DNA of 64,000 bases from Torpedo marmorata (lineage: Eukaryota). The notes below the pieces were generated by a model, which had not been told where the DNA came from, searched no databases, and worked only from the letters and a program-made list of their open reading frames with translations. Each line of letters starts with the position of its first letter. The stretch's first letter is position 1. Of this stretch, positions 1-64,000 are shown one piece after another. The position numbers and the translations under genes were made by a program. Where the stretch lies: positions 28,520,001-28,584,000 of the forward strand of contig OZ360242.1 of NCBI GenBank assembly GCA_977017645.1. The letters run 5' to 3'.

Positions 1-20
1 GATTGGACCAATTAGACATA

Positions 21-742
21 CAGTAAAACCCCCGGTAACCAGAATTGAAACAATTGGCAGCATCAATCAACCAGCAAAAAAAAAAAAAAAAAAAAAATTT
101 GAGGAAAATGAATTAAAAAAAATAAATAATAAAATAATAGGTAAAAATATGCCAATTTAAAATTGTAAAAGTAAATGTTCTCTGAAGTAACACATAAACC
201 TTTAGTGAAGATGCGAGCAAATATTCAGCCAGTGGAGTGCCTTGGTCGTGCTTTGCTCGTAGCAGCTGTTTGAATAAAGTTGTGTGAAACAGCAATGGTG
301 TCACCCAGGATGAAGAGCTGGTTGATGCGGCTCGCCGTTGGGGTGACTCTCTTAAAGTGTCTCCTTATCCCTGCTTAGTAAGAGTTGCCCCAGTCAGAGG
401 CTTTATCTGTAAACTTGGGGAGGGGGGATTAATTATCTATAATGTTATTGTTCATCTTTCAGGCGGCTCCGTGGAGGGGGAGGGACCTGCAGATACAGTG
501 ATGGTTAAATGTTTTCAAAGGAAGTGACTGAAAATAAAGTAAAATGCTTTAAGGTTTATATATTCATGCAAGTTAAGCTTGTTCAGTGTAAGTACAGTAT
601 AGTATTTTTGTCTTTTTAACTGTTTATTCTTAATGCAGGTGTATTAGTTAGGCATTGTAAGAGTAAGTCTCAAGCAACCGGAAAATACACTTATCCGGCA
701 TCTACCAATCCCCATAGGTGCTGAATACCAGGGGTTTTACTG
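21..742. mobile_element. Non-autonomous Tc1/mariner (Tigger/pogo-like) DNA transposon, copy 1
   Basis: TIRs CAGTAAAACCCC...GGGGTTTTACTG with TA on both sides; highly similar to 14556-15299. Confidence 0.85.
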
Positions 743-1203
743 TAATTTGTTATTATTATTGGTCCACATGCATAAACCATATGGTTAAAGTGGGTTGCAT
801 GAAAAATGTTTGAATACAATTGATTTACAAGATTTCACAATAAAATGACCTTTTCTTCTCATTGTGATACATGCACCAGTATGTCAGAAATAAAAGCAAT
901 CATTTGATTGTGCAACTAAGACTCGATTACCAAATAAACATGGAGGAAAAAGATAGATTTGTCTTCTGTCCTTTAGCAATTTATTTTTGCACCTTGTATG
1001 GAGGAGACAAACATAAGTGTATGTTCCGGAGGTGTGTAAGAAAGTATGTGGTAGAAGTGGGGATCATCATCATTGGTGGGGATAATTACTGTTCCCTGCT
1101 CTCATAAGCACAAATTCTGAATGCTATGTTGCCAGTTCAGTGGCAACGTTAGAGTTAGTGAGGAACATGGCATGGGATGACAAACTGAAAGGATGAATGC
1201 ATC

Positions 1204-1870
1204 TGTAGTGTGGATTGTGGAGGGTCATGTAACCCCTCCGTCTGGAATCTGGTGGGAATGTGGATTGCGGAGGGGCTTGTAGCCTCTCCGTCTGGAACCT
1301 GCTGGGAATGTGGTTTGCGGAGGGGCATGTGACCTCTCTATCTGGAACCTGATCGGAAGTCACCTCACCTGCCAATCAAGGCACCTTGTCCACAGATCAG
1401 TACACACCTGGTCATTGGCCCCTTTAATTGGCTTATCGATACCTGGGCCGGACCCTCCAGCTGATGACACTATAAAGCCCACCGCACGTGAACCATCTTC
1501 CTCTTTCTCTTCTGGGACGAACCCGAACTCCACTCCAGGTTGGGAACCGTGGGCAACGCTGGAGGATCGTTGGTAAGGTGTGTGCAGACAAAGGGTTGGG
1601 AGCTGTAGTATTGTGTGCCTAGTGTCCCTAGTTTAGTTAGATAAGAGCCGTGCCTGCCAGGGATATCAAGGGGTGGCGGATATCATATATGATAACTTGA
1701 TGGTAAAGCCTTCTACTGCGAGTGGTTGTGAGTGTATCATTTAATCCAGCGAGTGTTTGTATGTGTGTGTCTTTTACCCCTGTTGCGACTCCCCTACACG
1801 TGTAAATAAAACACTACTGTTCAATCAACTGTGTTCAGACTTGTTACCCTTGGGACCGGTTTCACAAACA
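1204..1870 (+). mobile_element. Probable solo LTR with an internal ~50-bp tandem repeat (about 3 copies, ~1208-1352)
   Basis: TG...CA ends, TATAAA near 1471, AATAAA near 1805, near-TSD catc/tatc. Confidence 0.6.
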
Positions 1871-2077
1871 TATCAGCGTCTCAAATAGTAGAATGGAAAA
1901 AGGGATTTTCAATTCATGAAGCACTGGAGAAAGAACCAATCCATTGACGATCTTCAGAATAGCGATGGCCTTAATGAATTATGGAGCAGGCTTGAGATCC
2001 AATGTGTTTTACATGGTTCCTATTTTTATGTATTTGTTCTTGTGTTTATGAGCATAGCACATTTTCTGAGTACTCAC

Positions 2078-2286
2078 ATGGCTTGGTTTGAGTCACAGGA
2101 TATGTTAGTAGGTATGAGGACAAGATTGCTCGATCCAATACTGGGCAGAAGAAGAAGTAATTTAGTCTGGAACCAGTCAGCATAGTCTGTGGCATTAAAT
2201 GCTGGAAACTGGGCTTCTAACTGTTGCATGATCCTATTCAGCATCACATTCCTTATAGCTGTGTTTTGAATAACTTGAATATCCAT
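2078..2286 (-). CDS. exon 32: [69 protein letters not shown](M/I)
   Basis: ttttatttcAG / GTGAGT, 209 nt, phase 0->2; no later exon found in 1-2077, so the gene probably continues past the window start. Confidence 0.88.
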
Positions 2287-5200
2287 CTGAAATAAAATAA
2301 AATTGCATGAATCATTTTGAAAATTGGCAGTATATTTTTAATTTAATAATAAATCAATTTCAAAGATTTTTATTCAGTTTTTCATCTGTTTAAAAATAAG
2401 GGGGTTTAAATGACTTTTGTCCTTGACTGAAATGACCAAACAATATTTTTGACTAAGAAACTGTATCTACCTCAAAATGCACATTACGTTGGTAACATGG
2501 GGACATTTTGAGGTGTATAAAATTATGAAGGGTAAGAATTTTATTTATTTTTTCAAATTTAGACATACAGCATAGTTAGTAACAGGCCCTTCCAGCCCAC
2601 ATGACCATGCAGCCCAAATACCCCAATTAACCTACAGTTCCCGTACATTTTGAAAGGTGGGAGGAAATCAGAGCAACCGGAGGAAACCCATGCAGACATG
2701 GGGAGAATGTACAAACTCTTTACAGATTCGAACCCGATTTGCTGGCACTGTAATAGCATTGTGCTAACCATTACGCTAACCGTGCTACCCCAATAGATAG
2801 ACAGGGTACATTGCGGGAAACTTTCTCCCTTTATCAGAGGTTAGGAAACATGAAGGGCATAGATTTAGGGTAAGAGATGATACCAGAGAGTGACAGGTAC
2901 CTGTAATTCACTGTTGGAGAAAGCAATGGAAGTAGAGTCACTGACAGCAATTAAGTAGTATTTAGAGGATAATTGCCAAGGCTTTGAAGGCTATGGGCCA
3001 AGTATGGGATGAGATCAATATGGATGTGTGTTCACTGTTCTGCTTTAACATGGTGGGCTGAATGACCTGTTTCCAAGCCAAGCGACTCTAATACATGGTG
3101 GCAAGGGCTAACATGTTCGATATGTATGGTAATGCTGCTACGTTCAATTGTCAATGAGCCCCAAAGTATCAAATTCAGTAGAATCAGCCATTCACATTTT
3201 GTGTGAACAAAGATCCTTCCTCTGCATCTCAGCCATTTAGGAAATCTGGTTGGTCATGGTCACAACTTGTGGTGAAGAGAGGCCCACAAAAAGGTCCATG
3301 ATCCCTGGAGGGTTATGGAATGGGTGCAGGTCAGTGGGACTAGCGGTATGATGTTTTCGACACAGACTAGAAGGGCTGAATGGCCTGTTTCTGTGCTGTA
3401 GTGTTCTATGGTTCTATCTATTACTTTGGTCAACAAAATGCTAAAGGTATTGGGGAGTTATGACAACCTCAACAGATTTATACTTGTCTGTGGGAAGGAA
3501 ACTTGCGTGTCTCTAATCCCATGTTAGCATTTAATGCTTAACAACCCTCTCAGAAGGCCAAGTATTTGAAAGGCTGTTATACAGGGCTGCAAGTGATGGA
3601 CATAAAATGCTGAAGCATAGTTGCAACGTTCACATTTCAAGAAAAGAATAATCAGTTCGCTGATTTACCTTTTGTGTGTTGATGACAAACTCGTTCATGT
3701 ATTCCTTCAATCCACTGAAGTTTCTGCCAGCAATTGCATCAAGGATTTCATTGATGTTATTAATGTTGTTCAAAGAGCTTACAGTTAGCTCAGATAGATG
3801 TTTTGGATTGAGTACGTCCAGAGCGTCAAACTATGGAAATATGAAGTTGATAAAGTAACATCATTGGTGAAATGAGAACGGGAGGGCAAGACCTCCAATC
3901 AGTATTTTATTTATTACATAGCTATGCTAACCCAACAAAAGGCATTGCTTCACCCAGAAACTATGCATGTTTAGTTTCATGAGTGTAATTATAATTATTT
4001 TGTATGATGTGGAAAGTGTTGCATAGTTCCATTGGGAACTGTCATTGATGGAAAAATGCAGACAAGCCGCTGCATTATGGTGGAGGGGCAGCGAGATTGT
4101 GCTCCTAGAAAACAGGCTGTGATTTCTGTGATGTGAATATGTGTCATCTGCACGTGCATCAAGAAACGAAAATTGAAGAAAAGTACATCGTGTGAGATTT
4201 ATTTAGTATTTATCCCTTCACAAATTTAACAAGAATGAATTTTATCTCAAATTTTTGTGTAATGATTTGCAAATTCTGTAAAGGCAAATTTCCGAAACTT
4301 GAATGTTTGAAATGTGGGAGTCACCTATACAACAATTGGAAGATATTTTATGACCGAGTACAAAAAGACCGAGGGATATCGATCACTCTACATCTCATGC
4401 AGTACATCTCTGCTCTGCCTTCCTCTAATTTGGAATTTTTGTCACATGATGATTTTAATATCACATCCTAAGAATTTGGATATATTACATGTCAAGCAAC
4501 TCTGTAACACAATTTTCATCAGTAAATTATAAATTGGATTGATAAAAGAGCCAAAAAGAGGGCTTAGATTTGTGACATTGTATTTTGTGAAGTACAATAA
4601 GCTTTAAATGACATTAGTTTCCCAAAAATAACTTACTCCATTGAAATTGGAATTTAGGCTGGCAAAGTCCTCTATGTTAACAAGATATCGGAACATTCCC
4701 CAATTTGTCAGCAGCCAGTCTCTTGATCCATTTGTGTTGCTGATACATCCTGCACCTGTAGTTAAAGAGCCACAAAGAAAGGGTTAGTTTTGTAACACTG
4801 TAAAGCACTTTGTGAAGTTAAAGAGTAAATGTCAGCTATTTAGATATGATATATTGCAGTGAATAATCAGGAACATTTGATATTTACACAATAAGAAACG
4901 TTCTTTTGAGCTCTCAGAGCAATGGAAGCTCAGTAATCTATCTTATTCAAAATTGGGATGGATAGATTTTTGGACATTATAGAAAGCAAGGTATAGGGAT
5001 ATTGCAGAAACAAGAGGAGCTGACAGTCTGTTCTTATTTCTTGTGTTCTTTATAACAGTTATGTTTGCGCTCCTGGTTCAATCAAAATGAGAATATCTTC
5101 TATCAACTGCAAACATGATTGAGCAGATCATAGGGCTAACCTTCTAAGAAATGTTGCTAGATAGTTTTCCATGAATTATCTCACAGGAAACATTATTGTA

Positions 5201-8200
5201 GATGCGACCTTTTTTCCATGGGAATAAATGGGGAGAATTGCCAGCCAATATGGTTGGAAGACGTACAATGCCATTGTAGATACAATGAAGCTGTGAACTA
5301 ACATTTTTGAAACTAGCCTGTTCTCGTGATTTCATTTAAATCCTCAAGGTTTTTACATGACAATTGCAGATATGGTTTTGACACTAACAAATTACATCAG
5401 TTTCTGAAATGAATGTCAAAATGCATTGTGCCAGGGCAGGAGAACTTGTTATCAATAGTCCTAATAAGCAAATATAGTTTTCTTTATAACTGAAGGAGCA
5501 AAGGAAAGTGGGGAAGATAAGCAGAGACAAAAACAACAAAGGATCCATGGAGGAATGATATTCTGAGATAAGTTAGTTGATGGAGCGAAACACGAAAGTC
5601 TGCAGACGCTGTAATTGTAGTCAAAACACAGAAATTCTGGAGGAACTCAGCCAGTCTCACAGCGTCCATAGGAAGTAAAGATATATTACCGACATTTCGG
5701 GCCTGAGCCCTTCCTCAAGATGTGAGTGAAAATAGGCAAGAGTCTGAATTAAAGGCTAGGGAAAGAAAGCGGGGAGAATGGGAGGGGGAGGAGTACAGAC
5801 CAACAGACAAAAAGTTTTAATTGGATATGATAAGAGAAAAGGTGAGAATTGATTTTGGCTTTGTGGTGAAAAGAGACTGAGGGAAAATGGAAGAGAGAGA
5901 GGGAGACAGAGCTAGAGGAAAGGAGACGGGGGAAGAAGATGGGGGGGGGGGTGGTTAGTTGAAGCCAAGCTTAGGTTTAAAATGGCTGAAATAATTGGAA
6001 GGAATGAGGAGGTGTCAGTAGGATGAGCATTAGTTTCTTAAAAATAAGTTTGCTGGAAGAAAAGAAAACTTTGCAAGATATTATTATTGACTGCTGAAAA
6101 TATAAGAGTTAAATTCAGGAATTAAGTCTAATCAGGTGAAGAAAAAATTTACAAAGGAAGATCAGAGGTCAAAGATGAGCAAGAACCCACTGATAAAGTT
6201 TCAAACTTTTTATTGTTATCCTAGCCATTAATGTGATAGCAATTTGGAAGGGCCTCATCAAATATGGAAACAAGTATTTAGATTTAGAGTACCGCAGTTT
6301 TGGTTCACATCGAAAGCTATGTTAAAAAGAAATAGAGTAATATTAAAGAAGAAGCCAAATCCCTGAATCCATGGGGAATACCTTGGATTTCATGCTGTAA
6401 CTTCAGTGGCAGACTATTAGAATCATCAGTGAAACATCAAACATTGATTTACACTGGACCCCTATATTCCTGTCAAAGTTTCCCAGTTCTCTGACCAAAG
6501 TTATGCTCTGCACCTTCAGGACCTGAGCTTTGTGAAATTAACTTCAGCAATGGAGGAGTGTGATGCGATAGTGAGGTCTTATAAATAAAGAAGGTGCAAG
6601 TATTTAAGTGATTAGATTCAAAAGATACAAACAAATTCTGGAATAGAAATTTGTTCATGCCTACACTCATTAAACATGTGATTATGGTTTAACATGTGTA
6701 CAATGCACTATCTCCAGAACTTTTTACATTGAAGTGGGTAGATTAATTTCTACTCCTGCATCTTTGAAAAATTGGAAGGAAACTTAATCCGCTTCTAAAA
6801 TAAGATTAAAAGATATAAAACTATGTCTTAAAAACAAACAATTACCATTAAACTTTTCTGCAATATTACAACAACTAGATTTAAATCTCTCTGGCTTTTA
6901 ATTGCTTTTCTCCCTTACCTGTGGTGTTGAGGTAGCCAAGGACCCATACTTTTAATACTGTCTTTCTTGTTGCCTGTAGCATCTCTCCAAATACGTTATT
7001 GAGTCCTTTTAAGCTAATATAGAAACACATTTATTATTTATTAGATGGTTAGAACTATAATATCCATTCATTTAACGACAATAATTTTGGGATACTTCTT
7101 TAATTATGTTTTATAATCAGATGTGGTCTTTGTATATCCATATCAGAAGCCTGAATAAAGCATCCAATGCAATGAAACCTTTCAGCAATGAGCAAAATTC
7201 ATCCTATATGTCCCACTGCAAATCCAGTGTGACATTTAAGGCAAATTTAGGACTAGTGTCAGGCATTGTTGGCCCTGCTGCCTTGGGCAGATCAATGGTG
7301 TCACTGGGCCCTAAGCAGGCATTAGGCCTCATCTGCATCTAAAAATAGCAAAACGCCTGCTTCAGGCCGAGAGAGAGCAAACTTCACTTGTCCCAATACG
7401 TTGGGCCCTTAAGCAGCATCTTAAAAATGGGTTCAATGCATTTCAATTCTCAAATTTATAGGAACCAGTTTTAAACAGTCAGGCATCAATTCCTCTTCTA
7501 AAAATATGAAGCTAAAAGGAAGAATGTGATGAGGGAGTGTACCTCATTCTCCTCCACTGAGACCCAAGGCCTTTCTGATGAAAATGCTACAACAAGGCTG
7601 TGGTAAACCACTGTAAATACCTGTATATATGTTTATGGTCGTCTGGACACGCCCCTTACTGGCTGTACCTGTGGCTCCTCCCACAGACCCCTGAATAAAG
7701 GTTATTGTGCCACAGCTCCCTCCCCAGTTCAGCACAGACGACCACCAGGAATGTGCTTCCATTCCAATGTGAATAAAAGCCTATCAGTTCTTGCTTAACT
7801 TCTAGTCTTTCGGAGTTATTGATGGTGCATCAAAGGCTCTATTTATATTGTTAAAACATTTCTATAGATTGGTAATCTGCTCTACAAGTACACTCTACTG
7901 TACGCATACCTCTGCTAAAGGTCCAGACAGTTTCCAAAAGCAGGAGAGATGCATTAAAGAAGTAGTGCGTGTGGACAAACAAAGTGTAATTATTCAGGAT
8001 CTACTGCTCCTAAATTATACTTCACTTAAGACAGAATGGTAGGAGGCTTTGCATACTTAATGGAAGTAAATGCCTTCCCTCTTTATGATCTATTAATCTA
8101 GATAAAACAGATGTGTGTGTGTGACTGTGTGATTGTGTCTGTGACTGTGCATGTGTCTTGGAGATGCTTAAGGGAAATCCCCCACAAAAACTGTATTTCA

Positions 8201-11200
8201 CTAACAGTAAGCTTGTTTACCAGTCTACCTGAAGCTGGTTTCCAGGACTTCAACTTGCAGAATCAGGTCTATTTTTACTTCTATTGAAGCCCTCATGACA
8301 TATCCAATGAGGACCTACCTATAGTTCCTTACCTAGTATAAATCATTCACATAAAATGTCCAGACCAATTAAATTTCTGGCTTTTCAGTTGATCATGGAC
8401 AGCCAGCGCAATGATTTCAGCGATAAAAAGCATACTTTCAAACTTTTATACATTGTTATATCAGCTTATTGATTGTAAGCATCAAAGATCAACACACTAA
8501 GGATCACAGAGCCCGAGTTATCATCACCGTGAACAGGCTGCATCAGATAGTAAAAGTGAGTCACTCTCTTACACTGCTTGGTAACCCTCACAAGTTGTGT
8601 TTCGTATCAAGAGACAGTTCAGCACCGCTTGGGAGATGCCAGCATTGAATGGTCTGAAACGCTCCTGGAACCATTTTGTCAGGAAAGTCGGATTAATCAA
8701 GTTTTCATTGGTCTTCACAGTTTCCCACAGAGCATTCATAAATGTAATTTTTGACATCAATGGAATTGATGCTGTGTTCTGAGTCTGAAACAAACCATAG
8801 CACATGCTTAAAGACTGTTCAAGATCTTTCACTGCAAATGTAAGAAACGGTCCCATTTCAGAAGCAAAATCATTTTTATTTTTACGAGGTAAAAGTCAGG
8901 CAAATGTTAACAACAAAATTTGTCCTAATCTAAATTTCTTTTTCTCCAGAACAAGCTTAAAACCTGTAAAATGACAGTATTTTTAAAGGATCATTAGTTC
9001 AAAAGCAGTTAATCTTCAGGAGAGAACACTGAAATTTGACAAAAGCCAAAGTGTAGTTTTACTGATCTTCCTTAAAGCACTGGATTGTATACTCCTGACG
9101 GATTAGCTAACGGAAACATTAACTTTCTTTTCTTTTTTTACTCTCGAAGAAATATGAGGATTTGAAGAGAAATCTAACTTTATTATCTTTGATAGTCATT
9201 TATAGTTTATTGTCAGAACATTTGAAAAATCTTTTGCTGCTTAGGGACCAGTCTGCAAATGTCTAAATGTTTATATTGTTCATGCAAACATTTGTTTCAG
9301 TTGTTCAATGTTGGCTAACAAAAAGAACATCATCTTTCTATACACAGCCCTTAAATATCTAAAGTGCAAGACACATCTGATGCTCAGGTATTTTATGCCT
9401 GCAACCATATTAGTTAAATTTCTGTCAGGTGCTTACGCTAGCAAAGTATCTTATTTTCTGAATAATTATTTTTCAATAAATCTAATAATTCCAATATCAC
9501 CATGGTAAGTTATTCATACAAGCCATTTCACTCTCCAAATAGAAGCACTACATTTTACAAGTGGCAGATCTGGAATTTTATTTGCTTTTTTCAGTCATGC
9601 ATTAAGAATAATTAGTGTTGTCAATGTTACTTAGCATTCCTTCCCTAATCTAAAATACCACAAAACCTAGGTAACTCATTTTCCATATAATTGTTCTTTA
9701 CAGGATTTTCTGTGCAAAATGGTAACCATCTTTGATTACGGTAGCTGCACAAAGTAATTCTGCATCCTTTATGCAAAGTATAAATCAAGATATTTTAATC
9801 TTTACAAGTTAATTTTTACCTTGTTATTAAATTTATCCAGTGCCTCATTAAGGACTGTTTTGTCAAGCTTCTGAAGAAATATGCCCAGTGCAGTTTCATC
9901 TTGCCTCTGTAGAGCTCTCGTTGAAGTATAGCAATTAAATAAAGTCATCAGATAGTCACTGGTTAGATTTTCCAACAGATGATTATTCTACAAAGGAAAG
10001 CATTTGGAAATATGTGACAATAATACATTACAGTTTATTTGATCTAAAATACTACAAATAGTGGAACTTTCCTTTAATAAGTAAAATAATATTGAATCCA
10101 ATGTAAAAGAACATTTGATAATTTAATTGATAGGTATTCCAGTTGCCTAATTCCTCATGTTGAATAATTACAAAATAACATGGTAAAGTACCATAGCAAT
10201 TGAACTTTTAATTCCAATGTATCTCTCAGTATTGTATAAATTCTACAGCAAAGATCATTTTATTGTTTCTAGGTATTTGGTGCTCCCATTTTCAGTTCAT
10301 TTTCCATTTGTGTGGGACTGTCACTTTAAGAGAACAAATTTAACAAAACCCTGCAGGCTTTGGAGTTTGACTGTGAGCTGACAGACAGGTTGAGGACAGC
10401 GTGTTCCTAAATTGGATACATCTGAAGAGAAGTAGTGGCCCTGGAAAACCAAGGTGCAGAGACCATGTGACCAACAGATTCAAGACACAGTACACAGTTT
10501 GCTCAGGGGCCATTTTAAGGAAGCAGCACTTGAAGAAGCATCTTTTGAAGGGATGCTGTGCTGAAGGGCCTCGTGTGGTCATAGACAATTTGTCTATTTG
10601 AACTGCCTTTCGAGAATTGTGCCTGAGCTGTAGTGGCTTGGGTATTCCACACACACACACAAGTATATTCGCGCATAGTTGGGGGTTAAGTAGATAGTTT
10701 TAGATAAGTTTAGATAAGGTTAGATAAATTAGATAAAGTGTTATATTATTGGTAATTATGGGTATAATAAAAATATTATTTTAAATATAACACTGGGCTA
10801 ATTTCTATTGCTGCTGTCTGGTACAAAACACTAGGTCACAGTGAGTATGGTGTCTGGTGGGTAGATTCAATATTTATTACCACGATGACTGCCCTTGTTC
10901 GAGAGTGGAACCATAATTCACAGGGTAGAACTTTGTCCTCAGTTGCTTGTATTAAGCATGCAATGTAATTGCGATAGGACATTGTGCTGCGCTAACAAAT
11001 TCCACTTCATTAGTTTCGATGCACGTGAATTTCAGAAATGGTGTATAATAGTCATGATAAAATTTCCATTGAGATATCAACTGTCTCAACTTCACCACTC
11101 CCCTCTCTTATTCCAATCTCAGCTCCTCTAAATGCTTTGCCCTCCACTCTCTCTGCACAAATCCCAACCTCACTATCAAACCCATAGACAACGGTGGTGC

Positions 11201-14200
11201 TGTTGTGGTCAGGTGCACTTCCTTCTAACTTGCCGAGGCCGGACGACAGCTCTCAGACACCTCCTCTTACTTATTCCATGAAGAAGACCCCACTAAAAAC
11301 ATCAAGCCACCATCTCAAGTACTATCTCTAACCTCATCACTTCTGCTCATCTCCCTCCCACAGCCTCCAACCTCATTGTTTTCTATCCCCGCATTGCCCA
11401 GTTCTATCTCCTAACCAAGATACACAAACCCATTTATCCAGGCAGACCCATTGTTTCCGCATGCTCCTGCCCCACTGAACTTGTATCATCTTACTTCGAC
11501 TCCATTTTTTTCTCCCCTGGTCCAGTCCCTCTCTACCTAAATCCGCAATACCTCACATGCTCTCCATCTCTTCAATGACTTCCAATTCCCTGAATGTGAC
11601 AGACTCATTTTCACTATGGACCTCCAGTCTCTTTACACCTCCATCCCCCATACAGAAGGTCTCAAAACCCTTTGTTTCTTTCTTGACAAGAGACCAAACC
11701 AGAGATATCACATTTTCAGAGATAATGGGCTGGACTGTACCCATTCTGGTCACTGCCCAAGACTGTACCTACTCCCTTTGCTCCATTTACTTTATGTTCC
11801 CACATATCCAGTTGGCTTCAATTGTTTGCTACAATGTCTGTCCCACAAGGTGGAGCAGACTGTGAGCAGTGACTAGGCCTCAGGCAATGGCTTCGTCTCA
11901 GCAATATTAAAATTCTAAAATTCCTTTATTGTCATGTAATAATACAGAACATGTAATATTACACAAAATTGCCTTCTGCCTGCCGCAAGGCAAACAAAGA
12001 GTCGCCATTAGTGTTGCCCGGCGCCCCTTACAGTAAGAGAGAAAGAGAAGCAATAGAGTCCCTTCAGAGTCACTGAGTGTCTATGGATTCACCTCCAGCG
12101 CTTCCATAACCTCTGCAGTGACACAGACCCCTGATCGATTCATCGGCAACCCGAGCTCCAGATCCAAACCTCTGATACGATCAGGAAGTCTACAGCGCCC
12201 GAGGCCCTTCGGTAGCCCTTCCTGCCATCAGCACCCTCTTGTATCCCGATTCCGATACCTGGTTCCCATGAGCCAGTCTCCAGCAGTCCACAGCATGTGC
12301 GGGTCCCCCGAGTGCAAGTCGCCTGCAGCCCTCGTGGGTCCCTCAGCCACTGAGCCCCTCGCTGGTCCATTGCTGTGGTTACCTTCCCTGTTAGGTCGAC
12401 TCCTCTCTTCATTAATTCTCCGTGGCCACTGACGAGCACAGGCACCACCATCTTGGGCACAGACCACCGCGGTTGCAGGATTTTAAATAAAAACACCATC
12501 GGCTCCTTTAACAGACTGTTTAAAGCTTGTACGGAGCCGGTGTCATGAGGACCGGGCGGTTGAACCTCCTTGGAGCAGCGCTGTGTCTCCGCTCTCCTGC
12601 CAACAGCAGCGCTACCGTCACAGCAGCTCCGGCAGCGCCACCATTTTTTTTGAAGAGGATTTAAATAATTATAAAAATAATTGTCAAAAAATTTAAATAA
12701 AAACATAAAGAGAATGATTACTCTGTACCTATCCTTTCACTCAAGGCTTGCAGACCCATTCAAGCGCATAAGGTTATGTGAACTACACCCATCATCCCTG
12801 GCATAAAGCTACGTCCAGTGACAGGATGGTATATGTAACCTACAACTCATTCCTGACATCCACATTGCAATGTTATGAAAGGCAGAAGCAAGCTGGTCAC
12901 GTACTGCAGCTACCTGGAATTCTTTATGGAACAACCTATTGAGGAGCACCATGACGCAGCCAATTAGAAATGTGTAATTTCTCTATAATATCTGGTTTCA
13001 AATGCTCAGGCATTTGTATTGCTTATTCCTTAATTCTACAAGATGTAGGGATACAAACTGTTGCAAAAATGACTGATTCGACCGACCCCCAGTGAAGTCT
13101 GAGGACAGTTTGATTTTCTGAAATGTCATTATATTTCAGTGTAATAAAGATATTATTTTTCTAACATCATTCTTGGCGAGGAACAATAGCAGCCTAACTG
13201 ATGCTTTCACAACATTGCTTCTCATATAAAATTCTGGATAATGACAGAACTTACCTGAGTGCACGCGTAGTCTGTAATGTTGAAATCGCAGAGGTGGGAC
13301 CCATTAACAGACATCAAGAAATCATTCACAGCAGAACTGTCATAGATAGGATAAGAAGTGGGAATGAGGATGGGAAATTAATACTCCAGGAAAGAAGTTA
13401 ATATTGGGATTTAATACAAATCAACACAATCTTAGCTTTATTTGTTTGTCTTTAATCACCATGTTGCAAGACTTTACTGAGGTATGATTGAAGGAAACGT
13501 GCTTGGGCTGAGGTAGAAAAGTCATGTAAATCAGGAAGGACCCAAGTCGGAATCTGCCGATATCAAACCAATTCAGGTTGTTGATGCACGATGCACCACA
13601 ACTCAGCAAGGAAAAAATAATACCCCTGACTACTGACTAAACTACCGTATATTTCGTCGTATAAGTCGAATCTTGAAACCCTCAAAAAGCACTCAAAATT
13701 CAGGGGTCGACTTGTATGCCAGATACAAAAATGAGACCTTAAATTCAACTCAAAAAACCGCTCGACATAGATTCGGAGTATAAGACGACCCGAAACACCA
13801 AAAAAGAACCCAACCTTCATACTTTCATCGTTATGCTGGAGGCTCCATGATAACAACCACCTTCCAGCAACGCCCAACAGCTCAGTCAATGCGATTTTTG
13901 GGGGGTCGACTTATATGCCCGATATATGATAAAACCATGAAAATGAGGCTGAAAATGGGGACCCGACTTATCTGAAGGTCGACTTATACGCCAAAATATA
14001 CGGTATATTGGTTTCATCCACAAGTAGGCATGGGATTCTACAAATTATCAAGGTCAGGATAAGACACAGCTGCAATTCCCCACCCAGATGAATGTCCTCT
14101 TGACTTTCTATACCTCTACCACAATCTGCTCCCTTTTGGTTAAGATATTGAAAAGCACAAAGACAAGTTGGAATATGAAAAAAAATAAAATCAGGGAAGC

Positions 14201-17200
14201 ATCATTTAAGATTTCTACTCAAGGCCACGATTTGATCACACAATTCCTGTGGGAAGGCACAGGAACAAGTCAATAATTTCAGAGAATAAAATGTTGACTG
14301 GCTTCAATACTTACCTATTTGCAGCTGCACAGAACGCTGTTTCTGTTTGGTGTAGAAGAAAGAGTATTAATAAACATATTGAAATAAATGTTAATTATAT
14401 GTTATGAAAATTGAAAAAAACTTACCATTATATGTGTTGTTGCCACACTAAAAGGGGAAAAAAGCATAAAGTTTAATAATTTTAATTGTCTTGTTCCAAA
14501 CTATATATTAAATAGATATTAGGAAATATATAGACTGTAAGGGATTTTGTATATAAAGTAAAACCCCTGTTATCCAGAATTCAAGCAACTGGCAACCTCA
14601 AGCAATCAGCAAAAATTTAAAAAAATAAAATAAAATAAATAAATAAAAATTAAAATAAATAAGAATAAATAAAGATTTAAATAAAAGTTTAAAATTGTAA
14701 AAGTAAATGTTCTCTGAAGTAACACATAAACCTTTGGTGAAGATAGGAGCAAATATTCAGCCAGCGGAGTGCCTTGGTTGTGCTTTGCTCATAGCAGCTG
14801 TTTGAATAAAGTTGTGTGAAACAGCAATGGCGTCACCCAGGATGAAGAGCTGGTTGATGCCGCTCGCCATTGGGGTGACTCTCTTAAAGTGTCTCCTTAT
14901 CTCTGCTTAGTAAGAGTCTTTATCTTTATTAGTATATTAGTAAGTATATTAGTAAGGCTTTATCTGTAAACTTGGGGGAGGGTGGGGTTAAATATCTATA
15001 ATGTTATTGTTCATCTTTCGGGTGGCTCTGTGGAGGGGGAGGAACCTGCAGATACAGCGACGGTTAAATGTTTTCAAAGAAAGTGACTGAAAATAAAATA
15101 AAATAATTTAAGGTTTATATATTCATGCAAGTGAAATTTGTTCAGTGTAAGTACAGTATCGTATTTTTGTCTTTGAAACTGTTTATTCTTAATGCAGGTA
15201 TTAGTTAGGCATTGTAAGAGTGAGTCTCAAGCAACCGGAAAACTCGCTTCTCCGGCATCTACCAATCCCCACGGGTGCTGGATACCAGGGATTTTACTGT
15301 ATCTGTAACAAATACACAGTCCAAATACACACTAACTTTGTTAATTTATACACAACACATAACACAGGCATAATACCACAATGAATAAGATATTACGATT
15401 ACAAAAATACCCTATACCAACTGATCCATAAAAGACGATTATTTTTGCAATTTCACAGATCACATTGAAAACATTCATACCAAGCAAATAATTACAATAA
15501 TTAAAACAACTGCAACTACTATTTTGTTCCCCCCCTCCCAACTAAAACAGGCAGAGAGAAAAGATATCCCACTTTACGGCATGTAAATGCAGATGACTTT
15601 GGACAGCGTGATATTCCATAAATGATTACCCATCTAATGTCACATGTGGACTTGACATAGCATTGTGAATTTCCCAGCTGGACAGCATGAAAGGAAATGG
15701 AGGGATATGTATCATGTGCAAGCAGAAGAGTTTAGTTTGATTTGGACATCATGTTCAGCATTGAAGGGCCTGATCCTGCGCTGTATGTCCTAAATGAGAA
15801 TAACACTCTTCCGATAAAGGTACATTTGCAGTGTGAAGCCTGGGAGCACAGGAGCTGACTCTTGCTCTTTGATTCTGACTTCTCATGCTGCCTGTCTGGA
15901 GTTTATACATTCATCCTTGGCTTTCCCTTAGGTACTTTTGTTTTCTCTCAAATCCCAAAGGCATCCTGGTTGGAGGGTAATTGGTTACTGTCCGTATTCC
16001 TGAGTGTAGGTGGTTGGTGGATAGGGGAGGGGTATAAATGGGCATGTGAGAGAGAATAGATTACATGGAAATAAGTGGGCAAATGGGGTTGTTCTGAGAG
16101 CAGAAAAGATTTGTTGGGAAAAATGGCCTCCAATGTCATGATGAAAACTACAAACTATTGAAATACATCTACAATCCATTCTCTTAATTTGTCAGGTTGG
16201 GTGTCAAGAGTACAATTTTGCTGTATAAGAAAGTTTCAAAGGGACATATGTGATGAATTTTTATAAAAGTGTCATGATAATGAAAGAAACACCATTTCCA
16301 TCTTACCATGAAATTAGGTTGGGGTCCTGAAAAGAAAATAAATATATTATTAATGGATATACTTTAGATGTTGATATGCTCGACAACAGCTTTGCTTTTG
16401 CTTTCATGTATTTCTGAACCAAACTATTATGTTGTGACACACATGATGCAACAGATTAAAGGGAATGTCTTGTAAGGTGCCGTAACATATATAGGAAGCC
16501 ATCTTTTCATATTCCTTTCCTCTAGTGGTTTAGGTTCAGAAATATTTTAACCTCAAATGTACACCTTAACCTCTAACATGGAGACACGAGAGACTAGATG
16601 CTGGAATATGGAGCAAAAAATAAACTGCTGGAGGAACTCAAGCATGGAGGCAAAAAGATGTTAGACTTTTCAGGTCATGACTGCATCAGGACCGAGTGTG
16701 TAAAGGGGAGATAGCCAGTGTAAAGGGGAGATAGCAGGGTGTAAAGAGGAGGAATGATGGCAAGCAATAGATGGATCCAGGTGAGGAGGGGTGGTGGGCA
16801 GATGGAACCAGATGGGGAGGCTAGGTTGTAGACTTTGACAGTGTCTGGGAGGTGCTAAGTGCAGACAACATAGGGCAGCAGATAATGGAATCTGATAAGA
16901 AAGAAAGGTGACGAGTGAAACCAGATGATGGATGATGGGCAGATGGGAATAGTTTGAGGGGATAGGGGACCCAGTGGGTTGTGTGTGTGGGTGATAAGTA
17001 GATGAATGGAGGGGAAGGGAGCTGGGAAACAGGAGGTTGGGGGAGGGGGTTTTGGAGGAAGGGTATGTGAGAGATGACCAGGGTGGATCAGGAGAGAGAA
17101 AGAAACAGAAGGGTTTCAAGTTACCTGAAATTTGAATATTCACACCATTAGGATGTAGAGTGCCCAGCTGGAACACAAAGTGCAGTTCCCAGTCTGCTGA

Positions 17201-20200
17201 ATTCCCCCAGCAGCTTGAGTTTACTCTTTGACACTCTGGTCATTGGCACATATACCTTCCAACATAGGTCTTGAAATTGGAGTTAGAGCACCCAAAACCT
17301 GCTCATCACAATATGCAACAAGTGTGACTTTCTTGAATGCTCTCTATCTTCTGCTTTGTGTTTTTGGTTTGCTTTTTTTATTGTGCAGTTAACACAGCAT
17401 TTGTGAGGAGAGGAAATTTCTTTCAAGGGCAAATATAACAAGGTTCCAATATTGTGTTAATATTTGTGATAAGTTTTCATGCAGAACAAATATTTGAAAT
17501 CCACTGTCATATACATTAAATGATGTATCTAGAATTTTTAATGATGTGAAAATAGAACCAAAACATGATGAAATGTTATCTTTGCTTACATATTGTTGTC
17601 TTATTTTACATAATGCCATTAACAGAATTGCTCAATGATGTTTTTCTATAATTAGGGCACATACCTGATGTAGGATCTGGAATTCCTCCAATCAACCCAA
17701 CCTTCTTGACTTCAGATTCAAAGTGAGAGTTTACCCATGCTAACACTACAGTTTCATTGGCTCCAGTTTGAAGAGCAGGAAGGTTAATTCCAAGCAAGCT
17801 TTTCAACTGATTGGCAGTAAGTTTCTAAAATCAGAAAAAGCATTTGAAAAATTAACTCTTTCATATTTTAGTTCAGAGAGAAACCCTTTACATACCTGCA
17901 CAATTTGTTACAATCCACAAGTTACAGAGTCATCATTATGGATCTGCATTTTATAATTTATGTATTTAATTTCATGAGTTTGAATTCTTTGTATGATAAG
18001 ATTGGATTCAAGTTCTTGGCTCCAGATCAATTGTCCAGATATTAATCTCATATCTAATCAATAATGCAATCATCTAAAGACGAAACTGAGACTCCATATC
18101 ACATATCAAACTATAACCATATTGCAATATCTACATACCACCACTTCTTCAGGATTCAGACTTGTAAATGTTGCAAAGTCCATGTTGATACTATTATTTG
18201 CAAATTCTCTCAGATCATTTACATTAGCACCACCTTAATTAAATGAGAAAAAGTTAGAGGTTTGCTATCTGTACATATTCATTTACACATATTTATAATC
18301 TTTATTAGAAATATTTATTCATTCATACAATTTGTCTTCAGCTGTTCATAACACCACAGATTTCCTCAATAGAATTATTGCAACATTAACTGATATAGAT
18401 GCTTGATTTAAAAAAGGTAGTCTAGAAATTGTTCATATTTTTACTCCCTCTAAAGCAGCATTGTTTAATACTTTAACAATGTTTTAAAAAAGTCCAAGAA
18501 ATATTGTTATCTTCCATTGTGAGATTCCCTGTATATACAGTACTGTTGATCTCCTTGACTATGGAGTTTGATTACCTCCTTCATTCAGGGATGAGCAGCA
18601 AATTCTACTCTGTCACCTCAAATAACTTCTCACCCCCAATTATCTCTGATCAATTCCCCTGCACCTACCATCAATTCTCTACACAATGAATATGCTCCCA
18701 ACCATGACCGACAGCCACTGCACTCTCCTCCTAAACCACAGTCTAAACACGTATGTCGTCTCTCCTAGTTCCAGTTTGCCATCACCCATTTCCAACATTG
18801 AGGTGGTAATATATTTAACAAGATGGCAATAGATTGCTGTCTTTGTGTGAGGTTCAATCGTGTATGACATCTTGGGCTTCATGCATAATAGTCTTTTGCT
18901 GCTGCTGCTCTTCAGTCAAGATTGGCACCACCTTAATGGTTAGAAACATTATAATATAAAGCCTATTGAATCTTAACACTCTTACAATGTTACAAACCCC
19001 TCACAGACAATGCCTTGGTTTTGGTGTGCAGCAGCTAATTTATGCAGAAAGAGCCTATGTATATTCATGCAATGAAATTGGTAGTGCTGGTCATGACACA
19101 AACGTTGGCTGGGGCCAGGGGAATCTTTCATGGGCTTTTTAAGGAAATTTTGAACAGAAGATCCATGCATTGGTTTACTTTTGCATCTTAAGGAGGAAGC
19201 TCCAACAGTACAGTCAATACAGTCAGCCCAAGTAATGCACTGAAGCAACAGCCTCACAGTGAGAGAAAACAATAATTCACCATCCCCTCCATCTTGCCCT
19301 AAAAGTCCAAGACTAAATTTGTCAATCACCCAAGATGGTTAGCTATTTATTTCCAAACTCAATGAAGGTCTTTTTCAAATATGGTCATCCGCAAGAGTCA
19401 AGAAACATACCAAGGAAAGGCTTTATCAGACTGAAGTAGGCAATGGTGTTATTTGGCTGTGATGCTAATTCATTCCGTGCGAGAGTGTAAAGCAGGCTCT
19501 TCTTTGACTGAGTGCACGAGGAGATATCCAGAGTCCCAGCTCTCCTGTGAATAATAGAGAAAATTGTAATTTTGAAAGACATATTCATTGGTATCATTTC
19601 GAACAATGCCTTTCTACTCTACACAGTTACATTTACACAATTAACCCATCTTAACTGTCAATTCTGGTATCTCCACAGCCTCCCCTACTCCCACCATGAA
19701 CCTGTAGATCAGCAGCCGGCTAAAGGCAGCCGCAGTAAAGTGGTGTCTGGAGTTCCTTTACATCTGGACACAATTATGATTAAATAGTATTTGACCTGAA
19801 GTATCCAGCACTGCATAAGATCATTTGATAGCGTTAAATTAATAGGAAGTGAAAAATATAGCACTTACATCAAGTCTGAAATGGTCATGAGTTGGCTCTC
19901 ATTCAGGATACACAAGTTTGATCCACCAATAGCTTTCAACGAAACTGCATTGAGAGTTCCACCACTCTGGAGATATTTTGTAATGATGGCTTTAACCTGA
20001 AAAATAATGCATAAATTATTGAACTAAATTTAGCAAATACATGTGACAAAATGCTCTTCTCTCCCCGAGGATCCTGCTTTCATTTTCACCCTGTTCTCCA
20101 CCCCTGTTCGTCTCCCTATTTAATATATATTTTAATCCACTGGTACTTTATTTAGAACGTCTACTTCAATACGACTCTTTCACGTTACTTCCACATAACG

Positions 20201-23200
20201 ATACAAGTTCCCGACAATTTTTAATACTATTTTCCTTCTCTGTATTTGAGCCATCCCATGCTACATCTGTGATTGCTAATCCTTGTCATGGTAAATTACA
20301 TCCCATCACTGGGAACCCCACTCGATCTAATGCCCAAGAGGAAATGAGAGTTTAAAAATAACTCATTGTGTCTCTCCCTTTCATAAGTTTGCACACAGCC
20401 TTGCCTATAACTTGCATTCTTCATAGAACAGCATATTCACAAGACTTGCACCAGAACAGTTCTGATAAAAGGTCTCAGTGCTGATATTGTAACCATGTAC
20501 CACCTCACACAGATAATGCCTGCCCTGCTAGATTTTCAGACTTTTCGAGCACTTTCTGTTTTATAATCAAATTTCCATCATCTGCAATTACTTTTGATTC
20601 TCAAACTTTCCATTAAGGCTTTGCAAGAGCTTTGTTTCTTGCATGACAATGTTACTACATTTTTACGGCAATGTCAAACACTCCAACAGGCCACTGAAAT
20701 AGATTTGGGCTTCTATGCATATTATTGGCACTCTGATTTACATGTTCGGGCAGTAATAATCTAAGAAAATAATTGCGTTAGGTTGTAGGTATTTAAAGCT
20801 CTTGAAAGGTCTCAAGGAATTGGATTCTAAATTCACGCAAGACAATGTCTACATATTCTTAATTTAAAACTATCCTGCTTTTGATACCGTTGTGTTTTCC
20901 AGTCCTTGTGCCATTAATGCAGAAAGTGTTTCAATTTCCGTGATATTCCAGCTGCTGACTTCTGTCACATTGAACACAGTGGATATGTTCCCGAGCAACT
21001 GAATCTGGTTTTCCGGTAAGCCATTGGGGTATATCTGCTTCAAGAACATCCAAGTTAGTAAAATTCATCATTCAATGAGGTTTTATCCTTATCAGTTCAT
21101 TACACTTGTATTCCAAAATAAACGTTGCAGACTGGTCTTCACAATGGTGGACTATGCCCTCTGATCAGTAATATTACTAGAGTGATACAGCATTCTATCA
21201 TGCTTTTCAATGGACCTGAAAAAGTTGTACTTCTTCAAATAAGATTATAACACCAAATGATTTGGGCTGGTTAACTCGGGCGCACATGAAGAGTTAGTGC
21301 TGAAAAACAAGATAAAATCCCTTGTTTGCCTATCAGACTGAAATATCAATGTGAAGTCCATGTAGTTTCTATAAAGTATGGTACACCATATTAAGATGAC
21401 CATGAAGCTTAAGAAGTCTGTAAATCTGTGCCACACAAGCGAGAGAAGACAGGAAAATGTCCTATACAACAGAGGTCAAAAACCTGAATTTATGTTGCAC
21501 TTTTCTGACAGAACTGTGCCCCAGTGAGATGAATATTAGATGGGTTCTCCTACAGTTTTAAAAAAAAACCCACCAGATTGTTGCTCAAGCCACATGAAAA
21601 TGCACCCATTCTTGCAATATGGATTGATTCCAAGCAATCCTCCCGACACATTACATTTTTGAGGAATATTTTTAATTGTTGCTTTCAATTCAAAATCATT
21701 CATCAGACAAATGATAATCCTGATGTTACAAAATAATTTCAAAATGGTAAAGTAAGGATATAACAGTACGCTGTGGGTTGTAGGAGGATCTATCACTCAC
21801 CAGATGGAGTTTGTTTTTCAGAACTTCAAGCTGATCAGTGTCAAAGTCAAGAGCTCCCAGTGTCTCCACATCGTCTTTTAACACGTTGTCACTCAAGCAA
21901 GCCTCCAACTGTGCTGGATCGTACCTCACCGGGGTCAGCTCATCAATGCTTCCTGCTGTTAATTGTCCAACAGTACAGTCTGCAAGGATAAGTTTCATGT
22001 GATTGATAAACTCCGTATTCTCAAAATATATAAAAAAGTGTTGTTTTATGTGATATTTGTGGACTATTTACATAGTTACTTACAGTACTCCTTAATATAA
22101 AGTTTTATTGAGTGTAAAATAATAGGACGATTCCATTGGTTAAAAAGTACAAAAGAATTACAAAGAGAGCAGGAAACAAATGCAAAAGGGATGACCCAAA
22201 AAATTGCGTAGATTTACAGAAAAAGAAAGAAAAAAATGTCAACAATTGAAATGATCACTGGGACTGTGATGTTCAAATATTCCTCAGCCAATTGTGCTAA
22301 TTTCAGTGAATTTGTTTTTTTTAGCAGAAACTCCTTTTAATTGTCCAGCTAGTAACTTACTAGATTTTTCTCCATGAATATAAAAAAGACTTCTACTTCT
22401 TAAAAATTGTTGTTCAATTCGATAGGTAGAGAGAAGATCAAATTTAGTTTTAAGTTCTACTCTTCTCTTATAAAAATCCAGATTTATCGCTCTCCGACAG
22501 TGTAGAGAATTTAAAGGTATAACTAGATGTGGAATTGAACATAAAGTATCTCTTTATGCAGATGATTTATTGTTTTTTATTTCAAACCCTGAGGTCTCTA
22601 TACCAAATATATTAATTTGTTTACTCAATTTAGCCAATTTTCGGGTTATAAATTCAATTTACATAAGAGTGAATTATTACCCTTAAGAGGACCTCTTGTT
22701 AGCTATTCCAATTTCCCATTTAAAATAGTGAATGATCAATTCCAATATTTAGGAATTACAATTACAAAAAGTTACAAAAATTTAGTGAAAGAGAATTTCT
22801 CGGTTCTACTCAATAAGATTAAACCACTATTATCGGGTTGGTCATCCTTATCTATTACAATGATGGGTCGTATCAATTAGATTAAAATGAATATTTTGCC
22901 TACATTTCTGTATCTTTTCCAAGCTTTACCAATTTTTACTCCTAAAGCCTTTTTTAGTTCATTAGATTCGGTCATTTCTTCTTACATATGGCAGGGAAAA
23001 CCACCACGTATAAATAAAGCCCATCTTCAAAAAAATTAAAAGGAACGGAGGGTTATCACTTCCAGATTTTAGATTTTATTATTGGGTGATTAATATTCAT
23101 AATTTGCTTTTATTATTTCATTTTGATATCACTAACAGCTAGTAGAGCCACTGTTCATCAATATTTTCTCAGTTATGTGGCCAGGAGAGAACATGGAGCC

Positions 23201-26200
23201 TTTGGCTAGTTACATTGGCTGATCTCCACAGAATAAGCGATAACCAATATTATTTATTTCAGGCACTTCAAATTTTACAAGATCATAAATTTATGATGGC
23301 AGTTTAGTATTTTTGAAATAGTTATTTACAAAAATGGGATGGAATATTAATGCACGTGTACTCCAGTTGTAGCTTATCAGTAAAATTTAAATCCCAAGTT
23401 TATACTCTTAGTGTTTAGAATTGTATTGCAAATTTGACTGACCACACGAAATGTCTCATCCAAGATGCTAACTCAAATGTACACATGCTGATATAGGCCC
23501 CAATGTCCATTTGACCCAGACTAACTTATTCAATCATAAAAAAAACAATTTCTCCATGATTTCTTCATTCTCTCTTCAGTAAAATTTCTAAGGATTTCCC
23601 CCCTCTAATGAAAGGCAATTCAAGTAGCTACGTAGTGGTTCTATTCACAAGCACAAATTACACCCAGATGGAACTTTAATTCTTTTTCTTCCCCAATTGA
23701 TGATATCTCTGTACAGACAGTTGTGCTTTATATAGTAAAACCCCCGATATCTGGCACCTATGGGGATTGGTAGATGCTGGATAAGTGAATTTGCCGGTTG
23801 CTTGAGATTGCGCGTTGCGTGATTGGTGAATTTAGCACTGGGGGCACCAATTTTAAATTTCGTATTTTTTAACCTATTTATTTTCTGTGATTTTTTTGCC
23901 AGTTGCTTGAGGCTGCCGGTTGCTTGAATTCTGGATAATGGGGATTTTACTGTATTGGTTATCTTGTATTTTCACTGATTACGTACCTACTGCGCGTGTG
24001 AATCTTCTATGTTTTCGAAGCTGCTTAATAAACTTTACAACATCACTTGGTGGTCTAGACTTTCTTATTTTCCTGATAAATGTTGGGAGGGCTGCATTAA
24101 AAACAAACTGCAGGATACAAAACAGAAGTATAGTTAGTAAATGATTAATTAAATGCTTTGCTGTTTAGCAAAAAGATATTTTGAAAAACTCATACAATCT
24201 TAAAGTCATAAAACTTATACAAACATAAACCCAATAAATATTTTTTAGTTACCTAATTCTCTTCTGAACTCTAAAATTGAAGCTTCTATTACCTCCCCTG
24301 GCAATGCATTTCATAGACCATAAGACAAAGGAGCTGAATTGCGCCATTCAGCCCATCAAGTCTGCCGGCTATTTGAATCATGGCTGATGTAATTTTACTC
24401 AACCCCATTCTCTTGCCTTCTCCCCATAACCTCTGACACCCTTACTAATCAAGAACGTATCAACCTCCGCTTTAAATATACCCAATGACTTGGCCTCCAC
24501 AGCCATCTGTGGTAACGAATTCCACAGATGGCAACAAACTCTATACAACCTAAACAACTTGCTGTGTGAAAAAATGCCCTTGTGTCACTTTTGGTTATTT
24601 TGTCAATCACTTTCAATCTATTTCTACTAGTTCTTTCGCTCTCTGCCAACACAAACAGCATTTCCTTATCCTCTTGGTTTATCCCGGTCTTAAATGTCAA
24701 TATCAGATCTCCTTGCAACCTCTTCTCTTCCAAGGATAACAACTCCAGCTTTTCCAGTCTATCTAAATGACTGAAGTTCCTTGCATCTGGAATCATTTTG
24801 GTAAAGTTCTGTGCACTTTCCAAAGCCATTATCCCTTTCCTACAGCAGGACACCCAGTATTGGATGCATTACCCTACTCATGGCTAAACCATATTTTAGA
24901 AAAGTTCATCTTGATTTCCTTGCTCTCATATTCCTGTTTATAAAGCCCAGGATCTCATATGCTAACAATCTGCTACTCTTCTTTCAGCAAGCTATGCGCA
25001 TACCTCCTCCACATCTCTGTTCTTGAACCCCTTTTAGGATTATGCCCTTTAGTTTACATTGCTGGTTCTCAAAGTTAAGAACATTATTGATTTAAATATT
25101 GGTAGAATATCAACATTCTAAAGCAGTTACTGCAAAACTGCATGACTTTTTAATAAATGTAGAAAGAAGACAGGTGTGCAGGTGATTTTGGATACAGGAT
25201 TTTAATAGTCCATATTTTATAAACCCTCAAGTCTATACTTACATTTAAATTACATAATCACTTACTGTTCTCAATCACCGTATAACGAACAATAGTTGTT
25301 CAATTAAGTTGAAAATAAATCTAATGGTGATTCTAGGATTTTACATAAAGGAACAAATTTGCTGCTAGATTATGAATTTTAAATTATGGATATTAAATAA
25401 AATTTTACTCAATTTGATTTATGATGTAGAAATATTTCAAATAATTTAAAATGGACACAAAATGCAAAATGGCTTTTCATGTGTATTCAATGCTTTGATT
25501 AAATAAAGTTGAAACATTTGCAATTATGCAGTTTTCAGTATTTTTACAATTGACAGTTAAATTTGGGGAAAAAAAATCCATAGAGAATTAATCAAGGTTT
25601 CACAATAACAAGGGTTAGTGGTCTCATACATTTAACTTCACATATGTTGGTACATAATTATTTAAACAGTACCTGATTCACTTGCTGCCAGGTTGAGGTT
25701 AAAGCCAAAGGAAGATTACCGAGATCATTCACTGTATTGGTCGACCATAAATCAGGTGAACTATGAGACAAGCACACAACTTGATTAGTAAAGGAATTGT
25801 TGCACACGGCAGTTTCCATTTCATGTTTTAGTAGATTTTTTCACAATAAAAGCTAGTTCCTGAAAATAACATTAGTTCCTTCAGATTGATTCAGTTGTTA
25901 AGTTTCTCTGGAGTTATAGGTGAAGCATAAAGGAAAGTGGAAAAAAAAATTAACCTGCAAGTATAAAAGCCATTGTGGTATGCAGTTGGAGAATGTGGCA
26001 GTGCATTTGTTGCTTTCAACTGCATCCAATAAACACGACTCTGTTTCATTCATCTTCATTAGTTGAATTAAATTGTCACTGATTGGGTTTGGAAACATGG
26101 ACTCCTTCATTGGAAAGAAGAGGTAGCTATGTCCATTTCATAATTTCTTTTAAAGGTAACGATGGAATACCAAAATTTGAAAGTTGAAATGTTGACTCTA

Positions 26201-29200
26201 ACCATCACAATTTGTTTCCCCAACAATTTAATTGTTATTCATTCACTGTGTAAGTTCAAATTTTGGAAAACGTAAAGCTTGAAATTACGACTACTCTGAT
26301 ATCTCATGCATGTTATTATCAGTGAGGTAGTTTAAGACTCACCCATATCTGTTCTCTCTATTGATAAATAGGAATTCAGTTGCATTCTTTTGATCATCTG
26401 AGTATGAGTTGCATTGGCTCAACTGATCCAAAATGGTAACATCACAGTTAGAGATAATGGATCCTGGAAGGTCACAGTTCAAGCGGCCTAAAACTGCAAC
26501 ATCGTCCCTTGTCAGTTTTCCACCAGCAATGCCCTGAAGTCACAGATTGAAGCACGAATGTCAACAGCAGAGAATTAAATTTGCAGACTATTAACCAGAA
26601 CTATTCCAGGAGTGTGACAAATACTGCAAAAGTGATTATGACCATTTGCAAGCAGAGAAAATATCAGAAGTGTATATTTGATGTGTTTTTGAATTAAGTA
26701 AGAGACCTCAATGGTTAAGGAATCTTCTAGCCAAGGACAGATGTTGTGAAGGTTTGTATTTTTACAAAATGGCACTGCAAGTAGGCCTGGGTGCTTTGTT
26801 GGTACCCCTTCTGGGTGGTCATCAATAGAAAGAGTAGAACTGTCAACGCAGTGGTATCTTACCTGCAGTGCTCTCAAGGCAAGGTACATCTGCATGATGC
26901 AGATATGTTTCTCTGTCAAGACCAGATCCAAGCAGATGTGAAACACATACATGTATCATCCACATTTTGAGCTTTGGATCCTTTTTCAAGACTGAGCTAA
27001 CGTTTTGGGTCGGAAACTTTTTTTCTCGAAAAAAGTTCTTGACCCAAAACATTGACTGACCGTTTATCTCCATGGATGTTGATTGACCTGCTGAGTCTCT
27101 TCAGCTTATTTTTGTTTGTTATGTTTTCCCAATTCATCGTAACAGACATTGTAAGATTTTGTTTCTGAAAACTGTGTCTCTCGATGAAGCTATAAAAGCT
27201 AGAAATATTGTGTCTCTCGATGAAGCTATTAAAGCTAGAAATATTGCAGGAACTTGTCCTACTACATACTTCCTTCTCAGGGAGATGGCAACTTTTTATG
27301 ACACTTTGAACTAAGTCAAAATTAACACCTAGAAACCTTGCAAAATTGCATTTTCAGAGCCAAAGTAAGGCTTCAGCAATGTCAACCCACAGTTTAACAC
27401 TCTGAATTCCTGCTTGAACTAATTTGGCACTGCACTTTGGCCGAGTGCAATATATTTTATCTTTTTTCCTGCCAATATGTTTCAGTTCCAAAAAATGTTG
27501 TCATTTAAATGACATGAAATTAACACAACTTGCATAATGGACATGAAATTTTTGGAAAAAACCCCTCGGATCTCTGCTGAAGACAAACAGAACTGTTAGA
27601 AAATGTTTTTAAAAAAAAATCAAATAAGATCACAGAAACCAGAGGGATTACTTCAAATATTTCCCAGTAAATGTTAATTTTAGGTACTTTGTGTGGTGAC
27701 AAGTTATCATCTACAACTGGTTTGCTGGCAGTTCTAAACATAAGAGTTTATATGTTTCAAGATTCCCACGTGAATGTGAAATCTAAACTTAGTGGCAGAG
27801 TTCTACCAGGCAATCTGCGTTTGCATGGCATCGCAGGATTCCCCATCAGGACCAGCAGTGGACCAGGATTCTACAAAGGTTTTCCAGCACTAATGCTGCA
27901 GAATCTGTTCTGCATCCTGTGATGATTTAAATGAGCATTGTAGGGAGAGAAGGAAGGGAAGAGTAAAGAAACTTCCCCTTCAAAAAATTATGTGATCTTA
28001 TGGTTTGAAAAATTTATAAGCATTTCTAGTCTGTTTGAAATGTTAATCTTCATCCACTGGTGCTATCTGACCTGTTCACTACATCAGCAACTTCTGTTTA
28101 TGTTCTGATTTGTGCACATTGTTCTTACCAAGCAAGTGAAGGCATTATTCAACAGCATTTGTCGCCGAGTTGATCCTTTTTGTAAGATATCAACGTTTGA
28201 CCTTCCAACTGCTTTAAAGAATTTCTTGCAGTTTGGAGATTTTCTGAAATCAGTAGTGCTGAAATAACCAGAGGTTGCCATTTTAGTGTTGATCTATTCA
28301 TGAGATAATTTTGTTTAAAGCAGCCTTTAACAACAAAGTCATAATCAATTCAGAATATGGTCAAATACTAAATTATAAAGTACTATATTTTTCCATTTAC
28401 AATACTTTTCACATGATTCAAAAGATAGAACAATTAGTAATGAGAACTATTCCTGCATGAATTAATTGATATGTTAAAATAAAAACCTGGTGCAGGAACT
28501 CAGTGGGTGAAGCAGCATCAGAAGAACCAGAATTTATTGTCATGAATATGTCATGAAATTCTTAGTTTTGCGGCGGCATTACAGTGCAAGTATTGCTATA
28601 AATTACATTTCAAATATAAATAGTGCAAGAAAATATGAGAAATTGAGGTAGTGTCTGTGGTTCATTGTCCATTCAGAAATCTGATGGCAGAGGGGAAGAA
28701 GCTGTCCTTGTGTCGCTGGGTGTTCGTCTTCAGGCCCCTGCACCATGATGTGTGTGAAGAGGGCATGGCCTAGGTGGTGGGGGGAGGGGTCCTTGAGGAT
28801 AGAGGCTTCTTTCTTAAAACACCACCTCTTGTAGATGTCCTCGATGGAGTGGTGCCCATGATGTCACTAGCCGAGTTAACAACTCTCTGGAGTTATTTCC
28901 CGTCCTGTGCATTGGCACCTCCATACCTGAGAGTGATGCAACCAGACAGAATGCTCTCCAGGGTATACCTGTCAACATTTTTGAGAGTCTTTGGTGACAT
29001 ACCAAATCTCTTCAAACTCCTCGCGAAGTACAGTATAGCCACTGGCGAGCCTTCCTCATGATTGCATCAACATGGAGGCCCCAGGACAGATTCTCAGAGA
29101 TATTGTCATCAAGGAATTTGAAGTTCTTGACCCTCTCCACTGCTGACCCCTCGATGAGGACTGGTTTGCGTTCTCCTGATTTCCTCCTAAAGTCCACAAT

Positions 29201-32200
29201 CAGCTCCTTGGTTTTGCTAACGTTGAGTGCAAGGTTGTTGTTGTGATTCCACTGCTAGCTAATCTATCTCCCTCCTACACGCTTCCTCATTGCCATCTCT
29301 GATTCTGTCGATGGCCGTGGTGTCATCGGCAAATTTGTAGATGGCATTTGAATTGTGCCTGACCATACAGTCATGGGTGTAGTGTGAGTAGAGCAGTGGG
29401 CTAAGCACACATCCTTGAGGTGCACCTGTGTTGATCGCCTGTGAGTAGACTTTGTTTCCAATTCGTACTGACTGTGGTCTTCCGATGAGGAAGTCAAGTA
29501 TCCAGTTGCAGAGGAGGGGTGCAGAGGCCCAGGGCTTGGGAGCTTGTTGTCCAGCACTGAGGGAATGATGATGTTGAAGGCTGAGCTGTATTCGATGAGA
29601 GCTGTTTTTGAGGTGATCCAGAGCTAAGTGGAGAGCCAGTGATATTGTATCTGCTGTGGAGCGATTGTGATGGTAGGCCAATTGTAGTGGGTCTGGATCT
29701 TTACTTAGGTACATGTTAATTCTGGCCATGACCAACCTCTCAAAGCATTTCATCACAGTAGATGTGAGTGCGACTGGGCGATAATCATTGAGGCAGCTCA
29801 CTTTGCTCTTCTTGGGCATCGTGATGATTGATGCCCTTTTGAAGCAGGTGGGAACCTCTGACTGCAGCAATGAGAGATTGCTCATTGGGAGCAATCAATC
29901 AGTTGGGAGAAATCATTGGGAGCAATTAATCAGTGGGACCTTCAAAGCTGAAACTCTTCATCAAGACTGAGGAAAGTTTGTACAGATGTAAAGAGGATGG
30001 GGTGGAAGGGGTGAGACTGGGGCCTCACACAGGATTGGCAAACCAAACAGAGGTGAAATACGATGGACTGGCAGAAGACTGGCACATGCCAAACAAAGGT
30101 AGAGAGACAAGAAAAAACAAACAGATCAGGTGGAGGAAGAAGAGTGGAACAGGTGATTGGAAGACAAAGGCTGTCAGTGGTGGAATCTGATGTAGAGAAA
30201 GTGAGAATGGTGGCATAATGGTGAGGGGTTCTGCCTTTATCACCTAATTAGGCAGTGAATTCCAGACCCCTACAATCTCAGGTGAAAGCTTTTTACTTAT
30301 CACCCCTCTAATCCTTCCACCATTTAGTTTAAATCTATGCTCCCTTGCTTTTAACTCTACCACCAACTAGGTCCTTTGTCACAACTCTGTTGTAGTCTTT
30401 TAATCTGATATATCCGAATTAACTCTCTCCTCAGCTACTTCTGTCAAAGGATGAAATCCCTAGCTCATCCCATCTTTCCACACTTTTCCAATCCTGATAA
30501 TATTCCCTTCAATCTCCTCTGGACCTTTTCTTTTTTAAATCTTATTTTATTTCCTGTAATAGGATGACCAGAATTGCACAGTCCTCAAGCTCTGCTCAAA
30601 GTAGTGTTTCCTTTGCTTCACATTCCAGCAGTGGCAGCCTTCATCTTCTAATCACTCACTAACACTCATCTTCAGCAACCTGACCCATTTGTTTTTATCA
30701 TCTCTCTCTCTCTCTCCCCCTTTGTCTGGCATCTGCCTGTCCTCTGCTTGTCCATCACATTTCACCTCCGCCTGGTTTGCCAATCCTATGAGGGCCCCTG
30801 TCTCACTCCTCCAACCTCATCCTCTTTACACTGCTTCTGTACTTTCCTCAGTCCTGATGAACTGAAACTGACCCTTCTTCTTCTCCCACTGATGCGGACT
30901 TCCTCCACCAGATTGTGCTTGGTTTCAGATTCCAGCATCTGCAGTCTCCTGTGTGTCTCCAAATTTTCAGGTGAACCCAGCTTTGAAGTAAAATTTTAAA
31001 AAAACTCTCTGGTAGCAGTTAATTTAATCCCATTTTGCTTTCAGTGACAAAGTTGACCAACCATTGCAATGTGTCAGACCTCAGAGAGGATCACTGTTAG
31101 ATTTTAGATACAAAATAAATGATTCAGAAAAATCCATGGATGGCAGTTTCTTTGTACATACCTGACCCTGACAAAAACATTGCAAAAACTAGTGACAGAG
31201 AAAAATCTCTAAGAAAATACACGACTCATTACAAAAACAACGTACTTGAAAAACAACAGAAGATCATCTGGATAAGTATCTATGTTTGATGGTGTTCCAT
31301 TAGAAGTTACTCGGTATGATATACAGCTTAGCTGAAAAGAGAAACAAAACACATAATAAATAACCAGCAGAAAGCCAACAGCTCCTATAAAATAAGCATG
31401 GTCTCATCAATGTGGCTAAAAACTACTTATTTAGCCACTGATGTATATGAAGGTTATGGAAGTTGCAAATGCTTAAGTTGCTCTTAATAATGGGCAGATA
31501 AGCATGGTAATTAATGACTGGACTTCAAAGTTAAGCTATTGGTTGTGAAGTCCAAGAGATGTTATGGGCATTTATGTTCTATAGATTTATACAATTCTTC
31601 ATTTCTCTTGATGTAGAAGACAAAGCCAATAGCTTTGTAAACTTTTAAAAATACTAAGATAAATATAACTAGTATTTGAGATATCTTTCTCCAATGTTAA
31701 GTGTTCTATTTTCAGTACATATTCCATTGTAGTAAAGTACTATTGATGTCCCCATGTTAGCAGTAGTGAGGAAGACACTGGAGAGTGGTTTTAAAAAATC
31801 CAACTGCAACACTGAAGAAAGGCAGGTTAAATTTCCCAACGTGATATTCTTCAGATACTAACTGTTATTGTGAATTCATCAGAAATCCTTGAAGGGCATT
31901 TAATGATCACCTGTGAACATTGTTGCTAAAAAATACAATCAAGTGCCCTCATGACATTACCATATACAATAAACCACACAACTTGGCAATGCTCATGATA
32001 ATCAAATAATATGTTCTTAAATCAAGTTTATTTCTAAAACACTGTCACTGTTCTATTTCTAATCCACGTCAACAATGTTTCCCAATGTTGACCCCACCAG
32101 AACATAAGGCATCAATCAGAGGATGCTTCATTTACATGGGTCAATTGTGCACAAGCTCCCACCCTCCCAATCCTTTTGGAAACCATCATTTGGGGACTGC

Positions 32201-35200
32201 AGTAGGGGTTGGGAGGAGGACCCAGACTCAAGACCCTCTCTTAACACAGTGATACGTGTTCTATGTCCACATATATCCCTTTGTGTGCTAGCCACCAGCG
32301 ATGCCAGTCTTTCCTGCTGACCTGGGAATAGAAGAACTCATGGGGCATTGCAACTGTCATAGTTTATATTGTTTAAGTGGACAGAAACTCTGCTTCATAC
32401 AAATTAAACGGGAGAATCAAAGACCTAGCTCTGCCATTATCCTTATGAGCTGATTTTTAGTTCCAGTCGGAATTAGAGGAATTACACCGTCAACTTTTGA
32501 AACACATCCTGCAGCATAGTTTCAATGATGGTCAATATTAGATAAGGTAATGGTACCCAGTTTATCAACAAACCAAAACTTTAAAGAAAGAAACATGTTC
32601 CATGAATGTACTATGAGTAATCAAACTTTCTAGAATGAGATACTTGTGAATGGCCTCACCTGACTTTCATCAAGCATGACTCTTTTGTCCTTCACCGCTT
32701 CAACAAGCTGAAGAAATGTTGTGTCGTTAAGGGTCACCACTACACCACAACTGGTGCCTTTCAGGACAGAGGGCGAGAATCTGAAATAAGCAATTCCGTC
32801 ATTAATGGAAATATGGATAGTTCACTTCCTTTTCATGTAGGCGTATCATTTATATGTATTTCAGACATCTAGTGAGTTTGTTTCCTCCCACATCCCAAAG
32901 ACATGCAGGCTGTTAGGTTCACTGTCCACTGCAAATTTGCCCCCAGTATGTACGTGAGCAGTAGAATCTGAGGAAATTTGATGAGAAAGCAGGGTGATAA
33001 AATGGGAACAGTGTCGGATTTGCGCAAATGAGTGCTCAATGTTTTTCAAAGATGCAGTGGGCTGAAGGGTCAATTTCAATGTTGTATGGCTCAAAGGAGG
33101 CATGAGGCAGGAGCAGGCTAAAGTAGATGTGGGAATCTATGTTAAAAAACTAAATAAGAAAGTGCTCGCTTGGAAAGAATCATTCCATAGATTATAGGAA
33201 AAGGTTTGCAATATTTCCAAAAATGCAGTAAGGCTGGGGATTGAGAAGGTTTCAGGATTCAACAAAGGATGACCAGGATGTAGATATTTAAATTTAGACA
33301 AACAGCACAGTAACAGGCCCTTTCGGCCCATGAGCCCGTGCTGCCTAATTACAATCAAATTGACCTACAATCCCGGTACATTTTTGAAGGATGGGAGGAA
33401 ACCAGAGCACCCAGAAGAAACCCATGCAGACATGGAGAGAACGTACAAACTCCCTACAGATAGTGCCGGATTCGAACCCTGGTCACTGGTGCTGTAAGAG
33501 CATTGCGCTAACCGTGCCGTGAAAAGAGAAAGTGGAATGTCAGCTTGTTTAACGAGAAGGAAAAATAAAAACAAACTCTAATGGTTTCTATGATTATGTG
33601 AGATGGGAAAAAAGTAAACTAATGCAGGTAATTACAGAAATAGTGGAAAATGTACATGTACGGGAATGTGGAACTCACACATAAAACCATAAGACCATGA
33701 GCAGAAATAGGCTATTCAGCCCATCGAGTCTGCCCCGCAATTTAATCATGAGCTGATCCATTTTCCCACTCAGCCCCACTGCCCGGCCTTCTCCCCATAA
33801 CTTTTGATGCCCTGGCTAATAACAAAGAAACATTTACTGTAAATTTGGGGAAATTAATGAGATTGAGAGCCAATATATTTTCAGGACCTAGTGACCTACA
33901 TCCTTAGGTTCAGAAAGAAGTGGTGTGGAGATAGTGCATTGGTTGTTATCTTTCAAAATTCCTCAGATTTTAGAATATTTCCTCAGATTGAAAGGGAACA
34001 AGTGTAACCAAGAAAAACACGAAAATCTGTAGACACCGTGGTTGAAGTAAAAAACACAAATGCTGGAGAAACTCAGCAAAAAAACGATTCTAGTTGAGGA
34101 AAGAGAGAGAAACCAGATACGTGCAGACCAACAATAATTAAGTTAATCAATATTTGGGATAGAACAGATTATGAGGAAACAAGAGTGTGAATGCGACTGA
34201 TGGGATTGTGCTGCTGGGATTGTGCTGCTGGGAGCTAACATTGACTCCATTCTGTGTTTTATTAAGTAAGTAATATATTAAATAGATTCCTCCAATGGCA
34301 GATCTGTCATATAGAGGGATTAAGCAGATTGGCTGAATTCAGAAAGAACATAACGTACAACATTCTTATTGGGTAAATGGAGGATGTTTATCTTGATTGA
34401 GAGGTCAACTCAAGCCAGGAATCTCAGTTTGAGAATAAGGATCATCCATTCTAGACAGAGATGATAAGAAAGTACAGATGGTAGTGAATCTTTGGAATTC
34501 TTGACCCCAGAGGGCCCTGGAGGCTCAGTCACTCAGTATTTGTAATGCAAAAGTGACAGAGCTTTGCATATTATGGAATCAAAGACTGTGGAATTAGTGC
34601 AGGAAAGTGGCGATCAGCTTATAGATCAGCCGTGATCTTATTATAGATCAGGCACAAGGAGCCAAATTGCCTATTCTTGCCTCTGCTTCTTTTGTATTAC
34701 TTTCCAGAAGCTTCCCACTTTTTTCTTCCTTTTGACACTGTAAAAATGAATCCTTCTTTCCAAATGTCTTCCCCAGTTTAGCCTGAGATTCCATGAAGTT
34801 GTAGAAACTATTCATTGAGGTCAGAATGTAAAATGGCTTTATTTACATTTATCATTATAACTTTACTAACATGCAGAGTAAGTGAAATCAGAACTTCTAT
34901 AGCCCTTAAGATAACAGAACAAACATTTTTAGATAAAACGTTTTATTCACCGCAAGATTTAGCAGTGAATCACAAAGAATTTAAAAAAAAATTTCGACAT
35001 ACAGCACGGTAACAGGCCATTTCGGCCCACGAGTCCGTACCGCCCAATTTACACCCCATTAACCTACACCCCGGTACGTTTTGGAAGGCAATGACTCTCA
35101 ACAACATCAAATCTTCAATGCATCAATTCAGAAATAATAAATTCTTCAATAATTCTGATGAAAGGCCTTTAACTCTCTCTCCAGCTATTTCCATTTTTAC

Positions 35201-38200
35201 ATTTAATCAGTGCATATTTGAGCACAATATTCCTTTTTTCTCAGGGAATGTATTACTCGACATGAAATACAGTTTTATGTAAGAACAAAAATAAATTCAG
35301 AAACAATGATGAATCAGGCAATTAAATTTTAAAAAGATATTGTATCGAAATGGACACAAGATAGCAATTACTTACGTTTTAAATTTTTTATTTTTAACCA
35401 CAATATTTTCAAAGAACACAGCAGCCTATGAAGAAAAATAAAAGAAGTTAGTAGACAGTATTGACTACTTTTAGAAAAATTCAACATTAAAATAGCAAGA
35501 TGTAATAAACAGTTGAACAAAAACTATGATGTTGGGCTAATTCTGTTATCTGTGATGAATATAAGCAATGAAAAAGTGGAAGAATTAAAAAAAATTAAAT
35601 TTAGACATACAGCATGGTAACAGACCCTTCCAGCCCACGCGTCCGTGCCCCTCAAATATACCAATTAACCTACAATCTCTGTATGTTTTTGAAAGGTGGG
35701 AGGAAACCGGAGCACCCAGAAAAAACCCACACCGATACGGGTAGAACGTATAAACTCCTTATAGACAGTGCCAGATTCAGTCGCTGGCGCTGTAATAGCA
35801 CTGCGCTAGCCGCTACGCTGACCGTGTCCCCAAATTCAGGGCTGAGATCTAACATGAATTTGAAAACACTCCCTCCTTATTGGAATTGTTGCTGGCCACT
35901 TAATCACTACAGATTCTGGAATGGGGTGGGGGGAGGGGGCAAAAAGGTAAAACTCAAGCTTGCAGCCTATTTTGCTGCCACCAATCTGCCTGCAATCCCA
36001 GCTCATTGTTTGCTCATGGGGGGGGGGGTAATAGAGTCCCCTATAGGTCTTTGAGGTGATGCTAGGTCTCACAGAGAAGTGTTACCTACCACACGCCATG
36101 CACACCTCATTTTATTTATGCTCCACTTACCCCCTAATTATAGCCTTCAAAGCTCCAAGTTGGGGAATACAGTCTTGATCACACCCAATGCCATATGCCA
36201 AAAGGGAAAAGCCTATTTGTTTGGCAGCTCAGGTCAATGGAGGTTTGATGTTATATCAAGGGGGGAGGGGGTGGGGGGATAAGCAAGCAATTTCTGTGAG
36301 TTAGGGGAAGCTTTTTAAAAAAAAAATTAAAAAAATTTAGACATACAGAACTGTAACAGGCCCTATGAGTTCGTGCCGCCCAATTTACACCCCATTAACC
36401 TACACCCCCGGTATATTTTGAAAGGTGGGAGGAAACCGGAGCCCCCGGAGAAAACCCACGCAGACACGGGGAGAACATAAAACTCCTTACAGACAGCGCG
36501 GGATTCAAACCCAGGTCCGGTCCCGATCGCTGGCGCTGTAAAGGCGTCGCGCTAACCGCTACGCCAACCGAGCCAATTGTGCAGGAAGAGGTTAGGTTGC
36601 CAGAGAAGAGCAAGGGTTTTATGTCAGAGAAGTCGTTGAAGCAAATGAAAATCTCACCAATAAAAGTCAGAGGTTGAAAAGACCAAGAAACATCTGTAAT
36701 TTTGCTCTACTCCGTTAAGTGGATTTTCAACTGCACAGCACTATTTTTCCCCGAAAGTTGTGTGGAACAATTTCTAAGCCCTGTATCCCGAAGTATTAAA
36801 TTCCTGGTACTGCACTGTTTTGAGTCATGGTTACATGATCACCTATAAATCTGACTACATGACTTAATTCCTGCCTTCCTTACATCACTGTTATGATGCG
36901 CACCACAGTTTCTGCCTCCTCACCCTCAAGAGTTTTCCACACCAACTCCAGAACATTCTGTACCCTGGCACCAGGAAGGCAACACACCATTAACCATGTT
37001 GATGGTCACAGAAACTGCTGCCTGCCCCCTGGCTATGGAACTCCCGACAAACACTGCACTTCCATGCTTTACTCCTTCCCCCGTGCAATCCTTTGCCTCA
37101 TGGTGCCATAGACTGGGGTGTGCTCTTCCAGGGAGTCCTAGTCCCATCCTTCTCATGCTCAGCACGTTTGAGAGTGGCAGAAACCCTGAATTCCCTTCAC
37201 CTCTTTTGCTCTCTTGCCCCATTTAGTCTCCTGAACTCTTCCCTGCCTCTGAAACACAACATACAGGAAACCTTCACTTTTCCATGTGGCGCCACGGTAA
37301 CTCCAAATGTCGTTGAAGCTTCTAAATCACAAATTTCAGTATGGAGGCAATTCCTATGCACATGGACATATTGCATCCTTTATTCAGATTTCAGATTTAT
37401 TGTCAGAGTACATACATGGTACATCACATACAACCCTGAGATTCCTTTTCCTGCGGGCGCGGCAGAATTACCACTAATTGGTAGTGCAAAAAATAAACTG
37501 TACACAGCGTAAACATGTAAACAAATAAAAGAACTATAAACAGATAACAAATGTAAACAAACTGACTGCAATACAGAAAAATCAAAAGAAAATCAATAAA
37601 GTGCACAAGTATACATAAACCAAATCAATTGCAAGAATCAGTCTTTTCAATAATCTAAGAAACCTTGTACTGTATTGCGTTTCTAATCCCTTATCAGACG
37701 GACATCACCACAATTGAACTATCATCATATCATCTTATCTTTCCAGGTTAGCAATGTTTAAGATCAAAAATGTCTCTTTAAATTTAATTCTTTATAGTTA
37801 AATCCCTATCCTATTTTGAAAACAAAAACACTGCTTGCTCTCCAGGCAATTGATTGATTTTCCACATTTTTGACTTTGAATCTCAAGAGTGTTTTAGAAC
37901 ATAGAACACTACAGCACAGTACAGGCCCTTCGGCCCTCGATGTTGTGCTGACCCATATATTCCTTAAAAAATACTAAACCCTCCCTACCCTGTAACCCTC
38001 TATTTTTCTTCCATCCATGTGTCTGTCTAAGAGTCTCTTAAATCCCTGGCAAAAGGCATTTCAGGCACCCACAACTCTCTGTGTAAAAAACCTACCCCTG
38101 ATGTCTCCCCTAAACTTCCCTCCCTTTACTTTGTATAGATGTCCTCTGGTGTTTTCTATTCCTACCCTGGGAAAAAGGCGCTGGCTGTCCACCCTATCTT

Positions 38201-41200
38201 TGCCTCTCATAATCTTGTTTTCCCGGCCTTGTTTTCTAGTTCTCCACCTATTCAAACTCAGTTTCTTGTTCCATGGTTTTTTATACATTGTTGGTTCATT
38301 AAACCTAGTCGCTTGTATTCGTGCTCGGTAATTCAGTTTCTCATGCACCTGCTTGTTATGCAGTACTGAGCTTTGATGGGGAATACCAAGTATAAGGAAC
38401 TCAATTATCTATCAGTGTTCCTCTGCACTTCAACCACCTAAAACAACATTGCTCATTGGCACGGAGCATTGGAACACTTGGCAGAGTCGATCTGAGAGCA
38501 CGAGGATGATTTTTATACAAAGATGAGTGGGAAAGACCTATATCTTCAAGGACTGATTTACCAGCTCCTGATGTGTAGGTGGTTGTAGGTGAAACAGAAC
38601 CTTTATTTCAATGTAATCAAAAGACTTACTGATAAATCACTAAACATGCTTAGAAGGATTAAAGATCTGCTAGTTTCCGGAAGTTCTTGTAGCTGGTGTC
38701 TGTCACGAATGACCGACTTGGTTTTAGCCCTTTGTTCCCTGATTTATCAACTTCTAGCTATCCAAATTTCCAAACTTTCTCACTTGCTTTTTCAAGCCAA
38801 AAAAAGATATTTGTCAAGATAGAGGTTGAACTCTGCCAGTGCAAGCATGTCTGAGGAGTTCCAGGTGAAGCTTGGAGAACAAAGCAATTTGTTAAAAATG
38901 TGAATATATTGCCACCTCTTAATCTGCCTCTCTCAAACTGAGTGAAACATGAAAGTTTGGAGATGTTGTGATTGTAGTAAAAATACACAGAAATGCTGGA
39001 GGATTTCAGCCAGTCTCGCAGCATCCATAGGAGGTAAAGATATATAACCAATGTTTCGGACCTTAGCCTTTCTTCAAGGTATAAGCAAAGAACAGGAAGG
39101 CATCTCTAAAATTGAGCCTTAGGTGGTACTGAGTTCAGGAAAACAAGCATGTGACCTTTTATTTAAAAAAAAATTAGATATACAGTACAGCATGGTAACA
39201 GGCCCCTCTGGTCCACACAGCCCAAAATACACCCACATGACCAATTAACCTGCTAACCCCATATGTCTCTCAACTGTCTCCCAGGAATGCCTTCTAGGAG
39301 CTGTTTTTCCAAGGTTTAGTTCCTTCATCAGCCATGGAACAGAGATTTAGATTCAGCAGTTCTCCGGCTCCAGTACCATAAAAACCTTATTCATTGAGTT
39401 CTTAATTCTTAAGTGAGTTTCAAAAGGCATACTAATTTCTGTAATTTTCATTTTTTTTGCAATTGAATTTTTCCTAATTTCACAGTCCAATTGTTTGTGA
39501 ACAAACTTTTCGGAAGTTCATGGGGTCATATTTCCAAATGACAGAAGCAGGCCATTCAACCCATCAAGTCGATGATGGCTCTCAGAGAAAACCCATCAGT
39601 CTTATTCCTCCACTGACATTCCCTGGAAACAAGCTCCCCATACACCTATTGACTCGTTCCTGATTCTGCCACTCTTCTTCATACCAGGGGCAGTTACAGA
39701 TGCCAATCAACCCACTAACCCGTCTGCCTTAGGGATGTGGGTGGAAACCCACATTGTCACAGGTAGAATATGCAGAATTCCACACAAAGAGCATCAGTGG
39801 CCAGGATTGAACCTGAATCATTGAAGTTAAGGCAGCACTTACACTATCTGCATCACTGTGCCGTCCAGTTGTGGCTTTACGCCCCACTCTGGAGAATGGT
39901 TTAAAAATCAACACTGAGGTGCTATGTTTTTAGATGAGATGTTAAATTGTGCTCCTCCGCACCAATCTTATGACAAAAACTGCGGGAGAGTTACCCTGGT
40001 GCGTCAACTAGTATTTACAGTGCCCTCCATAATGTTTGGGACAAAGAGACTTTTTTCCTTTATTTGCTCCTGTGCTCCAGTTTTAAATTTGTAATCAAAC
40101 AATTCACATGTGATTATAGTGCACATTCCAGATTTAATTAAAGGGTATTTGTGTACATTTTGGTTTGACCATGTAGAAATTACAGCACATTTATACATAG
40201 TCCCCTCATTTCAGGGCACCATAATATTTGGGACATTGCAATGGTACTGTATGTATATTAAAGTAGTCATGTTTAGTACTTTGTTGCAGGTCCTTTGCAT
40301 GCAATGTCTGCTAGAAGTCTGTGATTCATAGACATCACCAGGTGCTGAGTATCTTCTCTGGTGATGATCTGCCAGGCCTCTACTGCAGCCATCTTCAGCT
40401 CCTGCTTGTTTTGGGGGCTTGTCCCAAATGCTGACATTTTCTCTTCAGCATATGGAAGGCATGCTCAATTGGATTTAGATCGGGTGGCTGACTTGGACAT
40501 TCAAGAATGTTCCAGTTTTTAGCTTTGAAAAACTTCTTTGTTGCTTTAGCAATATGTTTGGGATCGTCTTGCTGTAGGATGAATCACCATCCAATGAGTT
40601 TGGAAGCATTCGCTCGAACTTGAGCAGATAACATCTATACACTTCAGAATTCATTTTGCTACTGCCATCAGCAGTTAAATCATCAATGAAGATAAGTGCG
40701 GCAGTACCTGTGGCAACCATACATGCCCAGGCCATAACACCCCCACCACCATGTTTCACAGATGATTCTTTGATTCTTGGGCAGTGGCTTTATGCCTCCA
40801 CACTTTGTTCTTGCCATCACTCTGATACAGGTTAATCTTGGTCTCATCTGTCCACAAGACCTTTTTTTCAGTATTCTGCAGGCTCTTTTAAATACTTCTT
40901 GGCAAACTGTAATCTGGCCATCCTGTTTCTGTGGCTAACTAGTGGTTTGCATCTTGCAGTGTTCATGAAGTCTTCTGTTGTCAGTAGTCATTGACACATC
41001 AACACCTGCCTCCTGAAGAGTGTTTCTGATCTGTCAGACGGGCGTTTGGGGATTTTTCTTCATTATGATTAGAATTCTTCTGTCATCAATAGACAATAGA
41101 CAATAGGAGCTGGAGTAGGCCCTTCAGCCCGTCGAGCCAGCACCGCCATTTTACAGATCATGGCTGATCACTACTATCAGTACCCCTTACCAGCCTTATC

Positions 41201-44200
41201 CCCATAACCCTTAACTCCTCTGCCCACTAGAGTCTTATCTAACTCTCTTTTGAACATAATCAGCGAATCTGCCTCTACCACCCTCTGTGGCAGAGCATTC
41301 CACAGATTCACACTTCTCTGGGTAAAAAAATTTTTCCTCATCTCCGTCCTAAAGGGCCTTCCCTGTATTCTTAAACTATGCCCTCTAGTCCTCGTCTCTC
41401 CCATCATTGGGAACAAGTAATCTGACTTCACCCTGTCTATCCCCTTGATAATTTTGTATACCTCAATCATGTCCCCCCTCATCCTTCTAAACTCCATCGG
41501 ATATAAGTCCAGTTTTTCTAACCTTTCAGCATATGTCAACCCTGCCATCCCTGGAACTAACCTTGTAAATCTGCGCTGCACACCCTCTATAGCTAGTATG
41601 TCCTTCCTCAAATTTGGAGACCAGAACTGGACGCAATACTCCAGATGGGGTCTCACCAGGGCCCTGTACAACTGCAGAAGGGCGTCTCTGCTCCTATACT
41701 CCAATCCCCTCTTTATGAAAGCCAACATGCCATTTGCCTTCTTCACAGCTTTCTGAACCTGCATGTTAGCCTTCAGTGACCGGTGAACAAGTACACCCAG
41801 ATCCATTTGCACTTCCCCACTCCCTAGCTTGTCTCCATTTAAATAATACTCAGCTTTCCTATTTCTGCCCCCAAAATGGATAACCTCACATTTGCTCACA
41901 TTGAACTTCATCTTCCATTCTTCAGCCCACTCCCCCAACCTGTCCAAGTCCCTCTGCATTTTCCTGACATCCTCTTCACACTTTACACCGCCACCCAGTT
42001 TAGTGTCATCTGCAAATTTGCTCATGTTATTAATAATCCCATCATCCAAATCATTTACATAAATGACAAACAACTGAGGACCCAACACCGATCCCTGCGG
42101 CACTCCTGCCATCCTGAAAAAGACCCGCTTACCCCAACCCTTTGTTTCCTATTTCTTAACCAACTTCCTATCCATGTCAGCACCTTACCTTCAATACCAT
42201 GCTCCCTGATCTTGCCCACTAGTCTCCCATGCGGTACCTTATCAAAGGCCTTCTGGAAGTCCAAATACACCACATCCACTGGCTCTCCCAAGTCCACCCT
42301 TATTGTCACATCTTCGAAAAATTCCAGAAGGTTAGTCAAGCATGACTTACCCTTACCCTTAAGGAATCCATGCTGACTAGCCCTTATACTATTATTTCTG
42401 CCTAAGTGTTCTGCTATTACTCCTTTTATGATAGATTCCAATATCTTCCCCACCACTGACGTCAGGCTGACCGGTCTATAATTTCCCGTTTTCTCCCTCC
42501 CTCCCTTCTTAAAAAGCGGCACCACATCAGCCACTCTCCAATCCACAGGGACCTTCCCCGAATCTATGGAGCTTTGGAAAATGTCGACCAGTGCCTCCAC
42601 AATTTCCAGAGCAACCTCTTTAAGCACCCTGGGATGCAGCTCATCAGGCCCTGGGGATTTATCAGCCCTCAGTCCCAACAATTTACTCACAACCTCCTGC
42701 TTCTGGATCCGAATATCTATCAGATTCCCTACTTCCCCAGGAAAGTTCCCCAAGTCTCTTGATACTGCATGACCACTACCCCCTAACTGACCATAACCTA
42801 TATCCTCCTTGGTGAAGACAGATGCAAAGTACTTGTTAAATTCCTCAGCCATTTCCTTGTTTCCAGTAATAATTCCACCGTTTTCCATTCTTAATGGCCC
42901 AATTTTAGACCGAACCAATTTCTTCCTCTTCACATATTTAAAAAAGCTTTTGCTATCCTCTATTATATTACTTGCTAATTTCCTCTCGTACTTCATTTTC
43001 CCCTCTCGTATGACTTTCTTAGTTACCCTCTGATGTTCTTTGAAGGTTTCCCAATCCTCTAGCTTCCCACTCTGCTTCGCTATCTTATACTTACTCCCTT
43101 TGGACTTGATAATGCCCTTGATTTCATTAGTTAGCCACGGCTGCCATTTGCATCTCCTTGAGCCTTTCCTCCACTTTGGAATGAATTTGTCCTGAATCCT
43201 GTGAAAAATGTCCAAAAATACCTGCCATTTTTCCCCAGTTGTCCTCCCAGCTAGTGTATCTTTCCATTTTATTTTGGCTAGCTCCTCCCTCATAGCTGCA
43301 TAATCCCCTTTATTTAACTGCAGTATAGATGCTTCCGACTTCCTTTCTTTTTCCCTTTCCAATTGCAGATCAAAAGTAACCATACCATGGTCACTATTCC
43401 CTAATGGCACCCCAACTTCGAGGTCACTAATTAACTCTGCATCGCTGCACAGCACCAAGTCCAGAATCGACTTCCCCCTGGTAGGTTCCTCCACTAGCTG
43501 CTCCATGAATGTGTCTCGTAGACATTCTATAAACTCACTCTCTTGTTTTCCTGCCCCCGTCTGATTTTCCCAGTCCACCTTCATGTTGAAGTCCCCCATA
43601 ACTACCGTATTGCTACCACTTTGACATGCCACTCTTAATTCCTGATTTATACTACTTCCTATATCTGAGCTACTTTTCGGAGGCCTGTAAATGACCCCCA
43701 TTATGGTCTTCATGCCTTTGCAAATTTCTTAATTCTATCCAAACAGACTCTACCCCACCTGTTTCAATGTCTTTCCTTTCAAACGCCTGAACTTCATTAC
43801 TTACCAACAGAGCTACCCCACCACCTCTTCCTAACTTTCTGTCCTTTCTATAGGACGTGTACCCTGGAACATTTATTTCCCAATCCTGTCCCTCCTGCAG
43901 CCATGTCTCCGTAACTCCGATAATGTCATAACCTCCCATTGCCATTTGCGCCTCAAGCTCATCCATTTTATTCCTTACACTCCGTGCATTCATATACAAT
44001 ATCTTGATACCATATCTCCCTTCTTCCTCCACCTTTGTTCCTGATGCACTTGCCCCTACTCTCCTATCACTTTTAGTTCCCTTTTTCCTTATGGTTTCAC
44101 CGTCTATCGGAACCACCCCTATATTCACTCTCCTATCTGCTTCCCTTCCCCCAAGAGGTCTTTCTTGGCTACCAGTCCCTTTGCAATTACTGAGCTCACC

Positions 44201-47200
44201 AGTACACTCTTTCTTCTTAATGATATTCCAAACAGTTGATTTTGGTAATCCTAAGGGTTGGGCGATGTCTCTTACTGTTTTATTCTTGTTTTTCTTTTTT
44301 TTAAATATTTTTATTAATTTTAATACAGAACTTATACAGATAATATAATTCAATAAAATGATATGGAATTAATAAAATATTCAATGTAACAAAAACATAC
44401 ATAAGTTGTAAATCATATCCATAATTCATATTCCAAGTGCTCTATATATATATATACCGGTATATATATATATATAAAAAAGAACTAATAACAAAGAAAA
44501 AAGAAAAAAGAGAAGAAAATAATAAAAAGTAAAGGAGAAAAACTCAAACCCCTGCCTAACAGCATTGCCAGATGCTATATGTGATTAATATTAAAAGAAA
44601 AACAAAGGTAGAAAAAAAAGTTTAAAAAAAACATGGAAAAGACAATTTAATTACAATGAGATGAAATTATGGAGTAAGAAAGTGAGTCATGAATGACCCC
44701 CATAACGTCTCAAATCTTATATCTGAATTATTAATTGAATAACGAATCTTTTCCATATTCAAACAGGACATGATGTCACGCAACCACTGATCATGAGTAG
44801 GCGGGGCAGCATCCTTTCATATAAGCAAAATCACTCGCCTCGCCAAAAGAGAGGCAAAAGAGATAGCACAACTCTGAACCAAAGACAGAGAAGAATCATT
44901 CCCTCCCATTGTGCCGAAGAGGGCCACCAAAGGATTCGGTTATAAATCTATGTTAAAAATTTTGACAAAGTATGGAAACCTCTCTCCAGTATTTTTCTAG
45001 ACTTGGACAAGTCCAGAACATATGAATTAATGATGCTTCTCTGCTCTTATACCTGTCGCAGCAAGAACTCCGGTTAGAGTGTAATATGGAGTAGATGTCT
45101 CCTTCACAGCTCTATATCTTCAGCATACTTTTTTCCCGTTTACTTTTTTTAAAACTTTCGAAGTGGTGTCGAATTTCATGTTCCTTGTTTGAAATGGATA
45201 CAAGAAGTGGAAAGATTGGAAGAAATGGAAAAAATGGGAAGAAACAAGAAACTCCGGCTAATCCACAGCCAAATCTAATTACTGAGGGCTTCTCTGAAGC
45301 ACTTGAAGAAATCAAAACGTTTATTGCTGCAGAGTTTAAACGTTTAGGCACTGGAGAATTGACTTACACAGGTCTGTCGTTCTACTTATTCTTGTTTTTC
45401 AGCCTCATAATGGCTTCTTTGACTTTCATGGGCACAACTCTGGCCCTCAAGTTGAAAAATGGCAACAAAAGACTCCAAAGGTGATCAAAAGCTTAGAAGA
45501 AAGCCTAGCTCTCTTATACCTGCACCAATGAAGCAATTAAACATCCCGAGTACTCACAAACACCTGTGAAGCCAAATGTCCCAAACATTATGATGCCCTG
45601 AAATGGGGGAACTATGTATACAAATTCCTGTAATTTCTACATTGTCAAACCAAAATGTATACAAATAAGCTTGAATAAAACCTTGAAAGTGCACTTTACT
45701 CACATGAGAATTGTTTGATACAAATGTAAAACTTTATGGAGTGCACTGAATGCCACAATCAAACCTTAAAAAAATGATCTGCGAATTATCACGGTGCTTG
45801 TGAGAGTTTGTCTCGCACACCGTGTACTGCATTTCCCTGACCACAATAGTAACTGCACTTCAGGTGTATGTCATTGCTGTGAATGGAAATTGCTTGTGAA
45901 TTTTTGTCAGAGGAATTGTCTCTACATATCTACAAGGGTAATACAGCCCATGGCCATTACAAACAAACCATTTCTTTCATGTTCCTTCCAAGTAACAGCT
46001 TTGCAAGTGAAGTACACAATCACCCACCTGAGTTGGCACCCACTGTTTATCATTGACGTCTTCAAGATTTAGATCTGCAGTGAGAAGCGGAAGTGGGATC
46101 TCTTTAACTAAATTACTTGGAATCTTCTTCACAGCTTTTACGGGGTCAATTTCAGTCTCCAAAACCTGTGTTAGAAATGAAAAGTAGTTTAATTTAGGAA
46201 GACAATGTACTTTGTCAGCAACAGTTGGGACTGTATCAAACCATCCCAGGTGAAGCTAAATATCAGCAACAATAGTATGAATTTAACTTTTTTTGTCTGA
46301 AACCATTGAATTTAACTTTTTTTGTTTGAAACCATTTGCAAGTATCCCATGACCCTCACCTTCAGAATGATGGTCTGCTGAGCAGGTGGTGGTGCTTCTT
46401 GAATATTTCTGATGAATGTAACGTCGGAGGTCACGTTGGCAAGCACAGTGGAACTGATACTTTCAAAGACATTGGTTGATACACCAGGCACCAGGGTTCC
46501 CAGCCTGATGAGGTTGTTTTTGTTATTGAACTAACAAAAGGAAAAAAGAGAAAATAGATTCAAGGCAATAGACATGCCCCGGCACTAATTTTAACTCGAC
46601 CCTGAATGAGTTTCACTTTTAAAACAAATGAAAATGAACATAAAGTGGACCAGGAAGCTGTTGAATCTGTATTTATTTTAATTTTATTTTGTGGCACTTT
46701 GAAGGTGTAGATTTCCGCCTTCAAAACCCCAAATGTATCTCTAGACATTTCCTTCCTGAACTCTCCCCAATTCCTTGCCCAAGCGCTGAGATATTTGTGC
46801 TGGTAGCTTTCCAAAGATGTACAGGTCATGCATATTTTCATAATACATCCACTACTTTATGACTACCAAATATCATTTTTAATATACGACTTAAAATATG
46901 AATAACTGGATTATTAGTCACCAGTAAATTCATATCTAGCTTTGAGACAGCAATAGGCAATGTCAAATGATTAGGAGTTCCCCACTTCTAAGGGCTGCCT
47001 TATTTTCCAGAAGCTGATGCCAGCTTCAAGCTACTTCCCAAAAGGAAATGGACTGACGTCACAGTCACAGGGCCAATTGATAAAATCCGAATGGTCTCTT
47101 TCAATCAATGGATTTTTGACTTGAACTTTCTGAGCAGGTACAATCCCCATCCTGTTTGTCTTCACAGTTGTTAGTAAACTCTTTTCACAACAAAAACATA

Positions 47201-50200
47201 CAACAGACTGAGTCTGCCTCGATATTCATCGTTGCTTTTTGTCATAAAAAACACACTGTAACTGCTGAATGAATTCAGCCGGTCTCGCAGCGTCCATAGG
47301 AGGCAAAGGTATATTACCAATGTTTCGGGCCTGTGCCCTCCTTCAACGTATCAGCAAAGAACAGGAAGGCGTCAGATTAAAGACTGAAGATTGGCAGGGG
47401 GAGGAGTCCAAACCAACAAAAAGTGTTAATTGGATATGATAAAAGGAAAGGTGAGAATTGATATTGGCTCTGTGAAAGGAGGCAGAGGGAAAAGGGAAAA
47501 GAGAGAGAGAAGCCCCTTTTATAGTGCAAAAAAAGCAACTGTAAAGACAGAACATTTCTGTCTTTAAGTCGCCTCACTTACCTCCATAAAAAGTCCGATG
47601 GTGGATTGGCAAGGCGTACTCCGATCCGCCTAGGAGTACACACAGAGGTGGAGAGAATCTCTCCACCTCCTTCATAAAACAAATGCCGCTGAAAGCGGCT
47701 GCAAAGGGGAGGGCTGATGACATCGCGATGACGTCGTCAGCCTGTGACCCAGGAGCCACCACCAGGGCTCCCAAGGTGATTGGTTCTGGTGTTATGGACC
47801 ATGACTGACCATTTGGACTGCGGACGGTCAGCAGGAAGGAGGAAGTCTTTTGGAGTACACACTGGGACCTGGTACTGAAAGAGTTAACTTGCCCAGGACT
47901 TCTTGTACTTACCAGCGAGAGACACCAGGGGGAGACAGACTGTGAAAAGAGAGATACTTGGTTGGACTTTTGAAAAAGGCAGGTGAAAACCTCTGCAGGA
48001 AGGCCTAAAAGTTCAGTCGTGGAAAACTGAATCAGTGGCAGTTTTGGAGTTGCAAAGGCGGGAGAACTCAGCAGGATCCAGGCTTGTGCATCCCAGAGAA
48101 AAGGTTGGGAGAAGAACAATTTTGTTACAAATTCAAACCAGCAACGACAGAAGACGCAATGCAAAAGGGGTAAAATTGAAATTTATATTTATTAAACACA
48201 ATTAAACATATAATTTCACAACAATTAACCCCACTATAAACGTCTATAAACACTATTCTTATCTAAAAGGTGTGTGTGTGTGTAAAGCCCAGACCATTAC
48301 AGTCTGTGCCCAACCCTCATGTAAAAATGGAAAAAACTTCCCCAAAACCCCAGGTCAGTCATAAAAACAAGTCAGTCCCAAAAATACAGTCCACAAAAAT
48401 TCACTCTCTATGTTCAGGGTCCAAATTCAGCTCTGTGTGCTGGCAAGAAGGACTTCTTAATGAACGTTGGAGAGAGAGACAATGACTGTTTATGCTTACG
48501 AATACTTGGCTTGCTTTTCTTCTCTGATGACTTTCCCTTCTGGTATTTTCACAAGGATTGCGAATCCAAATCCGTTCTGGATTGAGGCGTGTACTTAGAT
48601 CTCACAGCCTGTCTCGCTGATCTCACGCCTGTTCTTCACAAAAGCTGCCCTCAACTCAGGATTTTGCTGAATCACCAAAGGCCTTGTTTTTGGTCCCAAC
48701 CTTTTCCCCTGGGATGCACAAGCCTAGAATTTTTTCTGATTCAAAAGGCTCTGTGTCCTTCTCCCAACCTTTTCTCTGGGATGCACAAGCCTGGATCCTG
48801 CTGAGTTCTCCCGCCTTTGCAACTCCAAAACTGCCACTGATTCATTTTTCCACGACTGAACTTTTAGGCCTTCCTGCAGAGGTCTTCACCTGCCTTTTTC
48901 AAAAGTCCAACCAAGTATCTCTCTTTTCACAGTCTGTCTCACCCTGGTGTCTCTCTCTGGTATGTACAAGAAGTCCTGGGCAAGTTAACTCTTTCAGTAC
49001 CAGGTCCCAGTGTGTACTCCAAAAGACTTCATCCTTCTGCTGACCGTCCACAGTCCAAATGGTCAGTCATGGTTCATAACACTGGGGATGGCTCAGGGTG
49101 CCGCAGCTCGGCATGCTGCTGATTATGGAGGGGCCGAGGGCCATCGCGTGTGTGTCCCACTGTGGAGCTCGGCCTTAGTTCCAGTGTTGATCACGTCTTA
49201 TTAAAGTAGCTAAGAGCACATTAAATACCACAAACAGCAGAAAATCAGATCGATTTACAAAAGTGAAATGAATACTAATTTCAAGTAAAATACTTAAAGA
49301 ACGTGCTAATTGTGATAAAAAAATGTTGTTATTCAAGAATAAAAAGCACACTGGAGAGTTGATCTATATGGCAATGGCCGTCTTCGTTACCCATAATCCC
49401 CCACGCTCTGCGTTTCCTTGGCGCTGGCACTGAGAGCGGTTCCAGCTGCGTGGGAGATTATGGGTAACGAAGACGGCCATTGCTCGGCGCATATGTTTGA
49501 CGTCACGGCGACGGGCGGCGCTACTGCACCACTCGCCCGCCTCCCTCAGCTCCGGAGGACGGATCCCAACGCTGCTCAGTATAAATGCAACGCTGGATCA
49601 GCCTTTTAGGCCTTCTCTATAAACGGTAAATTCTTTTTTTTTTCGTTGAGCAGGCTTTAATACGCGGTTGCTCTATAAAAAGGCCTAGAGAGAGAGAGAG
49701 AGAGATGGGGGAAAGGGGATATGGAGAAGAAGAGGGGAGGGGGGGTGGGGTTTAACAGAAACCAGAGAAGTCGATGTTAATGCCATTCGGTTGGAGGGTG
49801 CCCAGACAGAAGATGAGGTGTTGTTCCTCCAATTTGCGGGTGGTCTCAGTCTGGCAGTGCATGAGACCATTAGAGAACTTTTTGTCAGTTCAAAATAACT
49901 CAGAATAATTGCACTTTTATCTTCTGAGTAAATTTCATAGTGTTAAAAATAATTAGATTAATTCAGTTCTTTGTATATTCAGATCTTACCTGGAAACCAA
50001 TACTGGATAACTTGCCAACAATTTGTTTGAATTGGCCCATTTTCCAGCCCCTTACATTACTCAGACTTGGCAATGATTGCTCCACACTGACAGGATCAAT
50101 ATTTTCAATTTGTGTCACTGAGAGACCGACACTTGCTTGTTGCAAGTTTGTCAGAGTGGTGGCTGAAAAGTTGTTAACTTTATTCAATAATGATCTTGAC

Positions 50201-53200
50201 AGCTGCACAAATAGAAAGAAATAAAAGAAAAATGGTACATAAAACTAGATCGCTTGTTGCACAGAAATTTAGGATATATCCAAAATATTCAGTTGCACTA
50301 TTTGGTTCCACTCATTTTGGCATTGTTTAACAATGCCAAAATTAATCAATCTCACTCTCTCTCAATCTCTCTTTCACTCAATCTTTATTCCACCCTCCCT
50401 TCAGACAAGCCCTTCCTCAGACAGTCTCTTACCAATCGTGTGTGGTAATAACTCAAGACTGAAAAGTTCTAGGTGTTGCCTGACAGACAACAGATGGACT
50501 TGCACAGTGCAAGAAAAGTGCGTTCTTTCTTCTTCACTTTTGAAGATTTCCCCACAACTATGAACGGCAGCAGCCACGAGGGGTTGCAGACTCAGGGAAA
50601 GCAGAGGACTGGCGCAGGGCACCAGAAAATGGGGAGACCACCCCCGTTTGAGGAGAAATGGAGGAGATGACCCATGGAACAGTGACCACGGCAGCGGACC
50701 AGTGAGGTGCTCTGAGGCTGAAGAACACACAGGCGGCGGGCTGTTGGCGACTCGAGGCGAGGAACCCACGCAGGCTGTGGGCTGCTGGAGACTGCGGTCA
50801 AGGGACTCACACCAGGCAGTGACCTGCTGGAGACTGGCTCAAGACTGGCTAAAGGGGTATGAGGTAGCGGAACTGGGATGCAAGAGGGTGCTGAGATTGC
50901 TGAAGGTTCCTAATTGTGTCGGAGGTTCGGATCTGGAGCTTGGGTTGCGATGGTTTGGACTGGACTCTGTGTGCCTGCAGGGGCTGCGGGAGCGCTGGAG
51001 GCGAATCCACGGACTCTCAGTGACTATGGGGGGAAACTCTCTTTTGCTTCTCTTTCTCTGACCGTAAGAGGTGCTTCAGGCAATTTCTGCCGATGGCGAA
51101 TCTGTCTGCCTTACAGCAGACAAAAGGCAATTTTGTGTAATATGACACTGTTTTTATTACATGACAATAAATTGAATCTTGAACTTACCGAGATTTGTTC
51201 ATCTGTTGTTGCACTGCTATTCTCACAGATCTGGTTCACCTTCTCAATAATAGTTAAGGCTTGTTCTTGATTCACATCTTGAATTAAATTTGTATCACCA
51301 ATGAAGCAAATAAGAGAGTCTGGAATCCTAAAAGCAATTGTTAGATATTTATTGTCTGCTCTCTCAAAGCAGTCATATGGATTCAAACATACTCATAAGA
51401 ACTTGTGTAATAAAACAGAGCAATAACTTAAAATTATTTAAATCTTGTTCTTAAAAGCTTTCTTGGTGAACATAAACAGAAAAGATTCCTGGTAGAAGCG
51501 GTAGACTTAATATATTTTCTGTGCACATAGCCTTTTCTAATGCAGCCTTTACTTTAAAATGATGTTTAAAACACACATCAAGTGGATTATAAATTTCCAC
51601 CACCTGCATCACACAGGACAGTGAGTGTTGTTTTGTTCATAAATAACAAGGCTAAAGATCTTTTAGATTCATAGAACAATACAGCACAGGAACAGGCCCT
51701 TTGACCCATGTGTCTGTGCTGACTGCTGAACATAATTTTCAAATCAAACTAAAACTCTGCTACTTGCTCAAGATAGATATCCCTCCATTCCTTTCACATT
51801 CACATGTCTATCAGGGAGCTTCTTAAATTCTATTCACGTAACTGCTTCCACCACTACTCTTGGTAGCTCTCTCCAGGGACAACACTTTGTGTAAAACATT
51901 TGCCCCACACATCTCCCTGAAACTCCACCCTACCCTCCCCCACCTTAGTCACGTCCTCTGGGATGTGACACTTTTTCCCCTGGGAAAAAAATTCCGACTG
52001 TCTACCCTATATATGCTTCTCATGGTTTTATAAATATCTATCAGGTATAATCCGCAGACTTCTATGCTCCAGAACAAACAAACCAAGTTTGTCCAACCTC
52101 TCCCCATTCAGTTTTATAATTCTCCAACAACAGATGTTGAATTAATAACATTTTGAAAGAACATGCAGATTATGCACATTTTCAAATTATATTCATTTCT
52201 TTAACAGTGCAAAAATACAATTTGACCAATACATACCCTGAAACATTAATAGTTGGATTGTTATTCAGCAATAAACTAATATAGAGCTTTGAGACATCAA
52301 TGGGCAGTGTCAAATTATTTAGGAGGGCCTTATTTTCAGAGTCTGCTGCAAAGTCTTGAAGCTGCATAAAGTAGATTGAGAAATTAGAAATATTTACATT
52401 TAATTTCTAGTTGAATATATATCAACATTAAAATTAAATAATAACCTTTAGCTTGAATATGGATGATGAAAATGTTGCTTTTCTAAGTTAGCCACAATGG
52501 TTATAACAAAATCCCAATGTGTTCTGTGTTTCAACCTTCCAATGCTGACAATCCTAATCACACTTGCCTGGTTTTATCAATCATTCCTTCAATCATTTAT
52601 TTACTCTGTTTTTGCATGTTGACATTTTCTCTATTTCACTCCCTAAACTGTGAAAAATATTAATTCCCTTGCTCTTGCATTTATATCTTGCTTGTTCTGG
52701 ACCTATTAGCAACTACATAGTGTCTGCTTTCTGAACCAAACATGCTGCAACATTCAATGATGTGACAAAATAATTGACAAACATTTGAGAGGATTTTTTA
52801 TTTAAAATACCTCTATGGAATTATTTTATCCATTCTAACCAGAGAGCCATAGAGCCAATTCATTTGGAATTTCAATTCTCACCGTAAGTAGAATTCCTTT
52901 CTCTCATATTACATTTGAATGTTTTATTACTGTGTTTCCCAGTAGTATTCACATTGTTAAATCATTTAAATCTAAAACACAAATTAATATCCAGCTCTCC
53001 CTTTAATGATTATGAAACCAGGTTAAAACCCAATGTATTTACAGCATTGAGAGAAACTTCGCTGTGATTGTAGTTAAAAACACCAAAATGCTGGAGGAAC
53101 TCAGCTGGTTTATTCAGCATCCAGGATCTTTTTGACAAAAATATATTGCCGACATTTCGGGCCTGAGCCCTTCTTCAAGGAAAAATCAGAAAGGCAGAAG

Positions 53201-56200
53201 CAGGATATAACAGAAAGTCTCAGACTTCAAACAATGGGGGAGGAATCCAGACCAACAAAAGGTGTTAATTGGATGTGATAAGGGTCCAGGTGGAATTTCT
53301 CATGTCTGTGCGAAATGAGACAGGCAATGGAGAGACAATGGGGGAAGCAAGGGAAGGGGGGGGGGGGAATTTTAACGAAAGCGAGAGAAGTCGATATTAA
53401 TGCCATCCGGTTGGAGGGTGCCCAGTCGGAAGATGAGGTGTTGTTCCTCCAATTTACGGGTGGTCTAAGTCTGGCAGTACATGAGACCATGGACAGACAT
53501 GTCGGCAAGGGAGTGGGATGGAGAATTGAAATGGGTGGCCACTGGGAGATCCACATTATTGCAGCGGACAGAGTGGAGGTGCTCAACAAAGCGATCTCCC
53601 AGTCTGCGTCTAGTCTCTCCGATGTAGAGGAGACCACAACGGGAGCACCGGATGCAGTAGATGACCCCTGCAGATTCACAAGTGAAATGTTGCTTCACTT
53701 GGAAGGACTGTTTGGGGCCCTGAATGGTGCTGAGGGAGGAGGTGTGGGCACAAGTGTAGCATCTCCTGCAGTCACAGGGGTAGGTCCCAAGGGGATGATT
53801 GGTGGGGAGGGAGGAGTGGACAAGGGAGTCATGGAGGGAGCAGTCCCTGGGGAAGGTGGAGAGGGGAGGAGAGGGAAATATGTGTCTAGTGGTGGGATCA
53901 CGTAGTAGGTGGCGGAAATGTTTTTAACTTCCAAGCAGCTAGACATAAATTTCTCCAAACACGACAAGCAAGAAAACTGACAAACATCTGAGGACATGAT
54001 ACATCAAGAGCAGCCCCTACATGTGATGTTTCTTCCTCTGCCAAGCATTTGCCAGAGCTATTGGGGTTTGAAGTGTCCTCTGTTTTGAATTGACACTATC
54101 TGCACTTCCAGATTCAGCCTCTAACTTTGTTCACAATTACTCTCAGTGCAGACTTCCTACCTAGCAGAAGACGAGAATCAGTGGCAGAAACCACGGCTGC
54201 ATTCTAAATCTGAATTATACTGCAGCGTGTGCAATGGTCAGCAGCTGCAAGTTTTCCTGCCATTGTTTTTGCAAAAGTACTCAATTTTTTTTTATTCAGG
54301 AGCAAAAAAAAATTATTTAAATGTTGAACACATGATATTACTGCTACCACCAGCTGGCATCCGACCCATTCAGTGTCTGTTACATGCAGACCCTGGCTAT
54401 CTGATAGGTTTGCTGAACATTTTTTCTCATCACATTAATTAAATCACATTAATTAGACTGAATTCCTGCAGGTGAATCAATTCTTGAGACTGCTGCCTCT
54501 GATGGGGAAAACAGCTAAGTGAGACCTTCATGGACACTACAATGCCTCTGATAGTGCACGTCAGAATGCAGAGAAGACCGAAACAACACGAGGAATCACT
54601 GCTTCAGTATCTTTAGCTTAAAGATCCAGAACTTAGTGTATGGGAAGCGTTCAAAAGGAGATTTTACTTCCAATGATATTGACCAGTGGCAAATAAATGT
54701 TTCTGTGAAAATGTTTTTCAATATTAGGTCAATTTATGGAGTCAGAACCACATTGTGTAACAATCACATTTCGTAACAATCACATTTCAGGCCACTACTT
54801 CAATTTCAACCTATTTCCATTAACACTGTTGAGTGTTGACAGTTTTGCGGAGCAGGATTTCACAATACCATATATCCTTATATTCTTTGAACGACTAATC
54901 CAGCTGGCACCTTATTCTCAGCCAGGTTAGTCTCAAGAACATCTTTATATATTCATTGAGAAGAGCTCAGTTCTTCCACGAACTCGAACTATTTCTGTGC
55001 TCAAACTAAAGAGTAAACAGAATGTTACGTACAATTGATTCAGGGGCAAAATTCTGAAGATCTGCTGCTGACACTTGATTCATAAAACGTCCCAAGTATT
55101 CAGCAAACCAAGCGGTGGAGAGCAGGACTGGATCGGTATCATTGTAGCATTTTGGTTTCGGTCCTGTCACACAAAGTGACAATGAAACATAACAAAAGAT
55201 CCTAAATTAACTTTATGAATTATAGTTTTGAGTTTTACAATTTTCAGACACAATTACTTTGCATTTCGTACAAATCTACACAAAAGCTACGACTACTCAT
55301 ATTTGGTGTCTCAGAAGGTTTTGTCGTGTATTTTCACAGGATGCACTGAATAATAACTCAACTGGTCAGTTCAGTATTTAAAACAATTTAGCAAAAATAT
55401 TAAGTCATTCTGATTAATCAAATGTAAACAGAGTTTGTTGTATAATCTAGAATAGCAAAGCATAAATGTTTTGAATTAACTTTGATTGGTTCATTTTAGA
55501 TTATTCCATATTTTTCATGTCTTCGTCGATACAAATGTTCATATTAGAATCACATTTTCTGCCTCAATAATAATAACTCTATTCAGTCCAGTCAGTGCGA
55601 TGACCAGTGGAAGAGAATGGAGAGTTATAGGGAATTAACAATTTTACAACTTTATTGTGTTTGGACCTTGCAACATAAAACAGATTCTTTCTGAATGCAC
55701 CACCAGGACTTATCTCACGGAGATTCTAATTTACGCTAGTGTAATTGGATACCTTTATTTGATGAATATACTTAATTTACTGATTGTGTTCCTATTATAC
55801 CAATTTTATTATACTATAAAATAAGAACATCACATTACCTTGCTGTAGATAAGCTCTGATTCCCCTGTAGATTTCCATTTGTTTGTCAGAGGCAAAGTCA
55901 TTGTAACGACCACTCAATGTTTTCACACTAAATGGGCAATACAAGTTTGAATTATTATTAACTGAGTCATTAATTATGTTACAATTCATTTCTAACTATA
56001 AGCAAAGTACACACATTATCTCTGCAACATAACAGAAAAATAATAACTTCTTCGGGGAAGTTCAAATATGTATCCCATTGTAATTCTACTTTTCCAACAT
56101 ATATTCACAAGAGATCTTTGGATGCATTTATTATACCGTAGTTGATTACCTTTCCAGGTCTAATATCTGAATTAGATCTATCACAAAATCTTAAGGGGTT

Positions 56201-59200
56201 GTTGCAAAGTTTTCATAATTTTAACAATGGTGATTCAAAATCCAGTCAATTTTTAGAAATGAAGTATGACGAAGATTATTAATGTTAGATATAGATTAGT
56301 ACAATACAATTTTTTCATCAATTATATTTAACACCTAAAAAATTGAAGAAATTCAATCCGACATTATCAGGTTTATGTTTTAGATGTAATAAAGAGGAAG
56401 GTTCTTTCGTACATTCTACATGGCTTTGTCCAAAAGTTTATGATTTTTGGTTGAAAGTAAAACATTTTTTAGATAAAGTATTTAAGATTACATTTCCAAT
56501 GGATCCTATGATATTTCTGTTTGGAGATATTAGAAAACTTAGTATTAAGATGAAATTAAATATGTATCAAATAGAATTTCTGCAAATTGCTTTAGCTGTT
56601 TCAAAGAAATGTATTGCTATTACTTGGAAATCTGATGTAGATTTAGGGTTAGAAAGATGGCATGCAGAACTTCGTTCATGTATACCACTGGAAAAAATTA
56701 CTTACAATTTACGTAATAAATATCATTTCTTTTTGAAAATATGGAGCCCATATATGAAAGTTGTTGGTTTAAGGATTTGAAGATCTCTGGACATCGGATC
56801 TACTGGCGAACCTAACCTCCATAATAAAATTAGTTTATAGATGTTTTTTAGATTGACATTCTCCTTACTCTATCTTTTTCTTTCTTTTTATTTTTATTTT
56901 ATTAGATTAGTAGGGATGGGATGGTTAGGGAGGGGAGGGTGGGAGAAAATGTATCACAAGTATTTTGATAATTTTATATTTTACCTTATGTATTTTGTGA
57001 TTTAAAATTTTAAATAAAATATTTTTTAAAAAATTTAGAAATGAGCGATTTGGAAATGAGGATGGGGACCCAATTTTCACTGGGTTTTATTGAGGCTAAT
57101 TGACTGCAGAAAGGAGAAGCACCAGGGCAACATCTTCTACAACATGAAACAGGGCAGCTGTGCTGAAGGATGCCCAGCAATATGAGAAATGGTGAGTAAT
57201 GCAAAATTACTCCTGATCTAATCTGTGGTAAATTCTCCTTAGGTAATGGCATTTGACTTACTTAAGGACCCAATTTCCTTTGGGCTGGGACAAGCATTTT
57301 AGTACTACTTCATGAAGGATAGTTTTGTTATGGAGCATAAAATCTATCCTCCTTTCTTGGCTCTTCATAACACCCTTTCATGATTTTCTAATATCATTCG
57401 ATCTAATCCAGAAAGGAATGGAGATCTGGTAGAACCCAGTCTGTGGCATAGTTCAGTGCACATGCCTTAATAGCTCCATGAATAACACTTAAGAATTACA
57501 GATTCATCACAGACAAAAGAAAATCTTTCTTGGATATAAAGGAACTATTTATCATAGGAGCCAATAGGTAAGTACAGTACATTTTGGTGACACAAGTCTT
57601 CAATGGTAAAGAAATTGGAAACCAAAAAATAATTTCATAGGAATTGATTTATATGATCAGAAAATAATTATTTTATCCTATTATTTGATTGATCTGGGGA
57701 TTCCTGTGCAAGATCAGTTCACTGTGCAATCATTTTGACGTATGGGGAATAGATTTGATCAGTATACCCAAAACTGAAAACAAAACCGACTTTCTTCTTG
57801 GATTAGAGTTTTCCTAAACCGAGGCTCCTTGCAAAGGAATAGAGTTTAAAGTGGTCACGCCACCATTGAATCAATCCAAGTGATTGGAATTTGGAGTCTT
57901 GCAGATGATATTTTATTTCTTAGACATGCAGTTCTGCAAACACATTGTGTGAACAAAGTGTTTTTCAGGTTGAACAAAGAGAAGCTGGAGGAACTCAGAG
58001 GATCAGGCATCCATGGATAGAAATGTTATTGGGCAGCTAATATTAGATATATTAATTTTTGGATTCATCATAAGGACAGACAGGATGTTAATAGTTGAAT
58101 CAATTTGGAAATTGATTCTACCAAGAAGTATTCCCTCATTTCGATAGTTGGAGCACCATTACCCTTTTCTGCTTCTAAATTAACTGATAACTTTGTTGTT
58201 AAACATACGTTGAGGATTTGGTTTCAATTTAGAAAACATTTTGGATGCCATAGATGTTTTATTAATCAGTCCCCTTTTAGCTAATTCCCTTTTTTTTTTA
58301 ACCTTTGGTACAAGATTTTGGTTTTTGCCGATGGTCGGAGTTTGGTATCCAATCTTTTCAAGATCTCTTTATTGACCAAAATTTGGCCTCTTTTGAACAA
58401 TTATCTTCTAAATTTAAAATAACTAAACATCATTTTTTTAGATATTTACAGATTAGTTTTTATTCCTTGGTATTAAAACTCCCTCAAGATTTGGAATTAA
58501 AGATGATAGAGAAGATTTATAATTTTAAACCGAATACTAAAAAGTTATCAGTTTTTTATGAGTTATTATTGATGTCTAGTGGTAATTCCCTGGACAAGAC
58601 TAAAAAACTATGGGAGCAAGATTTTCAACAAGAATTTTCTGATGCTACATGGGATTCTATCTTGAAATTGGTTAATTCATCTTCTCTATGCGCCCGATAT
58701 TCATTATTGCAATTTATAGTACATCAAGCTCACTATTCCAAAGTTCAATTGGCTAAATTTTATTCTAATTTCTCGTCAAAATGTGATAGATGTACGACTG
58801 AAGAAGGTACATTATTTCATATGTTTGGGTCATGTTCCTCGCTTTCCAATTATTGGGAAAGGATTTTCCGTTCCTTGTCTTTAGTTCTTAATATTAATTT
58901 GGCTTCTAACCCTTTTCTAGTCCTATTTGGAATAAGTCAGCTGATTTAAATTTATCTAGGCTACAATCCCATGTAGTTGCCTTTGCTCTCCTTATTGCCA
59001 GAAGAGCGATACTTATGAGATGGAAGGATGCTGTCCCTCCTACACATACTCAATGGTTATCTGATGTGATGGCATGCTTGACTCTGGAAAAAATCAGATG
59101 CTCTACTAATGAAATGAACCTTAATTTTCTAAATTTATGGGGTCCTTTCCTTAATTATGATCAGAATTTATAAGATTATTGGATCCCATTTTATGGTTTG

Positions 59201-59383
59201 GTTGCTTTTTCTTTCATACATTAGTGGAACATATATGTTTAATCGTAACTTCACAAGAGAGGGGTTAGATTATTAGAGTAGTTTTTTTTTCATTTTTTTT
59301 GTCTCTTTCATAGGTTGTTTACAGCCATTTGTTAATATATATTTACTTTGTTGGATATATATTCTTGTTACCTATATTAAGTA

Positions 59384-59439
<56 letters not shown>

Positions 59440-62400
59440 CAATAAAAATATTGGAAAGAGAGAAATGGTCAGTCAATGTTTAAACTCAAGTCTCAATGAA
59501 GCGTCCCACCAGGTTCTCTTTGTTCATTGGAGATTTCAACATCTGTAGTTTTTGTGTTTCTCCAATTTTTCATCACTAATGAATAATTAGACTGGACAAT
59601 GAAGATTTTGCTTCCTGAACACTTTTGGGTGTATTTTATGGATTTTGGGCTGCTGATCACAAAAATCACCTTAAAATTTCCTCCTAAAATTTTCCTATCA
59701 CGTACCGTTTTATAGATATAACCTATTTTTGTGATTACTTCATATTTTAAGTTTACTTCAAGCATACAAAACCATGAAGAGCAACATGTCATTGAAAATT
59801 CATTTTCTGCATTCGCACTTGGACTTCTTCCCTGCTGATCTTGGTGTAATCAGTGACGAACGTGGTGAAAGGTTTCACCAGTACATTGCGACCATGGAAA
59901 AGCAATATCAGGGCAACTGGAATCCATCAAAGCTGGCCGACTATTGTTGGACACTGACACAAGAGGCATCAGATGCTGAATACAAGTGAAATCAGCGGCA
60001 AAACATTTTTAGGTCAGTTGAACTAATGCAACGTGTCAGCATCATTATGCGATTAAACATGCTAAATTCAATAAAAGTTAATTTAATGTTTCTCCAACTT
60101 CCTACGTGATACAGCAAATCTGAAATTATCTTTGTGTTCATCTTGAAGTTGTCTATCGTAATCCCCAATTTTTTTTCAGGAAGCAAACCATTTGGAAAAA
60201 AATTATTGTCCAGTGTTATCAATGGCCCAGCACTCTACAGATTTTTGTAATTTTGATGCTGTAATGATCAAAATGACAATTAATCTATGTGGAATAAATT
60301 TGGAATTTGTTAAATAAAGAAATGATTATTAACATGCATGGCTATATTTACATTTTCCTGTAAGGAAGGCATTGTACACCAAGGGTGTTGTTGGAAGTCA
60401 GGAGGTCAATCGTGATCGAGGGCAGGTAGGGTCTTAGTCTTGAGTTAAGCCATTCATCCTGTTCTGTGTGATTGAGACCAGGTAAGTTTTCTACATACTG
60501 AGACCAAAGACCCTTCATGATGGCAGCTTGGTTAGCATCTGTTAGATTACCCTGAAAGTGAAGAAAAGGAAAAACAATTGTTATTATTTATTATAATGAA
60601 ACAAGTGGTGATGAGCCATCTATGTTTGTCCCAAGCGAATTCTGATCAATTATCTTGTGTTAGCAACTTCCAAGGAGGAGGCTATTCCTTGCTCAAAACA
60701 ATTTTATAAATTACCCATGATTACGAGAGCTACTTTGGATAGTTCAGTCCTACAATTTGTAATTGATGAATGGCACGTCAATTTCGATTGGTAAAATGGC
60801 GTAGTTCCTCATGGCACCAGAGATCGAGTTTGATTCTGATGTTGGGTGCTGCCTGTGTGGAGTCTGCACATTCTCCCTGTGACTGGAGGTAGTTTAATTG
60901 ACCACTGTAAATTAGCATATATGCCGGTGTATAAGACGACCCCCAGAATTTTCACTTACAATATAGGTTTTGAGCTATACTCGCTGACCGGTGGAGTGAT
61001 GATGTCACAATATTTTAAAAGCAAATTACCCAGTAAAGGTTTAAATTTTCTGAGCATATTTTAAAATAAACCACCATCGGCTCCTTTAACAGGCCGTTTA
61101 AAGCTTGTACAGAGCCGACAGCAGTCAGACTGGGTGGATGGACCCCGGGGGGAGCACTGAGACTTCGCTGTCAAGATTCGCATTGTATATTTGCCATGGT
61201 GGAGCGCTGAGACTTCGCTGTTAAGGTTTGGATTTTATACTTGCCGTGGTGGAGCGCTGAGACTTCGCTGTTAAGGTTCGCATTGTGTACTTGCCGTGGT
61301 GGAGCGCTGAGACTTCTCTGTTAAGGTTTGGATTGCATACTTGCCGCGGGGGAGCGCTGAGACTTCTCTGTTAAGGTTTGGATTACATACTTGGCGTGGG
61401 GGAGCGCTGAGACTCCGCGGTCAAGGTTCGGATTTTATACTTGGCGTATAAGACGACCCCAGGTTTTGGGGTGACAACTTTAAGTTTCGAGTTTCATCTT
61501 GTACGCCGGCATATACGGTACCGCTAGTGTGTAGGTGACTTGTCGAACCTGTGGTGATTCGATGCAAAAGCAAGGAGAATAAAAATTGGGATTAATATAA
61601 GGATAAGTGGAAATGGATGGATGAAGGTCAATAGGAACTCCATGGACCTGTTTCTGTGCTTTATTCATCTACAATTCTATGACTTTTCAGAAATAATACG
61701 GTCCTATGGCCTTTTATTTTTTAAAACTCTGCTTCCCACCTTGCATAATACAAACCACCTGGGAGCCTGGAAGTATAATGCTGGATTGGCAATGGAGCAA
61801 GGTGCCAAAGACTATTTTAGTTGTGACATCCACACGCCCCCTCCCCACACCTTCACAGGTGGTTGTGTCTGAGCACTAGTGAATGGACATTACAAATTTG
61901 TGTTGATGTAATATGGCACCTGGGAGTCAGTTCTGAAGCTATGCTCTCAATGGCTGCTGAGCCCAGGTTTGGTTGGGACCTGCACCTTGTCAAGGCCATG
62001 GAGGACAGTGGGAAGGAAGGAGGATCATATCTGTGCTTCAGTTGGTGGCTGCTGGGGAAAATGGATTTCGAGCTATGCCTTATATCAGGCTGGTGTGGCC
62101 AATCGCAACTAATGGTCAACCCAGGATGAGGGGGGTGGGGGGGGGAGGGCTGAGGATCGCAGAGAAGAATTTGGGGTCCACAAGGGTGGAGCAGGGGAGA
62201 TGATGGGTTGGGATGATGGGGAGGCCTGAGAATATCACAGGATCAGGTGGTTAAGGAAATTGGAGGGTCTGGGGAGAGTTGAGATTTGGACCTTAATAAG
62301 GGACTGATGGTGTGGAGGTTGGTGGAGGAGATTGTTGGGGTGGTCATGATGGCCAGTGATGTCCTGAGTAATAAATGATGAGCAGGGAACTAATTTGACA

Positions 62401-64000
62401 AGAGTCACATTCCAGTGCTTCATTGGAAAGACCTAGATGACTCGCGGGCAACCAACTACAGTAGCTTCCAATTTAACTTAGTTCAAGTTCCTTTGCAATG
62501 TTCCAAGGATTTCTGATGCAATTATGACTCTCTTTTGCTTCTCTTTCTCTGACTGTAAAGGGCCACAGGCAATTTCTGCTGATGGTGAATCTTTGTCTGC
62601 CTTAAGGCAGACTAAAGGCAATTATGTGTAATATTACATCTGTTTTATTACATGACAATAAAAGAATCTTGAATATCCAAAGGTGCCTGTTTGAATTTCC
62701 AGCATATGACTGCTCAACCAGAATTGATTATTTTTGTGTTTCACTGCAAAACACGTTCAATTGCATAATGATGGAAAAAAACAATGCACAGCTGAATTTT
62801 CAGTGTGTGATCTTTCCTGGAGATTAAACCTGATCAACATGCTCTGGCAGAAACAGAGAAATTCATGCTTTGTTTTCCACTCTTCTCAAATTCTATGCCC
62901 ATTTCCAAACCTCACTCTGATGCCCACCTGGTTCTCATTCCTGAACAATATCTTTTCCAAATGTAGACAACGTCTGCCATGACTGTCTGGAGCTGAAGTA
63001 GCACAACAGGTACCATTGGCCCTGTTGTGAAAACTTATATTGTGCATGAATTTCTGGAGTATCAAAGGCTGGTATTTGGAGGTAGGAGGGGTTAGAATCA
63101 AGAGTGGGATTCTGGTAGTTAGTGTTGGCAAGATGGGTTGATGACATTGGCAGTTGTTGAACAGGTTGGGGCTTGAGAGATCACATATACATTTGAGAGA
63201 CTGGAAGTGGAGACTGGCAGTAGGTTTGGTGATTAGTGGCAGGGGGAGGGGGAAATAGGAGGCTTTCAGACCTTCGGGGGAAGAAGAAAATCAGGAGGTT
63301 GGGATGAGAAGGAATTGAGAGCGTGGTTTCAGTACAAGTGGGTAAGCGCAGGGTGGGATATAATTTACTTGTCTTGAGTTCTCCCAGTTTGATGTTCTTC
63401 TGAGAAGAATATGTTGTCCAAGGAGAACCCAACTGCAGCAGCCCTCCAAAGCCAACATGACCCAAGTTTGCCTTCAATACTCCTGTGTCAACATTCCATG
63501 AGCCCATGAAGTGGAAATGGGAGTGAGAATGACTCAAGCCATGTAATGCCCAGTCAAATTTCCAAGTGAAGCAAATGGTTGTTAATGCGTTTCATACTGG
63601 GGGAAAAATAGTTTCCCAATTGCACAATGTTGAAACATGTGTTATGCCACTGAATTTTAATGCAGTTCAAATTTGATATTGGGCTCACTATATCATGACA
63701 TCTGAATTGTAAACTGCATAGCATGTATTATAATTAGTGGCAACGTTCATACTACCTTGCAGACAGCTGAATGGTTTGTGGTTCTAAAAGTAGAGCTGAA
63801 AAGTAACAATGGGCCTTGCTAAAGTTTGTGGCATTGTACTTCCAGACACACTGTCATAAATTCAGCAGACTTCCAGAGAATCCTTGGAAAAATGGCAGAA
63901 ATTCAAACAGTAAAAATTACAGTAGCAGCTCACATCTCGTGTCTCTTGGTTGAACCGATCCACAAATTCTGCCAGGTTTTGGATGGGTTGGTAATTCATT
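2078..64000 (-). CDS. Large multi-exon mesothelin/otoancorin/stereocilin-superfamily gene (partial; 32 exons in window, ~1340 aa, open at both ends)
   Basis: 32 exons bounded by AG/GT join in one frame with every phase matching. The central part resembles mature mesothelin (QLEACL...[20 protein letters not shown]...W.IT..ETL.AL; YF..IKPFLGGA...DL......INMDFATF..L; GL.GGIP). Confidence 0.9.
2555..2791 (-). mobile_element. tRNA-derived V-SINE (HE1-like)
   Basis: Minus strand shows a tRNA-like head and the core GTTCTCCCC..GTCTGC.TGGGTTTCCTCCGG..GCTC.G.TTTCCTCCCAC; several copies in the window. Confidence 0.8.
2795..3420 (+). mobile_element. Degraded CR1-type LINE 3' fragments
   Basis: Similar to the 3' end of the CR1 at 41087; (GTTCTAT)n tail near 3400-3418. 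Confidence 0.55.
3669..3830 (-). CDS. exon 31: [54 protein letters not shown]
   Basis: tttccatAG / GTAAAT, 162 nt, phase 0->0. Confidence 0.87.
4637..4755 (-). CDS. exon 30: [39 protein letters not shown]
   Basis: taactacAG / GTAAGT, 119 nt, phase 1->0. Confidence 0.87.
5590..5965 (-). mobile_element. Penelope-like element terminal fragment
   Basis: Same terminal sequence (..ctggaggaactcagcc..tttcgggcctgagcccttc..) as the GIY-YIG-bearing copy at 53060-53910. Confidence 0.65.
6919..7013 (-). CDS. exon 29: [32 protein letters not shown]
   Basis: tctatattAG / GTAAGG, 95 nt, phase 2->1. Confidence 0.85.
7599..7832 (+). mobile_element. Short solo LTR (234 bp)
   Basis: TG...CA termini, perfect 5-bp TSD AAGGC (7594-7598 and 7833-7837), internal AATAAA. 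Confidence 0.75.
8573..8784 (-). CDS. exon 28: [71 protein letters not shown]
   Basis: ttgtttcAG / GTAAGA, 212 nt, phase 0->2. Confidence 0.88.
9820..9987 (-). CDS. exon 27: [56 protein letters not shown]
   Basis: ttcctttgtAG / GTAAAA, 168 nt, phase 0->0. Confidence 0.85.
10264..10830 (+). mobile_element. Possible solo LTR
   Basis: TGTTT...AAACA ends and AATAAA near the 3' end; no clear TSD. Confidence 0.35.
11075..11700 (+). mobile_element. Penelope-like retroelement reverse transcriptase fragment (disrupted)
   Basis: Broken frames read [37 protein letters not shown] and [15 protein letters not shown]. Confidence 0.8.
11910..12650 (-). mobile_element. Non-autonomous retroelement/SINE with a Rex1-like 3' tail
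   Basis: 3' end (aggcaattttgtgtaatat..ttacatgacaataaa) shared with 50560-51183 and 62525-62675; catgacaataaa is also at the tail of the Rex1 LINE at 28525. Confidence 0.6.
13255..13336 (-). CDS. exon 26: [27 protein letters not shown]
   Basis: ctatgacAG / GTAAGT, 82 nt, phase 2->0. Confidence 0.82.
13645..14003. mobile_element. Tc1/mariner-type (pogo/Tigger-like) MITE
   Basis: TIRs CCGTATATTT.G.CGTATAAGTCG with TA TSD; internal repeats of GTCGACTTATA. Confidence 0.8.
14315..14342 (-). CDS. micro-exon 25 (28 nt): [10 protein letters not shown]
   Basis: caccaaacAG / GTAAGT, phase 1->2; follows an 83-nt intron. Confidence 0.72.
14426..14447 (-). CDS. micro-exon 24 (22 nt): CGNNTYN
   Basis: ttttccccttttAG / GTAAGT, phase 0->1. 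Confidence 0.7.
14556..15299. mobile_element. Non-autonomous Tigger-like DNA transposon, copy 2
   Basis: Same TIRs and internal sequence as 21-742; TA flanks. Confidence 0.85.
15820..16140 (+). mobile_element. Old degraded V-SINE
   Basis: Diverged V-core (ggagtttatacattc...ttttctctcaaatcccaaag). Confidence 0.45.
16307..16326 (-). CDS. micro-exon 23 (20 nt): GPQPNFM
   Basis: Strong attttcttttcAG acceptor and GTAAGA donor, phase 1->0. Confidence 0.65.
16580..17220 (-). mobile_element. Degraded Penelope-like terminal fragment
   Basis: gctggaggaactca motif and an [13 protein letters not shown] remnant resembling the C-terminus of the Penelope ORF. Confidence 0.55.
17665..17824 (-). CDS. exon 22: [53 protein letters not shown]
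   Basis: gattttAG / GTATGT, 160 nt, phase 0->1; ends at the GL.GGIP motif that precedes the GPI signal in mesothelin. Confidence 0.9.
18139..18233 (-). CDS. exon 21: [31 protein letters not shown]
   Basis: ttaattaAG / GTATGT, 95 nt, phase 1->0; compare mesothelin GAPTEDLKALSQQNVSMDLATFMKL. Confidence 0.9.
19411..19544 (-). CDS. exon 20: [45 protein letters not shown]
   Basis: attcacAG / GTATGT, 134 nt, phase 2->1. Confidence 0.9.
19869..19996 (-). CDS. exon 19: [43 protein letters not shown]
   Basis: atttttcAG / GTAAGT, 128 nt, phase 0->2. Confidence 0.88.
20888..21034 (-). CDS. exon 18: [49 protein letters not shown]
   Basis: gaagcAG / GTATCA, 147 nt, phase 0->0; compare mesothelin LYPQGYPESVIQHLG..WNVTSLETLKALL. 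Confidence 0.92.
21801..21979 (-). CDS. exon 17: [60 protein letters not shown]
   Basis: ccttgcAG / GTGAGT, 179 nt, phase 1->0; start of the mature-mesothelin-like domain. Confidence 0.92.
22520..23105 (+). mobile_element. L1/Tx1-clade LINE ORF2 (RT) fragment
   Basis: [15 protein letters not shown]..., [32 protein letters not shown] motifs. Confidence 0.85.
23733..23952. mobile_element. Short MITE sharing TIRs with the 21-742 family
   Basis: (T/C)AGTAAAACCCC...GGGATTTTACTG with TA flanks; internal sequence differs. Confidence 0.8.
23987..24107 (-). CDS. exon 16: [40 protein letters not shown] (furin-type site)
   Basis: atcctgcAG / GTACGT, 121 nt, phase 0->1. Confidence 0.87.
24315..24965 (-). 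mobile_element. CR1-type LINE 3' fragment
   Basis: ORF 24449-24853 remnant ([19 protein letters not shown]); 3' UTR resembles 41087-41300. Confidence 0.75.
25673..25760 (-). CDS. exon 15: [29 protein letters not shown]
   Basis: gtctcatAG / GTACTG, 88 nt, phase 2->0; YG.P..WS..T motif spans the junction. Confidence 0.88.
26343..26533 (-). CDS. exon 14: [64 protein letters not shown]
   Basis: gacttcAG / GTGAGT, 191 nt, phase 0->2; LG.L.CDLPG motif as in mesothelin. Confidence 0.9.
27173..27246. repeat. 36-bp tandem duplication
   Basis: tgtgtctctcgatgaagctat(a/t)aaagctagaaatat twice. Confidence 0.9.
28129..28258 (-). CDS. exon 13: [43 protein letters not shown]
   Basis: ttatttcAG / GTAAGA, 130 nt, phase 2->0; C..FF......NVD.L..G...RQ.LL..A..C matches the mesothelin precursor. 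Confidence 0.9.
28525..29880 (-). mobile_element. Rex1/Babar-type non-LTR retrotransposon, 5'-truncated and frameshifted
   Basis: [43 protein letters not shown] and [10 protein letters not shown] motifs; tail catgacaataaattctggttct. Confidence 0.88.
31246..31331 (-). CDS. exon 12: [29 protein letters not shown]
   Basis: ctcttttcAG / GTACGT, 86 nt, phase 0->2; the QLSC...P.DLLLF motif matches the mesothelin precursor (MPF region). Confidence 0.88.
32660..32780 (-). CDS. exon 11: [40 protein letters not shown]
   Basis: cttatttcAG / GTGAGG, 121 nt, phase 2->0. Confidence 0.87.
33286..33520 (-). mobile_element. V-SINE (HE1-like)
   Basis: Same family as 2555-2791. Confidence 0.8.
33685..34690. 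mobile_element. Cluster of degraded CR1 and Penelope fragments
   Basis: CR1 3' UTR on minus (33685-33820), CR1-like pieces on plus, Penelope terminal motif near 34020-34080. Confidence 0.45.
34980..35085 (-). mobile_element. V-SINE 3' fragment
   Basis: tttcgacatacagcacggtaacaggcc.. tail shared with the full copies. Confidence 0.7.
35376..35425 (-). CDS. exon 10: [17 protein letters not shown]
   Basis: ttttcttcatAG / GTAAGT, 50 nt, phase 0->2; needed to bridge the phases of the flanking exons. Confidence 0.8.
35585..35831 (-). mobile_element. V-SINE (HE1-like)
   Basis: Same family as 2555-2791. Confidence 0.8.
36315..36574 (-). mobile_element. V-SINE (HE1-like), CpG-rich and probably young
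   Basis: Minus strand has A-box-like TGGCGTAGCGG and B-box-like GGTTTGAATCCC followed by the V-core. Confidence 0.85.
37380..37612 (-). mobile_element. Rex1-type LINE 3' UTR fragment
   Basis: Minus strand ends gacaataaatctgaaatctgaa. Confidence 0.55.
37895..38215 (-). mobile_element. CR1-type LINE 3' fragment
   Basis: [28 protein letters not shown] remnant and (GTTCTAT)-type tail. Confidence 0.8.
41087..44153 (-). mobile_element. CR1-clade (HER1-like) LINE with near-complete ORF2 (APE endonuclease + RT) broken by two frameshifts
   Basis: ORFs 43670-44150 ([19 protein letters not shown]), 42055-43713 ([30 protein letters not shown]) and 41177-42112 ([18 protein letters not shown]); (CTATTGT)n tail. 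Confidence 0.93.
44295..45385 (-). mobile_element. L1-clade insertion, 5'-truncated and probably 5'-inverted, with a 15-bp TSD
   Basis: TSD TTATTCTTGTTTTTC at 44280-44294 and 45386-45400; poly(T) at 44295; minus-strand ORF2 C-terminus ([22 protein letters not shown]) around 44700-45090. Confidence 0.82.
46028..46165 (-). CDS. exon 9: [46 protein letters not shown]
   Basis: taacacAG / GTGGGT, 138 nt, phase 0->0. Confidence 0.87.
46278..46336. repeat. ~29-bp tandem duplication inside the 194-nt intron between exons 8 and 9
   Basis: tgaatttaactttttttgt(c/t)tgaaaccat twice. Confidence 0.85.
46360..46530 (-). CDS. exon 8: [57 protein letters not shown]
   Basis: cttttgttAG / GTGAGG, 171 nt, phase 0->0. 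Confidence 0.88.
47511..49686. mobile_element. Non-autonomous DNA transposon (PIF/Harbinger-like) inserted in a (GA)n tract
   Basis: Imperfect 19-bp TIRs AGCCCCTTTTATAGTGCAA / AGGCCTTTTTATAGAGCAA (16/19); AGA on both sides, ambiguous within the microsatellite. Confidence 0.6.
47790..49081. mobile_element. LTR-derived unit with ~325-bp inverted ends: partial LTR (+, 47790-48118) tail-to-tail with a full solo LTR (-, 48123-49081)
   Basis: Both outer ends read TGTTATG.ACCATGACTGACC inward; perfect 4-bp TSD CTGG at 47786-47789 and 49082-49085; the full LTR ends TGTAACA with AATAAA ~65 nt upstream. Confidence 0.8.
49990..50202 (-). CDS. exon 7: [71 protein letters not shown]
   Basis: tttgtgcAG / GTAAGA, 213 nt, phase 0->0. 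Confidence 0.88.
50560..51183 (+). mobile_element. Non-autonomous retroelement/SINE with a Rex1-like tail abutting the exon 6 splice donor
   Basis: 3' end shared with 11910-12650; tail aataaattgaatcttgaac. Confidence 0.65.
51189..51327 (-). CDS. exon 6: [46 protein letters not shown]
   Basis: gcttttAG / GTAAGT, 139 nt, phase 2->0. Confidence 0.87.
51665..52110 (-). mobile_element. Degraded CR1 3' fragment
   Basis: catagaacaatacagcacaggaacaggccc tail; body similar to 37895-38215. Confidence 0.65.
52237..52361 (-). CDS. exon 5: [42 protein letters not shown]
   Basis: tttatgcAG / GTATGT, 125 nt, phase 0->2. Confidence 0.85.
53060..53910 (-). mobile_element. Penelope-like element 3' portion with a GIY-YIG endonuclease remnant
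   Basis: ORF 53465-53698 [43 protein letters not shown]. Confidence 0.88.
55033..55163 (-). CDS. exon 4: [43 protein letters not shown]
   Basis: tgtgacAG / GTACGT, 131 nt, phase 1->0. Confidence 0.85.
55839..55927 (-). CDS. exon 3: [30 protein letters not shown]
   Basis: cccatttAG / GTAATG, 89 nt, phase 2->1. Confidence 0.85.
56265..57030 (+). mobile_element. L1-clade LINE 3' end (ORF2 C-terminal CCHC region plus 3' UTR)
   Basis: [23 protein letters not shown] and [15 protein letters not shown]; G-rich 3' UTR, AATAAA, A-rich tail. Confidence 0.85.
58025..59450 (+). mobile_element. L1-clade LINE 3' fragment
   Basis: [29 protein letters not shown]; ends in (TA)n and AATAAA. Confidence 0.85.
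59385..59438. repeat. (TA)n microsatellite
   Basis: About 27 TA units. Confidence 0.95.
59590..60215 (+). mobile_element. Internally deleted Chapaev3-like (CMC superfamily) DNA transposon
   Basis: TIRs (G/C)ACTGGACAAT...ATTGTCCAGTG, TTA on both sides, transposase C-terminus [47 protein letters not shown]. Confidence 0.75.
60352..60551 (-). CDS. exon 2: [67 protein letters not shown]
   Basis: ttttcttcactttcAG acceptor, GTAAAT donor, 200 nt, phase 0->2; similar to exons 8573-8784 and 2078-2286. Confidence 0.88.
60915..61518. mobile_element. Tc1/mariner-type MITE related to 13645-14003, containing a minisatellite
   Basis: TIRs (GC/CC)(A/G)TATATGCCGG(T/C)GTA; TA flanks; GTATAAGACGACCCC motifs. 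Confidence 0.75.
61151..61446. repeat. 50-bp minisatellite, about 6 copies
   Basis: Unit GGAGCGCTGAGACTTCGCTGTTAAGGTTTGGATTTTATACTTGCCGTGGT with variants. Confidence 0.92.
62525..62675 (+). mobile_element. 3' fragment of the Rex1-tailed SINE family
   Basis: Matches 51040-51183. Confidence 0.65.
63934..64000 (-). CDS. exon 1 in window (truncated by window edge): [22 protein letters not shown]
   Basis: Ends in donor GTGAGC at phase 0; parallels exon 3669-3830 (..[14 protein letters not shown]). Confidence 0.7.

Follow-up and report, generated by a model that had tools for sequence, protein, structure and literature searches.

A 261-exon gene model in Torpedo marmorata predicts a giant precursor with seven mesothelin domains

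Mesothelin is a major immunotherapy target, and its normal role is poorly understood. The related proteins otoancorin and stereocilin carry one mesothelin-like region apiece. The human MSLN precursor (PF06060; PDB 7ued, 8cx3) is 622 aa long and has one domain, arranged as an MPF-like region, a basic site, a mature domain with four cysteines and a hydrophobic tail. According to PMC10035497, human mesothelin is processed by furin and attached by a GPI anchor, the mature-domain cysteines pair as 302/326 and 442/468, and W321 is the centre of the surface that binds CA-125/MUC16. PMC2628672 describes otoancorin and stereocilin as relatives of mesothelin that have a GPI anchor and long N-terminal extensions and are proposed to link extracellular matrix to the cell surface. 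Larger models exist in zebrafish (mslnb, 3,931 aa), medaka (4,704 aa) and axolotl (6,351 aa). They share with the gene described here a signal-like start, a mesothelin domain and a hydrophobic tail, have one to four domains, and contain matches to the helical module discussed below (11, 9 and 19 hits, respectively). The internal copy in medaka likewise lacks a basic site, and axolotl has a basic site before its last two domains. In a quick tree the extra teleost and axolotl domains group by species, so their multiplication looks independent.

Here, we analysed a window of 64,000 nucleotides (positions 28,520,001 to 28,584,000 of contig OZ360242.1 of Torpedo marmorata), in which all exons discussed lie on the minus strand. 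We put at about 0.72 the probability that the window belongs to a single gene of 261 exons, in which an uninterrupted frame of 11,296 codons holds seven mesothelin domains and encodes a predicted GPI-anchored precursor with furin-type cuts likely at two sites only. The full model spans 469,266 bp, and the domain in the window is the sixth. Its last cycle has the human MSLN layout, whereas the whole protein of 11,296 aa has seven domains and 27 extra modules. The original prediction had proposed at least two iterations of helical repeats, MPF-like region, furin site and mesothelin domain. Repeated cycles were found, seven rather than two, and the furin site is limited to domains 6 and 7 instead of recurring in each iteration.

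The window contains 32 exons, including a partial one (64000-63934), and the earlier exon numbering was reproduced. Exon 1 (63934..64000; it starts at 64089 in the adjoining stretch) is the final exon of a helical module, and exons 2-4 (60551-60352, 55927-55839 and 55163-55033; phases 0-2, 2-1 and 1-0) form one module of ~197 aa. Exons 5-9 (52361-52237, 51327-51189, 50202-49990, 46530-46360 and 46165-46028) encode a helical region that separates the modules from the MPF-like part of cycle 6; its orthologous counterpart is all helical in a structure model. The MPF-like part itself is encoded by exons 10-15 (35425-35376, 32780-32660, 31331-31246, 28258-28129, 26533-26343 and 25760-25673). The Pfam Mesothelin search suggested in the original prediction gave a match at 26339-26545 (32.6 bits; cut-off 25.8), one of three single exons at the locus that match PF06060 at 31.3-35.7 bits. 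Exon 16 (23987..24107) encodes a basic stretch ending RKHRRFTR, a predicted furin-type site at residues 9512-9519 of the full model, and the mature mesothelin-like domain, number 6 of 7, follows in exons 17-19 (21979-21801, 21034-20888 and 19996-19869) and 20-22 (19544-19411, 18233-18139 and 17824-17665). Next come the linker micro-exons 23 (16307..16326; 20 nt, phase 1-0), 24 (14426..14447; 22 nt, phase 0-1) and 25 (14315..14342; 28 nt, phase 1-2, Cys-containing), and then exon 26 (13255..13336), a two-Cys exon that starts each cycle, including the first cycle after the signal-like exon. Cycle 7 continues with its first helical exon, exon 27 (9820..9987), and the helical modules of exons 28-32 (8784-8573, 7013-6919, 4755-4637, 3830-3669 and 2286-2078), after which the frame runs past the window to domain 7 and then a hydrophobic tail exon. 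Exons 28-32 (phases 0-2, 2-1, 1-0, 0-0 and 0-2) repeat the four-exon cycle of exons 1-4, as had been claimed; the sequence match is real but weak (26/121 identical, score 67, reached by 0/1000 shuffles). A nearer counterpart of exons 28-32 lies outside the window, after domain 5 (170/334 identical). An earlier hand count gave about 30 sequons; there are 21 in the 693 aa from 24107 to 2078 and 34 in the 1,317 aa that start with exon 60551.

The frame was predicted to continue past the mesothelin domain through the micro-exons and the Cys exon, and it does: all 17 exons from 24107 to 2078 have AG acceptors, GT donors and continuous phases and are free of stops. Our own spliced aligner, given a bamboo-shark protein as its sole template, found the same exons, including the micro-exons of 20, 22 and 28 nt; because hand-picked window exons had served to train its splice-site matrices, the check is only partly independent. 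In one run (X1), a spliced contig of a related species connects the mesothelin domain with the three micro-exons and the Cys exon. Its joints 17824-18139, 14448-17664 and 13338-14426 have an identical depth value (358.4) and most likely represent one 3,750-nt contig. Exon 24 is present in this contig, and its inserts match exon 23 at 17/18 letters and exon 25 at 21/26, compared to best scores elsewhere of 12 and 14. The joint 18139-17824 occurs in contigs of both X1 and a second run, X2, but in X2 the contig stops precisely at the domain-6 donor, and read-through is therefore not seen in that run. Two further contigs of ~10.5 kb encode 3,067 aa, from a signal-like start through domain 1 and into cycle 2. 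The contigs come from another species (the spliced contig differs at 20/161 bases) and are only presumed to be RNA, X1 and X2 belong to one study, and the gene as a whole is spanned by no single read or contig. Among the matches listed in a sequencing-run search, no run was recorded as RNA and none was near-identical to the genome; this search is uninformative on expression.

Consistent with the original prediction that no hydrophobic terminal exon directly follows domain 6, reading on past the donor at 17665 yields a 19-aa hydrophilic peptide. Two weak cryptic candidates for a hidden GPI exon, found between 17664 and 13337, were rejected as near the chance rate (the introns of the gene itself predict 0.65). 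Separate mesothelin-like genes arranged in tandem would agree with NCBI annotation, which splits the locus into four genes in Leucoraja, three in Rhinoraja and two each in Chiloscyllium and Hypanus, and with the linker after each domain being the element that starts the gene. However, the split points vary among species, only 0.3-1.3 kb separate the last exon of an internal domain from the following exon, and in 664 kb the signal-like exon and the tail exon each have one strong match. We give such an array very little credence, and the spliced contigs that traverse domain 6 and domain 1 largely refute it there. A separate paralog beginning after exon 22, which the original prediction had set against its own reading, is disfavoured by the same evidence.

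In the full 261-exon model, every acceptor is AG, the donors are 258 GT and 2 GC, the sole stop is at the end, and 306 sequons are encoded. Looking into the adjacent windows, as the original prediction advised, revealed further mesothelin domains and a hydrophobic GPI-like tail exon (G000:C56:28,452,811-28,452,711) 67 kb past the window's low end, and a genome-wide search with one domain exon found seven copies at the locus plus one distant paralog. The signal-like exon was located via an orthologue N-terminus (17/22 identical), and this hydrophobic first exon is kept in orthologues; two candidates from an ab initio scan were discarded after the actual exon had been placed. Signal-peptide and GPI assignments are based on hydrophobicity and conservation, and the 19-residue mean hydropathy of the last exon is 1.86, compared to 1.93 for an internal stretch of domain 7. 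Poly(A) signals (AATAAA or ATTAAA) occur from 225 bases past the stop. One module on the N-terminal side has no fourth exon that could be found, with the frame intact and the orthologue likewise. The full-length message would presumably be 34 kb.

One gene frame could also give rise mainly to shorter products, if intronic polyadenylation or intron retention generated a secreted form of ~3,100-3,250 aa or membrane forms ending after internal domains. A contig-derived protein (P0027) and a catshark model (P0186) end after the same cycle-2 exon, translation into the intron that follows domains 2-4 adds a hydrophobic tail of 43 aa, and the end of the X2 contig at the domain-6 donor points in the same direction. 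Yet the common ending of P0027 and P0186 starts with residues coded by the donor consensus itself, and other models continue through both end points. Hydrophobic read-through occurs at 10/256 donors, the cases at domains 2-4 being copies of one sequence, and all 261 exons stay open, recent copies included. We consider predominance of short products unlikely.

Domains 2-5 result from recent 48-kb tandem duplications (C56:28.59-28.75 Mb) and are intact and under purifying selection. The four units are ~98% identical including introns and 99.3-99.5% identical in coding sequence, and the most distant pair has 19 synonymous (1,007 sites) versus 11 non-synonymous (3,334 sites) differences (p = 3e-6). 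Both the intron that follows the signal exon and the one that precedes the tail exon are in phase 1, so the gene body would be a cassette whose tandem duplication keeps the frame, and unequal crossing-over may later have added three 48-kb units. Near-identity of the units raises the question of whether assembly error inflated the domain count and the protein really contains five or six, as would fit the 4-6 domains in models of relatives. This is improbable, since the 664 kb around the locus contain 0 N, the units have their own differences with a synonymous excess, and recent copies of this domain class, distinct from those here, also occur in sharks and skates. In addition, two haplotypes would account for two copies, not four.

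Read-through between mesothelin domains is already present in automatic NCBI 'uncharacterized' models of sharks, skates and a chimaera, most of them truncated or split. It is found in Rhincodon, Heptranchias and Hypanus (4 domains each), Stegostoma, Hemiscyllium and Amblyraja (5), Scyliorhinus canicula (6) and Callorhinchus (2). Four unnamed models, XP_059510198.1 of Stegostoma (7,881 aa), XP_032896963.1 of Amblyraja (7,628 aa), XP_038675521.1 of S. canicula (7,331 aa) and XP_060696376.1 of Hemiscyllium (6,678 aa), are true orthologues that share the cycles, linkers and cleavage-site pattern; they are automatic predictions, lack the N-terminus and have 5-6 domains compared to seven here. The architecture is therefore already present in such models, though without a name, and no description of it was found in the literature searched, among the matches listed. 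Four ray and skate models share 74-77% identity with the region from 24107 to 2078, and domain classes cluster across cartilaginous-fish species. Orthologue P0003 matches 7ued with E 6e-39, and a PF06060 match occurs in 8/9 orthologues scanned, in 1-4 stretches each, P0004 including no domain. The catshark orthologue P0008 appears in a table of the sperm proteome (PMC11083954). The Pfam scan of the nine orthologues gave no match to Stereocilin or Otoancorin, with a Pfam copy that may not include Otoancorin_N. Beyond the locus there are an Fe_hyd_lg_C gene (C56:28.34-28.40 Mb) and a PseudoU_synth_2 exon (29.06 Mb), both on the same strand, and a second Fe_hyd_lg_C gene is on C53. The two neighbours may correspond to NARFL/CIAO3 and RPUSD1, which accompany MSLN/MSLNL in the human gene order; a search combining the three names found no paper on this order among the matches listed.

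Conservation of the presumed cleavage sites differs between domains. Across 12 chondrichthyan models, R-x-x-R precedes the penultimate domain in 12/12 and the last in 10/12, compared to 0/24 internal domains, all 24 of which have an N-glycan sequon in place of the basic site. The internal domains are of common ancestry, so 0/24 may reflect one event. In T. marmorata the motif precedes domain 6, where RKHRRFTR contains only the minimal R-x-x-R, and domain 7 (RRSKR); domains 1-5 (0/5), unlike human MSLN, lack the site and have a sequon at that place. With furin-type sites before the last two domains only, at most three pieces are predicted. Four cysteines are invariant across all seven domains, three aligning with human cysteines in an alignment that begins after the first. 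A Trp aligned to W321 is absent from all seven domains and P0003; binding to a fish mucin may still occur.

The ~197-aa module, a non-Pfam element, is present in 27 copies in the full model. A 952-aa orthologous stretch is predicted to be all helical (pLDDT 80.7), and the linker has a predicted pLDDT below 50. In a comparison with ARM/HEAT-like alpha-solenoids, Foldseek matched the inter-domain modules to HEAT-type proteins only (TM < 0.2); it gave no match at E 0.001 or better for a 254-aa junction model. The top VIA-align hit of the modules had Z 9.2 (rmsd 13.2, 285 aligned), and mesothelin 7u9j had Z 8.4 (rmsd 3.9, 113 aligned), values within the range of common helical arrangements. A module profile gave non-significant probabilities of 2.1 and 0.4 against the mature domain and the MPF-like region, the two higher scores coming from segments that overlap or adjoin one another. 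When the first module exon was used to search for homologues, none was found among 5 candidates. In an Atlas search, the linker and module region retrieved otoancorin clusters at 0.88, a lead only.

The protein may form an extended alpha-solenoid with flexible micro-exon linkers. Cutting at both sites would leave three pieces: one of ~9,500 aa that contains domains 1-5, one of 1,449 aa headed by domain 6, and one of 328 aa that stays on the membrane and would be the equivalent of mammalian mature mesothelin; cleavage would thus likely shed a huge sugar-coated protein. By analogy to mesothelin, otoancorin and stereocilin, the most likely role is that of a long, multivalent, heavily N-glycosylated tether at epithelial surfaces, binding mucin-type glycoproteins or matrix. 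More tentatively, at somewhat less than even odds, the jawed-vertebrate ancestor had a giant mesothelin of which mammalian mesothelin is the last cycle only. The cartilaginous-fish form would then be a 1.2-MDa multivalent cable, with two conserved cuts yielding a normal membrane mesothelin and a shed ~9,500-aa helical rod, whose five glycan-sealed, uncleavable domains cross-link mucins and whose length is adjusted through repeated tandem expansions of 48 kb.

For comparison, titin has about 363 exons. With 261 exons and 11,296 aa, the gene described here would rank among the largest vertebrate genes in exon count and product length, and its true size has stayed hidden because the cartilaginous-fish annotations examined split or truncate it. 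It provides a clean example of duplication of a whole gene body as a phase-1 cassette, seemingly recurrent in rays, sharks, axolotl and teleosts. The seven domains, the conserved release pattern and the 27 uncatalogued modules suggest that the original role of mesothelin was that of a long extracellular tether.

Past mesothelin domain 6 (21979..17665 in the window, G000:C56:28,520,001-28,584,000, from a genome of 6.2 Gb), the reading frame does not end. Seventeen exons from 24107 to 2078 (- strand) have AG/GT ends, continuous phases and zero stops over 693 aa, so that the continuous frame originally predicted from domain 6 through the micro-exons and the Cys exon (13336-13255) into further modules is open and in phase throughout. 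With a bamboo-shark protein as template, a purpose-written spliced aligner, whose splice-site matrices were derived from hand-picked exons of the same window, returned the same window exons and micro-exons of 20, 22 and 28 nt. Counting the partial exon at the top end, the window holds 32 exons, as first numbered. The hydrophobic terminal exon that had seemed to be missing after domain 6 was sought, and none convincing was found there: the read-through peptide is hydrophilic, and cryptic hydrophobic candidates numbered 2 against 0.65 expected. The modules on either side of domain 6, said to match in sequence and intron phase, do repeat the four-exon phase cycle; their likeness in sequence is present but weak (26/121 identical, a score equalled by 0 of 1000 shuffles). 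Window introns contain interspersed repeats (29900-28650, 44400-41150, 41000-40200 and 14545-15306). By the look of their translations they include reverse-transcriptase (LINE-like) fragments and one Tc1-like transposase fragment; among them too is a 760-bp element, present 13 times in the 664 kb and very deep in both sequencing runs described next. Short intronic tandem arrays of 50-bp period lie at 1209-1358 and 61151-61447.

Splicing beyond domain 6 was observed in a relative. Two runs of one study, X1 and X2, presumed to be RNA, contain 5% of the words from window 13000-22000, and contigs of both were mapped to window 13150-18350. In X1, the joints 17824-18139, 14448-17664 and 13338-14426 are each carried by one contig, all at depth 358.4, and most likely belong to a single 3,750-nt contig (record 8). 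Contig letters within the latter two joints match micro-exons 23 (16326-16307) and 25 (14342-14315) at 17/18 and 21/26 positions, compared to 12 and 14 at the best other place. Because it differs from exon 22 at 20 of 161 bases, the X1 contig comes from a relative. Across 17665 to 13336, it joins domain 6 via the micro-exons to the Cys exon; run X2 has the first joint only, its contig terminating at the domain-6 donor and 38 joint rows at repeats having been filtered out. Two more contigs, of ~10.5 kb, cluster with skate proteins; their 3,067 coded residues begin at the start and pass via domain 1 into cycle 2, the Torpedo genome counterpart of which spans ~150 kb. A contig-derived skate-like protein (P0027) and a catshark model (P0186) share an end point after the cycle-2 exon equivalent to G000:C56:28,770,440-28,770,316, possibly representing a short secreted isoform, or chance.

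With the window extended by 200 kb on its low side and 400 kb on its high side, tblastn gave 211 clusters, every one on the - strand. The full model, assembled by spliced alignment one cycle at a time, runs from 28,921,976 to 28,452,711 (C56, - strand) in 261 exons and 33,891 nt, encoding 11,296 aa (1.26 MDa) with 306 sequons. All acceptors are AG, donors are 258 GT and 2 GC, and the single stop is terminal; on joining, one aligner exon behind domain 1 and seven that matched poorly close to the N-terminus were omitted, both omissions being backed by orthologues. Where at least two iterations in one gene had been proposed, the cycles repeat to give seven mature domains in one open frame, starting at residues 2132, 3745, 5192, 6638, 8085, 9523 (the window's domain 6) and 10972. 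Searching the whole genome with a single domain exon recovered these seven copies and one distant paralog. A second, compact mesothelin-like gene, L066, lies 3 Mb away on the - strand (G000:C56:31,914,300-31,919,250; one mature domain, six exons, 5 kb); neither a start nor a tail could be located for it, and MPF-like and module exons were undetected within 200 kb. The giant gene's same-strand neighbours are an Fe-hydrogenase-like gene (G000:C56:28,336,000-28,398,000) and a pseudouridine-synthase gene (29,064,400), an orientation that, by the human gene order, would fit MSLNL rather than MSLN. Read on into the intron after domains 2-4 (G000:C56:28,741,529; 28,693,453; 28,645,380), the frame ends in a 43-aa hydrophobic tail, a possible alternative membrane anchor; in all, 10/256 donors show such hydrophobic read-through.

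The same read-through and linker occur in NCBI models of sharks (Chiloscyllium, Rhincodon, Heptranchias, Scyliorhinus, Stegostoma and Hemiscyllium), of Mobula, Rhinoraja, Amblyraja, Leucoraja and Hypanus, and of the chimaera Callorhinchus, all of them under the names uncharacterized, hypothetical or mesothelin(-like). By a profile of the ~197-aa module from our own protein, there are 27 copies here, while five shark models have 8-19, zebrafish 11 and medaka 9; no Pfam family matched the module in a scan of P0004, an orthologue without a mesothelin domain. Searching with the module region returned 323 representatives with an E value of at most 0.001; of 20 looked up, 17 had a species on record, in each case a cartilaginous fish, a teleost or an amphibian. 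Among 148 new representatives examined, full mesothelin domains numbered none in 81, one in 60, two in 5 and three in 2. P0100, P0028 and P0029 are relatives that consist mainly of the module: a Metynnis model of 5,048 aa has 55 module matches and zero mesothelin domains, and an unnamed 7,139-aa protein has 31 modules and one domain. A 952-aa skate stretch that takes in modules and what lies between them and the MPF-like part is predicted to be all helical (pLDDT 80.7, pTM 0.52, 15 sequences), with fold matches to general HEAT-like or designed repeats. Part of it matches mesothelin itself, a right-handed solenoid in human (PMC10035497), modestly (Z 8.4, rmsd 3.9, 113 aligned), a suggestive likeness at most. 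The 254-aa model of a junction (pLDDT 64.5 overall) has a low-confidence linker followed by a helical module.

In domain trees, Torpedo domains fall with rays and skates. Chondrichthyan last domains form one group and internal domains another, with the penultimate between them, its position unresolved; the internal class shows independent duplications in several lineages, and the extra domains of axolotl and of teleosts cluster species by species. The second tree is a quick one, midpoint-rooted, with no clade test and with two near-identical domains of our own omitted. Domains 2-5 lie within tandem 48-kb units of ~98% identity, introns included, and four near-identical units of this kind occupy G000:C56:28,593,000-28,749,300. 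Assembly error is a less likely explanation of their number; the three extra units have 35 intact exons apiece, and 20-30 coding differences per pair show a synonymous excess (most distant pair 19 vs 11, p = 3e-6). The units are a likely site of copy-number variation among individuals. The gene's origin appears readable from exon phases and linker: phase 1 closes the signal-like exon and opens the tail exon, and behind the signal-like exon stands the micro-exon linker that also comes after internal domains (in the case of domain 1, one of the three micro-exons); therefore duplication of the gene body preserves the frame and omits both ends.

A furin site in every cycle, as originally proposed, is not borne out. 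In 12 chondrichthyan models, this one included, counting domains whose start is within the model, R-x-x-R precedes the penultimate domain in 12/12 and the last in 10/12, compared to 0/24 internal domains, which are not independent; the same position carries an N-glycan sequon in 24/24 internal domains and 0/24 others. Cuts at both predicted sites would leave pieces of ~9,497, 1,449 and 328 residues.

The mesothelin family is known, and the multi-domain architecture is latent in automatic annotation, but no description of the tandem domains, module or cleavage pattern was found in the papers searched, few of them from subscription journals; the PMC2628672 alignment file and PMC11083954 protein tables may bear on novelty. 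The feature is real, a variant within that family. Its single open frame carries two basic sites and has one hydrophobic stretch at each end. The whole gene would yield one long message, and the precursor would be GPI-anchored and cut at the two predicted sites. Hints on its site of action come from published work: the catshark orthologue is listed in a table of sperm proteins (PMC11083954), salmon mslna is named as one of the genes that are high in skin infested with lice (PMC12339338), a gill table includes a salmon gene assigned to MSLNL (PMC7316992), and medaka mslnl appears in a table of a DSS-injury study (PMC8573258); these last three, from bony fishes, may or may not be giant forms. 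Compared to human mesothelin, W321, the centre of the CA-125/MUC16 site, is not conserved here, which speaks against a straightforward parallel with MUC16 binding. Judged by the function suggested for other family members (PMC2628672), a very large multivalent glycoprotein may be released and tie mucin-type material to epithelial surfaces.
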